DNA of 64,000 nt, from assembly GCA_964523645.1 (NCBI GenBank), contig CAZGAW010000005.1, forward strand, positions 2,464 to 66,463. The letters are read 5' to 3'. The notes under the pieces are model-generated. The model searched no databases. It was not told where the DNA came from and saw nothing but the letters and a program-made list of their open reading frames with translations. Shown in pieces: positions 1 to 64,000 of the stretch (positions are counted from its first letter, which is position 1; every line of letters starts with the position of its first letter). The position numbers were made by a program, and so were the translations under genes. The stretch comes from an uncultured bacterium (lineage in GTDB: Bacteria > Poribacteria > WGA-4E > WGA-3G).

Positions 1-1263
1 AGCATCAAAGTATTTTCCTAAGTTTGCCTTTACTTCTCCTCGCTCAATATAGGGAAAAACATCATTAGGGTCAAGTCGTATAGTTATGTCATAATCGCTT
101 ATAGCGGCAGAGTATTGCCCCAGGTTGGCTTTTGCCTTTCCCCTCTTCTCATAAACAATGACATAATCAGGTTTTAGTTGTATTGCCTTGTCAAAGTCCG
201 TTATAGCATCAAAGTATTGTCCCATGTCAGCCTTCACATCTCCCCGAAGATAATAGGCAGGGGCATAATCAGGTTTGAGCCGAATTGCCATTTCATAATC
301 GGATATAGCATCAAAGTGTTGTCCGAGACGATTCTTTGCATATCCCCGGAAGTGGTATGCTTTGACATAATCGGATTTCAGTTGTATTGCCTTGTCATAA
401 TCGCTTATGGCGGCACGGTATTGCCCTAGGAATATCTTCGCGCGTCCCCGATTATAGTAGGCTGCAGCATTAGGATCAAGCCGAATTGACCGAGTATAAT
501 CATTTATAGCCCCTTCATAATCGTACAATATAAACTTGGTATTACCCCAATTGAAGTATGTCTCCGCAGATATAGAGTGATTATTTTGAGACAAGGGTTT
601 TGCTACGCCAGATTGAGCAAGAAGTATTTTAAGATAACGCGACGGAATGGCAAAATTGAGATTCTGTGCGTCAAGGTCTCGGTGAGCAGCGACAGAAACG
701 CCGATGACTTCGCCTTTGCTGTTTAGCACAGGGCCACCACTGCTCCCCGGTGAAATTGGAGCCGTCATCTGGAAACGTTCTTTGGTATATTTGTCTCGGC
801 GGCTGCTGATAATACCATCCGAAAATGTGCCTTCCAAACCTTTCGGGTTACCCGCGACGTAAACCGTATCTCCAATTTTGACAGCATCACTTTTGCCAAG
901 CAGCAGGGGTTTAATCCCATACGCGGAGACCTTTAAGAGCACAAGATCGTTGTCCTCGTCGGTTGCGGTAAAACCTTCAATTTTATAGGCGGTATATTTA
1001 CCGACCAACTTTGCGGTGCCGCTGGATGCCCCTGCAATTACATGATAATTGGTGGCAATGAGGTTGGATTTGACAAAGAAGCCGCTGCCAAAACCAAGGG
1101 TTTTGCCGTTGCTATCCTGCATCTCTAAATAGACGGTGGCGGCTAATGCTTTTTCAGCAATCTCTGGAACGGTTTGAGCAGTAGTACTATTTGTTACGCA
1201 AAACAAGAGTACTGTAAATGTCACTATAAAGAGATGCCATAGTGGTTTGTTCTGATCCTTCAT
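1..1263 (-). CDS. Trypsin-like serine protease fused to C-terminal TPR repeats. Partial: the 3' end runs off the window and 421 codons are visible.
   Basis: Absent from the supplied ORF track because there is no stop inside the window. My translation from the ATG at 1263-1261 gives MKDQNKPLWHLFIVTFTVLLFC (signal/anchor). Catalytic motifs follow: ATNYHVI (His), DNDLVLLKV (Asp) and TAPISPGSSGGPVLN (Ser). At least 6 TPR-like 34-aa units then follow (AIxDYxxAIxLxPDYxxAYxxRG). AAGGA lies about 9 nt upstream, and the gap to the upstream gene is 11 nt. Confidence 0.8.
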   Translation of the reverse strand, partial: MKDQNKPLWHLFIVTFTVLLFCVTNSTTAQTVPEIAEKALAATVYLEMQDSNGKTLGFGSGFFVKSNLIATNYHVIAGASSGTAKLVGKYTAYKIEGFTATDEDNDLVLLKVSAYGIKPLLLGKSDAVKIGDTVYVAGNPKGLEGTFSDGIISSRRDKYTKERFQMTAPISPGSSGGPVLNSKGEVIGVSVAAHRDLDAQNLNFAIPSRYLKILLAQSGVAKPLSQNNHSISAETYFNWGNTKFILYDYEGAINDYTRSIRLDPNAAAYYNRGRAKIFLGQYRAAISDYDKAIQLKSDYVKAYHFRGYAKNRLGQHFDAISDYEMAIRLKPDYAPAYYLRGDVKADMGQYFDAITDFDKAIQLKPDYVIVYEKRGKAKANLGQYSAAISDYDITIRLDPNDVFPYIERGEVKANLGKYFDA

Positions 1264-1274
1264 TGGAAAATTCC

Positions 1275-2807
1275 TTACGCGGTTAACATTGCTGCAATGT
1301 CTTCGGGCAAGTCAATATTGTTCTGCTGTTCAAAATCTGCAATGCTTTCGTAGGTATTATGGAACTTAGAAACAATATCTGCTTTCAGGATTTTGGCAAC
1401 AGTCAGATTTAATTTTGCCTCCTGCCAATTTTGCCTCTGCATCCAAACAAGTCCAAGATTATAATATGCTTCGGCATCGTCAGAGTTTAATTCTATCGCC
1501 TTCTCGTAGTCTTCCATAGCCAGATTGAAATCCCCTTTTTTCTGATAAGCTTTGGCGCGGATAATATAGGCATCAGCATTGTCCGGTTTCAATTCTATCG
1601 CCTTCTTATAGTTTTCTAGGACACGGCCAAAATCATCTTCCGCAAGATAAGCATCCCCCCGAGTGATATAAGCATCAAAATCGTCAGGATCTAATGTTAT
1701 TACTACATCATAGTCTTTGATAGCTTCACCAATTTCACCTTTGACAAGGTAAGCATTGCCTCGATTATAATAGGCTTTGGCAAAATCTGGATCAAGTTCT
1801 ATGGCTTTGTTCCAGTCTTCAATAGCCTTGTCAATACTGCCTTCATCAAAGTAAACACTGCCACGATTATTATAAAGCAGTGCATCATCAGGGGTGTATT
1901 CTATCGCCTTGTTGTAGTCTTCAATAGCCTTGTCAACATCCCCTTTGTCATAGTAGGCATTGCCTCGATTGTTATAGCCTTGGGGAATATCTGGTTTCAA
2001 TCGTATGGCTCTCGTGTAATGCATGACAGCTTTTTCATATGCGGCTTGTTTTTCTTCAGATGCCTCCACCTCATTCCCTTTTAAGTGATAAGTAAGCCCT
2101 CTATGAAACTCCAAGTAAGCATTTTCATGGAAACGCTGATTTGTAATAAATCCGTGTAAATCATTGTAGATAGTTTCCGTAGAAATGTCGTGGTACTTTT
2201 GTAGGTAAGCTAGCGTAGGCAATTTAAGGTATGCAGGAATCGTGATGATGTCTACATCTTCGGGGGCAAGAAATCCATTGGGATGTTGTACAAATACACT
2301 TTTCTGGGCGATGACGCGATGTCGCGGGTTACGAGGACGCAAAATCAAGTCTTGCCATTCATCAGTTTTTTGAAAGAGAATCAGTCTCCCATCTTTAGTA
2401 AGTGAATCTGAGTTATCACAGGCAAAGAAAAGAGCAATGAGGTAATCTGTCGTAAAGTCAATTAGATTAGTTTTACCACCGTGATGTTGAAGTTGTGTTA
2501 GAATTTCAATAGGATCTTCTGTTTCGTGGCTATAAGTTTTCGCCTCTGCCAGAATTTCTTCTTGGACGACTTTTATGTTAAACTCATCTGCCTCAATTCG
2601 AGCGTATTGGCGATAGAGACTTGAAGAAATTTTTCCATAATATGGAAAATCCTCATGATGTTCAGGTTCACCACGATAGATGTAATCACCATCTGCTGAC
2701 CTGTTCTCTATGTCATAGATAATATCTTTTACACGGTCTAGTGGGTCAGGTGATGTATCGGATTCGTTAGACATATTTAATCGCTTTGTTGTTCGCTTAA
2801 GAGTCAT
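1275..2807 (-). CDS. FRG-domain protein fused to a C-terminal TPR array
   Basis: 510-aa ORF. The N-terminal half carries FRG-domain-like motifs (YIYRGEPEHHEDF and LTQLQHHGGKTNLIDFTTDYLIALFFAC). The C-terminal half has about 7 canonical TPR units (AIEDYNKAIEYTPDDALLYNNRGSVY and similar). Confidence 0.75.
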   Translation of the reverse strand: MTLKRTTKRLNMSNESDTSPDPLDRVKDIIYDIENRSADGDYIYRGEPEHHEDFPYYGKISSSLYRQYARIEADEFNIKVVQEEILAEAKTYSHETEDPIEILTQLQHHGGKTNLIDFTTDYLIALFFACDNSDSLTKDGRLILFQKTDEWQDLILRPRNPRHRVIAQKSVFVQHPNGFLAPEDVDIITIPAYLKLPTLAYLQKYHDISTETIYNDLHGFITNQRFHENAYLEFHRGLTYHLKGNEVEASEEKQAAYEKAVMHYTRAIRLKPDIPQGYNNRGNAYYDKGDVDKAIEDYNKAIEYTPDDALLYNNRGSVYFDEGSIDKAIEDWNKAIELDPDFAKAYYNRGNAYLVKGEIGEAIKDYDVVITLDPDDFDAYITRGDAYLAEDDFGRVLENYKKAIELKPDNADAYIIRAKAYQKKGDFNLAMEDYEKAIELNSDDAEAYYNLGLVWMQRQNWQEAKLNLTVAKILKADIVSKFHNTYESIADFEQQNNIDLPEDIAAMLTA

Positions 2808-2820
2808 GAAAAAATACTAT

Positions 2821-2870
2821 GTAGACAGTGCCCTTAGAAGTCGGACGCTAAACCTCATGGACACTGCTAC
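2821..2870. repeat. Imperfect palindrome with GTAG...CTAC ends (REP-like, weak)
   Basis: gtagacagtg (2821-2830) and cactgctac (2862-2870) are near reverse complements about 30 nt apart. The site is intergenic and is followed by AAC, as at other CTAC-ended hairpins in the window. Confidence 0.3.
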
Positions 2871-2918
2871 AACATCGCATTAGGTCGGTTAACAAAAACA
2901 ACTATGGCAAGACTTTGC

Positions 2919-3056
2919 TTATTTAGTTTTTCCCTTTCGTTTAATAGTCTCAACTATTGTGGTACTTTTGCGCCGCTTAGCTTCCTTAACCGGTATGAAT
3001 CTACCTGTTTTTGCATCACGACCAACTTGGGTAGTCACAGCTCTTTTACGTGCCAT
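2919..3056 (-). CDS. Small basic protein (45 aa), hypothetical
   Basis: Not in the ORF track (too short). Translation: MARKRAVTTQVGRDAKTGRFIPVKEAKRRKSTTIVETIKRKGKTK*. A strong Shine-Dalgarno lies upstream on the minus strand (AAGAGGAGGTAAATCTAA-ATG). Confidence 0.5.
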   Translation of the reverse strand: MARKRAVTTQVGRDAKTGRFIPVKEAKRRKSTTIVETIKRKGKTK

Positions 3057-3210
3057 TTAGATTTACCTCCTCTTTACTAAAAAACTCGCTTTATCAACAG
3101 AACAGATTATCATGTAAGTTATGGAAAATTGAACCTCTTTATAAACAAATGATAACATATTCTATAAGCAGAGGTCAATTATATTTCATAAATGCTTAGA
3201 ACCATATATT

Positions 3211-3453
3211 TCATATGCGATGGGCTGCCGGAAATCCAATACGCAAACAGTAGATGACAGCCTCCGGGTGCTTTTCAAGGAGGCGCATTGAAGATACCAC
3301 CTCATCAGCGTCAATCTCATAGTCCCCTGTTTCTATGTCAATGGTCAGAAATTTGCCTTTGTGTTGTGATTCAACTTTTTCACGGAGTTGATGAGAATAT
3401 ATTTCTTCGCCGCGGGCGGCGATAGTCCTGTGGGGATAATCGGAATATGGCAT
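3211..3453 (-). CDS. Small conserved hypothetical protein (80 aa)
   Basis: The ORF track gives 3211..3507. I prefer the internal Met (MPYSDYPHRT...) because the upstream extension runs through the 3487-3511 hairpin. The core GKFLTIDIETGDYEIDADEVV...IYCLRIGFPAAHRI looks like a small-protein family I half-recognise, with no assignable function. Confidence 0.55.
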   Translation of the reverse strand: MPYSDYPHRTIAARGEEIYSHQLREKVESQHKGKFLTIDIETGDYEIDADEVVSSMRLLEKHPEAVIYCLRIGFPAAHRI

Positions 3454-3486
3454 TGTGATGCTCTTGTTAGTCAAGTTCTCTTTCTG

Positions 3487-3511
3487 AGGTGCGGTTGGAA
3501 ACCGCACCTAC
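3487..3511. repeat. REP-like hairpin ending in CTAC (family 2)
   Basis: aGGTGCGGTTggaAACCGCACCtac forms a perfect 9-bp stem 19 nt downstream of the acnA stop. No T-run follows on the minus strand, so it is not a canonical terminator. A degenerate second copy lies at 63577-63600. Confidence 0.6.
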
Positions 3512-3529
3512 CAGAGTTGGGGAAATTGA

Positions 3530-6202
3530 TTACGCAGACAAGAAATTCCGAATGACGTAATCCAGAATACCACCGTGTTTGTAGTAGTCTACCTCCACAG
3601 GGGAATCAATTCTGATTAACAACTCCGTCGTCTGCGTCTCGCCGTTGGTTCGGACGATTTTCAGTGTTGCCATCTGTCCGGGCTGGAGATCTTCGGCAAA
3701 GCCTGTGATGCTGATAATCTCGCTGCCGTCAAGGTTGAGCGTTTGGACATTCTCACCCGGTTTGAATTGCAAAGGTAAGACCCCCATGCCAATGAGGTTA
3801 CTACGATGGATACGCTCAAAACTCTCTACAACAACGGCTTTGACACCGAGGAGTTTAGGTCCCTTTGCTGCCCAATCACGTGAGCTGCCCATGCCGTAGT
3901 CCTGTCCAGCAAAAATCACGGTTGGGACCTCGTTTGCACTGTAGTGGAGTGCCGCTTCGTAAATAGTCGTTTGTGTGCCTTCGGGATACTGAAGTGTATA
4001 GCCACCCTCGACATCCGGTGTCATCAAGTTTCGGACACGCCGATTCGCGAAGGTGCCGCGACTCATCACTTGATCGTTACCGCGTCTGGAACCGTAGGTA
4101 TTGAAATCTCGTGTTTCAACACCGCGTTCTTGCAAGTATTCTCCGGCGGGACTCGCTGCAGCGATTGCACCCGCTGGGGAGATATGATCAGTGGTGACAG
4201 AATCACCGAAGATACCGAGGATCCGGGCATCGACGACATCTGAAATCGGAGCAGGCTCGCGTGCAAACCCTTCAAAGAACGGCGGATGCTGGACATAAGT
4301 GCTTCTCTCATTCCACGGATAAAGGACACCTGTTGCGCCTGCAAGTTCTTCCCATTCCGGTGCTTGATTACCGATTGACTCATACATCTCTCGGAACGTT
4401 CGACGATCGACTGCAGCACCAATCATATCAGCGATTTCCTGACGGGTGGGCCAGATATCCTTCAGATAAACAGCCTCTCCCGTATCGTTGTGACCAAGCG
4501 GTTCAGTCGTGAAGTCGATGTCAATCCGTCCGGCAACACCGTATGCGACAACGAGGGGTGGAGACATGAGGAAATTCGCTTTTATCTCTGGATGTACACG
4601 CGCCTCGAAATTCCGGTTGCCACTCAGAACACTGGCAGTGACGAGGTTCCCCGCATCAATCGCATCTTGAACGACATCGTTGAGCGGTCCACTGTTGCCG
4701 ATACAGGTTGTACATCCGTAACCGACGACGTTATATCCAAGTGCTTCCAAATAGGGCAATAAACCGGTATTCTGTAAGTATTCGGTGACGACGCGTGAAC
4801 CCGGGGCTAAACTCGTCTTAACATGATCAGGAACGCGTAATCCTTTTTCCACAGCCTTTTTAGCGAGCAATCCCGCACCGATCATCACTGAAGGGTTACT
4901 TGTGTTCGTGCAACTGGTGATTGCTGAGATGACAACCGATCCGTGGGTTATGCCGTTCCCATCACCCGTGTCTTCTGTTACACCAAATCCATCTTCTGAT
5001 ATGGGACGTGCCAGAAGTTCAGTAAAGGTCTCTTTGACATCCGACAAGGCAATACGATCTTGGGGACGTTTCGGACCCGCGACACTCGGTTCAATGTCTG
5101 CGAGATCAATTTCAAGGACATCGGAGTATTCAACTTCTCCAAGATGTGGGATACCAAAGATACCCTGTGCTTTGAGATAAGCCTCTACCATGTCAACATG
5201 TGTTTCATCGCGTCCAGTGAGACGGAGATATCGCATCGTCTCTGCGTCAGGTGGGAAGAACCCGATGGTCGCACCGTATTCCGGACACATGTTAGAAAGT
5301 GTCGCACGATCCGGTAGCGAGAGTGCCTCTACACCTGCCCCGAAGAATTCGACAAACTTATCGACGACCGCAGCGGCTCTGAGTCGTTGCGTCACCGTCA
5401 ATACCAAATCTGTTGCGGTTACGCCCTCCTGTAATTCGCCTTTCAGGTGAACACCGAGTACTTCAGGGGTCAAAATATAAACAGGTTGCCCTAACATCGC
5501 GGCTTCCGCTTCAATACCGCCTACACCCCACCCGACGATACCCAAACCGTTAATCATTGTGGTGTGCGAATCGGTGCCGACAACAGTATCTGGATACGCC
5601 AGGGAATCCTCTGTCATAACAACTTTAGCGAGGTATTCCAGATTCACCTGATGCACAATGCCGATAGAAGGTGGAATAATATTGAACTTCTCGAACGCCT
5701 GCTGTCCCCATTTGAGGAACTCATAACGTTCTTTATTGCGTTCAAATTCCCGTTGGGTGTTGAATTGAAAAGCGTTCTCTGAGCCGTAAGCATCAACTTG
5801 AATGGAGTGATCAATGACCAAATCAACGGGGACGAGCGGTTCTATCATACCCGCATCGCCACCGAGTGCTGCGACAGCGGAGCGCATCGCCGCAATATCA
5901 ACGACGAGCGGAACACCTGTGAAATCTTGTGCGACCACGCGTGCCGGTTTGAAAGGGATCTCTAAGGCTTTTGGTGAACGCGCATCCCAATTTGCCAAAT
6001 TCACAATATCATCTTCTGTAATTTGGTGTCCATCGTAATTTCGGAGTAATGATTCGAGTAAGATGCGGAGACTGACGGGCAAAGTGGCTGTTGAGCCGAT
6101 ACCGGCTTCTCCTAAAGCGGGGAGCGAATAGTAGGTACACGCAAACCCATCACCTTCAAGGGTTCGGTGTGTCTTAAATAAATTGTGAGCAGGGTGGGGC
6201 AT
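3530..6202 (-). CDS. acnA: Aconitate hydratase A
   Basis: The 890-aa ORF has full-length aconitase architecture, including [11 protein letters not shown], the Fe-S Cys region [10 protein letters not shown] / [11 protein letters not shown], and a C-terminal swivel domain. Confidence 0.97.
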
Positions 6203-6272
6203 CTGCTAACTCCTTTGTATTGTAAATCTTTTTTATAATTTTACCACAATTGCGTGCTATATTTCAATAGCC

Positions 6273-6295
6273 GTCAGCCATCAGTCGTCAGCAAG
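6273..6295. repeat. GTCAG-rich 22-nt motif, copy 1 (copy 2 at 15859-15880)
   Basis: gTCAGCCATCAGTcGTCAGCAaG lies 71-93 nt upstream of the acnA ATG. It matches 15859-15880 at 20 of 22 positions. Confidence 0.4.
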
Positions 6296-6369
6296 AGGGT
6301 TGCCTCGCAGTAAAAGTTCATCATATAGTACGGTGAAAGAATATGTGGACATTTGTAGCGTTATCTTTT

Positions 6370-6412
6370 AGTTTGTGCGGAGATAGGGCGCAAACTGGAA
6401 AGTTCGCGCTAC
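6370..6412. repeat. REP-like element (family 1): a half copy plus a full copy
   Basis: gggCGCAAACTggaaAGTTCGCGctac (6386-6412) is a hairpin followed by CTAC. It is preceded by tAGTTTGTGC (6371-6379), the inverted half of the same stem. Near-identical copies lie at 39738-39794. Confidence 0.6.
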
Positions 6413-6455
6413 AATAAGCGTGTCCAAGTAATTGTGGACTTCACTATAAACCTAT

Positions 6456-8777
6456 TTATTGATGGCTCATAAGTTTCATAATTTCATCAAGTTGCTGACG
6501 AGCATGAACGACAATGACATTCTCAGGATAGTCAGTAATAAGTGTAGTGTAAGTAGCAGCGGCATTGGCGAGATCGGAATTTTGTCGATAAATTTCGGCG
6601 ATGTTTACGAGGGCTTTAGGAACGATAAGGCTTTCCCGCGCGACGACTTGTTGATATGCCTCAATTGCTTCAACATCTTTCGCTTCCTCGCGATGGATAT
6701 TACCGATCAGGAGCCACACCGCATCGACGATAGTCGCTTGCGGATAAGTTTCAAGCGTCCGTTCACACTGCTGTAGTGCAGTCACTATCTCGCCATTTAG
6801 GTAGAGTTGCACAGCAGCGGCATACACTGTGAGCGGAATTTTGAGGTAATCTGAGTGGTTCTGGATAAGGACAATCCGTTCAAGCGCATCGTTCGTGAGT
6901 CGGTCGGATTTTGAGATTCCGATGACTTGGTTGTATTCTTTGAGCGCTTGGTCGAAATCCGCAGAGAAGAAATAGGAATCGCCAATTAGTTTGCGGGAGA
7001 TGGCTTGGAAGCGGTTGGGACGATTGGCGATCGGTTCAAGAACTTCTCTCGCAAGCGTGTAGCGTTTCAGGAGAACATGGCATTCTGCAAGTCCCAATTG
7101 TGCTTCTACCAATTGGGTCGTAAGCAAGCGTTGGCTCAGCAAAAATTGAAAAGTTTTCTGAGCAATCTTCGGTGATCGGATACCGTGTAGTTGCAGCTGC
7201 CCAAGCAATAATCTATTTTTCACAGAAGCCTCACCTTTACTCGTCAATTCCTCTAATACCGTAATCGCGTCGTCCCACTGCTCCATTTTTTCATAGAGCA
7301 CCGCAAGTTTAGAACGCGCATTTCTGATGCGGGTGCGGTCTGTAGAACCAGTTATCAATGCCTTATAGAAATCTACAGCTTGTGGATTTTCGTTGCGCTC
7401 TAACACTTCTGCGTATTGCGCTAACGTCATATCAGTGTGCGTCGGATGATTTCGATGGAGTTGTGCAAACGTTTCGAGTGCTTCTGGCACTTTTCCGGCA
7501 TAGAAAAGAAGTTCACCCAAAGTCATGACAATGTTAGGGTTTCGTGGGTTTCGCGAACTTCGTTTTTCGAGTTCGGCGACGAGTTTATCGCGGATCGGTT
7601 TATAATGATCGCCTTCATAAATCTCAAGCATAGCCGTCCAGATCGTTTCGCGCTGATTCCGCGTGAGCCCAACCTGTTGTAAGGCATCAATGTAGACTTC
7701 GGCGGCTTGTTCAATTTGACCTCGGATTTTGTACGCAGCCGCCAATTGTGTGTAGAGGTAGCCGTTTTTTGGACGTAATCGTATCGCTTGCTGATACGCT
7801 GCGATTGCTTCTGGATACATTTTATGGGATAGATAAATTGCACCGAGTTGCTGATGTCGGTCTGCTTGATTTCCTTCATCTACAACTGTTCTTTCCCATT
7901 CGGTCACGGCTTGCGTCGTATTACCCGTCTCGGCATAGAGCGCGCCTAATTTCTTGCGAAGATTTGTATTATTAGGGTCCCGTTCGAGTGCCTTACGGTA
8001 GAGCTCGAGTGCCTTCGGATAGGCGTTCTGTTGTTGATAAAGTTCCGCTAATTGTTCCAACAGGGTAGTATCGTCGGGATACTGTCGCATCCGTTCTTGG
8101 ATTAATTGTTCAGCAGCGGCATAGTGCTGGTTGGTAATATATAGTTGGATGAGGCTATTAACGGCACTCACACGATACGGCGAACTCGGGTAGTTGTCGA
8201 GGAAATGCTTGTAACTTTCCATTGCTTCCTCGAATTTACCCTCGGCTTGCTGATACTTTCCTACGAGATAGGCAGCCGTAGCAGCGGCGGTTGTATTGGG
8301 GTGTTGATTAAGAATCTGTTTGCACTGTAGGATAGCCTCTCTGAACTGGTAACGTTGCCAGTAGAGGTTGCCTATTCGATGCACAGCCTGTGTCGCGTAA
8401 GAACCGTTAGGATTCTCGTCAACAATTTCCTTGTAGACGCGCTGGGCAGCCGGATCTTCGCCCACTCTGGCATAACTCTGTCCTAACATCAACCGGATGG
8501 AATCCTTTTGACTCTGCCGAAGTGGTATGTAGGTATCATTACTGCTCGGGATCCCTTTTTCGAGTAATTCTTCATAGGCTTTGATTGCTTCCGCATATCG
8601 CCGTTCGTGGTAATGGTCGTGTGCAGCTTCAATCGGGTCTGATATAGGAGCCACTGTTGGCGTTATTGGAGCAACCTCGACTTGGGCAAAGGTGTATGAA
8701 CTATTTCCAATTGTAATCAAAAAAAATAGGGAGAAGATAGCGGCGAAAATGATTCGTTGTTGCATTGTAGAGTCCAT
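6456..8777 (-). CDS. Secreted TPR-repeat protein
   Basis: 773-aa ORF with an N-terminal signal-like segment (MQQRIIFAAIFSLFFLITIGNSSYTFAQ) and TPR-like helical repeats throughout. Confidence 0.85.
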   Translation of the reverse strand: MDSTMQQRIIFAAIFSLFFLITIGNSSYTFAQVEVAPITPTVAPISDPIEAAHDHYHERRYAEAIKAYEELLEKGIPSSNDTYIPLRQSQKDSIRLMLGQSYARVGEDPAAQRVYKEIVDENPNGSYATQAVHRIGNLYWQRYQFREAILQCKQILNQHPNTTAAATAAYLVGKYQQAEGKFEEAMESYKHFLDNYPSSPYRVSAVNSLIQLYITNQHYAAAEQLIQERMRQYPDDTTLLEQLAELYQQQNAYPKALELYRKALERDPNNTNLRKKLGALYAETGNTTQAVTEWERTVVDEGNQADRHQQLGAIYLSHKMYPEAIAAYQQAIRLRPKNGYLYTQLAAAYKIRGQIEQAAEVYIDALQQVGLTRNQRETIWTAMLEIYEGDHYKPIRDKLVAELEKRSSRNPRNPNIVMTLGELLFYAGKVPEALETFAQLHRNHPTHTDMTLAQYAEVLERNENPQAVDFYKALITGSTDRTRIRNARSKLAVLYEKMEQWDDAITVLEELTSKGEASVKNRLLLGQLQLHGIRSPKIAQKTFQFLLSQRLLTTQLVEAQLGLAECHVLLKRYTLAREVLEPIANRPNRFQAISRKLIGDSYFFSADFDQALKEYNQVIGISKSDRLTNDALERIVLIQNHSDYLKIPLTVYAAAVQLYLNGEIVTALQQCERTLETYPQATIVDAVWLLIGNIHREEAKDVEAIEAYQQVVARESLIVPKALVNIAEIYRQNSDLANAAATYTTLITDYPENVIVVHARQQLDEIMKLMSHQ

Positions 8778-8822
8778 TTTTATCGGGTGTTGTATTTTAG
8801 TCTATAAGTTTCTATGCTTTTA

Positions 8823-11807
8823 TCAGGATAGACAAGTATTAATTATCTCTTCAAGTGTTTGCGTTTCCGTCTCTAATTTGAGTCTCTCAACTTTTTCACT
8901 GCCGAGTTCACCCTCTAAATCCTTGATAGCGTTATTCACCGCATTTACATAAAACGGCGTTGTTGTGTCTGTTTCTGCGTAGATTGACGCAACCTTAAGA
9001 AAGAGGCACAAACTGTATTCAAATTCGCCTTCAGCGTAAGCTAACTGTCCGAATTGATAGAGCGAGTCTGCGATCTCACGAGGGTTTCCGTTCTCTTTGC
9101 GGTACTCCAGACTCCCTGTATAGTAGTGCCTTGCTTCCTCGTGTTTACCGTGGCGAAGTGCTACCTTACCCAAACTGTCCATTAGATAAGGAAGCCCCAC
9201 GTTGGAAGTAGAGAGGTCCCGGGCGAGATGTAGACTTTCTGTATAGTAGCGTTGCGCTTCCTCTCGTAGACCTTGCTGGTTCGCGGTTTTCGCGAGATTA
9301 TTGAGAGCATAGGCGATACCCAATTTATCTCCAAGTTCACGAGCGAGGCGTAGGCTTTCAGTATAATGCAGTTTCGCTGCTTCAAAATGGCGACGATGAT
9401 ATGCCGTGATTCCCAGATTGTTTAGCACAGTCGCGGTATGCCATTTATCGCCCGATACCTTCGCTATCTCTAAGGCTTCGGTAAAGTGTATATCTGCCTC
9501 TTTAAGTTTTTTTTCATACCTTGCGATGATGCCGAGACAATTTAACGCTTTGACGATACCCAGCTGCTGCTCTATCGTTCTGAAAACGTGTAAAGCGTTT
9601 TCGCATAATTGCCGAGCAGTTTCACATTCCTGTTGTTCAATATAGAATGTTGCCAGAGCCACCCGAAGTTCCGCTATTGTCAGCTGGACCGACATTTCGT
9701 TCGTTTCAGACGTGTCTTCTAATCCTTGATGTTCGCCGAGTCGCTGGTGCAATTCGGCTTCAGCTTGTTTCAGCCATCCCAATCCTTCAGTCCATAACCC
9801 GTGTACATAGAAAAATTTCGAGAGGGCGACCGCCAGCTGCCCGAATAGGAGCCATTCATTATTCTCCTGCGCAAGGCCAAAAACAGCACGAAAGTTATCG
9901 AGTTCAATCGCCATTTCTGCGCGTGCATCGCTCTGTTCAGGACCCTCTAATTTCCTATCCTGTTCTTGCGCCAATGTAAGATAATAATGTGCATACGCCT
10001 CTCTGAATCCAATGGGGGTTTGCTTCTCTCGAAGATACAGTTGTAGGGGAACAGGGAGTCGGTAGCGGGTTCGCGTCGGAGATTCTTCAGTGATGAGTAA
10101 CGATTTATCGTGTAAATTAAAGATGAGGTCGATTGTTTCTGTATAGGGAGAACCGTGTTCTTCATGAACACAAACTGAACTACAAATAGTTTCTGCAGCT
10201 TCCAAGAAGAACCCTCCTGAAAAAAGCGCGAGTTGGCAAAGCAGACGTTGTTCCTCTGGTTCTAAGAGTTCGTATGACCAATCAATTACGGCGTTCAGGG
10301 TTTGGTGTCTCGCTGGCACGTCTCTGTCTCTTGTTGAAAGGAGTGTAGACGATTTACTTGATGGAGAGGGGTCAAGTAGGACCTTTAAACGATCAAGGAT
10401 GTGTTGTGGGATCATCGCACGGACGCGCGCTGCGGTAAGTTCAATTGCAAGGGAGAGCCCATCAACCATACGACAAATCGCCCCAATCGCCCCAGCGTTG
10501 TCAGTTGTTAATTGGAAATCCGGCGAGACTGTTTCAGCTCGTGCCAAAAAGAGTTGGACGCTTTCAAATTCGCGAAGCGTTTTGAGGTCTACATCTTCAG
10601 ATGGAATAGATAGAGGCGGTACCACGAACCGCTGCTCACCTGCGACCTTTAATAGTTCCCGCGATGTAGTTAAACAACGTAACGTTGGACATCTGAGCAA
10701 CAGGGTCTTGACATCCTCAGTGGCATCCATCAAGTGCTCAAAATTGTCCAGCACCAATAGAAGTGTTTTTCCTAAAAGATATGAAACGACTTGTTCTATG
10801 ACATCTTGTGCCGATTCCAATGGAAGGTCGAGAGCCTTTGCGATCTCTGTAATGACGTGGGCAGGTTGTCTCAAATCAGCTAACGGAATGAACCATACAC
10901 CATCGGGATAAGTGTCCAGAAGCTCTGTTGCAACCTGTAGCGCGAGACGCGTTTTACCGATACCTCCAGGTCCCGTCAGTGTTACCAGTCGTGCCTGTCC
11001 GTCGGTGAAATACGCCACAATACGGCGGACTTCGGTTTCTCTACCGATAAAACTATTCATAGGTGCTGGTAGGTTATTAGGCAAATTGTTGAGGGTTTTT
11101 AGAGGTGGGAACTCGGTTTGTAGTTCAGGAATAAAGGTGCGGTCTGCAGGCGTTCCATGCTGTGATGTGTCTTCTCGTGCTGCCTTGCTGAAGACCTCTT
11201 GCCACCGTTTTTCACCGGTGATTTTTAAAATAGAAACCTGCGGCGCGAGAAATTGAAAAATAGCTTCGGGGTGTTGAATATTTTTCAACCGATGTTCACC
11301 GAGTGACGCAAAGCTGCCAGGTGGAAATTGCGTTTTAACAAGGGAATGCGTCACAGCCGAAAGTAGGATCTGTCCACCGTGTCCTGCATCCGTAATTCGT
11401 TTGGCAAGATTCGCAGGCATCCCGTGATATTCGTCATCTAATAGAATCATATCACCTGTGTGAATACCGATACGAACGCGTAACGTCTCAATGTTTTCAT
11501 GCCACTGATATGCATCGAGGACTAACTGTATCTCAAGCGCACACATAACAGCGGCACTTGCCGCAGGAAAAGTAAAGAAAAAAGCGTCGCCTTCATTCCC
11601 GATCTCTGTGCCACCCCACGCCAAATTTGCTGCCCGCAAAAGCGTGTTATGGGTATTGATAACCTCTGCCATAACCTCATTGCCGTGCGTTTCCCAAAGT
11701 AGTGTTGACCCCTCGATATCCGTAAACATCAAGGTGAGAGTGCCGGTTGACAAATATGGTGGCTGTGGATTGTGTGTTGACACAGAATGATCCTTCTTCA
11801 AATCCAT
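8823..11807 (-). CDS. Class III adenylate/guanylate cyclase domain + STAND (NB-ARC-like) NTPase + TPR signalling protein
   Basis: Cyclase motifs: LTLMFTDIEGSTLLWE and GDAFFFTFP. P-loop: LTGPGGIGKTRLALQVA. Walker B-like: LLLVLDNFEH. The C-terminus carries TPRs. The start is set at MDLKK (the cat at 11805-11807 was checked), which removes the overlap with the upstream gene. Confidence 0.9.
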   Translation of the reverse strand: MDLKKDHSVSTHNPQPPYLSTGTLTLMFTDIEGSTLLWETHGNEVMAEVINTHNTLLRAANLAWGGTEIGNEGDAFFFTFPAASAAVMCALEIQLVLDAYQWHENIETLRVRIGIHTGDMILLDDEYHGMPANLAKRITDAGHGGQILLSAVTHSLVKTQFPPGSFASLGEHRLKNIQHPEAIFQFLAPQVSILKITGEKRWQEVFSKAAREDTSQHGTPADRTFIPELQTEFPPLKTLNNLPNNLPAPMNSFIGRETEVRRIVAYFTDGQARLVTLTGPGGIGKTRLALQVATELLDTYPDGVWFIPLADLRQPAHVITEIAKALDLPLESAQDVIEQVVSYLLGKTLLLVLDNFEHLMDATEDVKTLLLRCPTLRCLTTSRELLKVAGEQRFVVPPLSIPSEDVDLKTLREFESVQLFLARAETVSPDFQLTTDNAGAIGAICRMVDGLSLAIELTAARVRAMIPQHILDRLKVLLDPSPSSKSSTLLSTRDRDVPARHQTLNAVIDWSYELLEPEEQRLLCQLALFSGGFFLEAAETICSSVCVHEEHGSPYTETIDLIFNLHDKSLLITEESPTRTRYRLPVPLQLYLREKQTPIGFREAYAHYYLTLAQEQDRKLEGPEQSDARAEMAIELDNFRAVFGLAQENNEWLLFGQLAVALSKFFYVHGLWTEGLGWLKQAEAELHQRLGEHQGLEDTSETNEMSVQLTIAELRVALATFYIEQQECETARQLCENALHVFRTIEQQLGIVKALNCLGIIARYEKKLKEADIHFTEALEIAKVSGDKWHTATVLNNLGITAYHRRHFEAAKLHYTESLRLARELGDKLGIAYALNNLAKTANQQGLREEAQRYYTESLHLARDLSTSNVGLPYLMDSLGKVALRHGKHEEARHYYTGSLEYRKENGNPREIADSLYQFGQLAYAEGEFEYSLCLFLKVASIYAETDTTTPFYVNAVNNAIKDLEGELGSEKVERLKLETETQTLEEIINTCLS

Positions 11808-11836
11808 TGTTCGAGATTTCCCAAAAACTTCCAGTA

Positions 11837-13033
11837 TTAGCGCATGGCGAGGTTTGTGAGCAGTGCCATGCCGTAAACCAGGCAAGCTTCGTCAATATCG
11901 AACTGTGGGTGGTGGCACATATTCACGATACCTTTCTCCTCATTCCCCGCACCTACCATCACGAAGCATGCCGGGATCTTCTGTGAATAGTATCCGAAAT
12001 CCTCACCACCAAGTATCGGAGGCACCGGGAATATGATGTTATCTTCCCCAACCAATCCCTGCGCGGTAGATACCGCTGTGTTGACACAAGGTTCATGGTT
12101 ATAGGTGACCGGATACCCTTCTTGATAGTCGAATGTATAGGTTGCGTCGTGTGCATCTGCCAATCCCGCGAGAAGGCTCTCTAATTGCCTTCGTACTCGG
12201 GTCTGCACCGATTTTTGGAGTGTACGCACCGTGCCACCTATCAGGACTTTAGGCGGAATGACGTTAAGTGCTGCCCCTGTAAGCCCGTTTTGTAAGTTGG
12301 CATCGCCGCCGTGGAGTTGTGTAACGCTGATTACTGCTGAATCTAAAGGATCAACATTTCTTGCAATAACAGACTGGAGTGCTGTCACAAATTGCGCGCT
12401 AACAACAATTGGATCAACCGTGAGATGCGGAAACGCGGCATGTCCGCCTCTGCCCGTGAGTGTAATTTTAAAAGTATCCGATTGGGCAAGCATTGGACCA
12501 ACGCATGTAGCGTATTCACCAACGGCATAGAGTGGAAAGACGTGTATTCCGTAGATTTCGTCTACATCTTCTAACGCGCCATCTGCGATCATCGCTGGTG
12601 CGCCCCCCGGCGGTGCCTCTTCGCTGGGTTGAAAAATAAATCTGACGTGCGATTTAAGGCTGCTTCGGAGTTCTGAAAGAATTCGAGCTGTACCGATGAG
12701 CATCGCTGTGTGTGCATCGTGTCCACATAGGTGTGCTTTCCCGTCAATTTTGGATTTGAAGGGAACATCGGTAAGTTCTTGAATCGGGAGTGCATCCATA
12801 TCTGCCCGCAATGCAATGCGTTGTGTTGCGCCAGGGACTTCTAAATCTCCAACAACCCCTGTCCTACCGATACCTGTCTTGACCGGAATTCCGAGTGTCT
12901 GCAAGGCATCCGCAGCGATACCAGCAGTGCGGTGTACATCAAACCCCAATTCAGGGTACTGATGAATATCGCGTCGAATGGCAACGATGTCGTTGAAATG
13001 GCGGTGGCACTGTTCAAAAATCAGGTCTTTCAT
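11837..13033 (-). CDS. M20D-family amidohydrolase (N-acyl-amino-acid amidohydrolase / hippuricase-like)
   Basis: 398 aa with IRRDIHQYPELGFDVHRT, ALRADMDALP, HLCGHDAH and FQPSEE, which is the typical M20D layout. Confidence 0.9.
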   Translation of the reverse strand: MKDLIFEQCHRHFNDIVAIRRDIHQYPELGFDVHRTAGIAADALQTLGIPVKTGIGRTGVVGDLEVPGATQRIALRADMDALPIQELTDVPFKSKIDGKAHLCGHDAHTAMLIGTARILSELRSSLKSHVRFIFQPSEEAPPGGAPAMIADGALEDVDEIYGIHVFPLYAVGEYATCVGPMLAQSDTFKITLTGRGGHAAFPHLTVDPIVVSAQFVTALQSVIARNVDPLDSAVISVTQLHGGDANLQNGLTGAALNVIPPKVLIGGTVRTLQKSVQTRVRRQLESLLAGLADAHDATYTFDYQEGYPVTYNHEPCVNTAVSTAQGLVGEDNIIFPVPPILGGEDFGYYSQKIPACFVMVGAGNEEKGIVNMCHHPQFDIDEACLVYGMALLTNLAMR

Positions 13034-13055
13034 CTTTAATTATTTTTCCAAATAT

Positions 13056-13087
13056 GCGTATCGCGACTTCGGAGTCGTTCTTACAAC
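13056..13087. repeat. Degenerate hairpin followed by TTACAA (REP-like, weak)
   Basis: gcgtatcgCGACTtcggAGTCGttcttacaac lies between the vWA gene stop and the amidohydrolase start. Confidence 0.3.
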
Positions 13088-13103
13088 AATGGGCAACGTA
13101 AAA

Positions 13104-14681
13104 TCAGAACGTTAGCGTTCGCCGCAAGATACTTTGATGTCCGTGTTCATTTTCAAGTCGATAAATGATCGTATAAATTCCTGGCATTGTCTGAAAGACT
13201 TCGTGATCCAGTATCGGTCTCAATTCTACCTCTTTTGAACCATCATCTGGGATAATTTTTGTCTCTGTGAAGGGACCATAACATCTTTCACCTAAAGGGT
13301 TAAGGACTTTCCATGTCAAGGCAAGTTGTTTCGGACGCGGGGGATTGTTAATATGGACAGTGATTTTATCGTCCACCTGCCCATCTTCCAGGTTGAGCGT
13401 CCCTAATTTTGAAAACAATTTGACTGTCAAGGTTAACGGCGGTACATACTCCAAGTATCCCCTACCCGGAATCGCCCGCCATGTGCCGCCTGTTGCGAGG
13501 GCAATCTGTCGGATCGGTAAATAATCGATTCCGATGACATCAACACGCACTTGCGCATTTTGTAGCGTTTCAATAACCTCATCTAAACTATAAGGAGACC
13601 TTCCATTGTAGTCAGCATCGTGAAAGGCGCCATCGCTTGCGAGCAGGATGAACCGTTGGGCGTTTTTTCGGAATTTGGTCTCTGTTACTGCCGTCATGAG
13701 TCCGTCTAAACCCGCTTCTGCGATGTCCCCACCGCCGTCAACGCCTATTTTAAAAAGCCAGTTCTTGAAGGTGCCAAGATCGTCCGTACTGCCATATTTT
13801 CTCGTTTTATCTGTGAAAGTCACCAGTCCAAAGGTAGCATCACGCCCTTCCCGTTCAAACGCTTCAAAAAGAAAATCAACATAGGCACGAATGCCTCGGA
13901 TGTTATCTACCATACTTGCTGTTTCATCAAGCACGAAAATAACATCGACTTTTTCCGTTGTGCTCGCCGTTGCAAGCTCACGGGCAATGTCTTTCATCAT
14001 ATAGACAAAAGCACCACCTATATTGCTACTCCCGGAGGTACTACCGCCGCCCCAAGCGTTGCCCATGCCTGTCGCCCGGAGCGCATCTCCGCGTTCACTA
14101 CCGTAGTGAATCTTCGGTGCGTCAACTGTCGGTGAGGCACTCTTTACATTTAAGGTGTCGTCAGTGTCTAAGGCGATAGGGTTGGTTTCCCCTTGCGGTT
14201 GGACATAGTCGGTTTCTGATGTGGAGGGCAATGTGACTTTGGGCTGATTGAGCGAATTTACCGTTAATCGGCTTTTAGGTGCATAATCCGTTGGTTTCCC
14301 TACAACAGGATTCACCTGTGATAAGCCGTCTCCGAGTTGACGCGCACGGCTTGCGTTTTCCTGTTTGCGTGTTTCAAGTTTTGAGACATCTGTTAGGTCT
14401 TCAGTCTCGGTTTGCCAAGCTGCACTCAAACCTGCTTTCGGTTTCGGTGGTGGTTTCGGTTTTTCTTTTTCTACGGCGACGGGTGCAGCAGGCTCGACAA
14501 ATTTCGGTGGTTCAATCGGTTGCGGGGGTCGCTCGACGTGCGTTATTGAGATTTCTAACCCATCATCATGGAACGGTAACACAGGAACTTCCTGCGGAAC
14601 CATCCACCACATTATTAGTAGCAGGGTGACGTGGATGAAGATTGAGTATATTAGATATAGAGGCGTTCTACTATTTTTCAT
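13104..14681 (-). CDS. Membrane-anchored vWA-domain protein with a Pro-rich (TonB-like) linker
   Basis: 525 aa with an N-terminal TM segment (LYLIYSIFIHVTLLLIMWWM) and a Pro/Lys-rich segment (PPQPIEPPKFVEPAAP...KPKPPPKPK). A vWA MIDAS-like motif is present (VDVIFVLDETASM). Confidence 0.85.
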   Translation of the reverse strand: MKNSRTPLYLIYSIFIHVTLLLIMWWMVPQEVPVLPFHDDGLEISITHVERPPQPIEPPKFVEPAAPVAVEKEKPKPPPKPKAGLSAAWQTETEDLTDVSKLETRKQENASRARQLGDGLSQVNPVVGKPTDYAPKSRLTVNSLNQPKVTLPSTSETDYVQPQGETNPIALDTDDTLNVKSASPTVDAPKIHYGSERGDALRATGMGNAWGGGSTSGSSNIGGAFVYMMKDIARELATASTTEKVDVIFVLDETASMVDNIRGIRAYVDFLFEAFEREGRDATFGLVTFTDKTRKYGSTDDLGTFKNWLFKIGVDGGGDIAEAGLDGLMTAVTETKFRKNAQRFILLASDGAFHDADYNGRSPYSLDEVIETLQNAQVRVDVIGIDYLPIRQIALATGGTWRAIPGRGYLEYVPPLTLTVKLFSKLGTLNLEDGQVDDKITVHINNPPRPKQLALTWKVLNPLGERCYGPFTETKIIPDDGSKEVELRPILDHEVFQTMPGIYTIIYRLENEHGHQSILRRTLTF

Positions 14682-14821
14682 TACATCAACCTATGGCTTG
14701 TCTTCATGGAGCCACGTATTTCGGAAAACTAATATAAACACGCTTCTAAAATGCTAAGTACCTCGTCAAGTACCCAATCGGATGCTCTTTCAAGGAACTG
14801 TACCTGACGGCTAACATAATC

Positions 14822-14842
14822 AACAGATTTAATCTGTTCTAC
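14822..14842. repeat. Hairpin followed by CTAC, immediately 3' of the GTPase stop
   Basis: AACAGATttaATCTGTTctac forms a 7-bp stem. On the minus strand it reads GTAG + hairpin. Confidence 0.35.
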
Positions 14843-14847
14843 CATAA

Positions 14848-15801
14848 CTACAGATGGAATTCAACCACATCTCCATCGTAAACGACATCATTACGACTGA
14901 CAGATTGACCATCGTGCCATTCGGGTCCCCATATCCGTGCGAACTTGAATTCAGAAAAATCTTTGTGTAAACCGACGGCAGCGTCAAGCACAGTCGAACC
15001 GGTCGGTAGAACAATCGGATCATCACGTTCTACTGTTTTACCGGGTGCCTTCGGATAGACCCGCAAAATATCTAATTCCGTATAGATCGCTTGCGATAGA
15101 GTGTCTTTGCCAACACCAGTTTCAGCAGAAGTCGGGTAAATTTGAAATGTTTCGTCGTAGAATTCTTTGAGAATTTCCAATCTCTCTTCAGCACCTACCG
15201 CGTCAAGTTGATTGGCAACAAGGAGGTGGCCGTTTTCCGGGGTGTCGCGATCTGCCTCCTCAAGAAACGCTGTTACCATATCAAGATCGTCCAGCAGGTT
15301 ATCACTTGCGAGACTTACAATTGGTAAGGCGAGATCGGCGTTACGGGTAAGCGTCAAAACTGTTGGTGAAATGAAATCCAGCGAAATAGAAGGCGTATCA
15401 ATGAGTTGAAATTGGATATTTTCGTAACGTAGCATCCCAACTGTTGGCAGCGTCGTCGTATAGGGTGTCGGTGAAACCTCTGGTTTAGCGTTCGTAAAAC
15501 TTGCGAGTATTTGAGATTTACCCCCGTTCGGCGGTCCAAGGAGGACTACCTGTCCAGCCCCCTGCTTTGGAATATGTTCACTGTGGGTTCTTTTACTGGA
15601 TCCCTTGCCCCCTTTTTCTGAAGGTCCCTTTTTGTGTCTGGCGATACGGCGACGAATGTCGGAGACCACCTTTTCTGAACCCTTATGTTTCGGAATGATG
15701 CGTAACATCTCCTCTAATAGGCTCAGTCGTTCTTCATCGGTCTTAGCGGCTTCGTGTTGGTGTTTGAGTTTATAGTAGGTCGGCGGTAGATTTGCTGGCA
15801 T
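14848..15801 (-). CDS. OBG/DRG-type GTP-binding protein with a C-terminal TGS domain
   Basis: 317 aa with G1 motif LLGPPNGGKS and G3-like LIDTPS. The TGS-like C-terminus reads LDAAVGLHKDFSEFKFARIWG...GDVVEFH. Confidence 0.88.
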   Translation of the reverse strand: MPANLPPTYYKLKHQHEAAKTDEERLSLLEEMLRIIPKHKGSEKVVSDIRRRIARHKKGPSEKGGKGSSKRTHSEHIPKQGAGQVVLLGPPNGGKSQILASFTNAKPEVSPTPYTTTLPTVGMLRYENIQFQLIDTPSISLDFISPTVLTLTRNADLALPIVSLASDNLLDDLDMVTAFLEEADRDTPENGHLLVANQLDAVGAEERLEILKEFYDETFQIYPTSAETGVGKDTLSQAIYTELDILRVYPKAPGKTVERDDPIVLPTGSTVLDAAVGLHKDFSEFKFARIWGPEWHDGQSVSRNDVVYDGDVVEFHL

Positions 15802-15850
15802 TTTTGTTCACTTCCATCGTCACGTTCACAGGTTCAGGAGGCATTCAATT

Positions 15851-15880
15851 GTCAGTAATCAGCCATCAGTGGTCAGCAGG
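15851..15880. repeat. GTCAG-rich motif, copy 2
   Basis: gtcagtaaTCAGCCATCAGTgGTCAGCAgg lies 50-79 nt upstream of the GTPase ATG. See 6273-6295. Confidence 0.4.
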
Positions 15881-15920
15881 ATCGCGAATGCAGCTCGCTC
15901 CCATAGAAGCACGTCAAGTA

Positions 15921-15949
15921 TTTACAATCGCGGTAGAATCTGTTATAAT
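15921..15949 (+). promoter_or_regulatory. Sigma70-like promoter for the M28 peptidase gene
   Basis: TTTACA, a 17-nt spacer, then TATAAT, sited 41 nt upstream of the 15990 start. Confidence 0.5.
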
Positions 15950-15989
15950 GTGAAGTAATTATTAAATAGGATATACAATTTTCGTTCTT

Positions 15990-17597
15990 ATGTCAAGGCA
16001 ATTAAGGCGAAGTTTACAAGCTGCTATAAAAACACCTTTGGTTTTCCTCCTTGCTGTATTTATTCCGTTTCCTATTATAGCGGAAGAAGCCAATCCGTCC
16101 TTGAATCGTGGTGATGAACTACTCACCTTAGTACAATCCGATGCGCTTGAAGCACAGGTCATCGCATTGCAGGAAAATTTCGCGCCAGGACGCAGTTTAC
16201 AACCTTACCGCACCCGTAACGCGCACCATCGCAAGGCGACGGATAACATTGTGCGTTATATTACGAGTCAATTTCGCCGTTCCCCACGTTTGGAAGTCAG
16301 CGAGCAAGTGTTCGGAGGCATTAGAAACGTAACGGCGGTCCTACCGGCGCGGTCAACGTCGTCAAGCAATCGCATCTTTATCATTTGTGCGCATTATGAT
16401 ACGCAAGCCGTGCGCGAACCGAATTGGAATCCACTAACGTCCACTGCGCCCGGGGCAAATGATAACGGAACAGGCGTTGCTGCGATGCTGGAAATTGCTT
16501 ACCTTTTAAGTCGATACGAATATGACCACGAGTTAAGATTTATCGCGCTAGGAGGCGAGGAACTTGGCTCCCTTGGGAGTCGGCATTATGTTCAAGAGGC
16601 TTCCGCGACACGGACAAGTAGCAAGGCTGCCCCTGTTGCAGAAAGGATCATCGGTGTTTTTAATCTGGATATGTTGGGTTTCAACTGGAAAAGCGATCTC
16701 GTCGAAGTTGTTACCAATAACGATTCCGCTTGGATAAGCCGCGCGCTCATAATTGCGAACACATGGTACAATATCGGTTTGAAAATCCGCCGTACCCAAG
16801 ACGAATTCGTTGATATTTCTTCTCATAAATCTTTCTGGGATGGCGGTTATGATGCTGTTACTTTAACTGAAAGTTCAACGCCGTGGCGCGATTCTCAAAA
16901 CTACGACACCAATCTTTTCTATCATACATCCAACGATACCGTAGACAAAGTTAATTTTAGCTTGGTAAGAAAGGTAACACAACTTGTACTCGTTACAGTG
17001 GATGATCTCCTGACATCTATGTTCCATCCAATGCGACAGAGACCACAGGTAACATTGGAAGTTCCATTGACCACCGAGGCAGATCAATTGGAAATTAAAG
17101 GGACCTTTCAATCAGATTTTCCAATTGATATTATCGTTCATCCGAGCCAAACGGAAGCGGTTCTAGATCGCGAAACACAAACCTACACTGCTACCGTGCC
17201 ATTACATCCTGGGGAGAACACGCTCCGCGCGACGGTGCGATACCCGCTTGGAGCGGTCTCAGTTGCCAAGTCCGTTATTTTAACGCAGGTGTTTGCTTGG
17301 GAAGATGTACTCGTGTTTCCGAACCCAGCACGTTCAGATGGTTTGACGGAATTTCGCGTTGCAGCAAATGTAGATATAACCGAGATGCGGGTAGTTATCT
17401 ATGATTCGGGTGGCAATCTGATAAAGCGGATTGAAGGGGTCGCTGACAGGTTGGATCAACGGATCTGGCGGACGTGGTGGAATCAACAAACATCCTACGG
17501 GTTGGCGGTGTCTCCAGGCATTTATGTCTGTTATATTTCAGTGATTTCAAAAGGTGAGACGTATACGTATCTGGAGAAATTAGCGATTTATCGATAG
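15990..17597 (+). CDS. M28-family aminopeptidase with a C-terminal FlgD/T9SS-like beta-sandwich domain
   Basis: 535 aa with a signal peptide. M28 motifs: CAHYDTQ, PGANDNGTGVAAMLEIA and ALGGEELGSLGS. The C-terminus reads VFPNPARSDG...PGIYVCYISV...EKLAIYR. Confidence 0.9.
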   Translation: MSRQLRRSLQAAIKTPLVFLLAVFIPFPIIAEEANPSLNRGDELLTLVQSDALEAQVIALQENFAPGRSLQPYRTRNAHHRKATDNIVRYITSQFRRSPRLEVSEQVFGGIRNVTAVLPARSTSSSNRIFIICAHYDTQAVREPNWNPLTSTAPGANDNGTGVAAMLEIAYLLSRYEYDHELRFIALGGEELGSLGSRHYVQEASATRTSSKAAPVAERIIGVFNLDMLGFNWKSDLVEVVTNNDSAWISRALIIANTWYNIGLKIRRTQDEFVDISSHKSFWDGGYDAVTLTESSTPWRDSQNYDTNLFYHTSNDTVDKVNFSLVRKVTQLVLVTVDDLLTSMFHPMRQRPQVTLEVPLTTEADQLEIKGTFQSDFPIDIIVHPSQTEAVLDRETQTYTATVPLHPGENTLRATVRYPLGAVSVAKSVILTQVFAWEDVLVFPNPARSDGLTEFRVAANVDITEMRVVIYDSGGNLIKRIEGVADRLDQRIWRTWWNQQTSYGLAVSPGIYVCYISVISKGETYTYLEKLAIYR

Positions 17598-17610
17598 CGT
17601 TAAGTAGGCT

Positions 17611-17640
17611 TTGACAAATTTTGATGGATTGTGCTAAAAT
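17611..17640 (+). promoter_or_regulatory. Sigma70-like promoter for htrA
   Basis: TTGACA, an 18-nt spacer, then TAAAAT. Confidence 0.45.
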
Positions 17641-17776
17641 AAACTACACAGAGATGAAGATAGCGAAGGTTTGGAATGGGCTACCCTCTTAATCGTGGAA
17701 GCATCCACGATGGCATCCTGATGTGCCATTGGCATCACACTGTATGCCGAGAACATTGGCTAAGGGAGACAATTTG

Positions 17777-19123
17777 ATGAGAAAAAGTATAAATTTCTAC
17801 GTTGTCCTGCTATTTATTGTAGTACTGGTTTCTTCTTGCGCCCAATCAATTGACCAGCAGAGCGATTTGGAACTGTTGACTTCTATTGAAAATGCATTTG
17901 TGAATGTCGTGGCTCAAAGTAAGCCTGCTATCGTTGGAATCCGTGTCAACGGTATGGGAGGCTCTCAATCTGAAAATCGTGTTGGTTCAGGGTTTGTTTT
18001 TCGTAAAGACGGTTATATTTTAACAAACCACCACGTTGTTCGCGATGCGAGACGCATTAGAGTAACGTTGTTAGATGGTAGTGGGTTGGACGCAGAACTC
18101 GTCGGTACGGATCAAAACACGGATGTCGCGGTTCTCAAAATTGAACAGGATGCGGCACTTCCTGTGCTTCCATTAGCGGATTCTTCTACAGTTCGGGTCG
18201 GGCAATTTGCCATTGCTATCGGTAATCCCTTTGGACTTGATTACACCGTAACAACGGGTATTGTGAGCGGTAAGGGGCGTTCGATTTTCGGAGGATTTAG
18301 TTTTATTCGATACCAAGACTTTATTCAAACAGATGCTTGGATTAATACCGGTAGCAGTGGAGGTCCCTTGCTGAATATTCACGGCGAGGTAATCGGTATC
18401 AATGCATTAATTCGGCGACTTGATGAAAATGAAAACACACCCGCTCCAGCGATGGCAGGAGCAGGGTTCGCTATTCCGATTAATCTCGTTAAGACCATTG
18501 GAGATCAACTCATTGCAAATGGACGCGTCATCCGAGGTTTCCTTGGAATTGAGATGCGGGAAGCCGAAAGGGGTATCCGTGTCAGACGTGTTGGTGCGGA
18601 TACGCCAGCACATATCGGCGGTTTACAGCGCAACGATATTATTTTTGAATACAATGGCACGCCGGTAAAAAAACTTGTTGACCTCCAATTGCTTGTCGCG
18701 GGCTCACAGGTCGGTGAGCGATCTGTTATTAAGGTCTTAAGACGTGGACATGAGAGAACACTCAATGTGACCATCGGTGAAATGCCACCCGAATTGCTGG
18801 GACAATCTGTTGAAATTAAGTCCGCAGCTTGGGAAATCCTCGGTTTATCGGTTCGGAAGCTAAGATCAGGCGATTTTGAAAGATATACTTACCTAACTGA
18901 TGAAGATCGCGGTGTTATCGTTGACAGAGTTAAGGTGGAAGCCCCCGGATACGAGGCAAAAATTCCACGCGGTGCCCTCATCATCTCAGTCAACGGACAA
19001 AATGTCACCAGCACAGAAGAATTTGAAGCACTCCTCCAAAAGCAACAAGAACTTGAACAACTTATCCTTGATGTTAAAAGTAGCCACGGTACAGAAAAGA
19101 TAACTGTAAAGCTGAAACGTTAG
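17777..19123 (+). CDS. htrA: HtrA/DegP-family serine protease with two PDZ domains
   Basis: Catalytic motifs: TNHHVV, DVAVLKI and NTGSSGGPLLN, followed by two PDZ-like segments. The start is set at MRKSINFY (ATG 17777), which has AAGGGAG 8-9 nt upstream. Confidence 0.93.
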   Translation: MRKSINFYVVLLFIVVLVSSCAQSIDQQSDLELLTSIENAFVNVVAQSKPAIVGIRVNGMGGSQSENRVGSGFVFRKDGYILTNHHVVRDARRIRVTLLDGSGLDAELVGTDQNTDVAVLKIEQDAALPVLPLADSSTVRVGQFAIAIGNPFGLDYTVTTGIVSGKGRSIFGGFSFIRYQDFIQTDAWINTGSSGGPLLNIHGEVIGINALIRRLDENENTPAPAMAGAGFAIPINLVKTIGDQLIANGRVIRGFLGIEMREAERGIRVRRVGADTPAHIGGLQRNDIIFEYNGTPVKKLVDLQLLVAGSQVGERSVIKVLRRGHERTLNVTIGEMPPELLGQSVEIKSAAWEILGLSVRKLRSGDFERYTYLTDEDRGVIVDRVKVEAPGYEAKIPRGALIISVNGQNVTSTEEFEALLQKQQELEQLILDVKSSHGTEKITVKLKR

Positions 19124-19244
19124 CAGCGATTCATCGGAATCAGAAGACAGCGGCACTGACCTTCACCCAAGCGTTCAACTTAACCTCGTTTAATCCACAC
19201 CGAAGCCTGAGCTGTGCTTATCTCTACGCTATGAGAAACAAAAT

Positions 19245-21230
19245 ATGAAAACATCCACTCCCCTGACACTTAGGGAAATTTTTACACCTGACGGGCTTAT
19301 CTCGCAACAACTTGAAGGGTATGAGTTCCGCCAAGAACAACTACAAATGGCGCATGAGGTAGCTCGCGCTTTTACAGCATCCGAGCATCTGATTGTCGAA
19401 GCCGGAACCGGTGTCGGTAAGAGTTTTGCTTATCTGATTCCTGCGATTTCACTTGCGCTCAAGGCAGAACAGAAGGTCGTTATTTCGACGAATACTATTA
19501 GTCTACAGGAACAATTGGTCACGAAAGATATTCCTTTTCTCCAGCGTGTACTCCCACGCGATTTCAGTGTCGTACTGGCAAAAGGACGACGTAATTATCT
19601 CTCGCGAAGACGGCTAAAAAATTTGATAAATTACGAACGTGGATTGTTTGATACACTTGAAGAAGTAGAGGAGGTAGCGTCAATCGAAGAATGGATGAAC
19701 CTGACAGTGGATGGCAGCAGGGCTGACTTACCTTGGTATCCTCAATCTTCGGTTTGGAATAAGGTCGCCTCCGACAGAGATGATTGTCTCGGACGCAATT
19801 GCGAGACCTATGATACCTGTTTCTATTTCAACGCCCGAAGGGAGATGCACAATGCAGATCTGCTTATTGTGAACCACCATCTGCTCTTCAGTGATCTCGC
19901 AATCCGTAAAGATAGCGAAGCGTCGATGAGCGTCTTACCCGATTATGATTATCTCATCATTGATGAGGCGCACCACTTAGAAGCAACAGCAACGAATCAC
20001 GCCAGCATCGACTTCAGCAACACTCGCGTCAAATGGATCCTCGATTCTTTGTACAATGAACGAAACGAAGAAGGTTTAGCGAGACGATTGAATTCCCCGC
20101 AACTACAACTGCAGGTTGCTACAGCGCGCCAACAGGCGAATATCCTCTTCAGGGAGATTGTTGAGACTATGCAAGAGCATATCGTTGCCGCAGAGAACAC
20201 CAACTCGCTAACCCCGCTTATCCATAAAAGCAATTTCGTCAGAAATGTACTGGATGCCCCGCTTGCCGATATTGAAAAAACCTTGAAACGTCTCCATGAC
20301 ACGGCTATGACAGACGATGATGAACAGGAAATTACAGCACACCAACGGTATTGTCAACGCCTCCGGGAAGAATTAGATATGATAATCCGGCAGAACGACC
20401 CGGATTATATCTATTGGGCTGAAATATCAACGCGCGGACGAACCGCGCGTGTTCTTCTAAATGCTACCCCAGTGAATGTAAATCAGATGTTGCAAGATCA
20501 TCTGTTCATGGCAAAAAGTAGCGTCGTAATGACGAGTGCTACACTTTCTACGAATCGCAACTTTGCCTATTTCAAAAAACGGGTCGGGCTCAGTGAGTCT
20601 CGTGAGCTGCTTGTCAGTTCGCCGTTCGACTTTAAACAGCAAGTACAGATCCACATCCCGCGTAATATGCCGCACCCGAATAGTAGTGGGTTTGTACCCA
20701 CAGCGATTGAAAAGATTAAATATTACCTTAAACTGACTCACGGTAAAGCGTTTGTCCTCTTCACGAGTTACAAAATGATGGACGAAGTATACGATGCTAT
20801 TGCCCCTGATTTGGAGGAAATAGGGATTGATACTTTCAAACAGGGAGGCGACCTGTCCCGCACAGCTATGCTTCAGGCGTTTCGTGAGAATACAGACTCA
20901 GTTCTATTTGGGACCTCCAGTTTCTGGGAAGGCGTTGACGTGCGCGGTGAATCGCTCAGCAACGTTATCATTACGCGGTTGCCTTTTGAAGTACCCACGC
21001 ACCCCGTGATGGAAGCACGTGTGAAACAGATTAAGGAAGCCGGTGGGAACGAATTCTTTGAATTTAGTTTACCCGAAGCGATATTGCGTCTCAAACAGGG
21101 ATTTGGACGACTCATCCGCACGCAGACCGACAAAGGGATTGTCGTAATCCTCGACCCAAGGATTAAAACGGCGAGTTACGGGAAACAGTTTTTAGGTTCA
21201 CTACCAGACTGCGAGATTGTAGAAGAATAA
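19245..21230 (+). CDS. dinG: DinG/Rad3-family ATP-dependent DNA helicase (Fe-S cluster type)
   Basis: 661 aa with Walker A EAGTGVGKSFAYL and DEAH box IIDEAHHLE. A four-Cys cluster is present (CLGRNCETYDTCFY), and the C-terminal helicase motifs include GTSSFWEGVD. Confidence 0.9.
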   Translation: MKTSTPLTLREIFTPDGLISQQLEGYEFRQEQLQMAHEVARAFTASEHLIVEAGTGVGKSFAYLIPAISLALKAEQKVVISTNTISLQEQLVTKDIPFLQRVLPRDFSVVLAKGRRNYLSRRRLKNLINYERGLFDTLEEVEEVASIEEWMNLTVDGSRADLPWYPQSSVWNKVASDRDDCLGRNCETYDTCFYFNARREMHNADLLIVNHHLLFSDLAIRKDSEASMSVLPDYDYLIIDEAHHLEATATNHASIDFSNTRVKWILDSLYNERNEEGLARRLNSPQLQLQVATARQQANILFREIVETMQEHIVAAENTNSLTPLIHKSNFVRNVLDAPLADIEKTLKRLHDTAMTDDDEQEITAHQRYCQRLREELDMIIRQNDPDYIYWAEISTRGRTARVLLNATPVNVNQMLQDHLFMAKSSVVMTSATLSTNRNFAYFKKRVGLSESRELLVSSPFDFKQQVQIHIPRNMPHPNSSGFVPTAIEKIKYYLKLTHGKAFVLFTSYKMMDEVYDAIAPDLEEIGIDTFKQGGDLSRTAMLQAFRENTDSVLFGTSSFWEGVDVRGESLSNVIITRLPFEVPTHPVMEARVKQIKEAGGNEFFEFSLPEAILRLKQGFGRLIRTQTDKGIVVILDPRIKTASYGKQFLGSLPDCEIVEE

Positions 21231-21269
21231 AAAAAGATGCCCGTGAGACATATCTGTCCCACGGGCATC
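21229..21269 (-). terminator. Rho-independent terminator shared by convergent genes
   Basis: GATGCCCGTG (21236-21245) pairs with CACGGGCATC (21260-21269) in a 10-bp stem. On the minus strand the stem is followed by a 7-T run (plus-strand A-run 21229-21235). It lies between the dinG stop and the lipoprotein gene stop. Confidence 0.75.
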
Positions 21270-21329
21270 TTCATGTGTGTGAATAGAATAACCCTGAGTG
21301 CTATTTCCTTTGCGTGAACGCTACTGTGA

Positions 21330-22382
21330 TTAGTAGCGTCTCGGAGATGGTTGCGCCACGCGAATCCCTCTATCGTGTATGAATGGGAATTCAAATTCTA
21401 CCGTTTGATAGCGTTGGGCACCCCCGGGGGGTGGTGCCTTTTCGATAGGTAGAATAACCTTCAGTTCAATAGCATTCAACTTCGTCTGCACGAATGGTAA
21501 GAAACCTTCTGAACTCTCACCAGGGGGTACCCCTGTGCGGCGTGCGCCTACCTGCTTTTCAACAATAGGCATCCGTTTCTCGATTAAAATCCGCCGTGCG
21601 GTTTCAAGCCCATTTGTGACGTAGAGCCCTGTTGCACGTGCCATATATGTGAAACGCTCTTTCAAATCATCGTAATCCATACCGTTATAGATATTCTCAC
21701 CTTGGTCGATGATTTGGCATTTTTTGACATCGAAGATGATATTTTCACTTCGATTGTTAGTAATCTTCACATAAAACACATCTGTTTTATCGCCTTGGTG
21801 AAGTGCTTCTGTCTCATAAAAAGGTGAAAAAGCATTGCCTCGATTGTACTTCCGGTCAAGATCCGGTCGCCGCCAATATGCGATAGAAACAGTGATTCCA
21901 TCCACAGTCCTTGTTAGGATTGGCTGTCTTGACTGAACGTCAAAAAGTTGTGGATAATCAGACATCATGATGATATCAACCATTTTTCTATCTTCACCGG
22001 TACCGGTTTCAATCTGGCTTTGCGTATCGGGCCACTCGTTGAGGAATTCACTCCACTGATCTGCGGCATGTGCATATTCATCAAATGCGACGATGTAAGT
22101 TAACGCTTCCATGTTGGCATTACGCGCTTTCCCAATTCGGAATCCGACAGTACTCATACCGTGTTTGTCCAACACGGGCTTCGCGAGTACCTCAGAAGGG
22201 ATAGCCGGGACAACTACCTCTTCATTGGGTTTTTCGCTCTGTAACTCCAATGCTACCGCTATATTATGCACGGGTTGAATTGGGGACAAGTTACCGAGTG
22301 CTGTTCCACAACCCGTAACGCCAATGGCGAGTATAAATAGCAGCCCGAGATTGAGTGCTGTGAATTTATTCAACCATTTCAT
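21330..22382 (-). CDS. Hypothetical lipoprotein
   Basis: The start is set at MKWLNKFTALNLGLLFILAIGVTGCG, which has a lipobox. AAGGAGG lies upstream and falls inside the longer ORF-track version. No domain was recognised. Confidence 0.7.
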   Translation of the reverse strand: MKWLNKFTALNLGLLFILAIGVTGCGTALGNLSPIQPVHNIAVALELQSEKPNEEVVVPAIPSEVLAKPVLDKHGMSTVGFRIGKARNANMEALTYIVAFDEYAHAADQWSEFLNEWPDTQSQIETGTGEDRKMVDIIMMSDYPQLFDVQSRQPILTRTVDGITVSIAYWRRPDLDRKYNRGNAFSPFYETEALHQGDKTDVFYVKITNNRSENIIFDVKKCQIIDQGENIYNGMDYDDLKERFTYMARATGLYVTNGLETARRILIEKRMPIVEKQVGARRTGVPPGESSEGFLPFVQTKLNAIELKVILPIEKAPPPGGAQRYQTVEFEFPFIHDRGIRVAQPSPRRY

Positions 22383-22600
22383 TGATAATATTGCCTCCTT
22401 GGTTACCATTCTCCGAATGGCAAATTCGTTTTTCGATTTCCACTCCGGGGATACTCAAAAGCTCCACACGCGAGCGTCTACGGATGGCTTTGAGAAAGCC
22501 AGAGTAAAATAAAATGGTGCGTCTAAAACTGATTTTATATTTTTAAAGTAGCATAACTACAATTTTTAGTCAAGAAATATGTAAGCGGAATTTGTTGTTA

Positions 22601-24718
22601 TCATTTTATGACACTCAATTTTCCAATTTCTTGAACAAGTACGTCCGCCTGCATCGCAGAAATACGGTAAATATAAATACCCGGAGCAAGAGGTTTACCA
22701 TTCCGTGTGACCGCCGACCATTCAAACTTTCCTTGTATGCCTACATTCTCGCGGGTCTCACTATAGACCAGATCGCCCGTCGCCATGAAAATTTCGAGGC
22801 TGATGTTATCGGCAATCTGCGAAGCAGAGAGACGATAGGCGAACGTCACCGCAGTATCGCCTACCAGGAAGGGGTTCGGATATACTTTTGTCTCATCAAG
22901 CGCGAAAACTTCAGACTGCAGTTGCTCCACGCGCAGACGGTAAGAATCGACGCTACTGAATCCACCGTCTGATTCCACGATAACATAGAATATACCGGTT
23001 TTATTGGGCTGATAGATGAGTTTCAATCCGCTGATGTCAGTTGCATTTTCCCCAGTAGCGATCATTTGACCTGTTTCTGCGTGGAGAGACAGGCGATAGT
23101 TTTGGCTTGGTGGAATGTCAGCCAATGTCACTAAAATTGTGGTAGCACGAGTAGCCTCCAATGCATAAACATCGCGTGTATCCGCTAAATCAAAAAGAAA
23201 GGATTCGTACGTTTGCGCGTATGTGATAGGATAAGCCATCGCAAACGTATCATTTGGTTCATAAGTATCGCCGAACGACACGAGGATTGGAATCGTAAGA
23301 CCTTCCGGTCCGATATTCGTAATAGAAATACCGGTAACGGTGCCATCGTTTGCATTACTGTTTGGTAGCGTGCCAGGTGTAAAGGCGGTCTGCCCATCAT
23401 CTGAAGAGTAAGCGGCACCATCCGTTATCGCTTGCACATTTATAAGCGCAACATCATCCTGTTGATAGGTGCCGAGATGTTCGGGATCCGCTGGATCCTC
23501 AAGCCATATCTGTTGCGATGCATCAAAAGTGCCGATCGGATAAGGGCGCGTCTCGTCAATATGCCAAATCAGGATACCGGATTCAGGTAAATAGGTATCA
23601 AAAATCGCACCTGATGTCTTGTTCCGATTCTCTATGAGGAAAAATTCTGTTGCCTCTCCTCGAACAGGGGTTGCTGACGAATGAATATCAATTTTAAAAA
23701 GTTTATCGGTTTTGGGTCCAAGTTCAAAACTGGGCACATCAATCTTTTGATTTTGTGTTATTTGAACGGGTTGAATCCAGCCGAGGCGACCATTTTGAGG
23801 TCTTGCATCAAAATCCCATTTGAGATACCCCATAATATGGCTCGGCTGTAAACCGTTCCCGAGTCCTAATTCTGCTGGACCTTGATAGGGTCCAAATTGA
23901 CTCATTAGTCCCCATTTATGATCGCGTGCGTCCGTGAAGTCGAACCCGTAAACATCAGGAGCACCGAAATCGTGGAAAAACTCGTGGAAATAGATTCCTA
24001 AATGCGGGTGCTCAAAATCGGGTTCTTCGGCTACAATGGCAGCAGTATTGACTCGCACACCATCGTAAACAGCGTTAACGGCGGGTATTAGAAGCGACTG
24101 GATATCATAATCAATAACACCTGTGGAAGCTTGGTCATTCCCTGAGTGTATGAGGATGATGTGGTCAACGATTCCGTCACTATCCCTGTCATATTGTGAG
24201 AAATCAACGATGGCATCTACGGCTTCACACGCTTCTCTGACCAATTCGCGGTAACGTTCAAGGATTCTAACGCCTTCGCCGTAATATGTCATCGGCTTTT
24301 TGGCACGAATCCATGTATTACCTTTGGGGATAACGCCTCCCATCGGACCTGGCTGAATGTCCATCTGTCCGTAAGAATTTTCACGGTAATACGTTTTGAG
24401 GGAAATGCCTTCGGTTGCAAAAAGGTATCTATCGAACGCCGCTCCTTCCCTACGCCCGGGCATATCAGCAAAATCGATTTTCAGAGCGAGGACATATTCT
24501 ATGCCATCCGACTGCAAAACCCCTTGTTCCCTTGCAAGGCAACATCCCTCAAGGGCTTCACGAAATTCCACATTACTTTGAGGTGCTTTCGGCACCAATT
24601 CGCCAGTTTCTGGGTCTTCTTTAAAAAAGAGGTAAGGATTTGGTGGAGCAGCAATACCTATAGACGAAAGGAGGACAAAACCGACGATCCCAAGGATTAA
24701 TCTCTGCAAGTTTTTCAT
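22601..24718 (-). CDS. M6 (immune inhibitor A-like) metalloprotease with a C-terminal FlgD/T9SS-like domain
   Basis: HExxH zinc motif in YFHEFFHDFGAPDVYG. A signal peptide follows the start at MKNLQRLILGIV (the cat at 24716-24718 was checked). The C-terminus reads VYPNPF...PGIYIYRISA...GKLSVIK. Confidence 0.85.
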   Translation of the reverse strand: MKNLQRLILGIVGFVLLSSIGIAAPPNPYLFFKEDPETGELVPKAPQSNVEFREALEGCCLAREQGVLQSDGIEYVLALKIDFADMPGRREGAAFDRYLFATEGISLKTYYRENSYGQMDIQPGPMGGVIPKGNTWIRAKKPMTYYGEGVRILERYRELVREACEAVDAIVDFSQYDRDSDGIVDHIILIHSGNDQASTGVIDYDIQSLLIPAVNAVYDGVRVNTAAIVAEEPDFEHPHLGIYFHEFFHDFGAPDVYGFDFTDARDHKWGLMSQFGPYQGPAELGLGNGLQPSHIMGYLKWDFDARPQNGRLGWIQPVQITQNQKIDVPSFELGPKTDKLFKIDIHSSATPVRGEATEFFLIENRNKTSGAIFDTYLPESGILIWHIDETRPYPIGTFDASQQIWLEDPADPEHLGTYQQDDVALINVQAITDGAAYSSDDGQTAFTPGTLPNSNANDGTVTGISITNIGPEGLTIPILVSFGDTYEPNDTFAMAYPITYAQTYESFLFDLADTRDVYALEATRATTILVTLADIPPSQNYRLSLHAETGQMIATGENATDISGLKLIYQPNKTGIFYVIVESDGGFSSVDSYRLRVEQLQSEVFALDETKVYPNPFLVGDTAVTFAYRLSASQIADNISLEIFMATGDLVYSETRENVGIQGKFEWSAVTRNGKPLAPGIYIYRISAMQADVLVQEIGKLSVIK

Positions 24719-24758
24719 TTTTCTAAACAAGAAAAAACGACCAAAAACTAAGAAAGAC

Positions 24759-26057
24759 CTAATCAAATTCGCCTCCACACTTCCTGCACAAGATATAGAA
24801 CTGGATATCATCGGATTGCGCGTGTTGTATCATGAGATCAACTGCCTGTTGCGGTAAATCTGCTGCACATTTCGGGCATTTATAGAGCGAACCTTCTGTC
24901 TCTGGAAATCGGGTGATATTTCCCCATATATCTTGGAGCCAGTATTTGAATTCCCACGGAATTTCAGTATTAACGGCAGTTGCAATCTGAACAGCGTGAC
25001 GAATTAGTTTTCGGCATTCATGAATAGAAGCAGGTTCGTAAGGATGTGGTGCGTGCCGAATTGGGAGTGGTTTCCCTTCTGTCTCAGTTTCCGTGTTGAA
25101 ATCGCGAGTACGCGTAAGCAAAATCTGATCCAAGCGCGAACCTTCTTCTCTGCCCTTTGACCAAAGACGATAGTAGCCTGTCCGTTTAATGTGGAAAAAG
25201 GCTGGATTGATGCCCTGCTTCGTGTTTACGATACTATCCGGACCGGTATTCCATAACCAGCGATGCCACTTAGAGGTATCATCTGGATCAGGACAAATTC
25301 TAATAGCACCTGGACCGCCATCCCGATCCCACGGCTTTACGGGTACATCATCCATGCCGATCCAATAAGAGTCTTTACTATACTCAAAAAAGGCACGAGC
25401 CCAGAGGTACCATTTCCCAGTTTTAGGGATATAGATTTCGTGTATCGCCCGCGCACCTTTCAGACTGTCAATGGCTTTTCCGCGAGATGCCTCTTCGTGC
25501 GCAACTATTCTCACACCCTTATCAAGATGGATAGCAGTATCCGCTTCAATAACGATCGTATCTTTCGGTAACCGAATGAGCTCCCGAGGTTCGTCAGTAT
25601 CCTCAGGTTCTGTAGGTTCCATAAGATCATAGTTCTTCGCAATACGCTGTGAAACCTTCTCGAACTGTTTTTCGGAGAGGTTCGCGTCAAAAAAACAGTC
25701 GCGGATGCCTTTCTTCCAGAGGTCCAGTAGCAGGAACATCGCCTTCAGATTACCATCTGGGCGTTTCCGTGTACCAACCACGATTAACATACCGGTATCC
25801 TTGGAACGGCTAATCAAGCATCGATGCAATGGAAAATTAGGTAACTTATGGGCTCTGCTTGATACAACAAGCGGTGCGTAGTATTGACACTTTTCATCAC
25901 ACCCGGGGATCTTAGCACGTTTGGCTCTACAACATTCTGGACAAATTAGCGTACCGCTGAGTGCCGGACATATCCGTTTACCATTATCAGAACGGCAAGT
26001 TCGACATCGTTGGCGTTTAGGCTTTCTTCTTGAGGTTCGGTATTGCTGATGTCGCAT
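24759..26057 (-). CDS. Cys-rich hypothetical protein with a C-terminal zinc ribbon
   Basis: 432 aa. The N-terminus carries a basic Cys cluster (CRTCRSDNGKRICP...CPECCRAKRAKIPGCDEKCQYY). The C-terminus has CPKC...CRKC. The Trp-rich central region was not recognised. Confidence 0.65.
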   Translation of the reverse strand: MRHQQYRTSRRKPKRQRCRTCRSDNGKRICPALSGTLICPECCRAKRAKIPGCDEKCQYYAPLVVSSRAHKLPNFPLHRCLISRSKDTGMLIVVGTRKRPDGNLKAMFLLLDLWKKGIRDCFFDANLSEKQFEKVSQRIAKNYDLMEPTEPEDTDEPRELIRLPKDTIVIEADTAIHLDKGVRIVAHEEASRGKAIDSLKGARAIHEIYIPKTGKWYLWARAFFEYSKDSYWIGMDDVPVKPWDRDGGPGAIRICPDPDDTSKWHRWLWNTGPDSIVNTKQGINPAFFHIKRTGYYRLWSKGREEGSRLDQILLTRTRDFNTETETEGKPLPIRHAPHPYEPASIHECRKLIRHAVQIATAVNTEIPWEFKYWLQDIWGNITRFPETEGSLYKCPKCAADLPQQAVDLMIQHAQSDDIQFYILCRKCGGEFD

Positions 26058-26125
26058 GTTTCTTCTAAAAAGGTAGTCGTATTGAAAATCTCATCTGAGA
26101 ATTCTATAAGAAATTAGAAAGTTGA

Positions 26126-28426
26126 TTAACTTGGACGATTGACAAGATCCGCCAGATATTCAGCGATTTTGTCAGTAATCTGTTGCGCGTCTACATCCGC
26201 AAAGTTAAACAATTCCTTAAGCATAGGGGAGATGGCACCCGTATCGAGTAATGCATTCGCAAGTCTACCCATATTGCTTCGGTTGAGACCGCCTTGTCCA
26301 TCGTTGTTCCCCATATCCAGAATCTTAATGCTGTCAATTTTCTCAACAGGCTTCATGAGTTCCTCGACAATATCAGCCGACTCATTAATGAGTTCCATAA
26401 TTGCTTCTTGAACGAGGACGCGTTGTTCAGCAACATTTCGAGCTTCATATTCTGCCATCTCGCCTTGCGCTTTTGCTCGTGCTTCAGCAAGTACAGCATC
26501 AGCAAGACGTTCAATCGGCTGTGCCTGCGCTTCAGCACCGATGATTGCTACCTCGCGCTGCCATTCAGCCTCCTTCACTTGTTCGGTTGCTGTTACATTA
26601 ACTTCTGCACCCATGCGTTCAGCTTCAGCAACTAACTGCTCCTTCTCTGCGAGTGCCGTCACTTGCTGTTTATTCGCGACATCGATCTTCCGATCCTCAT
26701 CCGTTAAGGCAACCTGTAGTTCTTGATTGATACGGGTCTGCTCTACTGTCAAGATTTTAGCAATCTCAGCGAGTGAAACTTGTCGTACCTGATCGATTTG
26801 TGCGGTTTCAATGACGAGGTTCTTCTCGATTTCACGCTGCTGGACCTGTTGTTCTTGACTGAAACGTGCTGTTTGCACTGCCAACTCTTGCTCAATATCC
26901 CGTAGTGCCACACCCTCTTCTTGGGCAATACGGGCCCGCTCGACGATGAGTTGTTTTTCAATGTCTCGTGTCTCTACCTGCTGTTCCTGTCCAATTCGTG
27001 TGAGTTCCACTGTCAAGGTTTTAGCAATTTCTGCGAGTTCAACCTGTCGCATTTGGTCAATTTGTGCGGTTTCAACGACGAGGTTCTTCTCGATTTCACG
27101 CTGCTGGACCTGTTGTTCTTGACTGAAACGTGCTGTTTGCACTGCCAACTCTTGCTCAATATCCCGTAGTGCCACACCCTCTTCTTGGGCAATGCGTGCT
27201 TTCTCTACTGCTAATACCTTTTCTATTTCACGAACAGCAATGGTCTGTTCCTGCTCAATTCTCTGCATTTGGACAACGAGATGTTGCTCAATTTCAGCGA
27301 GTTGTACAACTTTGGATTGCTCAATCTGTTGTGTTTCGACGATGAGGTTTTTCTCAATTTCACGTTCAGCGACAACCTGTTCCTGTTGGACGCGAGCGAC
27401 TTCAATATCACGGTTCATCTCAATTTCACGTTCTTGGACGACCTGTTCCTGCGTGATACGTGCGCGTTCAACTTCTTGCTTCATCTCGTATTCACGTTCT
27501 TGCACGCCCTGTTCCATCTCAAATTGGAATTTGAGGGTCTCCGCTTCCCGTTCAGCGGCATAGATAGAAATGTTCTTCTGCTGGTCGGACTCTGCCCATG
27601 CCTGTTGTTGTTCAGCTTCCAGTTTCTGTATACGGGCATCAACCTCGATTTGAACAATAGCAACCTCTTTTTCCTGTACAATCCGTTCCTTTTCTCGTTC
27701 CTGCTCAGCGGTAATTTCGGTAATTTCACGGATACCGACTGCGTCAAATCGGTTTTCAGCATCAAGTGTTTCAACCGGTGTTTGATCGACGCGAATAATC
27801 GATACCGTTTCAAGGGTTAAACCGTTTTGTACCTCTAAATCCTCACCGCAGGCAGATTGCACTTTGTCAGCAAACTCTTGGCGTTTCTGGAGAAGATCCT
27901 GAATTTCACTTTCAGCTGCGACACTTCGCAGCGCGCCCTCGAGTTTAGGTTCAATGAGTTCTCGTACAGTTTCCGGTGTCATCGATTTATCACCGAGTGC
28001 TTGGGCAGCGCGTAGAATATCAGTCTCCTCAGGCTCGACTTTAAGGTAGAAAACAACTTCAACATCACCGCGGTTAAAGTCGTAAGTAATCAAAGCCTCT
28101 GACCCTTCTCGAATAACCTCAATTCGCATGGTGTTGAGAGAGATCTGTTTAATTTCATGGATAATAGTGTTGACCCAGAGACCACCGGTAATACGAATTT
28201 TCTCTTTCGCACCACCAGTCCGTACAAGTGCAATATCGGCTTTCGGTATCCGGTAGCGAATGACTGTAGCGGCAAAGGTAGCCAGACTCGCAAACAATAC
28301 GAAGAGGGTAGCTGTCAACCATCGTATTACTTTGTTTTGCCCAAAATGGTCGAGGTTCTGATAGGCAAACCAGCCAACAGCGATTGCGACAACAATCAAG
28401 AAAACGATAACAGCAATGAAACGCAT
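26126..28426 (-). CDS. Flotillin-like SPFH/band-7 protein with a long repetitive coiled coil
   Basis: 766 aa with an N-terminal TM segment and an SPFH-like region (ADIALVRTGG...VEVVFYLKV). About 12 tandem 22-aa units follow. Confidence 0.88.
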   Translation of the reverse strand: MRFIAVIVFLIVVAIAVGWFAYQNLDHFGQNKVIRWLTATLFVLFASLATFAATVIRYRIPKADIALVRTGGAKEKIRITGGLWVNTIIHEIKQISLNTMRIEVIREGSEALITYDFNRGDVEVVFYLKVEPEETDILRAAQALGDKSMTPETVRELIEPKLEGALRSVAAESEIQDLLQKRQEFADKVQSACGEDLEVQNGLTLETVSIIRVDQTPVETLDAENRFDAVGIREITEITAEQEREKERIVQEKEVAIVQIEVDARIQKLEAEQQQAWAESDQQKNISIYAAEREAETLKFQFEMEQGVQEREYEMKQEVERARITQEQVVQEREIEMNRDIEVARVQQEQVVAEREIEKNLIVETQQIEQSKVVQLAEIEQHLVVQMQRIEQEQTIAVREIEKVLAVEKARIAQEEGVALRDIEQELAVQTARFSQEQQVQQREIEKNLVVETAQIDQMRQVELAEIAKTLTVELTRIGQEQQVETRDIEKQLIVERARIAQEEGVALRDIEQELAVQTARFSQEQQVQQREIEKNLVIETAQIDQVRQVSLAEIAKILTVEQTRINQELQVALTDEDRKIDVANKQQVTALAEKEQLVAEAERMGAEVNVTATEQVKEAEWQREVAIIGAEAQAQPIERLADAVLAEARAKAQGEMAEYEARNVAEQRVLVQEAIMELINESADIVEELMKPVEKIDSIKILDMGNNDGQGGLNRSNMGRLANALLDTGAISPMLKELFNFADVDAQQITDKIAEYLADLVNRPS
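26711..27502. repeat. Intragenic tandem repeat: about 12 x 66 bp (22 aa) with a nested 264-bp duplication
   Basis: The repeat unit is xxREIEKxLxVExARIxQEQxV. Positions 26813-26929 and 27077-27193 are an identical 117-bp string, which I checked base by base. Confidence 0.85.
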
Positions 28427-28576
28427 TCAATTCTCCTATAGAATGATTTTCTAACTATTAGAATCTGGGCATCGTTCCATTACATTCCACGATGGTGTCT
28501 GGTTAATTCTAACCGAGATAGGAATCTGCCCCGTTTTAATTGCCTTCTTTTACTTTAGAAGATACGTCTAAAAATT

Positions 28577-29992
28577 TTACCGGAAGATTGTTTCGCTGCT
28601 GAGGTGCGTCCGATATCGCCCTTTGAGCGGTTGACGTGGCGAAGTCTGCCACGCGAGATTCGCTAAATAACAGAGTGCATTCTCAATGAGGGGTCTTGCG
28701 ATCGTAGTACGATGGGCATCACGGGTATCAACTGCAAAAGCAACGTAATAGCCATCGCCCCATTGCAACTGAACACTGACAGCGTCCCCGTTATCCTCTC
28801 TGACTGCCAACTTTCGGTAACTTCCGTCCTTTGTCACCCAATGATCATCGGTTATCAGAGCGTCTACATTCACCTTATGGGGCCAGGTAAACATACCCGT
28901 TTTTTGCCCATCATCGGTAACCCGAACATTGCCATCATTGGAATTAATTACGCGGATTGGATGACGGTTAACCGGTAGCCAATCCCCACGCCACTGTGGC
29001 TCAGCTGTATGCACACCATCGGGCGGAACGATATTATTGTCCATTGCGGAAGCCCAGACAATACCACCTTTGCGAACAAAATCCTGAATCTCCTGATCTG
29101 CATCTTCAACGAAATACTCACCATCGTGTCCAGGGGCGTTCCAAGTAAACCAAATAATGTCATACTCTGAAAGCGTAATACTTGAAAGCTTAATCGCATT
29201 GTTGGGATCCCCGCGATTATCAGGGTTGTCATTAATATGTACAGTCGTAAACTGGAATTTTAACCCTTCAAGTAAAGTGAGGGACTCCAATATTGCAGGT
29301 TCACCCGTCATACTATCGCCAACAACAATTAACACTCGGAATACACCTAACGGCACAATTTTTATGGAAGAAATAATATCTGAGAATGACTGCGAATGCG
29401 GAAGTGCTCTGAGATTCCGGAGTGATAACTGAAATTCTTGTGAACTCAGGTTTAGGTTCAGCCGTCGTCCTTCAAAGTTAACGTGCTCGTAGAAGATAAC
29501 ATGACATCCACTAAACGGGAAACTCGGACCGCGCTGGATGCGGATCGACGAAACGGTATCATTCATGCCGATGTCGAACATCGAACTGACATCGCGCATG
29601 ACAACACTCCGTTGACCTGTATAATCTACATCCCGAAACACTTCGATAATAACAGGCACTGCTCCATATTCCGGTGGCGTCGGATGCGCTGATGGACTAA
29701 AACTAATAGACGTAATCGCGTCTCCAAAGTTGTAGGGAATGTCATGAATATTTGGATAGAATCCTGGAGCAAGCACCAACCGACGCCCCTTGTAACTGTC
29801 GTGCTCATGAAAGATGGCTTTGTAGTTCGGTGACGCATTAAACCCCGGTCCCTTGTAAATTTTAATCGAAGAGATGATATCTTGTGCACCAATCTCTCCA
29901 GTGTTTGGGATCGATTCAACCAGCGTAACCTTGCGTCCATGAAAATTTACATGTTCAAAGACTTCAACGACAAGCCTCGGCATGTTGGTCAT
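28577..29992 (-). CDS. Protein with three beta/gamma-crystallin-like domains and a C-terminal GATase1/ThuA-like domain (tentative)
   Basis: Three repeats of the pattern VEVFEHVNFHGRKVTL...SSIKI are present; the others read IEVFRDVDYTGQRSVV...SSIRI and VIFYEHVNFEGRRLNL...SSIKI. The start is set at MTNMPRL (29992), with AAGGAG 6 nt upstream. Confidence 0.7.
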   Translation of the reverse strand: MTNMPRLVVEVFEHVNFHGRKVTLVESIPNTGEIGAQDIISSIKIYKGPGFNASPNYKAIFHEHDSYKGRRLVLAPGFYPNIHDIPYNFGDAITSISFSPSAHPTPPEYGAVPVIIEVFRDVDYTGQRSVVMRDVSSMFDIGMNDTVSSIRIQRGPSFPFSGCHVIFYEHVNFEGRRLNLNLSSQEFQLSLRNLRALPHSQSFSDIISSIKIVPLGVFRVLIVVGDSMTGEPAILESLTLLEGLKFQFTTVHINDNPDNRGDPNNAIKLSSITLSEYDIIWFTWNAPGHDGEYFVEDADQEIQDFVRKGGIVWASAMDNNIVPPDGVHTAEPQWRGDWLPVNRHPIRVINSNDGNVRVTDDGQKTGMFTWPHKVNVDALITDDHWVTKDGSYRKLAVREDNGDAVSVQLQWGDGYYVAFAVDTRDAHRTTIARPLIENALCYLANLAWQTSPRQPLKGRYRTHLSSETIFR

Positions 29993-30311
29993 AACCCGCT
30001 CCTTGTTTTCAGGCGTAACTTCCAAATGAGATTGCAAGTTTAATTAAAATATCATTAGCAGAAGCAGTTTGTCAAGGGAAAACACCAAGAACTTTCTGCC
30101 AGTAATCTTAAGACGCAATTGAAAACTTCTCTATCTGGCGCAATTGGTCGCCTGAATACCTATACGATGCCTTTTTCACATTATAACGTAAATTCTTCTA
30201 TATGTCAAGATATGCTAATTTGCTTGCCAACTGTCATTATAATTTGAAGATCCCTATTTACATGACTCAGTAAGGTCATTCCTTTTACGGAATCATATTC
30301 CCTCATTTTTC

Positions 30312-30340
30312 TTGACTGTGTGGAAAAAATATGCTAAAGT
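30312..30340 (+). promoter_or_regulatory. Sigma70-like promoter
   Basis: TTGACT, a 17-nt spacer, then TAAAGT, sited about 50 nt upstream of the 30389 start. Confidence 0.4.
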
Positions 30341-30388
30341 CACACAAAGCCTTGAAGAGACTCACTGCGAATACAAGGTGGAGGAACC

Positions 30389-31264
30389 GTGATGTCTTAC
30401 AAAAGAGTGTTCCTAATTATTTTCATTACAATTGTCAGCATCGCGTTAGTCTATTTTCTCGTCCGAGTGGAGCAATCTGCGACGCAAGAAACGGCGGCAT
30501 TACATCCAGTCGCGCTTCCATATAATTGGATTGGGAGTATCACGAAAACGCAAATAGCCGAACCTTCTGGTATCACTTATCACCCGATTCGGCGGAGTCT
30601 ATTTCTTGCTGACGATTCAGGTAGTGTTCATGAAATGAGCATAGAGGGCAGACTCATTCAATCGAAAGGATTGAACGAGCTTGACATTGAAGGGATTACC
30701 GTGGACCCGAATACAGGTTTCCTCTACACCGCTGTAGAGGGCGACGAAACAATCCTGGAACTTGAACCCGAAAATCTCACTGTGCAAAGAGAATTCAGAA
30801 TCGGCAGAAGTTTTAAAGGTGAATTGCTCCTCAGAAAAGGGGGCATGGGAATTGAAGCGATCGCTTTTGTTCCAGATGCTTCACATCCAGAGGGCGGCAC
30901 TTTTTGGGTCGGTAATCAATCCTTCAGTCTCAAAGCAAAAGATGAACCGTCTGTCGTATGCGAAGTCGTTGTACCACTCCGCTCCACAACAGCGAAACGG
31001 GCAGATGGCACGATTATCAACGCCTACAAAATGAACTTCATTGACATTTCAGGGTTGGCTTACGACACCCAAGGCGATTTTCTGGTACTCATTAGTGATA
31101 CCACCAATCTTTTAGTTGAACTCAAACGGGAAGGCACAATTCTAAGCCACTATCTTTTACCCGGTGACGAACAGGAAGGGATTGTGTTAGATGGACTCGG
31201 CTATATGTACATCGCACAGGAGAACGGGAAAATTATTAAATTGGCGGATCGGCGACTCCGTTAA
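30389..31264 (+). CDS. SdiA-regulated/YjiK-like beta-propeller domain protein
   Basis: 291 aa with an N-terminal TM segment. Motifs EPSGITYHP, DIEGITVDP and GIEAIAF are typical of the SdiA-regulated family. Confidence 0.7.
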   Translation: MMSYKRVFLIIFITIVSIALVYFLVRVEQSATQETAALHPVALPYNWIGSITKTQIAEPSGITYHPIRRSLFLADDSGSVHEMSIEGRLIQSKGLNELDIEGITVDPNTGFLYTAVEGDETILELEPENLTVQREFRIGRSFKGELLLRKGGMGIEAIAFVPDASHPEGGTFWVGNQSFSLKAKDEPSVVCEVVVPLRSTTAKRADGTIINAYKMNFIDISGLAYDTQGDFLVLISDTTNLLVELKREGTILSHYLLPGDEQEGIVLDGLGYMYIAQENGKIIKLADRRLR

Positions 31265-31318
31265 ACAGAAACACCTCGGTTTTTTGATGTTTAGTTCACT
31301 ATCCTATTCGTCTATTTC

Positions 31319-31540
31319 CTAATCTTCGCCTTTTTTACCTTCAGAATCTTCAAGACGCAGTACAGTTACACCTGGTACCAAATCTAACACCAGATTGATA
31401 GACGCGTACTGCTCCGCTGTATGACCAGAATCCTCTCGCCACAGGAGCTGGACGTTTCCTTCGTCATAGAGAATCCCAGAGGCGAGACTCTTACCTTCCG
31501 CATTTTCTAAATGGAAATGTCTGCGACGTTTAGCATCCAT
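31319..31540 (-). CDS. Small hypothetical protein (73 aa)
   Basis: This is an ORF only. There is no clear Shine-Dalgarno and no recognisable motif. It sits directly downstream of the Mqn-family gene. Confidence 0.3.
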   Translation of the reverse strand: MDAKRRRHFHLENAEGKSLASGILYDEGNVQLLWREDSGHTAEQYASINLVLDLVPGVTVLRLEDSEGKKGED

Positions 31541-31588
31541 AATGTTCGTGAGTGTGGAAAAGTGATTAGGCGTAAGGACACATAAAAA

Positions 31589-32428
31589 CTATTCAAGCGT
31601 AACAAAGTCAGCATCCACGCGGTGTGGGATTATCCCTGCAGCGTTACCACGGTGGAGCAATTCCTGCACCCCTGCTCTACCCTTTTCACCGTAATCGAGT
31701 GTATAATCATTGACGTACATTCCGACAAATTTGTCTGCAAGTTCCGTCTCCATGTCGCGTGCGTAAGTCATTGCGTACTCTAATCCGCGATCTCGATGTT
31801 CGAGTGAATACCGAATGCTCTCTTTGAGCAATGTTGTTATTTTACGAATTTTCTCAATACCGAGGTTGCGACGGATTACATTAGCACCAAGAGGTAAGGG
31901 CAGTCCTGTTTCCTCATACCACCATTCACCCAAATCAATGACTTTATGAAGCCCTTCGCGTGCGTAGGTTAACTGTCCTTCATGGATAATAAGTCCGGCA
32001 TCTACCTCATCTTGTTGAACGGCATCTAATATCTTATCAAATGGACGGACATCTGCCTCAAAATCTGGTTGGAAGAGACTCAGTGTGAGATAGGCAGTTG
32101 TCATTTCGCCCGGAATAGCGATGCGTTTACCAGCAAGCGTGTCTATTGGTGCTTTGGAAACAACGAGGGGACCGTACTGATCGCCGATACTTGCCCCACA
32201 AGGCATAAGCGCGTAGTCCTTGGCAACATAAGCGTAAGCATGCACAGAGATTGCGGTAACTTCGAGTTCAGCAGCAAGTGCTCGCCGATTCAGGGTCTCA
32301 ATATCCTCGATAACATGGACAATCTCAAATGGTTCGGTTGGAATTAGCCCTTTAGCGAGGGCATAGAACATAAAAGCATCATCAGAATCTGGGCTGTGCC
32401 CGATCCGAATTTTTTCTGTCTGTGACAT
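31589..32428 (-). CDS. MqnA/MqnD/SBP-family protein (related to futalosine-pathway menaquinone biosynthesis)
   Basis: 279 aa. IRIGHSPDSDDAFMFYALAKG and the periplasmic-binding-like fold pattern are typical of this family. The exact step is not assignable. Confidence 0.8.
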   Translation of the reverse strand: MSQTEKIRIGHSPDSDDAFMFYALAKGLIPTEPFEIVHVIEDIETLNRRALAAELEVTAISVHAYAYVAKDYALMPCGASIGDQYGPLVVSKAPIDTLAGKRIAIPGEMTTAYLTLSLFQPDFEADVRPFDKILDAVQQDEVDAGLIIHEGQLTYAREGLHKVIDLGEWWYEETGLPLPLGANVIRRNLGIEKIRKITTLLKESIRYSLEHRDRGLEYAMTYARDMETELADKFVGMYVNDYTLDYGEKGRAGVQELLHRGNAAGIIPHRVDADFVTLE

Positions 32429-32575
32429 AGTATTCCTTTTCAGTATCTGATTGCGGTTTTTGTTCAGATAATGATATAATAAAGTTGATTAGATTGTTTA
32501 TACTAATTCTTGAGTTAAGACCCAGGCTAACAAACCGTACCCGCATCCAAAAATGTAGAATCCCATTAGAAACGT

Positions 32576-33517
32576 ATGCGTCTGCAAACAACACCTAAAT
32601 ATCTATATCTGACAGCAACCCCGCATGGACTCACAGAATTGGTGCACGCAGAATGCGTTGCGCTGACAGGTTCTGTGCCAAATATGGATGGCATAGCGCT
32701 TTCGGAAAAGTGCGTTGATGTGCGCCATGGTGCGTATCTGAAGAGTTGTAGCGAATTGCTTTTTGAAGCAAGCAGTCTTACTGAACTCCGTGAAAACATC
32801 AAGTCTATCGCTTTACACGCCGACGAATTTCGGGTGTCTGTTGTGAAAAAGCCTCGTAACCTGAAAATAAACTCAATGACGCTCGCACGAGACATCGGCA
32901 ATGTCATCGGTGGTAGTGCAAATCTAAATCAGCCACGGACAACCTTTCTAACAGTTGTCACGGGGGATAAGATATGGTTCGGACGACTCCTTTCCGAGTC
33001 CGATAGTGCATGGCTTGCGCATAACCAACGTCCTTATATGACATCAAGTTCGCTGCCAGCACGGCTTGCGCGTGTGCTCGTTAATTTGGTCGCATCCCCC
33101 GGGAATCGCCTACTGGACCCCTGCTGTGGTACCGGCACGGTTGTAATGTCTGCTGCACATAACGGTATTCACGCAATCGGTTACGATATCAACCCAAAGA
33201 TGGTCGGGGCAACAACGAAGAACCTTCAACATTTTGGACTCTCAGCAAACATAACACTCGGTGATGCGAGAGAAATTCATGGACAGTTTGATGCTATTGC
33301 AACAGACCTGCCCTACGGCATCAATCTCGTCAAAGATAGTTCTCAAGAAATAGAGATTTTGTCGAATTTACGGACATGTGCGCCGAAAGCTGCGTTCATT
33401 GATCTTCGAGACCTTAGTAAACCCTTAACGGATCTTGGTTACCAAATTGAAGTTGTTCTACCGGTACCAAAGTTGAGCATCGTAAGGCGCATTTTTATTA
33501 CCTCTGTGAGGGAATAG
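32576..33517 (+). CDS. SAM-dependent methyltransferase, Trm11/UPF0020-like (probable RNA guanine-N2 type)
   Basis: 313 aa with SAM motif I LLDPCCGTGTVVMSAA and motif IV ATDLPYG. The N-terminus is a THUMP-like region. Confidence 0.78.
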   Translation: MRLQTTPKYLYLTATPHGLTELVHAECVALTGSVPNMDGIALSEKCVDVRHGAYLKSCSELLFEASSLTELRENIKSIALHADEFRVSVVKKPRNLKINSMTLARDIGNVIGGSANLNQPRTTFLTVVTGDKIWFGRLLSESDSAWLAHNQRPYMTSSSLPARLARVLVNLVASPGNRLLDPCCGTGTVVMSAAHNGIHAIGYDINPKMVGATTKNLQHFGLSANITLGDAREIHGQFDAIATDLPYGINLVKDSSQEIEILSNLRTCAPKAAFIDLRDLSKPLTDLGYQIEVVLPVPKLSIVRRIFITSVRE

Positions 33518-33566
33518 CGGTTCTCCTATAGCGCAAGAAGCCTCGTGCTATAAAACTGGTTAAGAC

Positions 33567-34031
33567 TCAATAGTCCTCTGCATTTTCATAAAAATTAGTT
33601 TCTGGCAAGTACTCTTCCTCGTTTAATTCTTCCTCTTCGTGCACCTCGTATTCTTTCCGATTGAGGAGCGTGTCTATCTCATTTGGATTTTCAAGTCGGA
33701 ATTTACAAATCCATCCGTCGCCTTCTGGAAAACGGTTGAGGAGTTCAACATCGTCTTCAAGAGCTGCGTTGATTTCGTAAACCTCACCCGTTACAGGGGC
33801 ATAGATATAGAAATTCCTTCCATCGGATGTCTCAATACGTCCGATGATTTCGCCCTGTTCATATTCACCGAGAATCGGCAACTCTATAAAGATAATGCTG
33901 CTGTAAATTTCCTGAATCCGCTCGGTGATCCCGACATTACACGCTTTTGAACTGAGAAATTCAATCCATTCGTGTGTTGTTGTATACTTTATCTCAACGT
34001 TTTGCATCATGAATTTCCTCCCATTAGACAT
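33567..34031 (-). CDS. GcvH-like (glycine-cleavage H fold) protein lacking the lipoyl-lysine, with an acidic tail
   Basis: The H-protein pattern is present: THEWIE...VGITERIQE...IELP...IYAPVTGEV...NRFPEGDGWICKF. Where the canonical ESVKA should be, the sequence reads IETSDGRNF, with no Lys. Confidence 0.72.
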   Translation of the reverse strand: MSNGRKFMMQNVEIKYTTTHEWIEFLSSKACNVGITERIQEIYSSIIFIELPILGEYEQGEIIGRIETSDGRNFYIYAPVTGEVYEINAALEDDVELLNRFPEGDGWICKFRLENPNEIDTLLNRKEYEVHEEEELNEEEYLPETNFYENAEDY

Positions 34032-34052
34032 GATGGCACTATTACTTTACAA

Positions 34053-34080
34053 TTCCAAGCCCTTGAAGTTGTGCTTGGAA
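34053..34080 (-). terminator. Hairpin between the OMP gene and the gcvH-like gene (possible terminator or attenuator)
   Basis: TTCCAAGC, a 12-nt loop, then GCTTGGAA form a perfect 8-bp stem. On the minus strand only a weak T-rich tail follows. Confidence 0.3.
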
Positions 34081-34215
34081 GGGTTGAAGTGCATTTTGTC
34101 GAATCTGAATCTGAATAATCGGGTCTGGATCATATTTTATATCTATTACTTTTCCACCGGCGCGTTCTACTGTTCTATATTGATCAGACATACGGCACGA
34201 TTGCAGCCCAATTTG

Positions 34216-35328
34216 CTAAAAGGTTTGGCCAATTGAAAAGGCGTACACCGCTTTCCCTTGCACGATATGGATACGTTCTTCCTCTGCCACAACAGGTGTG
34301 AATTGCGGTGTATAAGCTGCATTGAAGATAACGCTTCCGAGTCTGAATCCGAGACCAAAGCTGAAGCCTTCTGCTTTCCAGAGCCGTTCTTCTGGTTCAA
34401 ACGCAGCCTCTTGCAAGAGAAACACCGATGTGTAACGCTTTTGTGTGTCTCTGAGATACCCAATTCTAATACCGATTCGGTAGCGATACCACGCTTCAAC
34501 ACCAATGTTGGCTCGAATACCATCGCTGAAGGGTGGATGTGCATCCAAACCGATACGTAAAGCGATATCGGAAATTTTTCGGTGGTATGCGATACCGGTT
34601 ACAATTGTGCGTTCCATTGTATCCGGAATAGACGGATCGGAAAAGGAAAGTCCATTACTCAAATTTCGGACGACAACACCAACCTGAATTGCTTCTCCAA
34701 TTTGCTGAATAACACCGACATTGTAAGCATATCCGTGTCCAAGGTCTTCGTTCCCATCAATCCCGATGACCTTAGAACGGAGCCATTTTGTATCAACACC
34801 TATAACAGTGCCACCGAATATATTTAACCCGTAACTAAGACCGATAGCGAGGTTATTTTCAGGAAAATTGTTAAGTGCTTTTCCAAGGTAATTGACTCGG
34901 CGAAATCCCCCATCCTGTCCAAAAGCGAGTGCTAATCCAAATGTGCCAAATTTTCCCAACGGAAATGCCCAATTTAAAGTTTCAGTGCCGGAAGCCTGTT
35001 GTTCATAGCGACTATAATCCTCATAATTAGCATTTAGGTTCGGTTTGGAAAGCAAGGCAATGGTGCGTGGAAAACGGGTCGCGTGAATAACGAATCGGTT
35101 TCCCTCTGTTGTGCTGATACCAGCAGGATTACTACCTAAAGCATTCGCACCGCGTGTTGCGCCGACAAAACTTCCGCCCATCCCATAATGTTCGGCACCG
35201 AGCAACTGTTTGAGGAATTCATCTGCCGATGCTCTTGTATTTGCAACCGAGACAGTGCTACTCAAAACAAAAAAGAGGAATATCAGACAGGGTAGGACAG
35301 TTGCGACACAATTTTTGCCGTATTTCAC
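34216..35328 (-). CDS. Outer-membrane beta-barrel protein (PorV/FadL-like, tentative)
   Basis: 370 aa with a signal peptide and alternating beta-strand pattern. The C-terminus ends in Phe (AFSIGQTF). The N-terminal part contains GMGGSFVGATRGANALGSNPAGI. Confidence 0.7.
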   Translation of the reverse strand: MKYGKNCVATVLPCLIFLFFVLSSTVSVANTRASADEFLKQLLGAEHYGMGGSFVGATRGANALGSNPAGISTTEGNRFVIHATRFPRTIALLSKPNLNANYEDYSRYEQQASGTETLNWAFPLGKFGTFGLALAFGQDGGFRRVNYLGKALNNFPENNLAIGLSYGLNIFGGTVIGVDTKWLRSKVIGIDGNEDLGHGYAYNVGVIQQIGEAIQVGVVVRNLSNGLSFSDPSIPDTMERTIVTGIAYHRKISDIALRIGLDAHPPFSDGIRANIGVEAWYRYRIGIRIGYLRDTQKRYTSVFLLQEAAFEPEERLWKAEGFSFGLGFRLGSVIFNAAYTPQFTPVVAEEERIHIVQGKAVYAFSIGQTF

Positions 35329-35416
35329 TTCTTTCTTACCTCACGCGAAAGAGGTGCGCTGTAGCGCGCCCTCTTTTATTTTAGAATATATACCATCGGG
35401 TGCGAACGAAACGCGG

Positions 35417-35809
35417 TCAAACGGAACAGAGCGTAACTTGTGCCACAGCATAGGTGTTTGTATGGGACATAGAAACAAAAGTTGAGCTGATATTGCGTTC
35501 CTGGGCATAGCGTTGAACTTCGCCGTGCAGAATCAATTCCGGTTTTCCGACTGTGTTCGCCTGAATTTCTACATCCTGCCAGCGCATACCGACAGTCAAC
35601 CCGGTACCGAGTGCCTTAAGCGTCGCTTCTTTAGCAGCAAACCGCGCCGCAAGCCGCCAGTAACGAGACGGAGTATCTCCACAATATGTGAGTTCTTGCT
35701 GTGTGTAAATCCGCTGTTCAAACCGCGCGCCCCATCGACGGGACGCATCTCGAATCCGTTCCACTTCAATAATATCAATGCCAATTCCCTGAATTTTTTG
35801 CTGGTGCAT
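35417..35809 (-). CDS. acpS: Holo-[acyl-carrier-protein] synthase
   Basis: 130 aa with GIGIDIIEVERI and FAAKEATLKALG. Confidence 0.92.
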   Translation of the reverse strand: MHQQKIQGIGIDIIEVERIRDASRRWGARFEQRIYTQQELTYCGDTPSRYWRLAARFAAKEATLKALGTGLTVGMRWQDVEIQANTVGKPELILHGEVQRYAQERNISSTFVSMSHTNTYAVAQVTLCSV

Positions 35810-35813
35810 CAGT

Positions 35814-36638
35814 TTATCTATAGAGCGCGTCCGTCATTTGTGCGGCACGAACGTTTGCTTTGACATCATGGACACGCACAATATCCGCACCATGTGCGAT
35901 AGACCAACACACTGTTGCCGTTGTTCCCTCAACGCGCTCCGTTACAGGAAGCCCTAAAATGTTACCGATAAATGATTTCCGTGAAGTACCAATAAGCAGC
36001 GGTTTGTGCAACCCTCGGAATTCCGAAAGGCATCTTAGAATTTCAAGGTTGTGTTCTATTGTTTTGCCGAACCCAATCCCTGGGTCGATAATGATGCGAT
36101 CAGCGGCAACACCTTGGGATTCGGCAGCTTCAATACTTTTTTGGAGTGAATTACAAATCTCGTTAACGACATCTTCATACTGAGGTGCTTGTTGCATCGT
36201 GCGCGGTGTACCTCTCATATGCATCAGAATCAGTCCCGCTTCCATTTCTGATACAACCGATGCCATCGCCTTGTCCCCGTGCAATGCTGTGATGTCATTG
36301 ACAAGATGTGCCCCCGCTTCAAGAGCGTGTTGAGCGACTTCAGCTTTATATGTGTCAACGGAAAGAAGGACATCAACGGCGTCACCAATGGCACGAATGA
36401 CGGGTAGGATTCGCGCCAATTCTTCACGGATAGACACTGGCGATGCTCCGGGGCGGGATGATTCTCCTCCAATATCAATGAGGGTCGCACCTTCTGCCAC
36501 CATCTGCTTAGCATGTGCAACCGCCTGATCGACATCAAGGTAACACCCGCCATCGGAAAAAGAGTCAGGTGTGACGTTCAGGATGCCCATTACATGTGTG
36601 TGTGAACCTAAAGTGAGCGTTTTGCCACGACAGTTCAT
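35814..36638 (-). CDS. folP: Dihydropteroate synthase
   Basis: 274 aa with GILNVTPDSFSDGG, DIGGESSRPG and IIDPGIGFGK. It overlaps the ftsH stop by 4 nt. Confidence 0.95.
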   Translation of the reverse strand: MNCRGKTLTLGSHTHVMGILNVTPDSFSDGGCYLDVDQAVAHAKQMVAEGATLIDIGGESSRPGASPVSIREELARILPVIRAIGDAVDVLLSVDTYKAEVAQHALEAGAHLVNDITALHGDKAMASVVSEMEAGLILMHMRGTPRTMQQAPQYEDVVNEICNSLQKSIEAAESQGVAADRIIIDPGIGFGKTIEHNLEILRCLSEFRGLHKPLLIGTSRKSFIGNILGLPVTERVEGTTATVCWSIAHGADIVRVHDVKANVRAAQMTDALYR

Positions 36639-38557
36639 ATAATCGGTTTCGCCGGTAGTTGCGGGCGGGGTCCGAGAATCTCGTCAATCTCCTCGGTAAC
36701 AAGCGTTTCCCGTTCTAAGAGTGCATCGGCGAGTAACTTTAAGCCTTCAAGGTTCGTTTCCAAAATCTCTCGTGCTTTATTATAGCATTCCGTTACAATA
36801 TCATGAACGGCTTTGTCGATTTCAATAGCAGTCTTTTCGCTATAATCCTGATGGACACTCAATTCTTTACCGAGGAATACCTGCTCATCGCGTCTACCGT
36901 AAGTCAGGGGTCCCATGTGGCTCATACCCCACTGGGTCACCATTCGACGTGCAAGGCTTGTTGCTTGCTCAAAATCGTTTTGTGCGCCGGTTGTCTGCTC
37001 CCCAAATATAATCTCTTCAGCAACCCTGCCGCCGAGTGCGAAAATGATATGCGCGAGCAGACGCTTCTTACTCATATTATGCCGTTCTTCAAGCGGGAGT
37101 TTCGCTGTTACACCGAGAGCTCTGCCGCGAGGAACGATAGTGCACTTATAGTTTGGATCACTTTCTGGTACGAAGTGTAACATAAGCGCATGTCCGGCTT
37201 CGTGATAAGCCGTAACGCGCCGTTCTTCATCGCTAATGACGAGGCTCCGCCGTTCTGGACCCATTAGCACGCGATCTTTCGCTTCGTCAAAGCACATCAT
37301 ATCGATTTCTTCTCTGTCGCACCTTGCAGCAAGCAGTGCGGCTTCGTTCGCCATATTCTCAAGGTCTGCGCCTGAGAAACCGGGTGTCGCCTTTGCTAAG
37401 ATTTCCAAATTAACGTTTTCAGCAAGTTTATACGGGGCTTTTGTATGTACCTTAAGTATTGCTTCCCTACCGCGAACATCGGGGAGATCGACCACAATTT
37501 GCCGGTCAAATCTACCGGGCCGAAGCAGTGCCGGATCTAAAACATCCGGACGGTTCGTTGCTGCAATGAGTATAACCCCTTCGGATGCCTCAAAACCTTG
37601 CATCTCAACAAGGAGTTGATTTAGTGTTTGCTCGCGTTCATCGTGTCCACCACCGATCCCCGCACCCCGGTGTCTACCAACAGCGTCCAATTCATCAATA
37701 AAGATGATACAAGGGGCATTCTTCTTACCGGTTTCAAACAGATCTCTGACCCGGGATGCACCTACACCGACAAACATTTCGACAAAATCGGAACCGCTGA
37801 TGCTATAGAAAGGGACATCCGCTTCACCTGCGACAGCCTGAGCGAGCATTGTTTTACCAGTCCCTGGGGGTCCCATGAGCAGGACACCTTTCGGAATTTT
37901 ACCACCAAGCCGTTCAAATTTTTTCGGTGCTTTTAGAAATTGGATAACTTCCTCAAGTGCTTCCTTCGCCTCATCAACACCCGCGACATCTTCAAATGTT
38001 ACTTTTGTTTGGTTCTCGGAATGGAGTCTGGCACGGCTTTTTCCAAAAGAGAGTGCTCGATTCCCGCTTCCTTGCATCTGGCGCGACAGGAAAATCATCA
38101 AACCTAAGAAAATGAGCAGCGGTACAACTGTTGTCCCGAAAATGAGCAATCCTTGTGGGAATTTAGAGGGCGGTTTGACGTTATAATTAATGTTGGACTG
38201 GTCAAGTTTCGCTTGGATGTCATAATCATCAATCGCATCGCGGCTTGCCCTAAATTCACCTTTCCAATTTGGCGGAAGATGGGCGGCTCGCTCGTCGGGG
38301 AGCACGCCTTGCAGAATTTCGCCGCGGATTTCCTTGAGAATGTGTGTGTTGAACTGTCCTTCAACCCATTCTTCATCTAAAACCAAATAGCCTTCAAATA
38401 GATCTGGGCCGCGCGTTATGTATTGATGAAAATCAGAGGTCGCGAGTTGATAAACTGGATCTCTGCGGTTGAATAGTTGATAAATGCCGAGGACGACAAG
38501 TCCAGCAACAACTACCCACCAAATCACCATGCTTCTTGTACTTTTATTCACAACCAA
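36635..38557 (-). CDS. ftsH: ATP-dependent zinc metalloprotease FtsH
   Basis: 640 aa with two N-terminal TM segments. AAA motifs: [17 protein letters not shown] and IIFIDELDA. The zinc site is HEAGHAL. Confidence 0.97.
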
Positions 38558-38839
38558 TTGCCTCTCTGTTAAAATCTGAGCGCTGACAAAAAATTGATTT
38601 CAAAACCTGTTTAAAAGTATAACAGGTTTTTTCCCAAATTTCAACTGAATTTAAAAAAATCATCTATTTATAAGCGATGGATTCGTTAGCACCAATTTTA
38701 ATTGGCATAAATAATTACATTTAAGGTATACTAATTAGAGTGAAGAAACCGAAAAATAGGTGCAACCAAACCTTTGGAATTCGCGTTGATGTGTTCCAAT
38801 ACGCTCCTACAGACAAAAAATAAGACGTAATTTGTTAAT

Positions 38840-38873
38840 TTAAGTAGATAAATAAATTAAGTAGATAAATAAA
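38840..38873. repeat. Perfect 17-bp tandem duplication in an AT-rich divergent intergenic region
   Basis: ttaagtagataaataaa occurs twice, at 38840-38856 and 38857-38873. Confidence 0.8.
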
Positions 38874-38964
38874 AAACGCTCACATAAAAAGTGATGGAAC
38901 ATGCCACTCAATCTAACCGTACATAAAATCCGATCCTGTAGGCTATCCTGGAAAGGAGAAGTTT

Positions 38965-39675
38965 ATGAATCTTAACAAACACATACTTGTGATGATTATC
39001 CTTCTGCTGGCTACGGCATCTCATGCATTAGGGCATGTCACAGGCAGGAATCTTCAAAATTTTCAATATAACGCGGAACTCGCACCTGTCGCGCCTATTG
39101 TAGATGGGTATCTTGATGATCCAGCTTGGGACAGAGCGGTTCTCGGGAAGATGGAACAAGATTTACTCAGGGGGGAACACTGGCACGAATCCCCTGATTT
39201 TACAGGCACCTTCGGAGCAGTTTGGCGGAACGGTTTTCTCTATGTAGCCGTAAAGTTAGTCGACGACCAACTCGAAAATCGCCAAACGAAACTGATTCGC
39301 GAGGATCATCTGATCGTTTACGTAGATCCGCATCATTCAGGACGGATGGAAGACCTCTATCGTTTTGAAATCCCCATTGAAAAAGAATCAGGTCCACTAA
39401 AATCGCCATTGACGCGAGTCGAATGGGGAAACGATGGACAGACGTGTGAGTTAAGTTTTCGTCTTGACAATCTCGCGAGGAAGGGGAATAGTATCGGGTT
39501 TTTTATTGCCTATAACGATGTTGATAGTGGAAACCTTCAACATAAAATCGCTTGGGCACCAGAGGGTTACACTGAAGAAAACCTTGACCTTCCCGACCTC
39601 GTTTTTACGGCGAGGATTGAACCGACTCGACAACAAAAATTAATCCAGTGGGGACGCATCAAAAGTCTCTATTAG
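38965..39675 (+). CDS. Secreted CBM9-like carbohydrate-binding-domain protein
   Basis: 236 aa with a signal peptide. VDGYLDDPAWDRA and the pattern around FGAVWRNGFLYVAVKLVDD are typical of CBM9-like modules. The C-terminus reads KLIQWGRIKSLY. Confidence 0.72.
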   Translation: MNLNKHILVMIILLLATASHALGHVTGRNLQNFQYNAELAPVAPIVDGYLDDPAWDRAVLGKMEQDLLRGEHWHESPDFTGTFGAVWRNGFLYVAVKLVDDQLENRQTKLIREDHLIVYVDPHHSGRMEDLYRFEIPIEKESGPLKSPLTRVEWGNDGQTCELSFRLDNLARKGNSIGFFIAYNDVDSGNLQHKIAWAPEGYTEENLDLPDLVFTARIEPTRQQKLIQWGRIKSLY

Positions 39676-39686
39676 GTTGACACCAT

Positions 39687-39719
39687 AGGGCGAGGCGAAA
39701 AAACCTCGCCCTATTTTTA
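39687..39719 (+). terminator. Rho-independent terminator
   Basis: AGGGCGAGG, an 8-nt loop, then CCTCGCCCT, followed by ATTTTTAT. It begins 12 nt after the CBM9-like stop. Confidence 0.8.
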
Positions 39720-39737
39720 TAACCTAATTTGCCACTT

Positions 39738-39794
39738 GTAGCACAAACTTTCCAGTTTGTGCCAGTGAATGCGCAAACTAAAAGTTTACGCTAC
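39738..39794. repeat. REP-like doublet (family 1) in inverted orientation (REPIN-like)
   Basis: gtaGCACAAACTttccAGTTTGTGCc (39738-39763) is followed by GCGCAAACTaaaAGTTTACGCtac (39771-39794). The reverse complement of the first copy is nearly identical to 6386-6412. Confidence 0.65.
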
Positions 39795-39912
39795 GAGACC
39801 TTCGCGGCTCCTGATCGCTTTTCACCGAAAAACGGGGGCTGCATACGCGAAATCTTATAAGTAGCAACTTGCGTTTTTATAATGAAATACCATAAATAGC
39901 ACTGGAGCATCT

Positions 39913-40095
39913 GTGTATTATATCGGAAAAACTTTGGAACTGATGGGTATAGCCTGCTTGGGTGCAGGACTCTATTTAGGTTGTGTTAATCCTTTCGACT
40001 ACAGCGAATCCAAAGCAATGGGCGTTGAAATGGGCTTCCTAACACTCGGTGTTTTGGTTTTTTTTGTTGGCAGACTCATTGAAAAACGCCAATGA
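39913..40095 (+). CDS. Small two-TM membrane protein (60 aa), hypothetical
   Basis: GTG start with GGAG 6 nt upstream. Two hydrophobic segments are present (LELMGIACLGAGLYLGCV and FLTLGVLVFFVG). Confidence 0.4.
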   Translation: MYYIGKTLELMGIACLGAGLYLGCVNPFDYSESKAMGVEMGFLTLGVLVFFVGRLIEKRQ

Positions 40096-40142
40096 GGATT
40101 AATAATTAATGATGGGGTTATTTCTCTGATTGTATAAGTGTC

Positions 40143-41003
40143 ATGCAAAACTGTTTAGGTCAATTTTACACCAAAGAAGAAATAGCAAAATTGTGTTGGA
40201 AGCATCTTTCTGACACTCTTTCTCTCATAAATAGAAATATAGATGATGATAATCTATTGTTTGTGGAGCCTTCTGCTGGTACTGGCTCTTTTTTCAAATT
40301 GATGCCATCCCAAAGAAGGTTTGGTATGGATTTAGAACCTAAATATGAAGGTGTAAAAAAACAAGATTTTTTCAAGACTGTTCAGCTTGATTATGACTCT
40401 GACGATATTATAGTTGTTGGTAACCCACCCTTTGGTAAGAGAGGTAATTTAGCCGTATCTTTTTTTAATCACTCAGCCTATTTGGCGAGCACAATAGCAT
40501 TTATAGTCCCTGTTATTTTCCGAAAATTTATGGTTCACAAGAAGTTGGATTCCAGTTTAAAATTTATCAGCAAGCTAGAATTGCCTAGAGATTCGTTTGA
40601 ACTTGCTAATGGAAAACCCTATTCGGTAAATACTGAATTTCAGATATGGACTAAATTAGAATGTTCCTGCGATGACATGAGGCTTAATGAAGCCTTACCT
40701 ATATCTCACAAGGACTTCCAGATGTGGCAATATAACAACACACCTGCCGCTCTAAAAGCCTTTGAGAACGACTTTGATTTTGCTGTGCCTTCTCAAGGTT
40801 GGCAGGACTATTCCCGTAGAGAAACAGATTCAGCAAATTGCGAAAAAAATAAACAATGGATTTTACTAAAAGCTAAGAATCCAATAGTATTGTCTCGCTT
40901 ACTATCTATTGATTACAAGAGTCTGGCACAAAGATGTACTACGGCTGTTCCTGGATTTAGGAAGGGAGATTTAGTAAAGGAGTATAGTGATCGATATGAG
41001 TAG
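40143..41003 (+). CDS. Gamma-class N6-adenine DNA methyltransferase (type II R-M, TaqI/Eco57I-like motif order)
   Basis: 286 aa with motif X-like QFYTKEEIA, motif I VEPSAGTGSFF and motif IV VVGNPPFG. The gene is visibly AT-rich; lines I counted gave about 32-40% GC. Confidence 0.85.
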   Translation: MQNCLGQFYTKEEIAKLCWKHLSDTLSLINRNIDDDNLLFVEPSAGTGSFFKLMPSQRRFGMDLEPKYEGVKKQDFFKTVQLDYDSDDIIVVGNPPFGKRGNLAVSFFNHSAYLASTIAFIVPVIFRKFMVHKKLDSSLKFISKLELPRDSFELANGKPYSVNTEFQIWTKLECSCDDMRLNEALPISHKDFQMWQYNNTPAALKAFENDFDFAVPSQGWQDYSRRETDSANCEKNKQWILLKAKNPIVLSRLLSIDYKSLAQRCTTAVPGFRKGDLVKEYSDRYE

Positions 41004-41664
41004 AATTCAAGAATTATTCTTAGATATGAAGGATAATACTAGAAATTATCTAGTAAGCGACAAAGGGGCAGATTTTGAAAATCAATTTATCATTGGATTG
41101 GAAAGTCAAGGATATGAACAAGCGGATTTCTATGTATTAGGTGATTCCTATAAAAGTATGTTGAAACGAAGCATTGAACAAGATAATGACAGTATAAATA
41201 ACGAAACTGATCTGAATTACCATTATATAAGCCAGCCTTTCGGTTCTCAACGATACCCCGATTTTCTGATATTTGATCAGGATTGCGTTCTGTGTGTAGA
41301 ACTGAAATTTTCAAAGGGTAAAACAGCAAAGCCAGTATGGAATTCAGGACTACCTAGGTTTTACGGTTTATATCTATTCGGATCGTATGGAAGAAATGAT
41401 ATAACATTTTTCAGAGGTTGCGATATATTAAACGATCAGGATAGGGAACTTCTCAAAGGTTTTTTTGATAAAGAACTAGAACGATCGGAATCATTCAATA
41501 GTATGTACATGTCCGATCAAGAATTTGGATTTTCTACATATGCCAGAAAAGCATATCAGCAGACACAAAAACATAATTCTGATGCCATTACTAACTTCTT
41601 TGATAACCCATTAAGATTAAGGTTGGAGAGGTCTGTGTTGAACTATCTCATAAGTATTAGATAA
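40996..41664 (+). CDS. Putative type II restriction endonuclease (PD-(D/E)XK)
   Basis: RYPDFLIFDQDCVLCVELKFSKG fits PD...ExK. The ATG at 40996 overlaps the methyltransferase stop by 8 nt, which suggests translational coupling. AT-rich. Confidence 0.62.
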   Translation: MSRIQELFLDMKDNTRNYLVSDKGADFENQFIIGLESQGYEQADFYVLGDSYKSMLKRSIEQDNDSINNETDLNYHYISQPFGSQRYPDFLIFDQDCVLCVELKFSKGKTAKPVWNSGLPRFYGLYLFGSYGRNDITFFRGCDILNDQDRELLKGFFDKELERSESFNSMYMSDQEFGFSTYARKAYQQTQKHNSDAITNFFDNPLRLRLERSVLNYLISIR

Positions 41665-41754
41665 TGTGAGTTTGAAAAAAATAGGGGTTAATCAGTATAG
41701 GTAAATCGTTAATTTCCTGAAGTTCCCATCAGACACTTTCTCAACCATACCTGT

Positions 41755-42348
41755 ATGACAACAATTCAAAATACAGTGAATCTTCTTAAATATCACTTCT
41801 CTTATAATTATCACGATGCTGATACCTCACGACTTCCTGTGTTGGCATTCTACTCTATTTATGAGGTGTTCATGTCAATTGAGAGATATGAAGGCAAAAC
41901 GCTCTTGCCACTGAAAAGTCATACTACGTCGGATATCAAATCCGGTGGAATTGGAGATATTGAAGTACTGGAGAAAAATGGGAATTTTTTCGAGGCAGTC
42001 GAAATCAAACACAACATTCCAATTTCACCAGACCTTGTTGAAAGTGCGTATCAAAAGTTTGCTGAAATTCCTGTCCGTCGCTACTACTTACTCACCACAG
42101 CAGAGCCAAACGTTGATGATCCAAGAAAGGTAAATCAATTCGTTCAGCAAATCCGCAGACGGCACGGTTGTGAAGTGATCGTTAACGGTATTCTGCCGTC
42201 GTTAAAATACTACCTTCGATTGTTAACTAATCCGAAACTTTTCTTAGATTGCTACTCAAGAAACCTGCAGTTAGATTTTAATCAGAATACAGACATCAAG
42301 GAAATTCATTTACGTTATTGGAATGAATTGTTAGAATCCTTGCTATAA
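41755..42348 (+). CDS. Second putative PD-(D/E)XK nuclease-fold protein
   Basis: 197 aa. GGIGDIEVLEKNGNFFEAVEIKHN fits D...ExK. The strand and low GC match the two upstream genes. Confidence 0.55.
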   Translation: MTTIQNTVNLLKYHFSYNYHDADTSRLPVLAFYSIYEVFMSIERYEGKTLLPLKSHTTSDIKSGGIGDIEVLEKNGNFFEAVEIKHNIPISPDLVESAYQKFAEIPVRRYYLLTTAEPNVDDPRKVNQFVQQIRRRHGCEVIVNGILPSLKYYLRLLTNPKLFLDCYSRNLQLDFNQNTDIKEIHLRYWNELLESLL

Positions 42349-42371
42349 AAAATTGATTTTGAACAGTAGTT

Positions 42372-42785
42372 TTAGTCAGCAAGCTGCATAATCGCGATAC
42401 CCTGTTCGCCCGCGACCGAATAGAGCAGCCATTTTTCCCCGTCCTCACAATAGATAGCCGGATCCCGAAGTTCATGCCCGCGTTCCCGATCTAACCCACC
42501 TGTCGACCCTTTAATCGGTAAATCCACACCCTCAAAATCATACTTCGGCGCGATGACCTCTATCGGTGCAGAGGGTTGCCAAGCGTTCCAATCCTCTGTC
42601 AACTGCACGGTGCTTTTTCGGATGCGTTCTGGGCTATCGCCATAGAGTGAGTAATAGACCGTCAAGGTATCCCCTTCAAGGAGGTTCGCCGTGTGGCGCG
42701 GGAAACCGGTGTTGTCTTTTTCCGACTTACGATGAAAAAGCGGTGTGTCCCGTTGAATGAACGATGTTGTCCATTCAGAACTCAT
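42372..42785 (-). pseudogene. Truncated duplicate (C-terminal 137 aa) of the 49219..50106 glycoside-hydrolase-like gene
   Basis: The protein aligns residue for residue with the C-terminal part of the 295-aa protein (EWTTSFIQRDTPLFHRKSEKDN...). Homology stops abruptly at 42778, and the ATG is created at the junction. Confidence 0.8.
42388..42778. repeat. Left copy of a 391-bp direct repeat (partner 49229-49619)
   Basis: Aligned by hand with a constant offset of 6,841 bp and no indels. There are 15 mismatches between 42396 and 42543. Positions 42544-42778 are then identical (235 bp). Confidence 0.9.
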
Positions 42786-42919
42786 TTATGGAGCGTTCGG
42801 AACCCCTTTACTGCCTTCATTGTCCGCAACCTATCCACTAAATTGACACGTATGTATCGAAACCTCTTTGCCCCAGCGGAGCAATATGTCTATAACAGCT
42901 CCTTGGCAGCGAAACACCA

Positions 42920-44047
42920 TTATCGCTGCTTCAACACGCTCCACATCGTCGCCAAACGCAGCTGCGGACTCGACAGACGCGGTCCCGCAGGGACCGCTTC
43001 CACCGGCACACCCCACTTACTCCGCAAAAAATCAATAGACTCCCACACCAAATTCGTGGTATCTACGCTCCGGACGATGCGGGGAGTCTCCATCGCTTCC
43101 AAGCCTTCCAGCGTCGCATTCGTGTCTTTATAGCACGATATCGCAAAATCCACACGCCTGCCCTTCTCCGTAAACAAACGGTAGTCGAAACCCGGTAAGA
43201 CTTGACCGTCCCAGGTCAGGTCCCGCATCGGAAACGGATCGGCTTCGGGACTCTCTATCCGCACGATCCCGTCTTCGTCAACGACTGCGTTCTCTGCTGT
43301 GAGGAGATACTCGCGTCCGTGATTATACGGGACGGCTAACTTGAGTTTCCATCCCGCTAAGTCTGTGAGGCCTTCGGTGGGGTCAACATAGATTTCAACA
43401 GCCGTGGCTGTATAGATACCGGCACGGTTACTTTTATCTATTTCGACTTCAACGGCTTGGACGAAGACCTTGGGTGTCGGACGTCCAACGCCATTGGTTC
43501 TTTGCCATCCGACCGGACACCGGTAAACAACGACTTTTTGAGGTGGAGTTTCGACTTTCGGTGGGGGCGGTGGAGGAGGAGGTGGGGGCGGCGGAGGACC
43601 AACAATAATGGTAAGGGTGTTCTGCGGCTGGCAACCGGAACCTATGCGACCGTCCCAAGCCTGCACTACAAATTGATAAGTGCCTACCGGTATTGAAGAT
43701 CCGTCGGTTTTTACTTCCCATTTAGCAGTTGCCCCAACCTGATCGACACTGAAAGGCATATCGCTATGCCTTTTTTGTACACCATTTATTTGATGCCTGA
43801 TATCGCTTCCAGTGTAGAAATCTGCTGATGCTGAATTGGTAAAGGTGCCGCTCATAGTAAGTGTAATGAGCACCGTATCGTCTCCTACATTGCTGTAAGT
43901 TCTCTGAGTTGTGGATGACGGCGTCAATCGAGCATTACATCCTTGACCTTCTGATACGCGAGTTACCAAGAGACTACACGCCAACAGAACGCATACTGAA
44001 ATCAACAACTTGGGGGTCGTGCAGGATTGACTATAAAACGTTTTCAT
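42920..44047 (-). CDS. Secreted protein: Ig-like N-domain, 13-residue poly-Pro linker and lamin-tail-like (LTD) domain
   Basis: 375 aa with a signal peptide and a PPPPPPPPPPPPP run. The LTD-like pattern is AVEIYVDPTEGLTDLAGWKL. The C-terminus reads RLATMWSVLKQR. Confidence 0.78.
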   Translation of the reverse strand: MKTFYSQSCTTPKLLISVCVLLACSLLVTRVSEGQGCNARLTPSSTTQRTYSNVGDDTVLITLTMSGTFTNSASADFYTGSDIRHQINGVQKRHSDMPFSVDQVGATAKWEVKTDGSSIPVGTYQFVVQAWDGRIGSGCQPQNTLTIIVGPPPPPPPPPPPPPKVETPPQKVVVYRCPVGWQRTNGVGRPTPKVFVQAVEVEIDKSNRAGIYTATAVEIYVDPTEGLTDLAGWKLKLAVPYNHGREYLLTAENAVVDEDGIVRIESPEADPFPMRDLTWDGQVLPGFDYRLFTEKGRRVDFAISCYKDTNATLEGLEAMETPRIVRSVDTTNLVWESIDFLRSKWGVPVEAVPAGPRLSSPQLRLATMWSVLKQR

Positions 44048-44490
44048 AAATAAAGATATTCCTTTCGTATTGACAGACCCAACGCAGCGGCGTGGAGGTC
44101 CCTGACCGAGACTGAACAGAAACAGCCCCTTGGCGGGGTTCCCGTGTCAGGAATCCATGCAAGAGGCGAAGACAGCGGTTGCCCGTGTTTCGGGACGTAG
44201 CGGAAGTCGCAAGCCGCGAGGTCGAGTCTGAAGTGTGTTAGGGGAGAAGTTATACTTAACGTGAAATAAGGGGGGGTAACGGAGGTATCTAACATATCAC
44301 AAACTATCGCAGCCTCGGCGGGATGCCGCAAAGTCATTTCTACATCTGCTTGGATAGTTTCTGCTCGTATCATTGACCGAAATCCGTCTCCCTAAAATGT
44401 TTGAGGTGACAACTTGTGTTAAGTTATAATACGACAAATTTCGTAATTTTTCAAATTAAAATAAAAAGTCTATATGTAACTATAACCTAA

Positions 44491-44655
44491 TAGTCTGTCC
44501 AGTCTAAAATTAGGAGGAACCCCGCTCGTCGTAGGGCAATTCATTGCCCGTTCCTGACCGGCGGACGTGCGATAATGCACTTCGCATTTGGGCGAGTACG
44601 CCGCAAAATCGCACTACTACGAACTAATACCTACAACTTTAAGGTGGACAGACTA
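44491..44655. other. About 165-nt multi-stem structured element (candidate ncRNA or replication origin)
   Basis: The closing stem TAGTCTGTCCA (44491-44501) pairs with TGGACAGACTA (44645-44655), 11 bp. Nested inside are AGGAAC/GTTCCT (44515-20 / 44550-55) and GGGCAAT/ATTGCCC (44534-40 / 44543-49). Further short hairpins follow, and there is no ORF. Confidence 0.35.
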
Positions 44656-44753
44656 CTATAGTGAAATATACAATTATCATAATCTTCAGTGTCAAAACCC
44701 CGTCCTTTAGGGCGGGGATGTAGACGCTGCCTATGTTTGTAGCAAAAAAAGAT

Positions 44754-44782
44754 TTGACTTTTCTATGAAATTGTGGTATAAT
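44754..44782 (+). promoter_or_regulatory. Near-consensus sigma70 promoter for tnpB
   Basis: TTGACT, a 17-nt spacer, then TATAAT, with TGG just upstream of the -10 element. Confidence 0.6.
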
Positions 44783-44871
44783 TCATACACATCGTAGCGG
44801 TGGATTCTACCTCCCGCTTGGGAGTGCCACCGCACCGTTTAGAAGCGGTATTACGGTGTAAAGGAAATACG

Positions 44872-46026
44872 ATGTATACCACAAAATACAAATTTTTTCG
44901 TGCGCCACGCAACCGGCACCTGAAACGAAAGACGTGGATCGCACATACAATATGGAACTACTTTGTAGGTTGGCAACGCACGCGGAATTCTCTTGGATTG
45001 CCGTATCTGTCCTACAAAGAGATGTCGCGAGCATTTACTGTGCTCCGTAACTCGCATCCTGACGTTTTTTCACATTGGCGTAAGTTAGATTCATGGGCAG
45101 CGCGCCAAGTGCTTAAACGTCTGGATCTCGGTTATGATCGGTTCTTTAAGAAAATCGCAAAGCGACCCCCAAAGTTCCGATCGTTTCGTAAGCCATACTC
45201 GTTTACGATGTCTCCTTCTGGATACAAGTTTGCTGCCCCTATTACTGGTAATAAAGGATTCGGCATCTATAATGACCGTGTGACGATTATGGGTAAAGGG
45301 TATAGATTTAATCTGAGCCGTCCTATATTTGGAAAGATCAAAACTGTTACGATCAAAGAAGATGCACTGGGTGATTTCTATATGACTGTCGTTACGAATC
45401 ACATTCAGTCCCATCTCAAGCCAATGACGGGTAACGCTGCTGGGTTTGATATGGGCATCAAAACAATGTTGACGTGTTCCAACGGAAAACAGTATGAATC
45501 GCCTCATTTCTATACAGAATCTATTGATAACGTTAGAACAGCAAATCGTCAACTTTCGACAAAACAGCGTGAAAGCAACAACCGAGAACGTGCGCGACAC
45601 CACCATGCGCGTATGCATCGGAAAGTCCAGAGACAACGCGAAGATCACCATTGGAAACTTGCACTTGAACTTGTGCGTAGGTTTGATATTTTGTTCTTTG
45701 AGACATTGAACCTTGACGGTATGAAACGCCTGTGGGGTCGTAAAGTCTCTGATATTGGATTCTACGCATTCTTGCAGAAAGTCGAGTGGCAAGCGAAAAA
45801 GCGTGGAAAACGCGTTGAATACATCAATCAATGGCAACCGACAACGTCTGTGTGTCATATCTGTAATGCTCGTGTTTCTCTTGAATTGAGTGATAGAACA
45901 TGGACGTGTAAACATTGTAATACTCACCATGACCGCGACATTAACGCGGCTATCAACATTCTTAAGGTTGGGGCATCAACCTTTGGAGTAGAGAACGTTA
46001 GACTTGCTATTGCAAGCAGTTCTTGA
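44872..46026 (+). CDS. tnpB: TnpB (IS605 OrfB-family RNA-guided nuclease), apparently intact
   Basis: RuvC-like motifs: AAGFDMGIK (Asp), ILFFETLNL (Glu) and HHDRDINAAINI (Asp). The zinc finger is CHICN...CKHCN. The start is set at MYTTKYKFF (ATG 44872, with AAGGA upstream) rather than the GTG at 44800. Confidence 0.9.
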   Translation: MYTTKYKFFRAPRNRHLKRKTWIAHTIWNYFVGWQRTRNSLGLPYLSYKEMSRAFTVLRNSHPDVFSHWRKLDSWAARQVLKRLDLGYDRFFKKIAKRPPKFRSFRKPYSFTMSPSGYKFAAPITGNKGFGIYNDRVTIMGKGYRFNLSRPIFGKIKTVTIKEDALGDFYMTVVTNHIQSHLKPMTGNAAGFDMGIKTMLTCSNGKQYESPHFYTESIDNVRTANRQLSTKQRESNNRERARHHHARMHRKVQRQREDHHWKLALELVRRFDILFFETLNLDGMKRLWGRKVSDIGFYAFLQKVEWQAKKRGKRVEYINQWQPTTSVCHICNARVSLELSDRTWTCKHCNTHHDRDINAAINILKVGASTFGVENVRLAIASSS

Positions 46027-46085
46027 GGATACCAGAATCTCCCCCGCTTTAGCGGGGAGAGTATGTCAAGTATACACTTTAAAAT

Positions 46086-46114
46086 TTGACCAAAAATGAG
46101 AATTTTGATAATAT
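46086..46114 (+). promoter_or_regulatory. Sigma70-like promoter for the 983-aa gene
   Basis: TTGACC, a 17-nt spacer, then TAATAT, sited about 125 nt upstream of the ATG at 46239. Confidence 0.5.
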
Positions 46115-46238
46115 ACACTAATGAATAGAGAAACGCGGTGCCTCCGGGGTATAAGCCCCAGCGGGGCAACATCTGTGTAGAAACTTGGCAAAACGGTATC
46201 CAGAATTTACGCAATTCTGTCTTTAAGGAAACATATTG

Positions 46239-49190
46239 ATGACAACAGATGTCTTGGAAAATCTTATTGCACGCTGCCACCAACGACACGAGCACCCCCT
46301 TAAGCAACGGCAGTCGATCGTAGCACCGCTGCTTCACAAAGGGTTTCCTTACCATTTCACAGTCTATTGTGCACACAGATACCCTGTGATGCTTCAAGAC
46401 GTGGAGGCGGCGGATATTTCCTTTATGCCGATAGGACGGGTCCCTGGCAACGATCGACCCCCGCGCTCTTTTGGGGGTGAACGGTTCCTGAAACGCCAAC
46501 AGGCGGCAGACTGGGAAGCGCTTCGATGGCATAAGTCATGGGGGATTCAAGTGTATACGGGGGCCCCCTCAGCACGCGAGGGTGCGCCATGGCATGACAT
46601 CGACTTTAAATATGAGGCTATCTGTGCCGCACCGGATGCTGTTCTTGCTTGTGTTCAAGCACTCGTTGATGCCGTTGCGAACCCGTTGCTAACGCTGTCA
46701 AAGTCGGGTGGACTCCGCTTTTCTTGCAGAATACCCGGGTACCTACACCCGAACACCCAACAAGCCCGGCTGTATGTGCATAAGCACACACCGACATCGG
46801 AGGATCCGCACCAGCACGACACGTATCTTGAAATTGTAGGTGAGCAGGGATATAGTTGCTGGGATGCACGCTATGAAATTCTGCTTGGAGATCTGTTAGA
46901 TCCGCCTGTGATTTCCAAAGCAGTGCTTTTCCCGCCTCTTGATGCGTTTCGCGCTGCACTTCACAAACCTATGCCCCAAAGCGTCCAATACGAAGCGCGC
47001 ACCCTCGACGCGCCATATTCTCTCGGTTCGGGTAAACTTGACCTCGCGAAAGAGGCATTTTTTAAGCGTGGGTTTTCTTATCTCAGACAAGCCGATGGAA
47101 TTCACTATTGGAGCCGGCGAGAGGGTGAGACTAGCAATACAGCGGTATCGTTGTGGGAGAGCGAAGGTAACGTATGGATATGTGCATCCACGTCTGATAC
47201 GGGGTTGCCTGTGGAGGCAACGCTTATCACAGATGTTTGGAACGATACCGGCATCCTGCCACCGATTCCCGCGACGGGGCTGCCGATAGACGATGAAGTA
47301 CTTGCCATTCGGGAAGGGAAACTCAGTCCGCTGGCAATAAAACGTCCTAAGCCGGTGTTACACAAATTGGAACACGTCGAAAAGATGGATGAAACACGCG
47401 AAGACATTTGGGTTCAGCTGGAGCGTGCGCTCGATAGACGGGTGAGTGCGCTTGAATTCATTCCCGATGCGGATTCAGAGAAAGACGGTGAGGTCGGATC
47501 CCTTCTGAGTAATAATCGCGCAATATGTTTAAACGTGCCAGATGCTGAACTCGCTGCAGGCATGGAACAATTTTTTCAAAAGCAAGATGTGGGATCAGTA
47601 GCACAAATACTCCGGGATCACCGATTGTTTTTGGACCCTCAATACGCAAAAACAGCGGAACAAATTCTCCAACGGCGCGATGGAACACAGCAACTGTGTA
47701 TCATCAATGTAGAGAGAGAGGATCAACTGTTTCTGGAATGCGAACTCTCAAAAACCACATTGGAGAGATGGGTTGTCAACTGGGAAGGGAGTGCCCTCGG
47801 ATACTTTGCCACAGCCCTCCTGAATGCCACTGAAATCAGAGATAAATCTCACGCCAATGCTATCAGACGCCTTCGGACAGTCATACAGACGTTTGAATGG
47901 CTTGCAGAAGAGATCATCCAACAGATGTGTCACGTTGACGCGGCGACTGTTGAAAACATGCAAGAGTTTCCAACGGTTTCTTCGGATCCAAACTGGACGT
48001 TTTGGCATCAACTCAAACGTTTCTTCGGACATTACACCAGAGATGCTGATGCTCCGATGCACTGGGAGAACGAAGTGCTACGCTTCTGGGTGCCGCCGGT
48101 GCTGCATCCGAGCGTCAGACACCTTTTGGTCACCTCACCCGCGCTCTACGACGAACATGTACGGCGAGCGTTCTTGGACGAGGAAACTGAGAGCCTTCCG
48201 TCCGAACCCGTGGCGTGGGCTCCTGGAAATTGCGTTTTTCAGATTCGCACCGATGTATATCCACGGAAGACAATTTTAGACCTCTACAACACCTGGGACG
48301 TTTTTGGGATATCTGAAACCGGGCAGCACATTTTTTCCAGGATCCAAGCTGAAATCGAAAGGGATCCGAGTGTTAAGCATGGCATTATAAGCCACGTTCA
48401 CACAATTAGACGTTGTTTGGATAATATAAAAAAAAATAAGAATGTCCGTTTTCTGGCGAGCTTCCGAAAGAGAAAAGGATTGGAATCGAGCTTCCGAAAG
48501 AGAGACAGATTGGCAACCGTTTTCCAAGAAGCGCAGGTCCTCTGGATCGTTGGCATGCCGGAGATGGGACCCCGCGCCATTTTGGAGCGCACGCAGATCT
48601 TGTTTGGAAACGACGAAGAACCGCTTTCTTATGAAATGGAACTTGAAACATGCCGTTACAAAGACGAACGCGTCCAGAGCGTTTATGAAAAGGATATCGT
48701 CCATATATTCACAGAGGCTATAGCATTAGCGCAACTCAACCGTTTGGAAAATAAGAAAGTTATGTTGATTACAGGGTTGCGAATTCCTGATATCACCGAC
48801 AGACCCGAAACGCTCCTTTTTGACTGGGCAGACTTTGATATTGCTGGTGAGTTAGACAAACTTCCCGAGGCAATCGCGACACGCCAACGTTTTGAAACCG
48901 AACGCGACAATCTGACGGTTGAATCCAGCAGAAGAGAGGTAGAGCGAGTTCTCGGCTGCCCCCCAAGGCAGGCGAACCGAGTGTTACAACGGATGAGAGG
49001 GGGGAAGGTACGTGTCACTTTCCGCGAGCAAATTCTCACACTGCTCGCCGAGGGTGAGAAAACAACACCGGAATTCGCGGCGGCGATTCAAGGACACCCA
49101 AAAGCCATAAATACAGAACTCACACGCCTTGTGGGGATGGGTGTAATTGTAAAGGTGCGACGGGGGGTTTATAGACTCCCAGAGGATTAG
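46239..49190 (+). CDS. Large orphan protein: tentative AEP primase-polymerase-like N-terminus, unknown central region and C-terminal winged-helix DNA-binding domain
   Basis: 983 aa counted from the ATG. N-terminal motifs resemble prim-pol signatures: SWGIQVYTG...WHDIDFK (DxD), TLSKSGGLRFSCRIPG (sGGxH-like, but Arg replaces His) and YLEIVGEQGYSCW. I found no Walker A. The C-terminus reads ILTLLAEGEKTTPEFAAAIQGHPKAINTELTRLVGMGVIVKVRRGVYRL (wHTH-like). Confidence 0.8.
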   Translation: MTTDVLENLIARCHQRHEHPLKQRQSIVAPLLHKGFPYHFTVYCAHRYPVMLQDVEAADISFMPIGRVPGNDRPPRSFGGERFLKRQQAADWEALRWHKSWGIQVYTGAPSAREGAPWHDIDFKYEAICAAPDAVLACVQALVDAVANPLLTLSKSGGLRFSCRIPGYLHPNTQQARLYVHKHTPTSEDPHQHDTYLEIVGEQGYSCWDARYEILLGDLLDPPVISKAVLFPPLDAFRAALHKPMPQSVQYEARTLDAPYSLGSGKLDLAKEAFFKRGFSYLRQADGIHYWSRREGETSNTAVSLWESEGNVWICASTSDTGLPVEATLITDVWNDTGILPPIPATGLPIDDEVLAIREGKLSPLAIKRPKPVLHKLEHVEKMDETREDIWVQLERALDRRVSALEFIPDADSEKDGEVGSLLSNNRAICLNVPDAELAAGMEQFFQKQDVGSVAQILRDHRLFLDPQYAKTAEQILQRRDGTQQLCIINVEREDQLFLECELSKTTLERWVVNWEGSALGYFATALLNATEIRDKSHANAIRRLRTVIQTFEWLAEEIIQQMCHVDAATVENMQEFPTVSSDPNWTFWHQLKRFFGHYTRDADAPMHWENEVLRFWVPPVLHPSVRHLLVTSPALYDEHVRRAFLDEETESLPSEPVAWAPGNCVFQIRTDVYPRKTILDLYNTWDVFGISETGQHIFSRIQAEIERDPSVKHGIISHVHTIRRCLDNIKKNKNVRFLASFRKRKGLESSFRKRDRLATVFQEAQVLWIVGMPEMGPRAILERTQILFGNDEEPLSYEMELETCRYKDERVQSVYEKDIVHIFTEAIALAQLNRLENKKVMLITGLRIPDITDRPETLLFDWADFDIAGELDKLPEAIATRQRFETERDNLTVESSRREVERVLGCPPRQANRVLQRMRGGKVRVTFREQILTLLAEGEKTTPEFAAAIQGHPKAINTELTRLVGMGVIVKVRRGVYRLPED

Positions 49191-49218
49191 CACTGAAGCA
49201 TTCTGACATGGGTTCCCA

Positions 49219-50106
49219 TCATAGGCGAATAATCGCAATACCTTGTTCGCCTGCGACCGAATAGAGCAGCCACGTTTCTCCCGCCTCACAATAGATAGCC
49301 GGATCCCGAAGTTCATGCACGCGTTCCCGATCTAACCCACCTGTCGACGGTCTAATCGGTAAATCCGAACCCTCAAAATCATAATTCGGCGCGATGACCT
49401 CTATCGGTGCAGAGGGTTGCCAAGCGTTCCAATCCTCTGTCAACTGCACGGTGCTTTTTCGGATGCGTTCTGGGCTATCGCCATAGAGTGAGTAATAGAC
49501 CGTCAAGGTATCCCCTTCAAGGAGGTTCGCCGTGTGGCGCGGGAAACCGGTGTTGTCTTTTTCCGACTTACGATGAAAAAGCGGTGTGTCCCGTTGAATG
49601 AACGATGTTGTCCATTCAGGGGTTTGCCCCCGACTTAACCAACCGTGGTGCGTCGCATAGGGGAAACCCTTCCACCAAAAAACACGATAATAGGGTCCCA
49701 TCTGTTTATTCAGTGTATCCGAAGCGGTATAGTTCAGGCCATCGGTCGAAGTTGCCCAACAGGTTGCCTGCCCGCCACCGTAGTTTCCATGAAAATACAT
49801 AAAGAACCGTCGATTTTCCGCATCTATGTGGACATCCGGTGAAGCGATGTGGTCGCATCCCCGAAATACAGTATTGGCACGATGCAAGGCACCCGGGCGA
49901 TAGATAGTGTAAGGTCCCTCGATTGCCTCGGCATACGCCAATCGGATATAGGCACCACGATGATGGGCAAAGTAGAGGTAGTATCTCCCCAACGGATTTT
50001 CGACCCATTCCGGTACGCGAACGAGTGAAGGTCCGTTGATATTGGAGAAACCGTGTTCCCTATCAAGTTCAGACATTTCAGGATGGATTAGCAGCGTTCG
50101 TTCCAT
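49219..50106 (-). CDS. Five-bladed beta-propeller glycoside-hydrolase-like protein (GH43/32 clan, tentative)
   Basis: 295 aa containing GPSLVRVPEW, YYLYFAHH and ELRDPAIY (an RDP-type motif). This is the full-length copy of the fragment at 42372..42785. Confidence 0.65.
   Translation of the reverse strand: MERTLLIHPEMSELDREHGFSNINGPSLVRVPEWVENPLGRYYLYFAHHRGAYIRLAYAEAIEGPYTIYRPGALHRANTVFRGCDHIASPDVHIDAENRRFFMYFHGNYGGGQATCWATSTDGLNYTASDTLNKQMGPYYRVFWWKGFPYATHHGWLSRGQTPEWTTSFIQRDTPLFHRKSEKDNTGFPRHTANLLEGDTLTVYYSLYGDSPERIRKSTVQLTEDWNAWQPSAPIEVIAPNYDFEGSDLPIRPSTGGLDRERVHELRDPAIYCEAGETWLLYSVAGEQGIAIIRL
49229..49619. repeat. Right copy of the 391-bp direct repeat
   Basis: See 42388-42778. The identical 64-aa shadow ORFs at 42566..42760 and 49407..49601 in the track confirm the identity. 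Confidence 0.9.
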
Positions 50107-50114
50107 ATTTCTCC

Positions 50115-50936
50115 TTAATCGTGGTTCTGGAACCGATAGACTTCCTGCGCGGTTTCAGACATATCGCTCCATATCTTTTCTGGAATCCGTGCACCGAAGA
50201 TTCCGGGGGCATCGGGGGCATGGTGAAGCCGTCGGAAATAGACGAGTGCAAGCATGTGCCTCACTGTAGATTTTGTCCGATTCGGCATGGCTCGGTGCCA
50301 ACACCGCATGTCACGGACGACAACAGAACCCGCAGGCATCTCTAACTGAAATGAAGGGTAGTTTGCCGCACGTTCAGGCTCACAGACGTTGTACGGAGAA
50401 TTTCGCACTGCCTCGTCATCCACGATGAGATGCGAACCGGGCCATACTTCAGTCGCACCGTTTTCCACTGTAAAATCGACAAGCGGAATGTTAACAACAA
50501 TCGTTGAAACGGGTAGCGCGAACGGGAGTTCAGGGAAAAGTTGCCCCGAATCTCGATGAATCCACTGGATTTCGTTTCCGGGACGCGTTGAGTTACAACC
50601 GTAAGGCAAATAGGCAAAGATCTTTTCGCCCATTGCGGCTTTCATAATCGACATAGCGAAAGGGTTATCAATGATACGCGGGTCCATGAACGGCATCTTT
50701 AGCATTGGATTTTCGCCGTTCTGTCGCTCCTCTTCATTCTGAAGTACATTTTCCATAGCAACGTTGAGTTCCGCTATCCAATCGCGTGGAAGAACGCTCT
50801 CAATGACGACCAACCCCGCCTCGCGTAACAAACGTTCGCCAGTCTCAACGCTTTCAGGTGTGAGTTTATTTTCAGCGCGTTCCTGATCGGAGATTTCCAG
50901 TATCGGAATGTTTACGGTTCGTCCTGTGGGTTCCAT
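50115..50936 (-). CDS. Phytanoyl-CoA dioxygenase (PhyH) family Fe(II)/2-oxoglutarate oxygenase
   Basis: 273 aa with WIHRDSG (HxD) and the distal His in CWHRAMPNRT. Confidence 0.82.
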   Translation of the reverse strand: MEPTGRTVNIPILEISDQERAENKLTPESVETGERLLREAGLVVIESVLPRDWIAELNVAMENVLQNEEERQNGENPMLKMPFMDPRIIDNPFAMSIMKAAMGEKIFAYLPYGCNSTRPGNEIQWIHRDSGQLFPELPFALPVSTIVVNIPLVDFTVENGATEVWPGSHLIVDDEAVRNSPYNVCEPERAANYPSFQLEMPAGSVVVRDMRCWHRAMPNRTKSTVRHMLALVYFRRLHHAPDAPGIFGARIPEKIWSDMSETAQEVYRFQNHD

Positions 50937-50939
50937 CTG

Positions 50940-51713
50940 CTAAGCCCGCCTTTCTGGTTGGTTTTGAGGAAGTTTTAATTCTGCTCGAACTGCTTGGCGA
51001 ACCCGTTCACATACGCCCGTTGCGTGGTGTGCGTCCTCGGTGGTTGCTGATTTACCCGGATATCGAAAGTCCACTGCATGTTGAGAAACTGTCGAAAAAT
51101 CAGACTGCCAAACGTGCCAATCGGGAATAACAGGTAAAATTAAAGCTAACAATTCTTTCAAATCATGCGTCTTGGCAAATTGAAGGTCAGTCTCTTGGAG
51201 GCATGCTTTTAGGTATTTTTCTATATACTGTTGCGCATGAAAACAGATAAAATCGAAATTCGGTGATGCCGCCTGCTGATGCAATTCTATGGCAGCATAA
51301 TCGCCTTCAGCTTTCCGTACCCATTCAAGTGTTAGTGAATTGATAGTCTCGTTCTCTGTCTCCAAGATTTTCATGGAGAGATTGTCAGGACCATAAAGCA
51401 CTTGCCCTTTTTCAGTGATTTCTCGGAGAAACCAATCGTTGTATGAAGTTCGATAAGCGATTTCCTCTGGCGAGCGAACCAGCAAATCCATGCTGAAACG
51501 GCGCGGGATACGTTGAACAATCTCTACAGCTTGACGACGTGTCTCTGATTCCGGAATCTCCATGACGACCAATAAATCAACGTCTGAATCTTCAGTCGGC
51601 ATGCCGTACGCATAGGATCCAAAAAGAATGACCTGTAGGGGCGCAAATTCACGGACGATGTCGTTACAAGTTGCTTGGATGTCCTTTCGAGAAATCATCT
51701 GCCTACCTCCCAT
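50940..51713 (-). CDS. Fused nucleotidyltransferase (MNT-like) + HEPN domain protein
   Basis: The N-terminus reads ILFGSYAYGMPTEDSDVDLLVV (GS...DxD). The C-terminus carries HEPN-like KTHDLKELL and VDFRYPG. It ends 3 nt upstream of the PhyH gene. Confidence 0.8.
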   Translation of the reverse strand: MGGRQMISRKDIQATCNDIVREFAPLQVILFGSYAYGMPTEDSDVDLLVVMEIPESETRRQAVEIVQRIPRRFSMDLLVRSPEEIAYRTSYNDWFLREITEKGQVLYGPDNLSMKILETENETINSLTLEWVRKAEGDYAAIELHQQAASPNFDFICFHAQQYIEKYLKACLQETDLQFAKTHDLKELLALILPVIPDWHVWQSDFSTVSQHAVDFRYPGKSATTEDAHHATGVCERVRQAVRAELKLPQNQPERRA

Positions 51714-51883
51714 TTTTCAAAGTATACTATTAAAAGGGCAATTAGTCAAGTTCATTACTACAGCAAGTGAAGAAGGAATCAGAAGAAGAAAAAATTGTTG
51801 TTTTCTCCTGCTAATTTGTATAGAATAAACTACATCCTATCGGCATCAGTTTCAGAACAGCATTTACAAGCAAGGAGCAAATA

Positions 51884-52672
51884 ATGACACCTGAAGTCGC
51901 TTTACAAAAACGGGAGCAAATGATTGAAGAGGGTTTCTGCGTTGTTGATGATGTCCTAAGTGAAGAGTTCTTGCAGGAGCTCCGAGACGAGTCGGAACGG
52001 CTTATCGCAGGACATGTAGAACCCGAGGACGTTGTCTATCAAGGACAGCACGTCAACGTCCGCGGTGAAGATAACCCGCATATTCAAAAACTGTTGGAAT
52101 GGCAACCCTCACGCGAGGCTTTAGAACAGATTGGGTTCGGAGATTTTGTATCATCTGGCGGGATCATTATCCTAACGAAAGAATCCGGGGGACCCCCACT
52201 CTATTGGCATCAAGATTGGATGCGTTGGAACGATCCATTGAGCTGCGCGCCGTGGCCCCAAACGATTTTCCTGAATTACTATCTCACCGATACAAACCGA
52301 GAGAATGGTTGTTTAAAGGTCATTCCGGGGACACACCGCAAGCGAATCGACCTGCACGACATACTCGTACCTGCGCATGAACAAGGCGCACGCTTCATTG
52401 ATGAAGACCATCCTACCATGTTCAGCGATCACCCGGATCAGATAGATGTCTGTGCAAAAGCGGGATCGTTGGTAATGGCAGACGCTCGCATCTTACACTC
52501 CGCTCACAGAAACTTCACTGATGTTCGACGCACACTCATTCTCGCGTGGCATAGCCGTCCGAACACCGTACCAGACTATTGGGATCGCGAAATCCCGGAA
52601 ATCATTGTGAATCGCGACGAAGACGCAAATTATCCGATGTCTCGTATTCCTGGTGATTTATTACAGCCATAA
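51884..52672 (+). CDS. PhyH-family Fe(II)/2OG oxygenase
   Basis: 262 aa with LYWHQDW (HxD) and ILHSAHRN. AAGGAG lies upstream. Confidence 0.85.
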   Translation: MTPEVALQKREQMIEEGFCVVDDVLSEEFLQELRDESERLIAGHVEPEDVVYQGQHVNVRGEDNPHIQKLLEWQPSREALEQIGFGDFVSSGGIIILTKESGGPPLYWHQDWMRWNDPLSCAPWPQTIFLNYYLTDTNRENGCLKVIPGTHRKRIDLHDILVPAHEQGARFIDEDHPTMFSDHPDQIDVCAKAGSLVMADARILHSAHRNFTDVRRTLILAWHSRPNTVPDYWDREIPEIIVNRDEDANYPMSRIPGDLLQP

Positions 52673-52705
52673 CACAGCGCAGTGCCTTGAGGATATGGAG
52701 GAAAA

Positions 52706-53464
52706 ATGATTCCTATTGATCTCACGAATAAAGTGGCGGTAATTACCGGCGGTTCAGGCGCATTAGGTCGCGTTATGGTAAGGACTCTGGCGGAAGCAGG
52801 TGCAGATATCGCAATCTGCTACTACCAGGACCAAGAAACGGCGCGCCTTCTACAGGATGAAATCATTGCAAAGGGCGTAAAGGTAACCGCTGTACAGGCA
52901 GATGTCACGAATCAGGATTCAATAAACGCGATGCGTGACATCGTTTCAGCGGAATTGGGTGCCGCAGACATCATCGTTAATAATGCTGTAATCCAGTATA
53001 CCTGGACCTCTGTTTTGGAACAATCCGCTGAAGACTACGAAAGCCAGTTCGAGTCATGTGTCCTGCATAATGTATACATGGCACAAGCCTTCGTTCCAGC
53101 GATGATCGAATCAGGATGGGGACGCGTTGTCAGCATTAATACGGAATGTTCAATGCAAAACTTCGCGAATCAGAGTGCTTATACATCGGGCAAGCGAGGT
53201 ATGGACGGCGTTTTACGGGTACTCGCAAAAGAGGTTGGTGCGCACGGTGTTACTGTCAATCAAGTCGCGCCAGGGTGGACAATCAGCGAAAAAAGTGAAT
53301 CAAGAGCGTCCGACGAACATTATTGGCGTAAAGTGCCGATGCAACGCCGAGGGACTGCTCAAGAAATCGCTAATACTGTGCTCTTCCTTGCATCGGACCT
53401 CTCGAGTTATATCACGGGTGTGTATATCCCCGTGTGCGGCGGGAATGTAATGCCCACGATTTGA
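52706..53464 (+). CDS. SDR-family oxidoreductase (FabG-like)
   Basis: 252 aa with TGGSGALG, NNAV and YTSGK (YxxxK). Confidence 0.9.
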   Translation: MIPIDLTNKVAVITGGSGALGRVMVRTLAEAGADIAICYYQDQETARLLQDEIIAKGVKVTAVQADVTNQDSINAMRDIVSAELGAADIIVNNAVIQYTWTSVLEQSAEDYESQFESCVLHNVYMAQAFVPAMIESGWGRVVSINTECSMQNFANQSAYTSGKRGMDGVLRVLAKEVGAHGVTVNQVAPGWTISEKSESRASDEHYWRKVPMQRRGTAQEIANTVLFLASDLSSYITGVYIPVCGGNVMPTI

Positions 53465-53496
53465 TAAATCTGTTCCGAATATGTTTTGAGGGAAAT

Positions 53497-54333
53497 ATGG
53501 AACGACACAAAATTGCGTATAAAGTACTGAACGACCACAATCCGAATGCGGAAACAGGGCAACGCTGGGAAATAGAGGTGCATGCCACTGCCGAAGAGTT
53601 AGAAGCACTTGCTGAGAGCGGTTATCTTGTGCGCGAAGGCCTCTTTCAAGGTGAGGCACTCCAAAAATTGCAAGACGCTCTTGATCGTTTGGAAGAACGA
53701 GAATGGCAAAAGCGAGACAATGCAATTGCTGGAAAGCGAGGTTGGGGCTTTATTCCGCGTCATTTGATGGATAAAGATGACGCATTCTTAGAACTCCTAA
53801 AGTTCCAACCGACCTTATCCATTGCACGGGCGATGATGGGACCCCTTGTGCGGCTGCGTGGTTTGAGTGCTCGTATCTCGTATCCTGGCGATGATCGAGA
53901 GCAGCAAACTCCATGGCACCAGCACCTACGAGTGGTTTCCAACCCATTGCCGCCGTGGTTTTCACGTCCGCACTGTATGGATTGTCTCATCTACCTTGAC
54001 GATCTGAACGAAGACACCGGCGCAGTCGCAGTTGTTCCGGGGTCACACGATTGGTTGGACAAGGCAACGCCGAACACTTACGGACCCGTTAAAGGTGAAA
54101 TTGAGTTAAGAGTGAAAGCCGGTGGGGGTGTCCTCATCCACGGCAACCTCTGGCACCGAGGTTTACCAACGCTTAACGCTAAACGACGGATGTTAATTTT
54201 AAGTTATACGCCGACATGGCTACGGAAATCCCCACACGGTGGCGCACAACCTGAAGATGGGTTAACGCACGCCTACCTTAAAGAGGCGGATATGGAAGAG
54301 CGGATGCTATTGGGTGTGGGTGGATATTCCTAA
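53497..54333 (+). CDS. PhyH-family oxygenase paralog with an atypical HxH motif
   Basis: The start is set at MERHKIAYK (GAGGGA upstream). At 53914-53925 the sequence reads WHQH where the paralogs read WHQD or HRD. The distal His lies in NLWHRGLP. Confidence 0.8.
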   Translation: MERHKIAYKVLNDHNPNAETGQRWEIEVHATAEELEALAESGYLVREGLFQGEALQKLQDALDRLEEREWQKRDNAIAGKRGWGFIPRHLMDKDDAFLELLKFQPTLSIARAMMGPLVRLRGLSARISYPGDDREQQTPWHQHLRVVSNPLPPWFSRPHCMDCLIYLDDLNEDTGAVAVVPGSHDWLDKATPNTYGPVKGEIELRVKAGGGVLIHGNLWHRGLPTLNAKRRMLILSYTPTWLRKSPHGGAQPEDGLTHAYLKEADMEERMLLGVGGYS

Positions 54334-54418
54334 ATTGTACATAAAGCACAGAAACGCATATACAGGGTCTGATAGGAGACTATAAAAACTGATAATTCTT
54401 GTATTTTTATGGTAAGCC

Positions 54419-54755
54419 TTGTATACTGCAATCAGGTTTTTGAGTCGTTTCTCAAAGGATATCAAATCGGTGAAGGGTCAGGTCGCGGAAGGCATGGAGT
54501 TCCCTGGTGTCGCAACAAGTTACATTTCCGTGCGGGAACACCAGTATGTTGATCCGATTAAAAAGATTAGTTTCTCGGCATGGGTTAAGGTAGACCAGAG
54601 AGGAATGATTGCGTCCTGGGATCGGAGTGAATTTTTCCGTTTTGCCGACTGAGAAAGAGATTGAACACCTTGCCAGCGGTCCCGAGAACCCGTTTGCAGT
54701 AGATCCCCAAGGCAAGTTGAGTATCACGTGGGGCGATATTAAAGACATGAGATAA
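54419..54755 (+). pseudogene. Degenerate remnant of a LamG-domain exoprotein gene (frameshifted and internally deleted)
   Basis: The TTG-start ORF carries a LamG-like piece (MEFPGVATSYISV...ISFSAWVKVD) and stops at 54652. The +1 frame then reads TEKEIEHLASGPENPFAVDPQGKLSITWGDIKDMR*, which carries the same C-terminal motif seen in two other exoproteins here. Confidence 0.35.
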
Positions 54756-54797
54756 AAAATGACGGGCGGTGCTACAGTACCGCCCGTTTTTCTTTTT
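54754..54797. terminator. Bidirectional rho-independent terminator
   Basis: ACGGGCGGT (54762-70) pairs with ACCGCCCGT (54779-87). An A-run lies upstream and TTTTTCTTTTT downstream. It sits between convergent transcription units. Confidence 0.8.
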
Positions 54798-54810
54798 CTC
54801 AAGAACACTC

Positions 54811-55602
54811 TTAAGCACTTGATCCTGCAATCGCTTCCTGAACACCGGGCCATTCTTTCCAGATATCGGTGTAAGCATCATAACCGTTTTGCTCACAATC
54901 AACGTGCCGCAGCCTAAAAATAACAGCGTAGCGGATATCTGATGCCGCGTTCGGTGCCGCAGTATGAACGATCTGGTGGTGTGTCAGGACGACATCCCCC
55001 GCTTTACCGATGATCTGCTTCGGTCCTTCAGGTAGTTCCGGTCTCGGCATCCCATCTGCCAATATTTCATGCCCTTCCTTCTTGAAGTAATCGGCGAAGA
55101 AACTATGTGATTTGGGCCAAACGGTGAAGTTTCCACTATACGGTTCTGGAACATCAGCGAGATAAATCACAGCGAGTGCGGTAAATCCACGTCGATATAC
55201 GCCTTTCGCCATACCATTTTTACCGCTCCCTAACCCGTCAAGGTGCCCGCTCGGTTCATTTGGATCTACGTGCAACGGACCCGGGAAACGCAGTGCAATC
55301 TGTCCTGAACCCGGAATTTGAACGTTTCCTTCACCCATCAACGATTCCGACAGTTGGAGAATAGGCGTTTTATTGAAGAGATTAACAATTGCAGGCGCGT
55401 TACGAATTTCGTCGCAGTAGGATTGCGCTCTGTACCGCTCTAAGTCGCCTTCGTTCATTCCGACAGTACCGATGGAGTGATTAATCTCGTGTCGCGCCGC
55501 GTCTACCATCAATTGTGGTACAACACCAGGGACAGAAATATAGCCGTTTTCATAGAATTCTAACTTTTGTTTGTTCGTAAGCATACCGTTCTTGCCTCCC
55601 AT
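54811..55602 (-). CDS. PhyH-family Fe(II)/2OG oxygenase
   Basis: 263 aa with GHLDGLG (HxD) and the distal His in QIVHTAAPN. Confidence 0.8.
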   Translation of the reverse strand: MGGKNGMLTNKQKLEFYENGYISVPGVVPQLMVDAARHEINHSIGTVGMNEGDLERYRAQSYCDEIRNAPAIVNLFNKTPILQLSESLMGEGNVQIPGSGQIALRFPGPLHVDPNEPSGHLDGLGSGKNGMAKGVYRRGFTALAVIYLADVPEPYSGNFTVWPKSHSFFADYFKKEGHEILADGMPRPELPEGPKQIIGKAGDVVLTHHQIVHTAAPNAASDIRYAVIFRLRHVDCEQNGYDAYTDIWKEWPGVQEAIAGSSA

Positions 55603-55775
55603 GCTTCTCAGTAGTGGGATCCCTCTTATCTAAATAATCTCGTTTACCTGTGCGCTGGATACGGCAATCCGTTCGGAAAAGCGTATTGTAATTTAGACTT
55701 GGACTCGCGTGAAAAGTTTAACAGAATTGAATAGATTCCTATGCCACTTTCGGCACTCCAAGAAGCCCTTTTAAA

Positions 55776-56531
55776 TTAGTGGGTCAGGGCGTAAATAACG
55801 GCATTGATACCCATTTTCAGTGCCATATCCGAATATTCGCGCGGGTAAAAACGCTCTGCAGCATGTTCCCAGGCATCACCGAGATCGGTATTGAAGTTAA
55901 TCATCATCATAAGCCGCCCGTTGTCGTCATAAACACCGCGACAATACGCCGGATAGCCGTCGTACCTTTCATACGTTCGCCCACTAAAGATTGAGCGGAG
56001 TCCAGGAATCTGAACCAGTTCGTCAATTTGGAAGAAGCACCGGAAAATTGGATGCGAAATAGGGATGTCCACGGGTTCACGTTGTGGAAAAATTTTCTTG
56101 AATTCCGTATAAAACCATTCCCATTCGCGTTCCCCGTGAAAATCGTCGATGAAAATAAAACCGCCGCGTAAGAGATATTCACGTAGGTTCTTTGCTTCCG
56201 CTCGGCTTAACCTAAGACTACCGACTTCCAACATGTAGGCGAACGGATATTCAAACAATTCCGCCGCACCGACTTCAATGATTTTTTCACGCGGGTCGGC
56301 ATCAATATTCGTCTGTTTTCGGAGTTGGAAGATAAAATTCCGGTCAGAGGCGGGCCAATCCACTCGCCAACTACTGCGTCTGGTGAGTTGACCGCCGTAT
56401 TTTAGACGGACAAAGGTGAATCTGTCTGTATCTCCCTCCGAATTCGGTAGGATCATAGATGCGGACATCACAATGAAAATGGTTAATAGCTGGAGGGTTC
56501 GCATGTTTTTCCGGCTTGAAGATAGGTTCAA
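55776..56531 (-). CDS. DUF4159-domain protein (copy 1)
   Basis: 251 aa with a signal/anchor segment. It contains FTFVRLKYGG...WRVDWPASDRNFIFQLRKQT, LLRGGFIFIDDFHG and NFNTDLGDAWEH. Confidence 0.8.
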   Translation of the reverse strand: MNLSSSRKNMRTLQLLTIFIVMSASMILPNSEGDTDRFTFVRLKYGGQLTRRSSWRVDWPASDRNFIFQLRKQTNIDADPREKIIEVGAAELFEYPFAYMLEVGSLRLSRAEAKNLREYLLRGGFIFIDDFHGEREWEWFYTEFKKIFPQREPVDIPISHPIFRCFFQIDELVQIPGLRSIFSGRTYERYDGYPAYCRGVYDDNGRLMMMINFNTDLGDAWEHAAERFYPREYSDMALKMGINAVIYALTH

Positions 56532-56653
56532 TATTCGGATAAGAATCTATTCGTGAAACGCTGAATAGGAGTATAGCAGATAAAATGAATTTAATCCACG
56601 CCTAAACCAGATTCATGCATCCAGCAACAGGTAAGCAAGCGTAGCAATTTGGA

Positions 56654-59095
56654 CTAAAAACTGTGGGACCAAACCGTCGTAACTTGGATGCCTGTCCCAG
56701 CTTCAAATGCCTTTGCGATGTTAATTCTGAAAACAGAATCGTCTCTTCCAGAGTGCATACCCGGAACGTTAATGACAACAACAGAATTGTCTTCGCCAAA
56801 CTGCAAACCGACCCCGATATTTCCTTTGGGATTGAAGGCATACGCCGGACCAGATACATTCCAGACTTGTCCCTCGTCAAAGAAGATAATAGCAAATGCG
56901 TTTTTGAAAATACGCCAACTGAATAGATTGGATAAACGGTAGTGATATTCGACGTTAAGTAGAAACCCTCGATCTCCTGTAAAGGCGTATGGAGAAGATG
57001 TATGCCCACTTTTATAGGTTATCCAGCCTTCAGATTCATTTTTCTCTCGGCTCCAAGGATATCCTCTGAGGCCTGCCATGCCACCAATGACAAATTGGCG
57101 TTGAATTGGCAAAGTCGAGTCGGAAAACCCAAACAGGAACCGGGTGCGGATTCGGTTGTTTTTTATCCGGAAGGCATACCGAAAGTGCAATTGTAAACGT
57201 GTAAAATCAAAATCGGAGCCTACAGCAGCATCGCTATGTTCAATGAAAAGCGTATTGTGCCAACCTATGGAATTTGTTACATTGTTCAAATCGTATCGGA
57301 AGGTGATACTTCGGATTTGCCCCGGGGTTATTGGTGGATTCTCTCTCACACGGAGGTTCGATCCCCAATTGGCAACAAACCAATCTGTGCTTCTCTGTAA
57401 ACTCGTGTGTGATTCAGCAACCGCTGCCACTCTGAAGAAATGGGTCGGCAGAACGGGTGCCCATTGCAACGCTATTTCAGCACCTTGTCGAAGATAGTAA
57501 TTTTGAAGGTCAGGTGTACCGATGATGCGTTGAAAAACAGGTAATGGATTATTGTAGTTCGGAAAGAGTTCAGGCGCGACCACTTCGGTCAATCGGTGAA
57601 TTTGCGCCGTCAGCCCGAGGTTCCAGATGTAAGGTTTTCCCCAATCTACGCTGCTCCCCATACGGTAGTGTAAACGCGGATTGCCGAAGGCATAACTTAC
57701 CTTCCCAAAAAACTTCGGGGTATAATTCGCCTCTGAGTTTCTGATGCGCCATGCCCAGAGTGGTCCGAGGTTTTTGCGTTTCCCAAGTTCAAAACCTGTG
57801 CCGATTTCCCATCCTGTCACTCGGTTAAACCCGAGACGTAGTGGTGGATTAAGTCCGAGATAAGCATTGGTCGAGAGCGGTTTCTCATCAACAGTAATTG
57901 TCGCGATGTACCTTGAATTTTCCTCTTCAACCTGTAGGTTTACCTCCTCAAAATAGGGCATTGCTTTAAACAGGGTTTTGAGTGCTTGCTCAATGTCATC
58001 AGAGCCGTTGCCAAGTGTCTGTTGAATCTGTGCCTCCGGAACCTTCCGATGACCTCGGATACGTATTTCGTGGATAGGGGCGTCCCCTGCTCGAAAACGC
58101 GTTCCGACAGTTGGCGTTTGGACATCTGGTTTTTGTGGAACCAACTTGTTAGATGTTGATTTTTGGACTTGCTCCCCACCAGATCCAGAAATCGTCAGTG
58201 ATTTTAGGACTGATATCGTCCGTGTAACAGGAATATCCCCAACGGTAATTATTGCAATCCGTTCGGCCTCCTTTTCTTCCACGCGTAGAGACCCCTTTTT
58301 AGCACTGTTAAGGAGCACACTTGCAAGAATAGGCATAACCGCAGCGATATCGCCAGAACCGTTTTCAAGAAGTTTAATAATATTGGAACTTTCAATTCCG
58401 TTGACACCTTGAAGTTGAATGTCGTGAATTTGCTCGCCGTCAAAACTCCAATCCCAAGACTTTGCCAGTTCTCGTGTTTCTTGCAAAGATGGTGTTGCCG
58501 CTTCAATGATATCAACTGTACTGGAAGATGTTGGCGTGGATTCGTCAATTTCAGGTGTTGGAGACTGTGCTGGTGGCGCGAGTTTCAAGTCCTGTGGTTT
58601 AAGCGACATGAGTTCTGGAATCTCAATACCGAGTTGATCAAGATTTAGCAACAATTCCCTGAGTTGCTTTTGCGGAATTTTACCAACGATGTTTATCAGG
58701 TACACATCATCACTACTTTTAACAATAATGAAAATTCCCTCAAGGGTCTCGCTGATTTGGCGGGTATAAAGACGCACATTGGATGATCCTAACACCTTCC
58801 AGCGGCGCGCTTTTAGTGTCTTGTTATAATATTGAACAACCTCCTTAAGATCAACGGACTTGCGTCGATAGCTGCAGAGATGTAAGTTGTCAACGGTGTT
58901 AAACAGCGGCGCAATAGGGGAGGTTGGATCCTCCATTACAAGTGAGATGACGCGTCTGTCTAAATCGAACTGGAATTCAGACGATGGGAGATTTGGACAA
59001 TCAAAAGCAACAGAGCCGTTGTCTGGTTGCGAATGTACAATAGAACTTATGAGAAACAGGAGTAGTATTAATATTGTTGTAATGCTATATTTCAT
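56654..59095 (-). CDS. Omp85/BamA-superfamily outer-membrane protein with POTRA and a DUF4252-like N-terminal domain (copy 1)
   Basis: 813 aa with a signal peptide. The N-domain ends YLINIVGKIPQKQLRELLLNLDQLGIEIPEL. The POTRA-like segment is IHEIRIRGHRKVPEAQIQQTL...YIATITVDEKP. The beta-barrel ends in TTVWSHSF. Confidence 0.82.
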   Translation of the reverse strand: MKYSITTILILLLFLISSIVHSQPDNGSVAFDCPNLPSSEFQFDLDRRVISLVMEDPTSPIAPLFNTVDNLHLCSYRRKSVDLKEVVQYYNKTLKARRWKVLGSSNVRLYTRQISETLEGIFIIVKSSDDVYLINIVGKIPQKQLRELLLNLDQLGIEIPELMSLKPQDLKLAPPAQSPTPEIDESTPTSSSTVDIIEAATPSLQETRELAKSWDWSFDGEQIHDIQLQGVNGIESSNIIKLLENGSGDIAAVMPILASVLLNSAKKGSLRVEEKEAERIAIITVGDIPVTRTISVLKSLTISGSGGEQVQKSTSNKLVPQKPDVQTPTVGTRFRAGDAPIHEIRIRGHRKVPEAQIQQTLGNGSDDIEQALKTLFKAMPYFEEVNLQVEEENSRYIATITVDEKPLSTNAYLGLNPPLRLGFNRVTGWEIGTGFELGKRKNLGPLWAWRIRNSEANYTPKFFGKVSYAFGNPRLHYRMGSSVDWGKPYIWNLGLTAQIHRLTEVVAPELFPNYNNPLPVFQRIIGTPDLQNYYLRQGAEIALQWAPVLPTHFFRVAAVAESHTSLQRSTDWFVANWGSNLRVRENPPITPGQIRSITFRYDLNNVTNSIGWHNTLFIEHSDAAVGSDFDFTRLQLHFRYAFRIKNNRIRTRFLFGFSDSTLPIQRQFVIGGMAGLRGYPWSREKNESEGWITYKSGHTSSPYAFTGDRGFLLNVEYHYRLSNLFSWRIFKNAFAIIFFDEGQVWNVSGPAYAFNPKGNIGVGLQFGEDNSVVVINVPGMHSGRDDSVFRINIAKAFEAGTGIQVTTVWSHSF

Positions 59096-59107
59096 CCAGA
59101 GCTTTCC

Positions 59108-60292
59108 TTACTGTTCATCAATATCTTCAATTTCCTCAAGCCTTTGCTTTAGTTTCTTCAATGCGTTTGGGACGCGAGGTTTGCCGGGGCGATAAATAAC
59201 TTCAGGGGGTACTATCTTCCCCGATCTGGTTGACTCCCAACGCCAATTCCATTTAGGGGTTGTTACTGAGATAGAAGAACGAGACCACTCAGAAACGGGT
59301 TCCTTCGGGGGTTGATAGTACCACTGTAGCGCGATGAATTCTCGGGGCCCCTGGAAGTAGTGAATCTCAACGGGATAGCTGCCCGCTTTGAGCGTTATGT
59401 CTCCTTGTTTACCCATTGCCGTATGGACACCGTCGTTATCTACAATCAACTTTCCATCGATATACAGTTTTGCGCCATCGTCTGCATAAAGTCCGAAGGT
59501 ATAACGTCCTGGTGTATCAATTGCCAATTCGCCCCGAAAGCGGATCGCAAAATTCTCAACGACGGATTGCATTTCTGGTGTCGGAAATCCCTCGGTATAC
59601 CTCCGTTGCGGAACATCAAGATTTGGTGTGACAAAGGTGTAGACAGGCGTCAAACGATCGAAATCCGGCATCTGCTGGATTGGACCACCCGGAACGTAGA
59701 CTTGCCCGATTAACCCGTGTCCGGCAACCACATCTGTGTCGAAGATACCGATCCCCTCATCTACAGCATCAAGCGTTGCGAGCCCTACATCCGCTGCGCC
59801 TGTCCCGTGGGAAACCAAGTGTTTTCCCGTTCCATACCCGCCGCGCCCATCTCCTTTGCGTCCAACACCGCCAACGCCGATTCCGCGTTGCCCCTCAATG
59901 ACAACGGGACCCGCCAGTTCACCATCTTCGCCAGCACTTGCATTGGACACAGGACTCGGTGCATCTGTTTGCGGAACATCGGCATGCGTAACAACATCAG
60001 GGACAATATCCGCCTGAATCGGTGCTTTCGGAATACTGACTTCAGCGGCATACGTCGGTGAAGCCGGGGAAGCAGGGGATGCCTCGACCTCACTTACTTG
60101 GGGCACCGCAGGCGGGCGCGGCGGTAAAACCCGTTGTCTTATCTGTTTTTCGGATTCAGGCTTTAAGATCTCAGCGGAGATGCTCTCTTTCTCCATATTA
60201 AAATGACTGACGAGAAACGGAGAAATCGCTAATATCAGGCCGAAGTGTATCCCGAAAGATAGCAATAAGGCACGATTTGTGCGCCTGTGCAT
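59108..60292 (-). CDS. Membrane-anchored, Pro-rich (TonB-like linker) PA14-domain protein
   Basis: 394 aa. The N-terminal anchor is MHRRTNRALLLSFGIHFGLILAI. The PA14 region reads GLIGQVY...FAIRFRGELAIDTPGRYTFGLYADDGAKLYIDGKLIVDNDG...YPVEIHYFQG. Confidence 0.85.
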   Translation of the reverse strand: MHRRTNRALLLSFGIHFGLILAISPFLVSHFNMEKESISAEILKPESEKQIRQRVLPPRPPAVPQVSEVEASPASPASPTYAAEVSIPKAPIQADIVPDVVTHADVPQTDAPSPVSNASAGEDGELAGPVVIEGQRGIGVGGVGRKGDGRGGYGTGKHLVSHGTGAADVGLATLDAVDEGIGIFDTDVVAGHGLIGQVYVPGGPIQQMPDFDRLTPVYTFVTPNLDVPQRRYTEGFPTPEMQSVVENFAIRFRGELAIDTPGRYTFGLYADDGAKLYIDGKLIVDNDGVHTAMGKQGDITLKAGSYPVEIHYFQGPREFIALQWYYQPPKEPVSEWSRSSISVTTPKWNWRWESTRSGKIVPPEVIYRPGKPRVPNALKKLKQRLEEIEDIDEQ

Positions 60293-60360
60293 TTTGTTAT
60301 TCCTCGTGTATTTAGAAGGTCAGTAGCATCGTGAGCACAACTCGCTCCTACAAAGAATGT

Positions 60361-61140
60361 TTAGTGTGTGAGCGAATAGATAACGGCATTAATTCCCAAC
60401 TTGAATGCCATATCCGAATACTTGCGCGGATAGAATGCGTCCGCTGCATGTTCCCATGCGTCTCCGAGATCCGTATTGAAATTAATCATCATCATGAGTC
60501 TACCGTTGTCATCGTAAACACCGAGACACCGGACTGGACGTCCACCACTCCTGCCTCTTTCGTAAGTTCTTCCTTTGCGCGCTGCACCTGCTCCTGGAAT
60601 TTGCATTAATTCATTAATTTGATAAAAACAGTGAAAAATGGGATGCGAGATCGGGATGTCTTCTGGCTCACGTTCCGGGAATATTTTCTTTAGTTGTTTA
60701 TAAAACCGTTTCCACGCCTCTTTACCATGAAAATCATCGACAAGGATAAAACCGCCGCGGAGTAAGTATTGCCGTAGGTTTCCTGCCTCAGCATCGGTAA
60801 GTTTCAAACGTTTGACATCCAGCATGTATCCAAACGGATAGCGAAAGAGCTCATTGGAATTAATATCAACCACCTTTTCTTCGGAACTCACTATGACATT
60901 CGTCTGCTTGCGAAGTTGGAAGATAAAATTGCGATCGGAGCGGGGCCAATCTGTATCCCATTTACCGCGATGTCTTCGGTCCCCTCTATATTTCAAACGG
61001 ACGAACGTAAATGTATCCGTATCGTTATTCTCAAGTGTTGTCGTCTCGGAAGGCGCGGCCACAAGCGACGGTACTATCAATATAGATACAACATGAAGCA
61101 GAAAGGATAGTGATAAAGCGCGATTTATACGTTGAGGCAT
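60361..61140 (-). CDS. DUF4159-domain protein (copy 2)
   Basis: The start is set at MPQRINRALSLSF (the cat at 61138-61140 was checked). This removes the 134-nt overlap with the upstream gene. By eye it is about 70% identical to copy 1. Confidence 0.8.
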   Translation of the reverse strand: MPQRINRALSLSFLLHVVSILIVPSLVAAPSETTTLENNDTDTFTFVRLKYRGDRRHRGKWDTDWPRSDRNFIFQLRKQTNVIVSSEEKVVDINSNELFRYPFGYMLDVKRLKLTDAEAGNLRQYLLRGGFILVDDFHGKEAWKRFYKQLKKIFPEREPEDIPISHPIFHCFYQINELMQIPGAGAARKGRTYERGRSGGRPVRCLGVYDDNGRLMMMINFNTDLGDAWEHAADAFYPRKYSDMAFKLGINAVIYSLTH

Positions 61141-61162
61141 GCGGTGTCCCCTATCATTTTGC

Positions 61163-63433
61163 TTAGAAACTATAAAACCAGACGAAGTTGAATTGCACGC
61201 CTTGCTCCGATTCAAAGGCTTTCGCAACATTAAACCGCAAAAAAGAGTCGCTTTCACCGAACTGAAAACCGATACCGGCATCGCTCTTCGGCACAAACGA
61301 GTATGTGTCGTCGGCTATATTCCACGTTTGACCAACATCAAGGAAAAACACCAAAAAGAGATCGAAATCAAAATTAAATTGCATGTTTCTCCAGGTGAAA
61401 AGTTGCGGTAAATTGAGAAAATATTCGATATTAAAGAGGTAGCCGTGATCGCCAGCAAAAGCGTAAAGTGGATAGCCGTTCAATAGCCCTGGTCCACCGA
61501 TAACAAATTGGCGTTGAATCGGTAGAGATGCGGTTGAAAAACTGCCGATGGCTCGCGTGCGCATCTGATGTTTACCGAACGGATGTGCATAGCGTAGATG
61601 GAGCTGGTACCGAGTAAAATCGAAATCTGAACCGAAGGCAGCAGTGCTGTATTCAACTGAAAACGTGTTATGCCAACCGAGATGATTTTGGCGGGTGCTA
61701 AGATCGTATTGGAACGTGATGCTCCGCATGTGACCGGGTGTTATCGCTGGATTTTCCCGCGCTTCTGATCTTGAACGCCAATTGAAGAAATGCCAATCTG
61801 TGCTTTTTTGTAAACTATCATGTGTCTCGAGAAGTAGTGCTAATTTAAACGAGAGCGTTGGTACAATCGGTTTCCATTGCAAGGCAACCTCGATTCCCTC
61901 TCTCAAATAGTAATTCGGGTAATCCTGCATCCCGAAAACCCGAAGGAAATCCGCGCCACTTTCGTTGTAGTGCGAAAAAAGTTCTGGAGCAATCGTACCT
62001 GTCGCACGATAGAATTGCGTGGTGAACCCGAAATACCATGAATCGGGTTCACCTTGAACGATGCTGCCCCCAGCTCGGTAGTAGGACTGTTTATTTCCAA
62101 ACCCGTACCCCATCTGCGCGAAGAGTTTTGAATTGTCATCTCCGCTGGATTCAGAAGAGGCACCCATCCCAAAGGAGATGCTGCTTTTCTCCTGTCTCCG
62201 AAAACCGGTTTCAAATTGTGCCCCAAGCTCCCATCCCGTAACGCGATTAAACCCAACTTGCGGACTTCCATCCGTATAAAAACGGGCAGCAGGTGGTTTT
62301 TCTACGGCTGTCATTATTGCTGTCCGTTGCGAATCTTTCTCCTCAATTACAAGTTCTACCTTTTCATACGTCGATACTGTAAAAGCGAGTGTTTTGACGG
62401 CTTCTTCAATTTCTTCGGATCCACTTTCAAGTGCTTCTCTAACTGTGTTTGCCTCGGTGTACCGATTTCCGCGAACCACAATCTCGTGAATCGGATCGCC
62501 TTCTCGGGTCCGAAACGATTTCGTAAGCATAGTAGGTTGTGTGTCATCGGACGGTTCACCGGCGCGAATCGTAACACTTCGTTCTGCTGTATTCACAATA
62601 AACTTCGGTGTATCAACAGAACCGTTTTTTAATAGCAGACCGTCCAGCAACTCGGTAATGTCTTCGGTTCCATTTTTTAGTCCATCGCTGACTCCAGCGA
62701 CCTGTTTTTTTGCGTTTGCGCGAATCTGAATGCGTTCAATTGGGTGACCACGATAGCTCCAGTGTCCGATATGACGCTCGGTGTAAGCACTTGAAGAGGG
62801 TATACTGAAGGCTACTTTAGATTTTCCAACGTCAGCGGAGAGATTTCCAGCAACCCGAAATAGCGTGGGCAGTGGCATAGGTTCCGCTGTCTCCTCGACT
62901 TTCGGAAGTGTGAGGTCGCCGAGTGATTTCAATTCACGGATCTCAATCCCGAGTGCGTCGAGATTTGCTAAAAGTTTCTCTATTTGCTGTGAGGGGATAT
63001 TACCCACAACGTTTAACAGATACACATTCGCATCGCTTTTCACGACTGCAAAAATGCCGATAACAGTGTTATCCGTACGTGAACTTTTCTCAGTGGCTCC
63101 CGCTAATATATAGAGACGAGAATTACTATCTTTTTCTAACTGGTACCAGTTTTTTGCTTTCAAATTTTCGCTATAATACTGAACCAGTTTATCAAAAACA
63201 TCTGCGTGATAATCGTGGATCTGGATATAGAGATCTTCCACTGTGTTGAAGGGTGCTTCGGTAGTCGCGAGGGCAATCAGTTCGCGAGTAAAGTGGAACT
63301 GAAACTTGGCATTTGGGATATCAGGGCAATCAAAGGGAATTGTGCCGTCGGGTATTTCAGCGAACGTAGGCGAAGATAAGATTAGTATAAAAAGGAATAT
63401 AATGGAAATGCTATCTTTCATATTTTCTGACAT
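61163..63433 (-). CDS. Omp85/BamA-superfamily outer-membrane protein with POTRA and a DUF4252-like N-domain (copy 2)
   Basis: 756 aa with the same architecture as 56654..59095. Shared features: YLLNVVGNIPSQQIEKLLANLDALGIEIREL, IHEIVVRGNRYTEANTVREAL, and a barrel ending NFVWFYSF. Confidence 0.82.
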   Translation of the reverse strand: MSENMKDSISIIFLFILILSSPTFAEIPDGTIPFDCPDIPNAKFQFHFTRELIALATTEAPFNTVEDLYIQIHDYHADVFDKLVQYYSENLKAKNWYQLEKDSNSRLYILAGATEKSSRTDNTVIGIFAVVKSDANVYLLNVVGNIPSQQIEKLLANLDALGIEIRELKSLGDLTLPKVEETAEPMPLPTLFRVAGNLSADVGKSKVAFSIPSSSAYTERHIGHWSYRGHPIERIQIRANAKKQVAGVSDGLKNGTEDITELLDGLLLKNGSVDTPKFIVNTAERSVTIRAGEPSDDTQPTMLTKSFRTREGDPIHEIVVRGNRYTEANTVREALESGSEEIEEAVKTLAFTVSTYEKVELVIEEKDSQRTAIMTAVEKPPAARFYTDGSPQVGFNRVTGWELGAQFETGFRRQEKSSISFGMGASSESSGDDNSKLFAQMGYGFGNKQSYYRAGGSIVQGEPDSWYFGFTTQFYRATGTIAPELFSHYNESGADFLRVFGMQDYPNYYLREGIEVALQWKPIVPTLSFKLALLLETHDSLQKSTDWHFFNWRSRSEARENPAITPGHMRSITFQYDLSTRQNHLGWHNTFSVEYSTAAFGSDFDFTRYQLHLRYAHPFGKHQMRTRAIGSFSTASLPIQRQFVIGGPGLLNGYPLYAFAGDHGYLFNIEYFLNLPQLFTWRNMQFNFDFDLFLVFFLDVGQTWNIADDTYSFVPKSDAGIGFQFGESDSFLRFNVAKAFESEQGVQFNFVWFYSF

Positions 63434-63576
63434 AATTTGGGAGAACCGTGCTATCTTAACACGTCAAGGTTTTCTTGTCAAATCGACTGAGAATCTTTAC
63501 GACCGATGCATATTACAAATTATAACGAATTTTAGTACATAACGTTGACATTAAAAAATACTATTGAAACGACTGC

Positions 63577-63600
63577 AGGTGCGGTTTTCACCACACCTAC
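63577..63600. repeat. Degenerate copy of the family-2 REP-like element
   Basis: AGGTGCGGTTttcaccaCACCTAC shares AGGTGCGGTT and CACCTAC with 3487-3511. Confidence 0.45.
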
Positions 63601-63689
63601 ACATCTGAGGAAGGCTCATAAGTGCTTACATGTCTTTCGGAGTTCGACGCTCCTATGAAATTACTGATTCAATTAGCCTTCCTGGATGG

Positions 63690-64000
63690 CTACTTGGATC
63701 CAAGCGTGTAACGTTTCATAGAAGATGACTCACGTATCTCCATGTTTTCCACACTCGCTTCATAACCTAAATCCTTGACAGCCGCAATCAAAGCATTTTT
63801 TACATGCTCCGAAATTGCCGCATTCAAGCCATCAACAGGATCTGCCCCAGCGAGTGCCTGTACCTGAACAATAAAGTACTTCGGTTCATCGGGGTTCAGA
63901 TGCCAACCTACTTTATTCTCCAAAACAGGCTCGATAGTTTCATCTCCTATCTTACCAAAGGGCATCGTGGCTGTCACGACCTTGTAGGTAGCATCCTCAA
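63690..64000 (-). CDS. Hypothetical protein, probably 5'-truncated by the window edge
   Basis: The frame stays open from 63690 to the window end (EDATYKVVTATMPFGK...). No motif was recognised. Confidence 0.45.
   Translation of the reverse strand, partial: EDATYKVVTATMPFGKIGDETIEPVLENKVGWHLNPDEPKYFIVQVQALAGADPVDGLNAAISEHVKNALIAAVKDLGYEASVENMEIRESSSMKRYTLGSK

Follow-up and report, generated by a model that had tools for sequence, protein, structure and literature searches.

A duplicated gene end in a Poribacteria genome as a probable seam between two alternative alleles of a hyper-variable chromosomal locus

We analysed a 64,000-nucleotide stretch of DNA from an uncultured Poribacteria genome (contig CAZGAW010000005.1, positions 2,464 to 66,463; hereafter the window), in which two copies of the 3' end of one gene, each 391 bp in length, bracket 6.45 kb of DNA. 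We consider it reasonably probable that this repeat represents a long-standing recombination scar, passed on by vertical descent, at a hyper-variable chromosomal hot spot of Poribacteria, left by one homologous and one illegitimate recombination. The bracketed DNA is made up of a resident gene of a multicopy primase-polymerase family, a surface-protein operon and a tnpB insertion, rather than being a discrete recent plasmid, and the event at the hot spot is ordinary in kind. The hot spot is bounded by FtsH and CBM9 genes and a conserved non-coding "block" on the left, and by GH-like and PhyH genes on the right. Two alleles are found between these bounds, i.e., (i) block, variable cargo, 983-aa primase-polymerase-like gene and GH-like gene, and (ii) block, restriction-modification (R-M) system and GH-like gene. 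In the lineage of the window both alleles stand in tandem, fused at 42778/42779, and the 3' 391 bp of the GH-like gene are therefore present twice. A long gene-end repeat without a recombinase need not mean a live integrative plasmid; here it would be the seam of two alternative alleles, partly homogenised by gene conversion, which advises caution when mobile elements are called from repeats only in metagenome-assembled genomes. The features involved are as follows (positions are those of the window):

39881-40109, no strand: conserved non-coding block, left edge of the hot spot (blastn, 81-88% to relatives)
40143-41664, forward strand: type II R-M island outside the repeats, with a methyltransferase (40143-41003) and a putative PD-(D/E)XK nuclease (40987-41664)
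41755-42348, forward strand: remnant (C-terminal half) of an older SacI-like restriction endonuclease gene, convergent with the stump
42372-42785, reverse strand: stump, the displaced 3' end of the GH-like gene (137-aa ORF), with the left repeat copy (42388-42778)
42778/42779, no strand: illegitimate junction, where GH-internal sequence is fused to the 3' flank of the surface-protein gene and homology is lost abruptly
42920-44373, reverse strand: two-gene unit (ORF calls) of orf109 (44044-44373) and a 375-aa protein (42920-44047)
44800-46026, forward strand: tnpB, IS200/IS605-type accessory nuclease (OrfB_IS605, PF01385, 2.9e-19; Cas12f1-like_TNB, PF07282, 5.8e-20)
46071-46120, forward strand: promoter-like motif (TTGACC, 17-nt spacer, TAATAT) upstream of the 983-aa gene
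46239-49190, forward strand: gene for a 983-aa protein with a predicted AEP-fold N-terminus, an uncharacterised middle and a C-terminal winged helix-turn-helix
49219-50106, reverse strand: intact GH-like gene (295 aa), with the right repeat copy (49229-49619)

The repeat and the DNA that it brackets

The repeat structure described in the first-pass annotation was reproduced in all respects. Positions 42388-42778 and 49229-49619 align without gaps at a constant offset of 6,841 bp and are identical at 376 of 391 bases; the inner core (42544-42778 and 49385-49619) is identical at all 235 bases, and all 15 mismatches fall in the outer 156 bp (probability ~1e-6 if they were uniformly placed). Directly beyond either end of the repeat, identity drops to background (27-32%), the left junction reading CCATTCAG followed by AACTCATT and the right junction CCATTCAG followed by GGGTTTGC. 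Seven of the codons that differ between the two tails are nonsynonymous and four are synonymous. The ORF calls likewise agree with the description of the left copy as a 137-aa stump and of the right copy as an intact 295-aa gene; the stump corresponds to residues 162-295 of the intact protein, and its ATG (42783-42785) lies past the junction. The intact protein has orthologs with 85-87% amino acid identity, one copy each in relatives. We retain "GH-like" as a name; PF04616 matches recorded for a few distant homologs are its sole basis, and the protein of the window itself has no sequence match in Pfam, NCBIfam or PDB.

Among the bracketed genes, the 375-aa protein is a probable secreted protein with a poly-proline linker. 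It has no Pfam match, even at E<=5, and its earlier label as an LTD protein was thus not confirmed; a longer homolog in L087 carries a cadherin domain. Homologs of this gene run on past the junction in two other assemblies (L086 and L087), and a Logan contig (L085) covers 42825-44599 at 100% identity. The tnpB gene is present in one copy only within the window, no TnpA (Y1 transposase) ORF was found with it, and an Rfam search gave no match. As previously stated, a Pfam scan of 42779-49228 (five main and ten overlapping ORFs of at least 100 aa) revealed no tyrosine, serine or DDE recombinase and yielded TnpB and a winged helix-turn-helix (wHTH) only; NCBIfam and PHROGs searches of the segment also gave no recombinase, and TnpB (OrfB_IS605 and TNB) is its only mobility-related protein. 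The expectation of a plasmid-like segment fared less well. The GC content of the interior (0.44-0.54) is the same as that of the flanks, with no compositional step across the repeats, and the foreign-looking low-GC DNA (0.34-0.37) lies outside them, at 40000-42350. Comparison with the plasmid and phage databases PLSDB and INPHARED gave no match.

Alternative alleles and the age of the junction

Window positions 36000-40109 and 46217-54000 are colinear (76-86% nucleotide identity) with L039, L041, L045, L046, L051 and L053, which represent six different species, and with L088-90. Six other Poribacteria species and four additional contigs show the homolog of the 983-aa gene at this position, converging on a single GH-like gene, with no stump, and the 391-bp sequence is single-copy in the nine syntenic genomes and contigs named above as well as in L082. 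The L053 alignment is continuous from the 3' end of the 983-aa gene into the GH-like and PhyH genes, and in this genome just 90 bp separate the block from the 983-aa homolog; in the other syntenic relatives, the alignment is interrupted only over the few bases that separate the convergent stop codons. The block is the final sequence common to all relatives before window-specific DNA begins (blastn against the syntenic set, L082 and L087). Compared to the syntenic genomes, the DNA specific to the window is 40110-46216 and not 42779-49228. The interior had been viewed as a foreign insert, but its largest part, the 983-aa gene together with the point where it meets the GH-like gene, proved to be syntenic chromosomal DNA in relatives lacking the repeat, an outcome that the first-pass annotation had itself named as counting against its hypothesis.

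The second allele is represented by L082, a distant genome (about 20% diverged) with the order block, methyltransferase, SacI-like endonuclease, GH-like and PhyH, in which the 983-aa gene is absent. Window positions 41760-42346 and 42373-42776 align adjacently with L082, the spacer being ~220 bp in L082 as compared to 26 bp in the window. The methyltransferase and nuclease assignments for the R-M island are based on PADLOC (MTase_II, 6.5e-49), phrog_5172 and phrog_18119, and a weak PDDEXK_3 match (E 0.025). The endonuclease remnant corresponds to residues 189-383 of a 383-aa endonuclease in L087 (85% amino acid identity) and shows 77.5% nucleotide identity to L082; this truncated gene is a second stump, 24 bp from the GH-like stump, and indicates that illegitimate replacement events recur in the hot spot. 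The two repeat tails follow the two alleles. On the right, the tail is joined through a 26-nt spacer directly to the 983-aa gene, an arrangement shared with genomes in which that gene alone occupies the site, and the stretch over the stop codon is base-identical to L053. The left tail ends '...IMQLAD*', a type common to L080, L081 and L082, and abuts the restriction endonuclease gene, as in L082. The L053 and L082 comparisons therefore agree with the prediction that the right tail is linked to the 983-aa side and the left tail to the other flank. An arrangement like the proposed empty site exists in L082, which has a single gene copy directly beside its R-M system, but six species have the junction between the 983-aa and GH-like genes at the site without the repeat.

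The 137-aa stump ORF and the same junction nucleotide were also found in L086 and L087, which come from different biosamples. Identity to the window is 97.5% over 38041-43509 for L086 and 94.7% over 42362-43543 for L087, which carries an L082-type R-M system beside its stump; both contigs stop inside the surface-protein gene, and the stump is physically linked to the intact gene in the window contig only. As stump and junction are shared with strains 2.5-5% diverged, the event is old, and their recurrence argues against an assembly artefact as well as against a recent event such as a freshly integrated plasmid. The 235-bp stump core of the window shows three differences from that of L086 and five from that of L087, as compared to none from the intact copy of the window, and the stump tails of L086 and L087 are a mosaic of the two tail types of the window. 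As the sister stump cores differ from that of the window, the perfect 235-bp identity within the window would be best explained by gene conversion, a reading of the sequences that is based on only three to five substitutions.

From the product we infer both the type and polarity of recombination and the subsequent gene conversion. An ancestor would have undergone one homologous and one illegitimate recombination, and the geometry of the repeat fits a homologous step within the 3' end of the GH-like gene. The most likely geometry appears to be homology-facilitated illegitimate recombination with a linear fragment from an allele (ii) donor, consisting of the block, the R-M system and the final 391 bp of the GH-like gene. 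The left end of this fragment would have been anchored through homology, and its right end would have been attached by the illegitimate join, just beyond the 3' end of the surface-protein gene in an allele (i) chromosome. The opposite polarity, with the 983-aa gene brought into an allele (ii) chromosome on a segment acquired through Campbell-type or 3'-end-displacement recombination, would give the same product. Later gene conversion between stump and intact gene may then have kept the junction-proximal 235 bp identical, while the stop-proximal 156 bp would have remained mosaic.

The 983-aa protein family and alternative explanations

The primase-polymerase fold is a hallmark of plasmids and integrative elements. 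Based on a structural model, the N-terminal domain of the 983-aa protein can confidently be assigned to this (AEP) fold. Residues 1-250 were modelled with an AF2 pLDDT of 90.5 (the full-length model, with a pLDDT of 44, is uninformative), and the top Foldseek matches of this region in PDB were NrS-1, pRN1 ORF904, the S. islandicus primase-polymerase and the LigD polymerase (probability 1.0 to 1RNI and NrS-1). BFVD gave 34 matches at E<=1e-3 (best E 5e-8), of which the named best ones are nearly all primase-polymerases or primase-helicases. The sole Pfam match is a C-terminal AbiEi_4 wHTH, with none to Prim-Pol. At sequence level, HDIDF stands at residues 119-123, D209 is invariant, and motif I is degenerate in several family members. 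A Walker A motif is absent from the 983-aa protein and from six of seven relatives checked; the exception, P0393, carries it at the extreme C-terminus and has the same N-terminal domain fused to DUF3987. The earlier designation "putative replication protein" hence stands at fold level for the N-terminal 250 residues, but is not accompanied by a P-loop helicase motif.

The family includes >1,300 homologs, found only in Poribacteria wherever the source names an organism. It is multicopy, with at least three loci each in several genomes, on chromosomes as well as on a plasmid-like contig, and diverged copies form tandem arrays in L021, L061, L069 and L072 (84-86% identity in L021, about 70-88% in the other arrays). 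At more than 20 loci, the promoter-like motif is 85-92% identical and lies at a comparable distance upstream of the homolog. At the DNA level, the window gene is closest (85.7% nucleotide identity, as compared to 76-79% for the syntenic copies) to copies on L084 and on L083, a plasmid-like contig of 88.7 kb that appears to be circular and carries Rep3, ParA and an integrase; the window allele may thus come from elsewhere. Homology to these two contigs is confined to 46075/46217-49203, i.e., the gene itself (and its upstream region). A GH-like gene fragment lies beside the 983-aa homolog only at the syntenic locus, roughly 80 other loci being without one, and is therefore not a portable attachment site. 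These data provide a fold assignment for a large orphan family of a sponge-symbiont phylum, whose biology (element replication, defence or other) could merit dedicated study.

Following the model of the first-pass annotation, 42779-49619 could be a 6,841-bp plasmid-like circle, with the 983-aa protein as replicase, that captured the 391-bp fragment, integrated in Campbell fashion beside the R-M system and may still excise. We consider this unlikely. Direct repeats of exactly the homology region do flank the segment, and no recombinase would be needed; however, the junction of the 983-aa and GH-like genes is normal chromosomal synteny in at least six species without the repeat. The layout in L082 resembles an empty site, but this sole example comes from the genome that is about 20% diverged. 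The fold of the N-terminus resembles that of the pRN1 ORF904 replicase, and the plasmid-like contig carries close homologs, whereas tandem arrays and a missing Walker A motif are atypical of a plasmid replicase, no terminal overlap indicating a small circle was found among 20 short contigs (18 with a homolog), and plasmid and phage databases gave no match. While the perfect 235-bp repeat would permit RecA-mediated excision, stump and junction occur in strains that are 2.5-5% diverged and have differing R-M neighbours, and any Campbell integration would therefore be ancient and fixed.

Alternatively, the 983-aa gene with its promoter could be an undescribed, Poribacteria-wide single-gene selfish unit that inserts into chromosomes and plasmids at convergent 3' ends, without a canonical recombinase and with long variable target duplications (391 bp in the window, 73 bp in L042), its own primase-polymerase activity possibly filling staggered breaks; the stump would then be one insertion scar. 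The number and distribution of homologs, the primase-polymerase fold and the restriction of inter-locus homology to the gene and its conserved upstream region are in keeping with this proposal, even though the tandem arrays resemble gene-family expansion and the DxD motif is degenerate in several members. In L042, a 73-bp direct repeat brackets a 983-aa homolog, and in both this locus and the window the right copy directly follows the stop codon of the gene, in L042 on the 3' end of a convergent gene; L021 also has bracketing repeats, although patchier. As the L042 repeat suggests, the insertion mechanism may be recurrent rather than a one-off accident. On the other hand, roughly 80 other copies lack a bracketing repeat, the repeats of the window also enclose 3.4 kb of unrelated genes, the position is conserved over six species, which speaks against frequent movement, and presence/absence polymorphism with exact ends was not found. 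Overall, we regard such a unit as quite improbable.

It is very improbable that the structure is an assembly artefact, in which two strain haplotypes were threaded through a collapsed 235-bp node. Passing twice through one graph node would leave just such a pattern, a perfect core with tails that diverge as between strains; in addition, the contig belongs to a metagenome-assembled genome, and short-read contigs break nearby (L085 ends at 42825 and 44599). Nevertheless, the junction between GH-internal sequence and surface-protein flank must exist in real molecules and was independently assembled in two other biosamples with 2.5-5% sequence divergence, and both outer flanks of the structure adjoin in all relatives, so that the order in the window is as expected. 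A site-specific integrative element at the gene 3' end is likewise not supported, as there is no tyrosine or serine recombinase and, among the loci with a 983-aa homolog, the GH-like fragment accompanies the cargo only at the syntenic one.

Comparison with known systems

The proposed scar shares features with several known systems. As in Campbell-type plasmid integration, homology repeats flank an insert without a site-specific recombinase; however, the window has no plasmid backbone beyond the primase-polymerase-fold protein, its structure is old and fixed across strains, and the would-be plasmid holds a normal chromosomal junction. As in islands of tyrosine integrases that target the 3' ends of tRNA, tmRNA and protein genes, the gene is restored and a stump is left at the far end, but the window has no integrase, its repeat is mosaic and greatly exceeds the usual length of an attachment-site core, and in ~80 other loci the cargo occurs without the gene fragment. 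The 983-aa protein resembles pRN1 ORF904 and phage AEP proteins in its N-terminal primase-polymerase fold, its length (roughly 900-1000 aa) and its C-terminal winged helix; unlike ORF904, it has neither a Walker A or superfamily-3 helicase motif nor a Pfam Prim-Pol match, and its family is multicopy, with tandem chromosomal arrays and a DxD motif that is degenerate in some members.

Nobusato et al. reportedly described insertion with long target duplication in 2000. In cases of this kind, as in the window, a segment of <20 kb is flanked by a long direct repeat that is single-copy in the comparator and often overlaps a gene 3' end, without integrase or transposase and with an R-M system at the site. 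Target duplications of 46-423 bp have been documented for insertions that lack mobility genes (PMC2853133), and Furuta, Abe & Kobayashi 2010 searched for repeats >30 bp that are single-copy in the comparator and for inserts <20 kb (PMC2853133). The 391-bp repeat and the 6.45-kb insert fall within these limits, but the published inserts are R and M genes, whereas the R-M genes of the window (40143-41664) lie just outside the repeats and much of its bracketed DNA has a syntenic counterpart in other genomes.

Orphaned 3' fragments left behind by homology-facilitated illegitimate recombination have also been documented (PMC5361080, citing de Vries & Wackernagel 2002 and Prudhomme et al. 2002). This process shares with the window one homologous anchor and one illegitimate join, although in the window the mechanism is deduced from the product alone. 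Arrays formed by 3'-end (C-terminal) displacement are described for rhs, CDI and T6SS effector loci (PMC5361080; PMC3240628). The GH-like gene, unlike the genes of these arrays, does not encode a polymorphic toxin, nor is its 3' end the module that varies. Nevertheless, in the window as in these arrays, an orphaned 3' fragment with a partly conserved region has been displaced yet retained, at a locus that exchanges alternative modules among strains.

The direct repeat and the DNA between its copies

The segments at 42388-42778 and 49229-49619 are offset by 6,841 bp and give a gap-free alignment in which 376 of 391 positions are identical. There is no difference in the inner 235 bp of the repeat, the 15 mismatches being confined to the outer 156 bp (chance approx. 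1e-6 under the assumption that mismatches are uniformly placed); outside the repeat, identity is at background level on both sides. The left copy represents a 137-aa ORF (the "stump") whose counterpart in the intact 295-aa GH-like gene containing the right copy is residues 162-295, and the ATG of the stump lies 5-7 nt past the junction at 42778/42779. In the tails, the differences between the two window copies affect 7 nonsynonymous and 4 synonymous codons. The repeat coordinates, offset, identical core and edges, as well as the assignment of the two gene copies, are exactly as described in the first-pass annotation.

Features at, between and to the left of the repeat copies
40143-41664: type II methyltransferase and putative PD-(D/E)XK nuclease, low GC (0.34-0.37)
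41755-42348: endonuclease remnant (C-terminal half), 197 aa, with 85% aa identity to residues 189-383 of the ortholog in L087 (a locus from another assembly)
42372-42785, minus strand: stump ORF, 137 aa
42920-44047, minus strand: probable secreted protein, 375 aa, with a poly-proline linker
overlapping the gene for the 375-aa secreted protein: ORF of 109 aa
44800-46026, plus strand: tnpB, with Pfam OrfB_IS605 and TNB domains
46239-49190, plus strand: ORF of 983 aa
49219-50106, minus strand: intact GH-like gene, 295 aa

ORF calling and Pfam searches identified four genes between the repeats. The main and overlapping ORFs of the bracketed DNA include no tyrosine, serine or DDE recombinase detectable with Pfam, NCBIfam or PHROGs, as had been noted initially. 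The first-pass annotation had also read the segment as a plasmid-like insertion. The GC content of the interior (0.44-0.54) does not set it apart from the flanks, and DNA of foreign composition (0.34-0.37) is located outside the repeats, at 40000-42350; the plasmid and phage databases PLSDB and INPHARED contained nothing similar at either the DNA or the protein level. Rfam showed no match in 39500-50500 at E<=1, and exact-protein look-ups found no match for the 984-aa ORF with a TTG start, the 295-aa gene, the stump or the protein P0001.

A short GC-rich hairpin motif (GCCCCAGCGGRGC...) occurs at 42870-42894, just downstream of the surface-protein gene (i.e., the gene for the 375-aa protein) and near the junction, and again, within the 983-aa gene's 5' leader, at 46155-46179; the similarity between these two 25-nt segments comes down to this short motif, and similar matches of 33-36 nt are found in three other loci (L015, L019 and L068). 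A dispersed element of approx. 40-60 nt with predicted hairpins (core AATGCACTTCGCATTTGGGCGAGTACGCCGCAAAA) is located at 44569-44627 and is found, in either orientation and in unrelated contexts, in at least 11 other Poribacteria loci. Within this element, which may represent an insertion-sequence end or a repeat of the REP or MITE type, a Logan contig (L085) terminates. L085 comes from run SRR8304769, the likely source of the window, and matches 42825-44599 with 100% identity. The orthologs of the GH-like gene on three long-read-style contigs (L080:9598-10489, L081:2376-3270 and L082:10001-10892) are split or truncated by single frameshifts, reflecting either homopolymer sequencing errors or recurrent pseudogenisation.

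Gene order around the GH-like gene in related genomes

Colinearity with the window extends to both sides in six species representatives (L039, L041, L045, L046, L051 and L053). The gene order in these genomes is FtsH (minus strand), a CBM9-domain gene (plus), a conserved non-coding block of approx. 230 bp (window 39881-40109), a variable stretch (0.09-8.8 kb), a homolog of the 983-aa gene (plus), the convergent GH-like gene (minus) and PhyH (minus); the GH-like gene is single-copy in each of the six and none carries the stump. The same arrangement is present in three JGI contigs (L088-90) and in L080. DNA of the six representatives aligns to window 36000-40109 and 46217-54000 with 76-86% nt identity. 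The alignment to L053 runs past the 3' end of the 983-aa gene and on into the GH-like gene with no break; in the other syntenic genomes the only gap is the handful of bases that separate the convergent stop codons. As the alignment crosses this junction in relatives, the right repeat copy and its left neighbour represent ordinary chromosomal synteny. Relative to the syntenic genomes, the window-specific DNA is 40110-46216, rather than 42779-49228, and the largest gene of the supposed plasmid-like interior is thus syntenic in relatives that lack the repeat, which argues against that reading. A scan of JGI metagenomes with the GH-like protein found only three close loci, all with the 983-aa gene beside the GH-like gene; the remaining 77 loci represented distant homologs from unrelated environments.

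The variable slot of L039, L041, L045, L046 and L051 carries a conserved gene pair encoding proteins of 181 aa and 336-368 aa, as well as lipoprotein-like genes; the 336-368-aa protein contains a Walker-type motif (GETGVGKE), by which it may be a sigma-54-activator-like AAA+ protein. The slot of L053 is empty (90 bp).

A different neighbourhood is found in L082, a locus on a 1.74-Mb contig, with the order FtsH, CBM9 gene, block, N6/N4 methyltransferase, 383-aa SacI-like endonuclease, GH-like gene and PhyH, in which the 983-aa gene is absent at this locus. Window 41760-42346 and 42373-42776 align to L082 11702-11116 and 10892-10489, respectively, with the aligned stretches separated by approx. 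220 bp in L082 versus 26 bp in the window, where the endonuclease remnant ends 24 bp from the stump. The hot spot contains a nested replacement, in which the low-GC methyltransferase and putative nuclease displaced an older methyltransferase and the 5' half of the SacI-like endonuclease. As both types of neighbourhood of the GH-like gene, i.e., the one with restriction-modification (R-M) genes and the one with the 983-aa gene, are present in the window, the window is a composite in which two alleles of a single hot spot stand in tandem, fused at 42778/42779. The tail types agree with such a composite: the right tail and its adjoining bases correspond to L053, and the left tail has the "...IMQLAD*" ending of L080, L081 and L082. 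The initial prediction that the two tails would be linked to different sources was therefore correct, but each tail is a chromosomal allele type.

The family of the 983-aa protein

Sequence methods (Pfam, NCBIfam, PHROGs, PADLOC, PDB) detect only a C-terminal winged helix, AbiEi_4/ArsR-like, in the 983-aa protein. An AF2 model of residues 1-250, based on a 17-sequence alignment, reached a pLDDT of 90.5 and a pTM of 0.89, as compared to a pLDDT of 44 for the full-length model. The best matches of this domain in a PDB fold search were the primase-polymerase domains of NrS-1 and pRN1 ORF904 (probability 0.98-1.0, TM up to 0.54), with the S. islandicus primase-polymerase, the LigD polymerase and CAPP ranking next; a search of viral models yielded 34 matches at E<=1e-3, headed by the N-terminal domains of bifunctional primase/polymerases (lowest E 5e-8, TMq 0.57-0.59). 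As the primase-polymerase matches were consistent, a weak profile match to lincosamide nucleotidyltransferase (E 0.27) was dropped. The window protein retains HDIDF (residues 119-123) and the invariant D209, and motif I is degenerate in some members of the family. The annotation as a putative replication protein thus gains support at the level of the fold, for the N-terminal domain and nothing beyond it. A simple plasmid-replicase role is uncertain, as no Walker A or other helicase motif was found in the protein, homologs occur in tandem arrays and the chromosomal position is conserved.

More than 1,300 homologs were found at E<=1e-3 among 8,000 candidates scored, and these are from Candidatus Poribacteria (sponge symbionts) wherever the source names an organism. 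This orphan family comprises two size classes, of approx. 970 aa and 1,130 aa, with several copies per genome. A scan of one genome per species yielded 79 loci (76 from Poribacteria and 3 from "uncultured bacterium"), and tandem arrays of 2-4 diverged copies are present in L021, L061, L069 and L072. A profile search identified 495 cluster representatives (50% identity) and also found the N-terminal approx. 250 residues and the C-terminal approx. 600 residues separately. In one relative (P0393) the N-terminal domain is fused to DUF3987, and in another (P0402) it is replaced by a BT4734-like_N domain (PF08800), which we take to be primase-related.

Some observations suggest mobility of this gene family. 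The window gene has its nearest DNA relatives in L083 and L084 (85.5-85.8% nt identity) and not among the syntenic copies; homology to L083 and L084 is limited to 46075/46217-49203. L083 is a contig of 88.7 kb with Rep3, ParA, tyrosine integrase and CBASS genes and is apparently circular and plasmid-like (its name ends in "_c", which we take to be the assembler's mark for a circular contig). A 50-nt sigma-70-like promoter motif (TTGACC, 17 nt, TAATAT) at 46071-46120 is 85-92% conserved upstream of homologs at more than 20 loci, even where the proteins are only approx. 60-70% identical, and in the 1,130-aa class the conserved upstream region stretches over approx. 300-500 bp. A conserved module of the surface-protein gene and the 983-aa gene was considered and dropped, because surface-protein homologs are found upstream of the 983-aa-gene homolog only in L029 and L024; a Pfam LTD-domain protein is upstream in L083.

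Bracketing direct repeats were searched for systematically around family copies, the repeat in the window being 391 bp. In L042, a 73-bp direct repeat (83.6% identity; 9245-9317 and 13411-13483) surrounds the homolog and its upstream region; its right copy extends over the 3' end of a convergent 496-aa gene and its left copy begins 2 nt past the stop codon of a 253-aa gene, i.e., the same architecture as in the window with a different target. Patchy repeats flank the three-copy array in L021, two direct copies of a tnpB element (7584-8787 and 13020-14227; 1.2 kb, 90% identical) flank the homolog in L003 in what resembles a composite transposon, and arrays of an approx. 56-nt tandem repeat are present on both sides of the homolog in L078. 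Roughly 80 other copies had no bracketing direct repeats, and 0 of 20 short contigs (18 with a homolog) showed terminal overlaps. These observations allow a further reading, of low probability but of interest, in which the 983-aa gene would be a selfish unit that inserts with long target duplications.

Age and origin of the seam

The stump's exact-sequence cluster includes two more 137-aa proteins, both from other assemblies. L086 (SAMN17524320) is 97.5% identical to window 38041-43509 and colinear through the R-M island, stump and junction into the surface-protein gene. Over 42362-43543, L087 (SAMN12291123) shows 94.7% identity to the window; beside the stump it carries an L082-type methyltransferase and a full-length endonuclease. 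The junction nucleotide is the same in all three, which argues against both an assembly artefact and a recent event; the seam is older than a strain divergence of 2.5-5% and than an R-M replacement. Within the 235 bp of the core, 3 sites separate the window stump from that of L086 and 5 sites from that of L087, but none separates it from the intact gene of the window. The stump tails of L086 and L087 carry the alleles of the window's intact gene at 42432-42543 and stump-type alleles at 42388-42431. The simplest account, drawn from few sites, would be repeated gene conversion between stump and intact copy, with tract lengths that differ among strains.

Two steps are required for the product, a single exchange between homologous sequences and a single illegitimate join at 42778/42779, and three events could lead to it. 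We favour homology-facilitated illegitimate recombination of a linear fragment from a carrier of the R-M allele (comprising the block, the R-M genes and the last 391 bp of the GH-like gene). The left side of this fragment would have been anchored, and the illegitimate join would lie downstream of the surface-protein gene of a recipient chromosome with the 983-aa-gene allele. This is the canonical geometry of such recombination, the nearest core-gene relatives of the window carry the 983-aa-gene allele (86% versus 79.5% for L082), and R-M systems are classic incoming cargo. The same product would result from the mirror event, anchored in the GH-like gene with displacement of its 3' end, or from Campbell integration of a circularised 6.8-kb fragment. 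The R-M side (80-84%, L087 versus L082) and the 983-aa-gene side (76-82%) both show about core-genome divergence, which favours neither polarity of the event; it could even be that the composite is the ancestral state and that other lineages have lost parts of it differentially.

Of the plasmid-like-insertion reading, the geometry (homologous plus illegitimate recombination, with no recombinase), the tail linkage and the primase-polymerase protein are in partial support; a discrete, recent plasmid-like insertion is not supported, and the "cargo" is mostly resident DNA. The by-product, a family with a primase-polymerase fold, is of greater interest. Target duplications of 46-423 bp at insertions with no mobility gene have been documented (PMC2853133), as have 3' fragments orphaned at module-exchange loci by homology-facilitated illegitimate recombination (PMC5361080); the structure described here adds a new case of a known type of scar at a variable locus.
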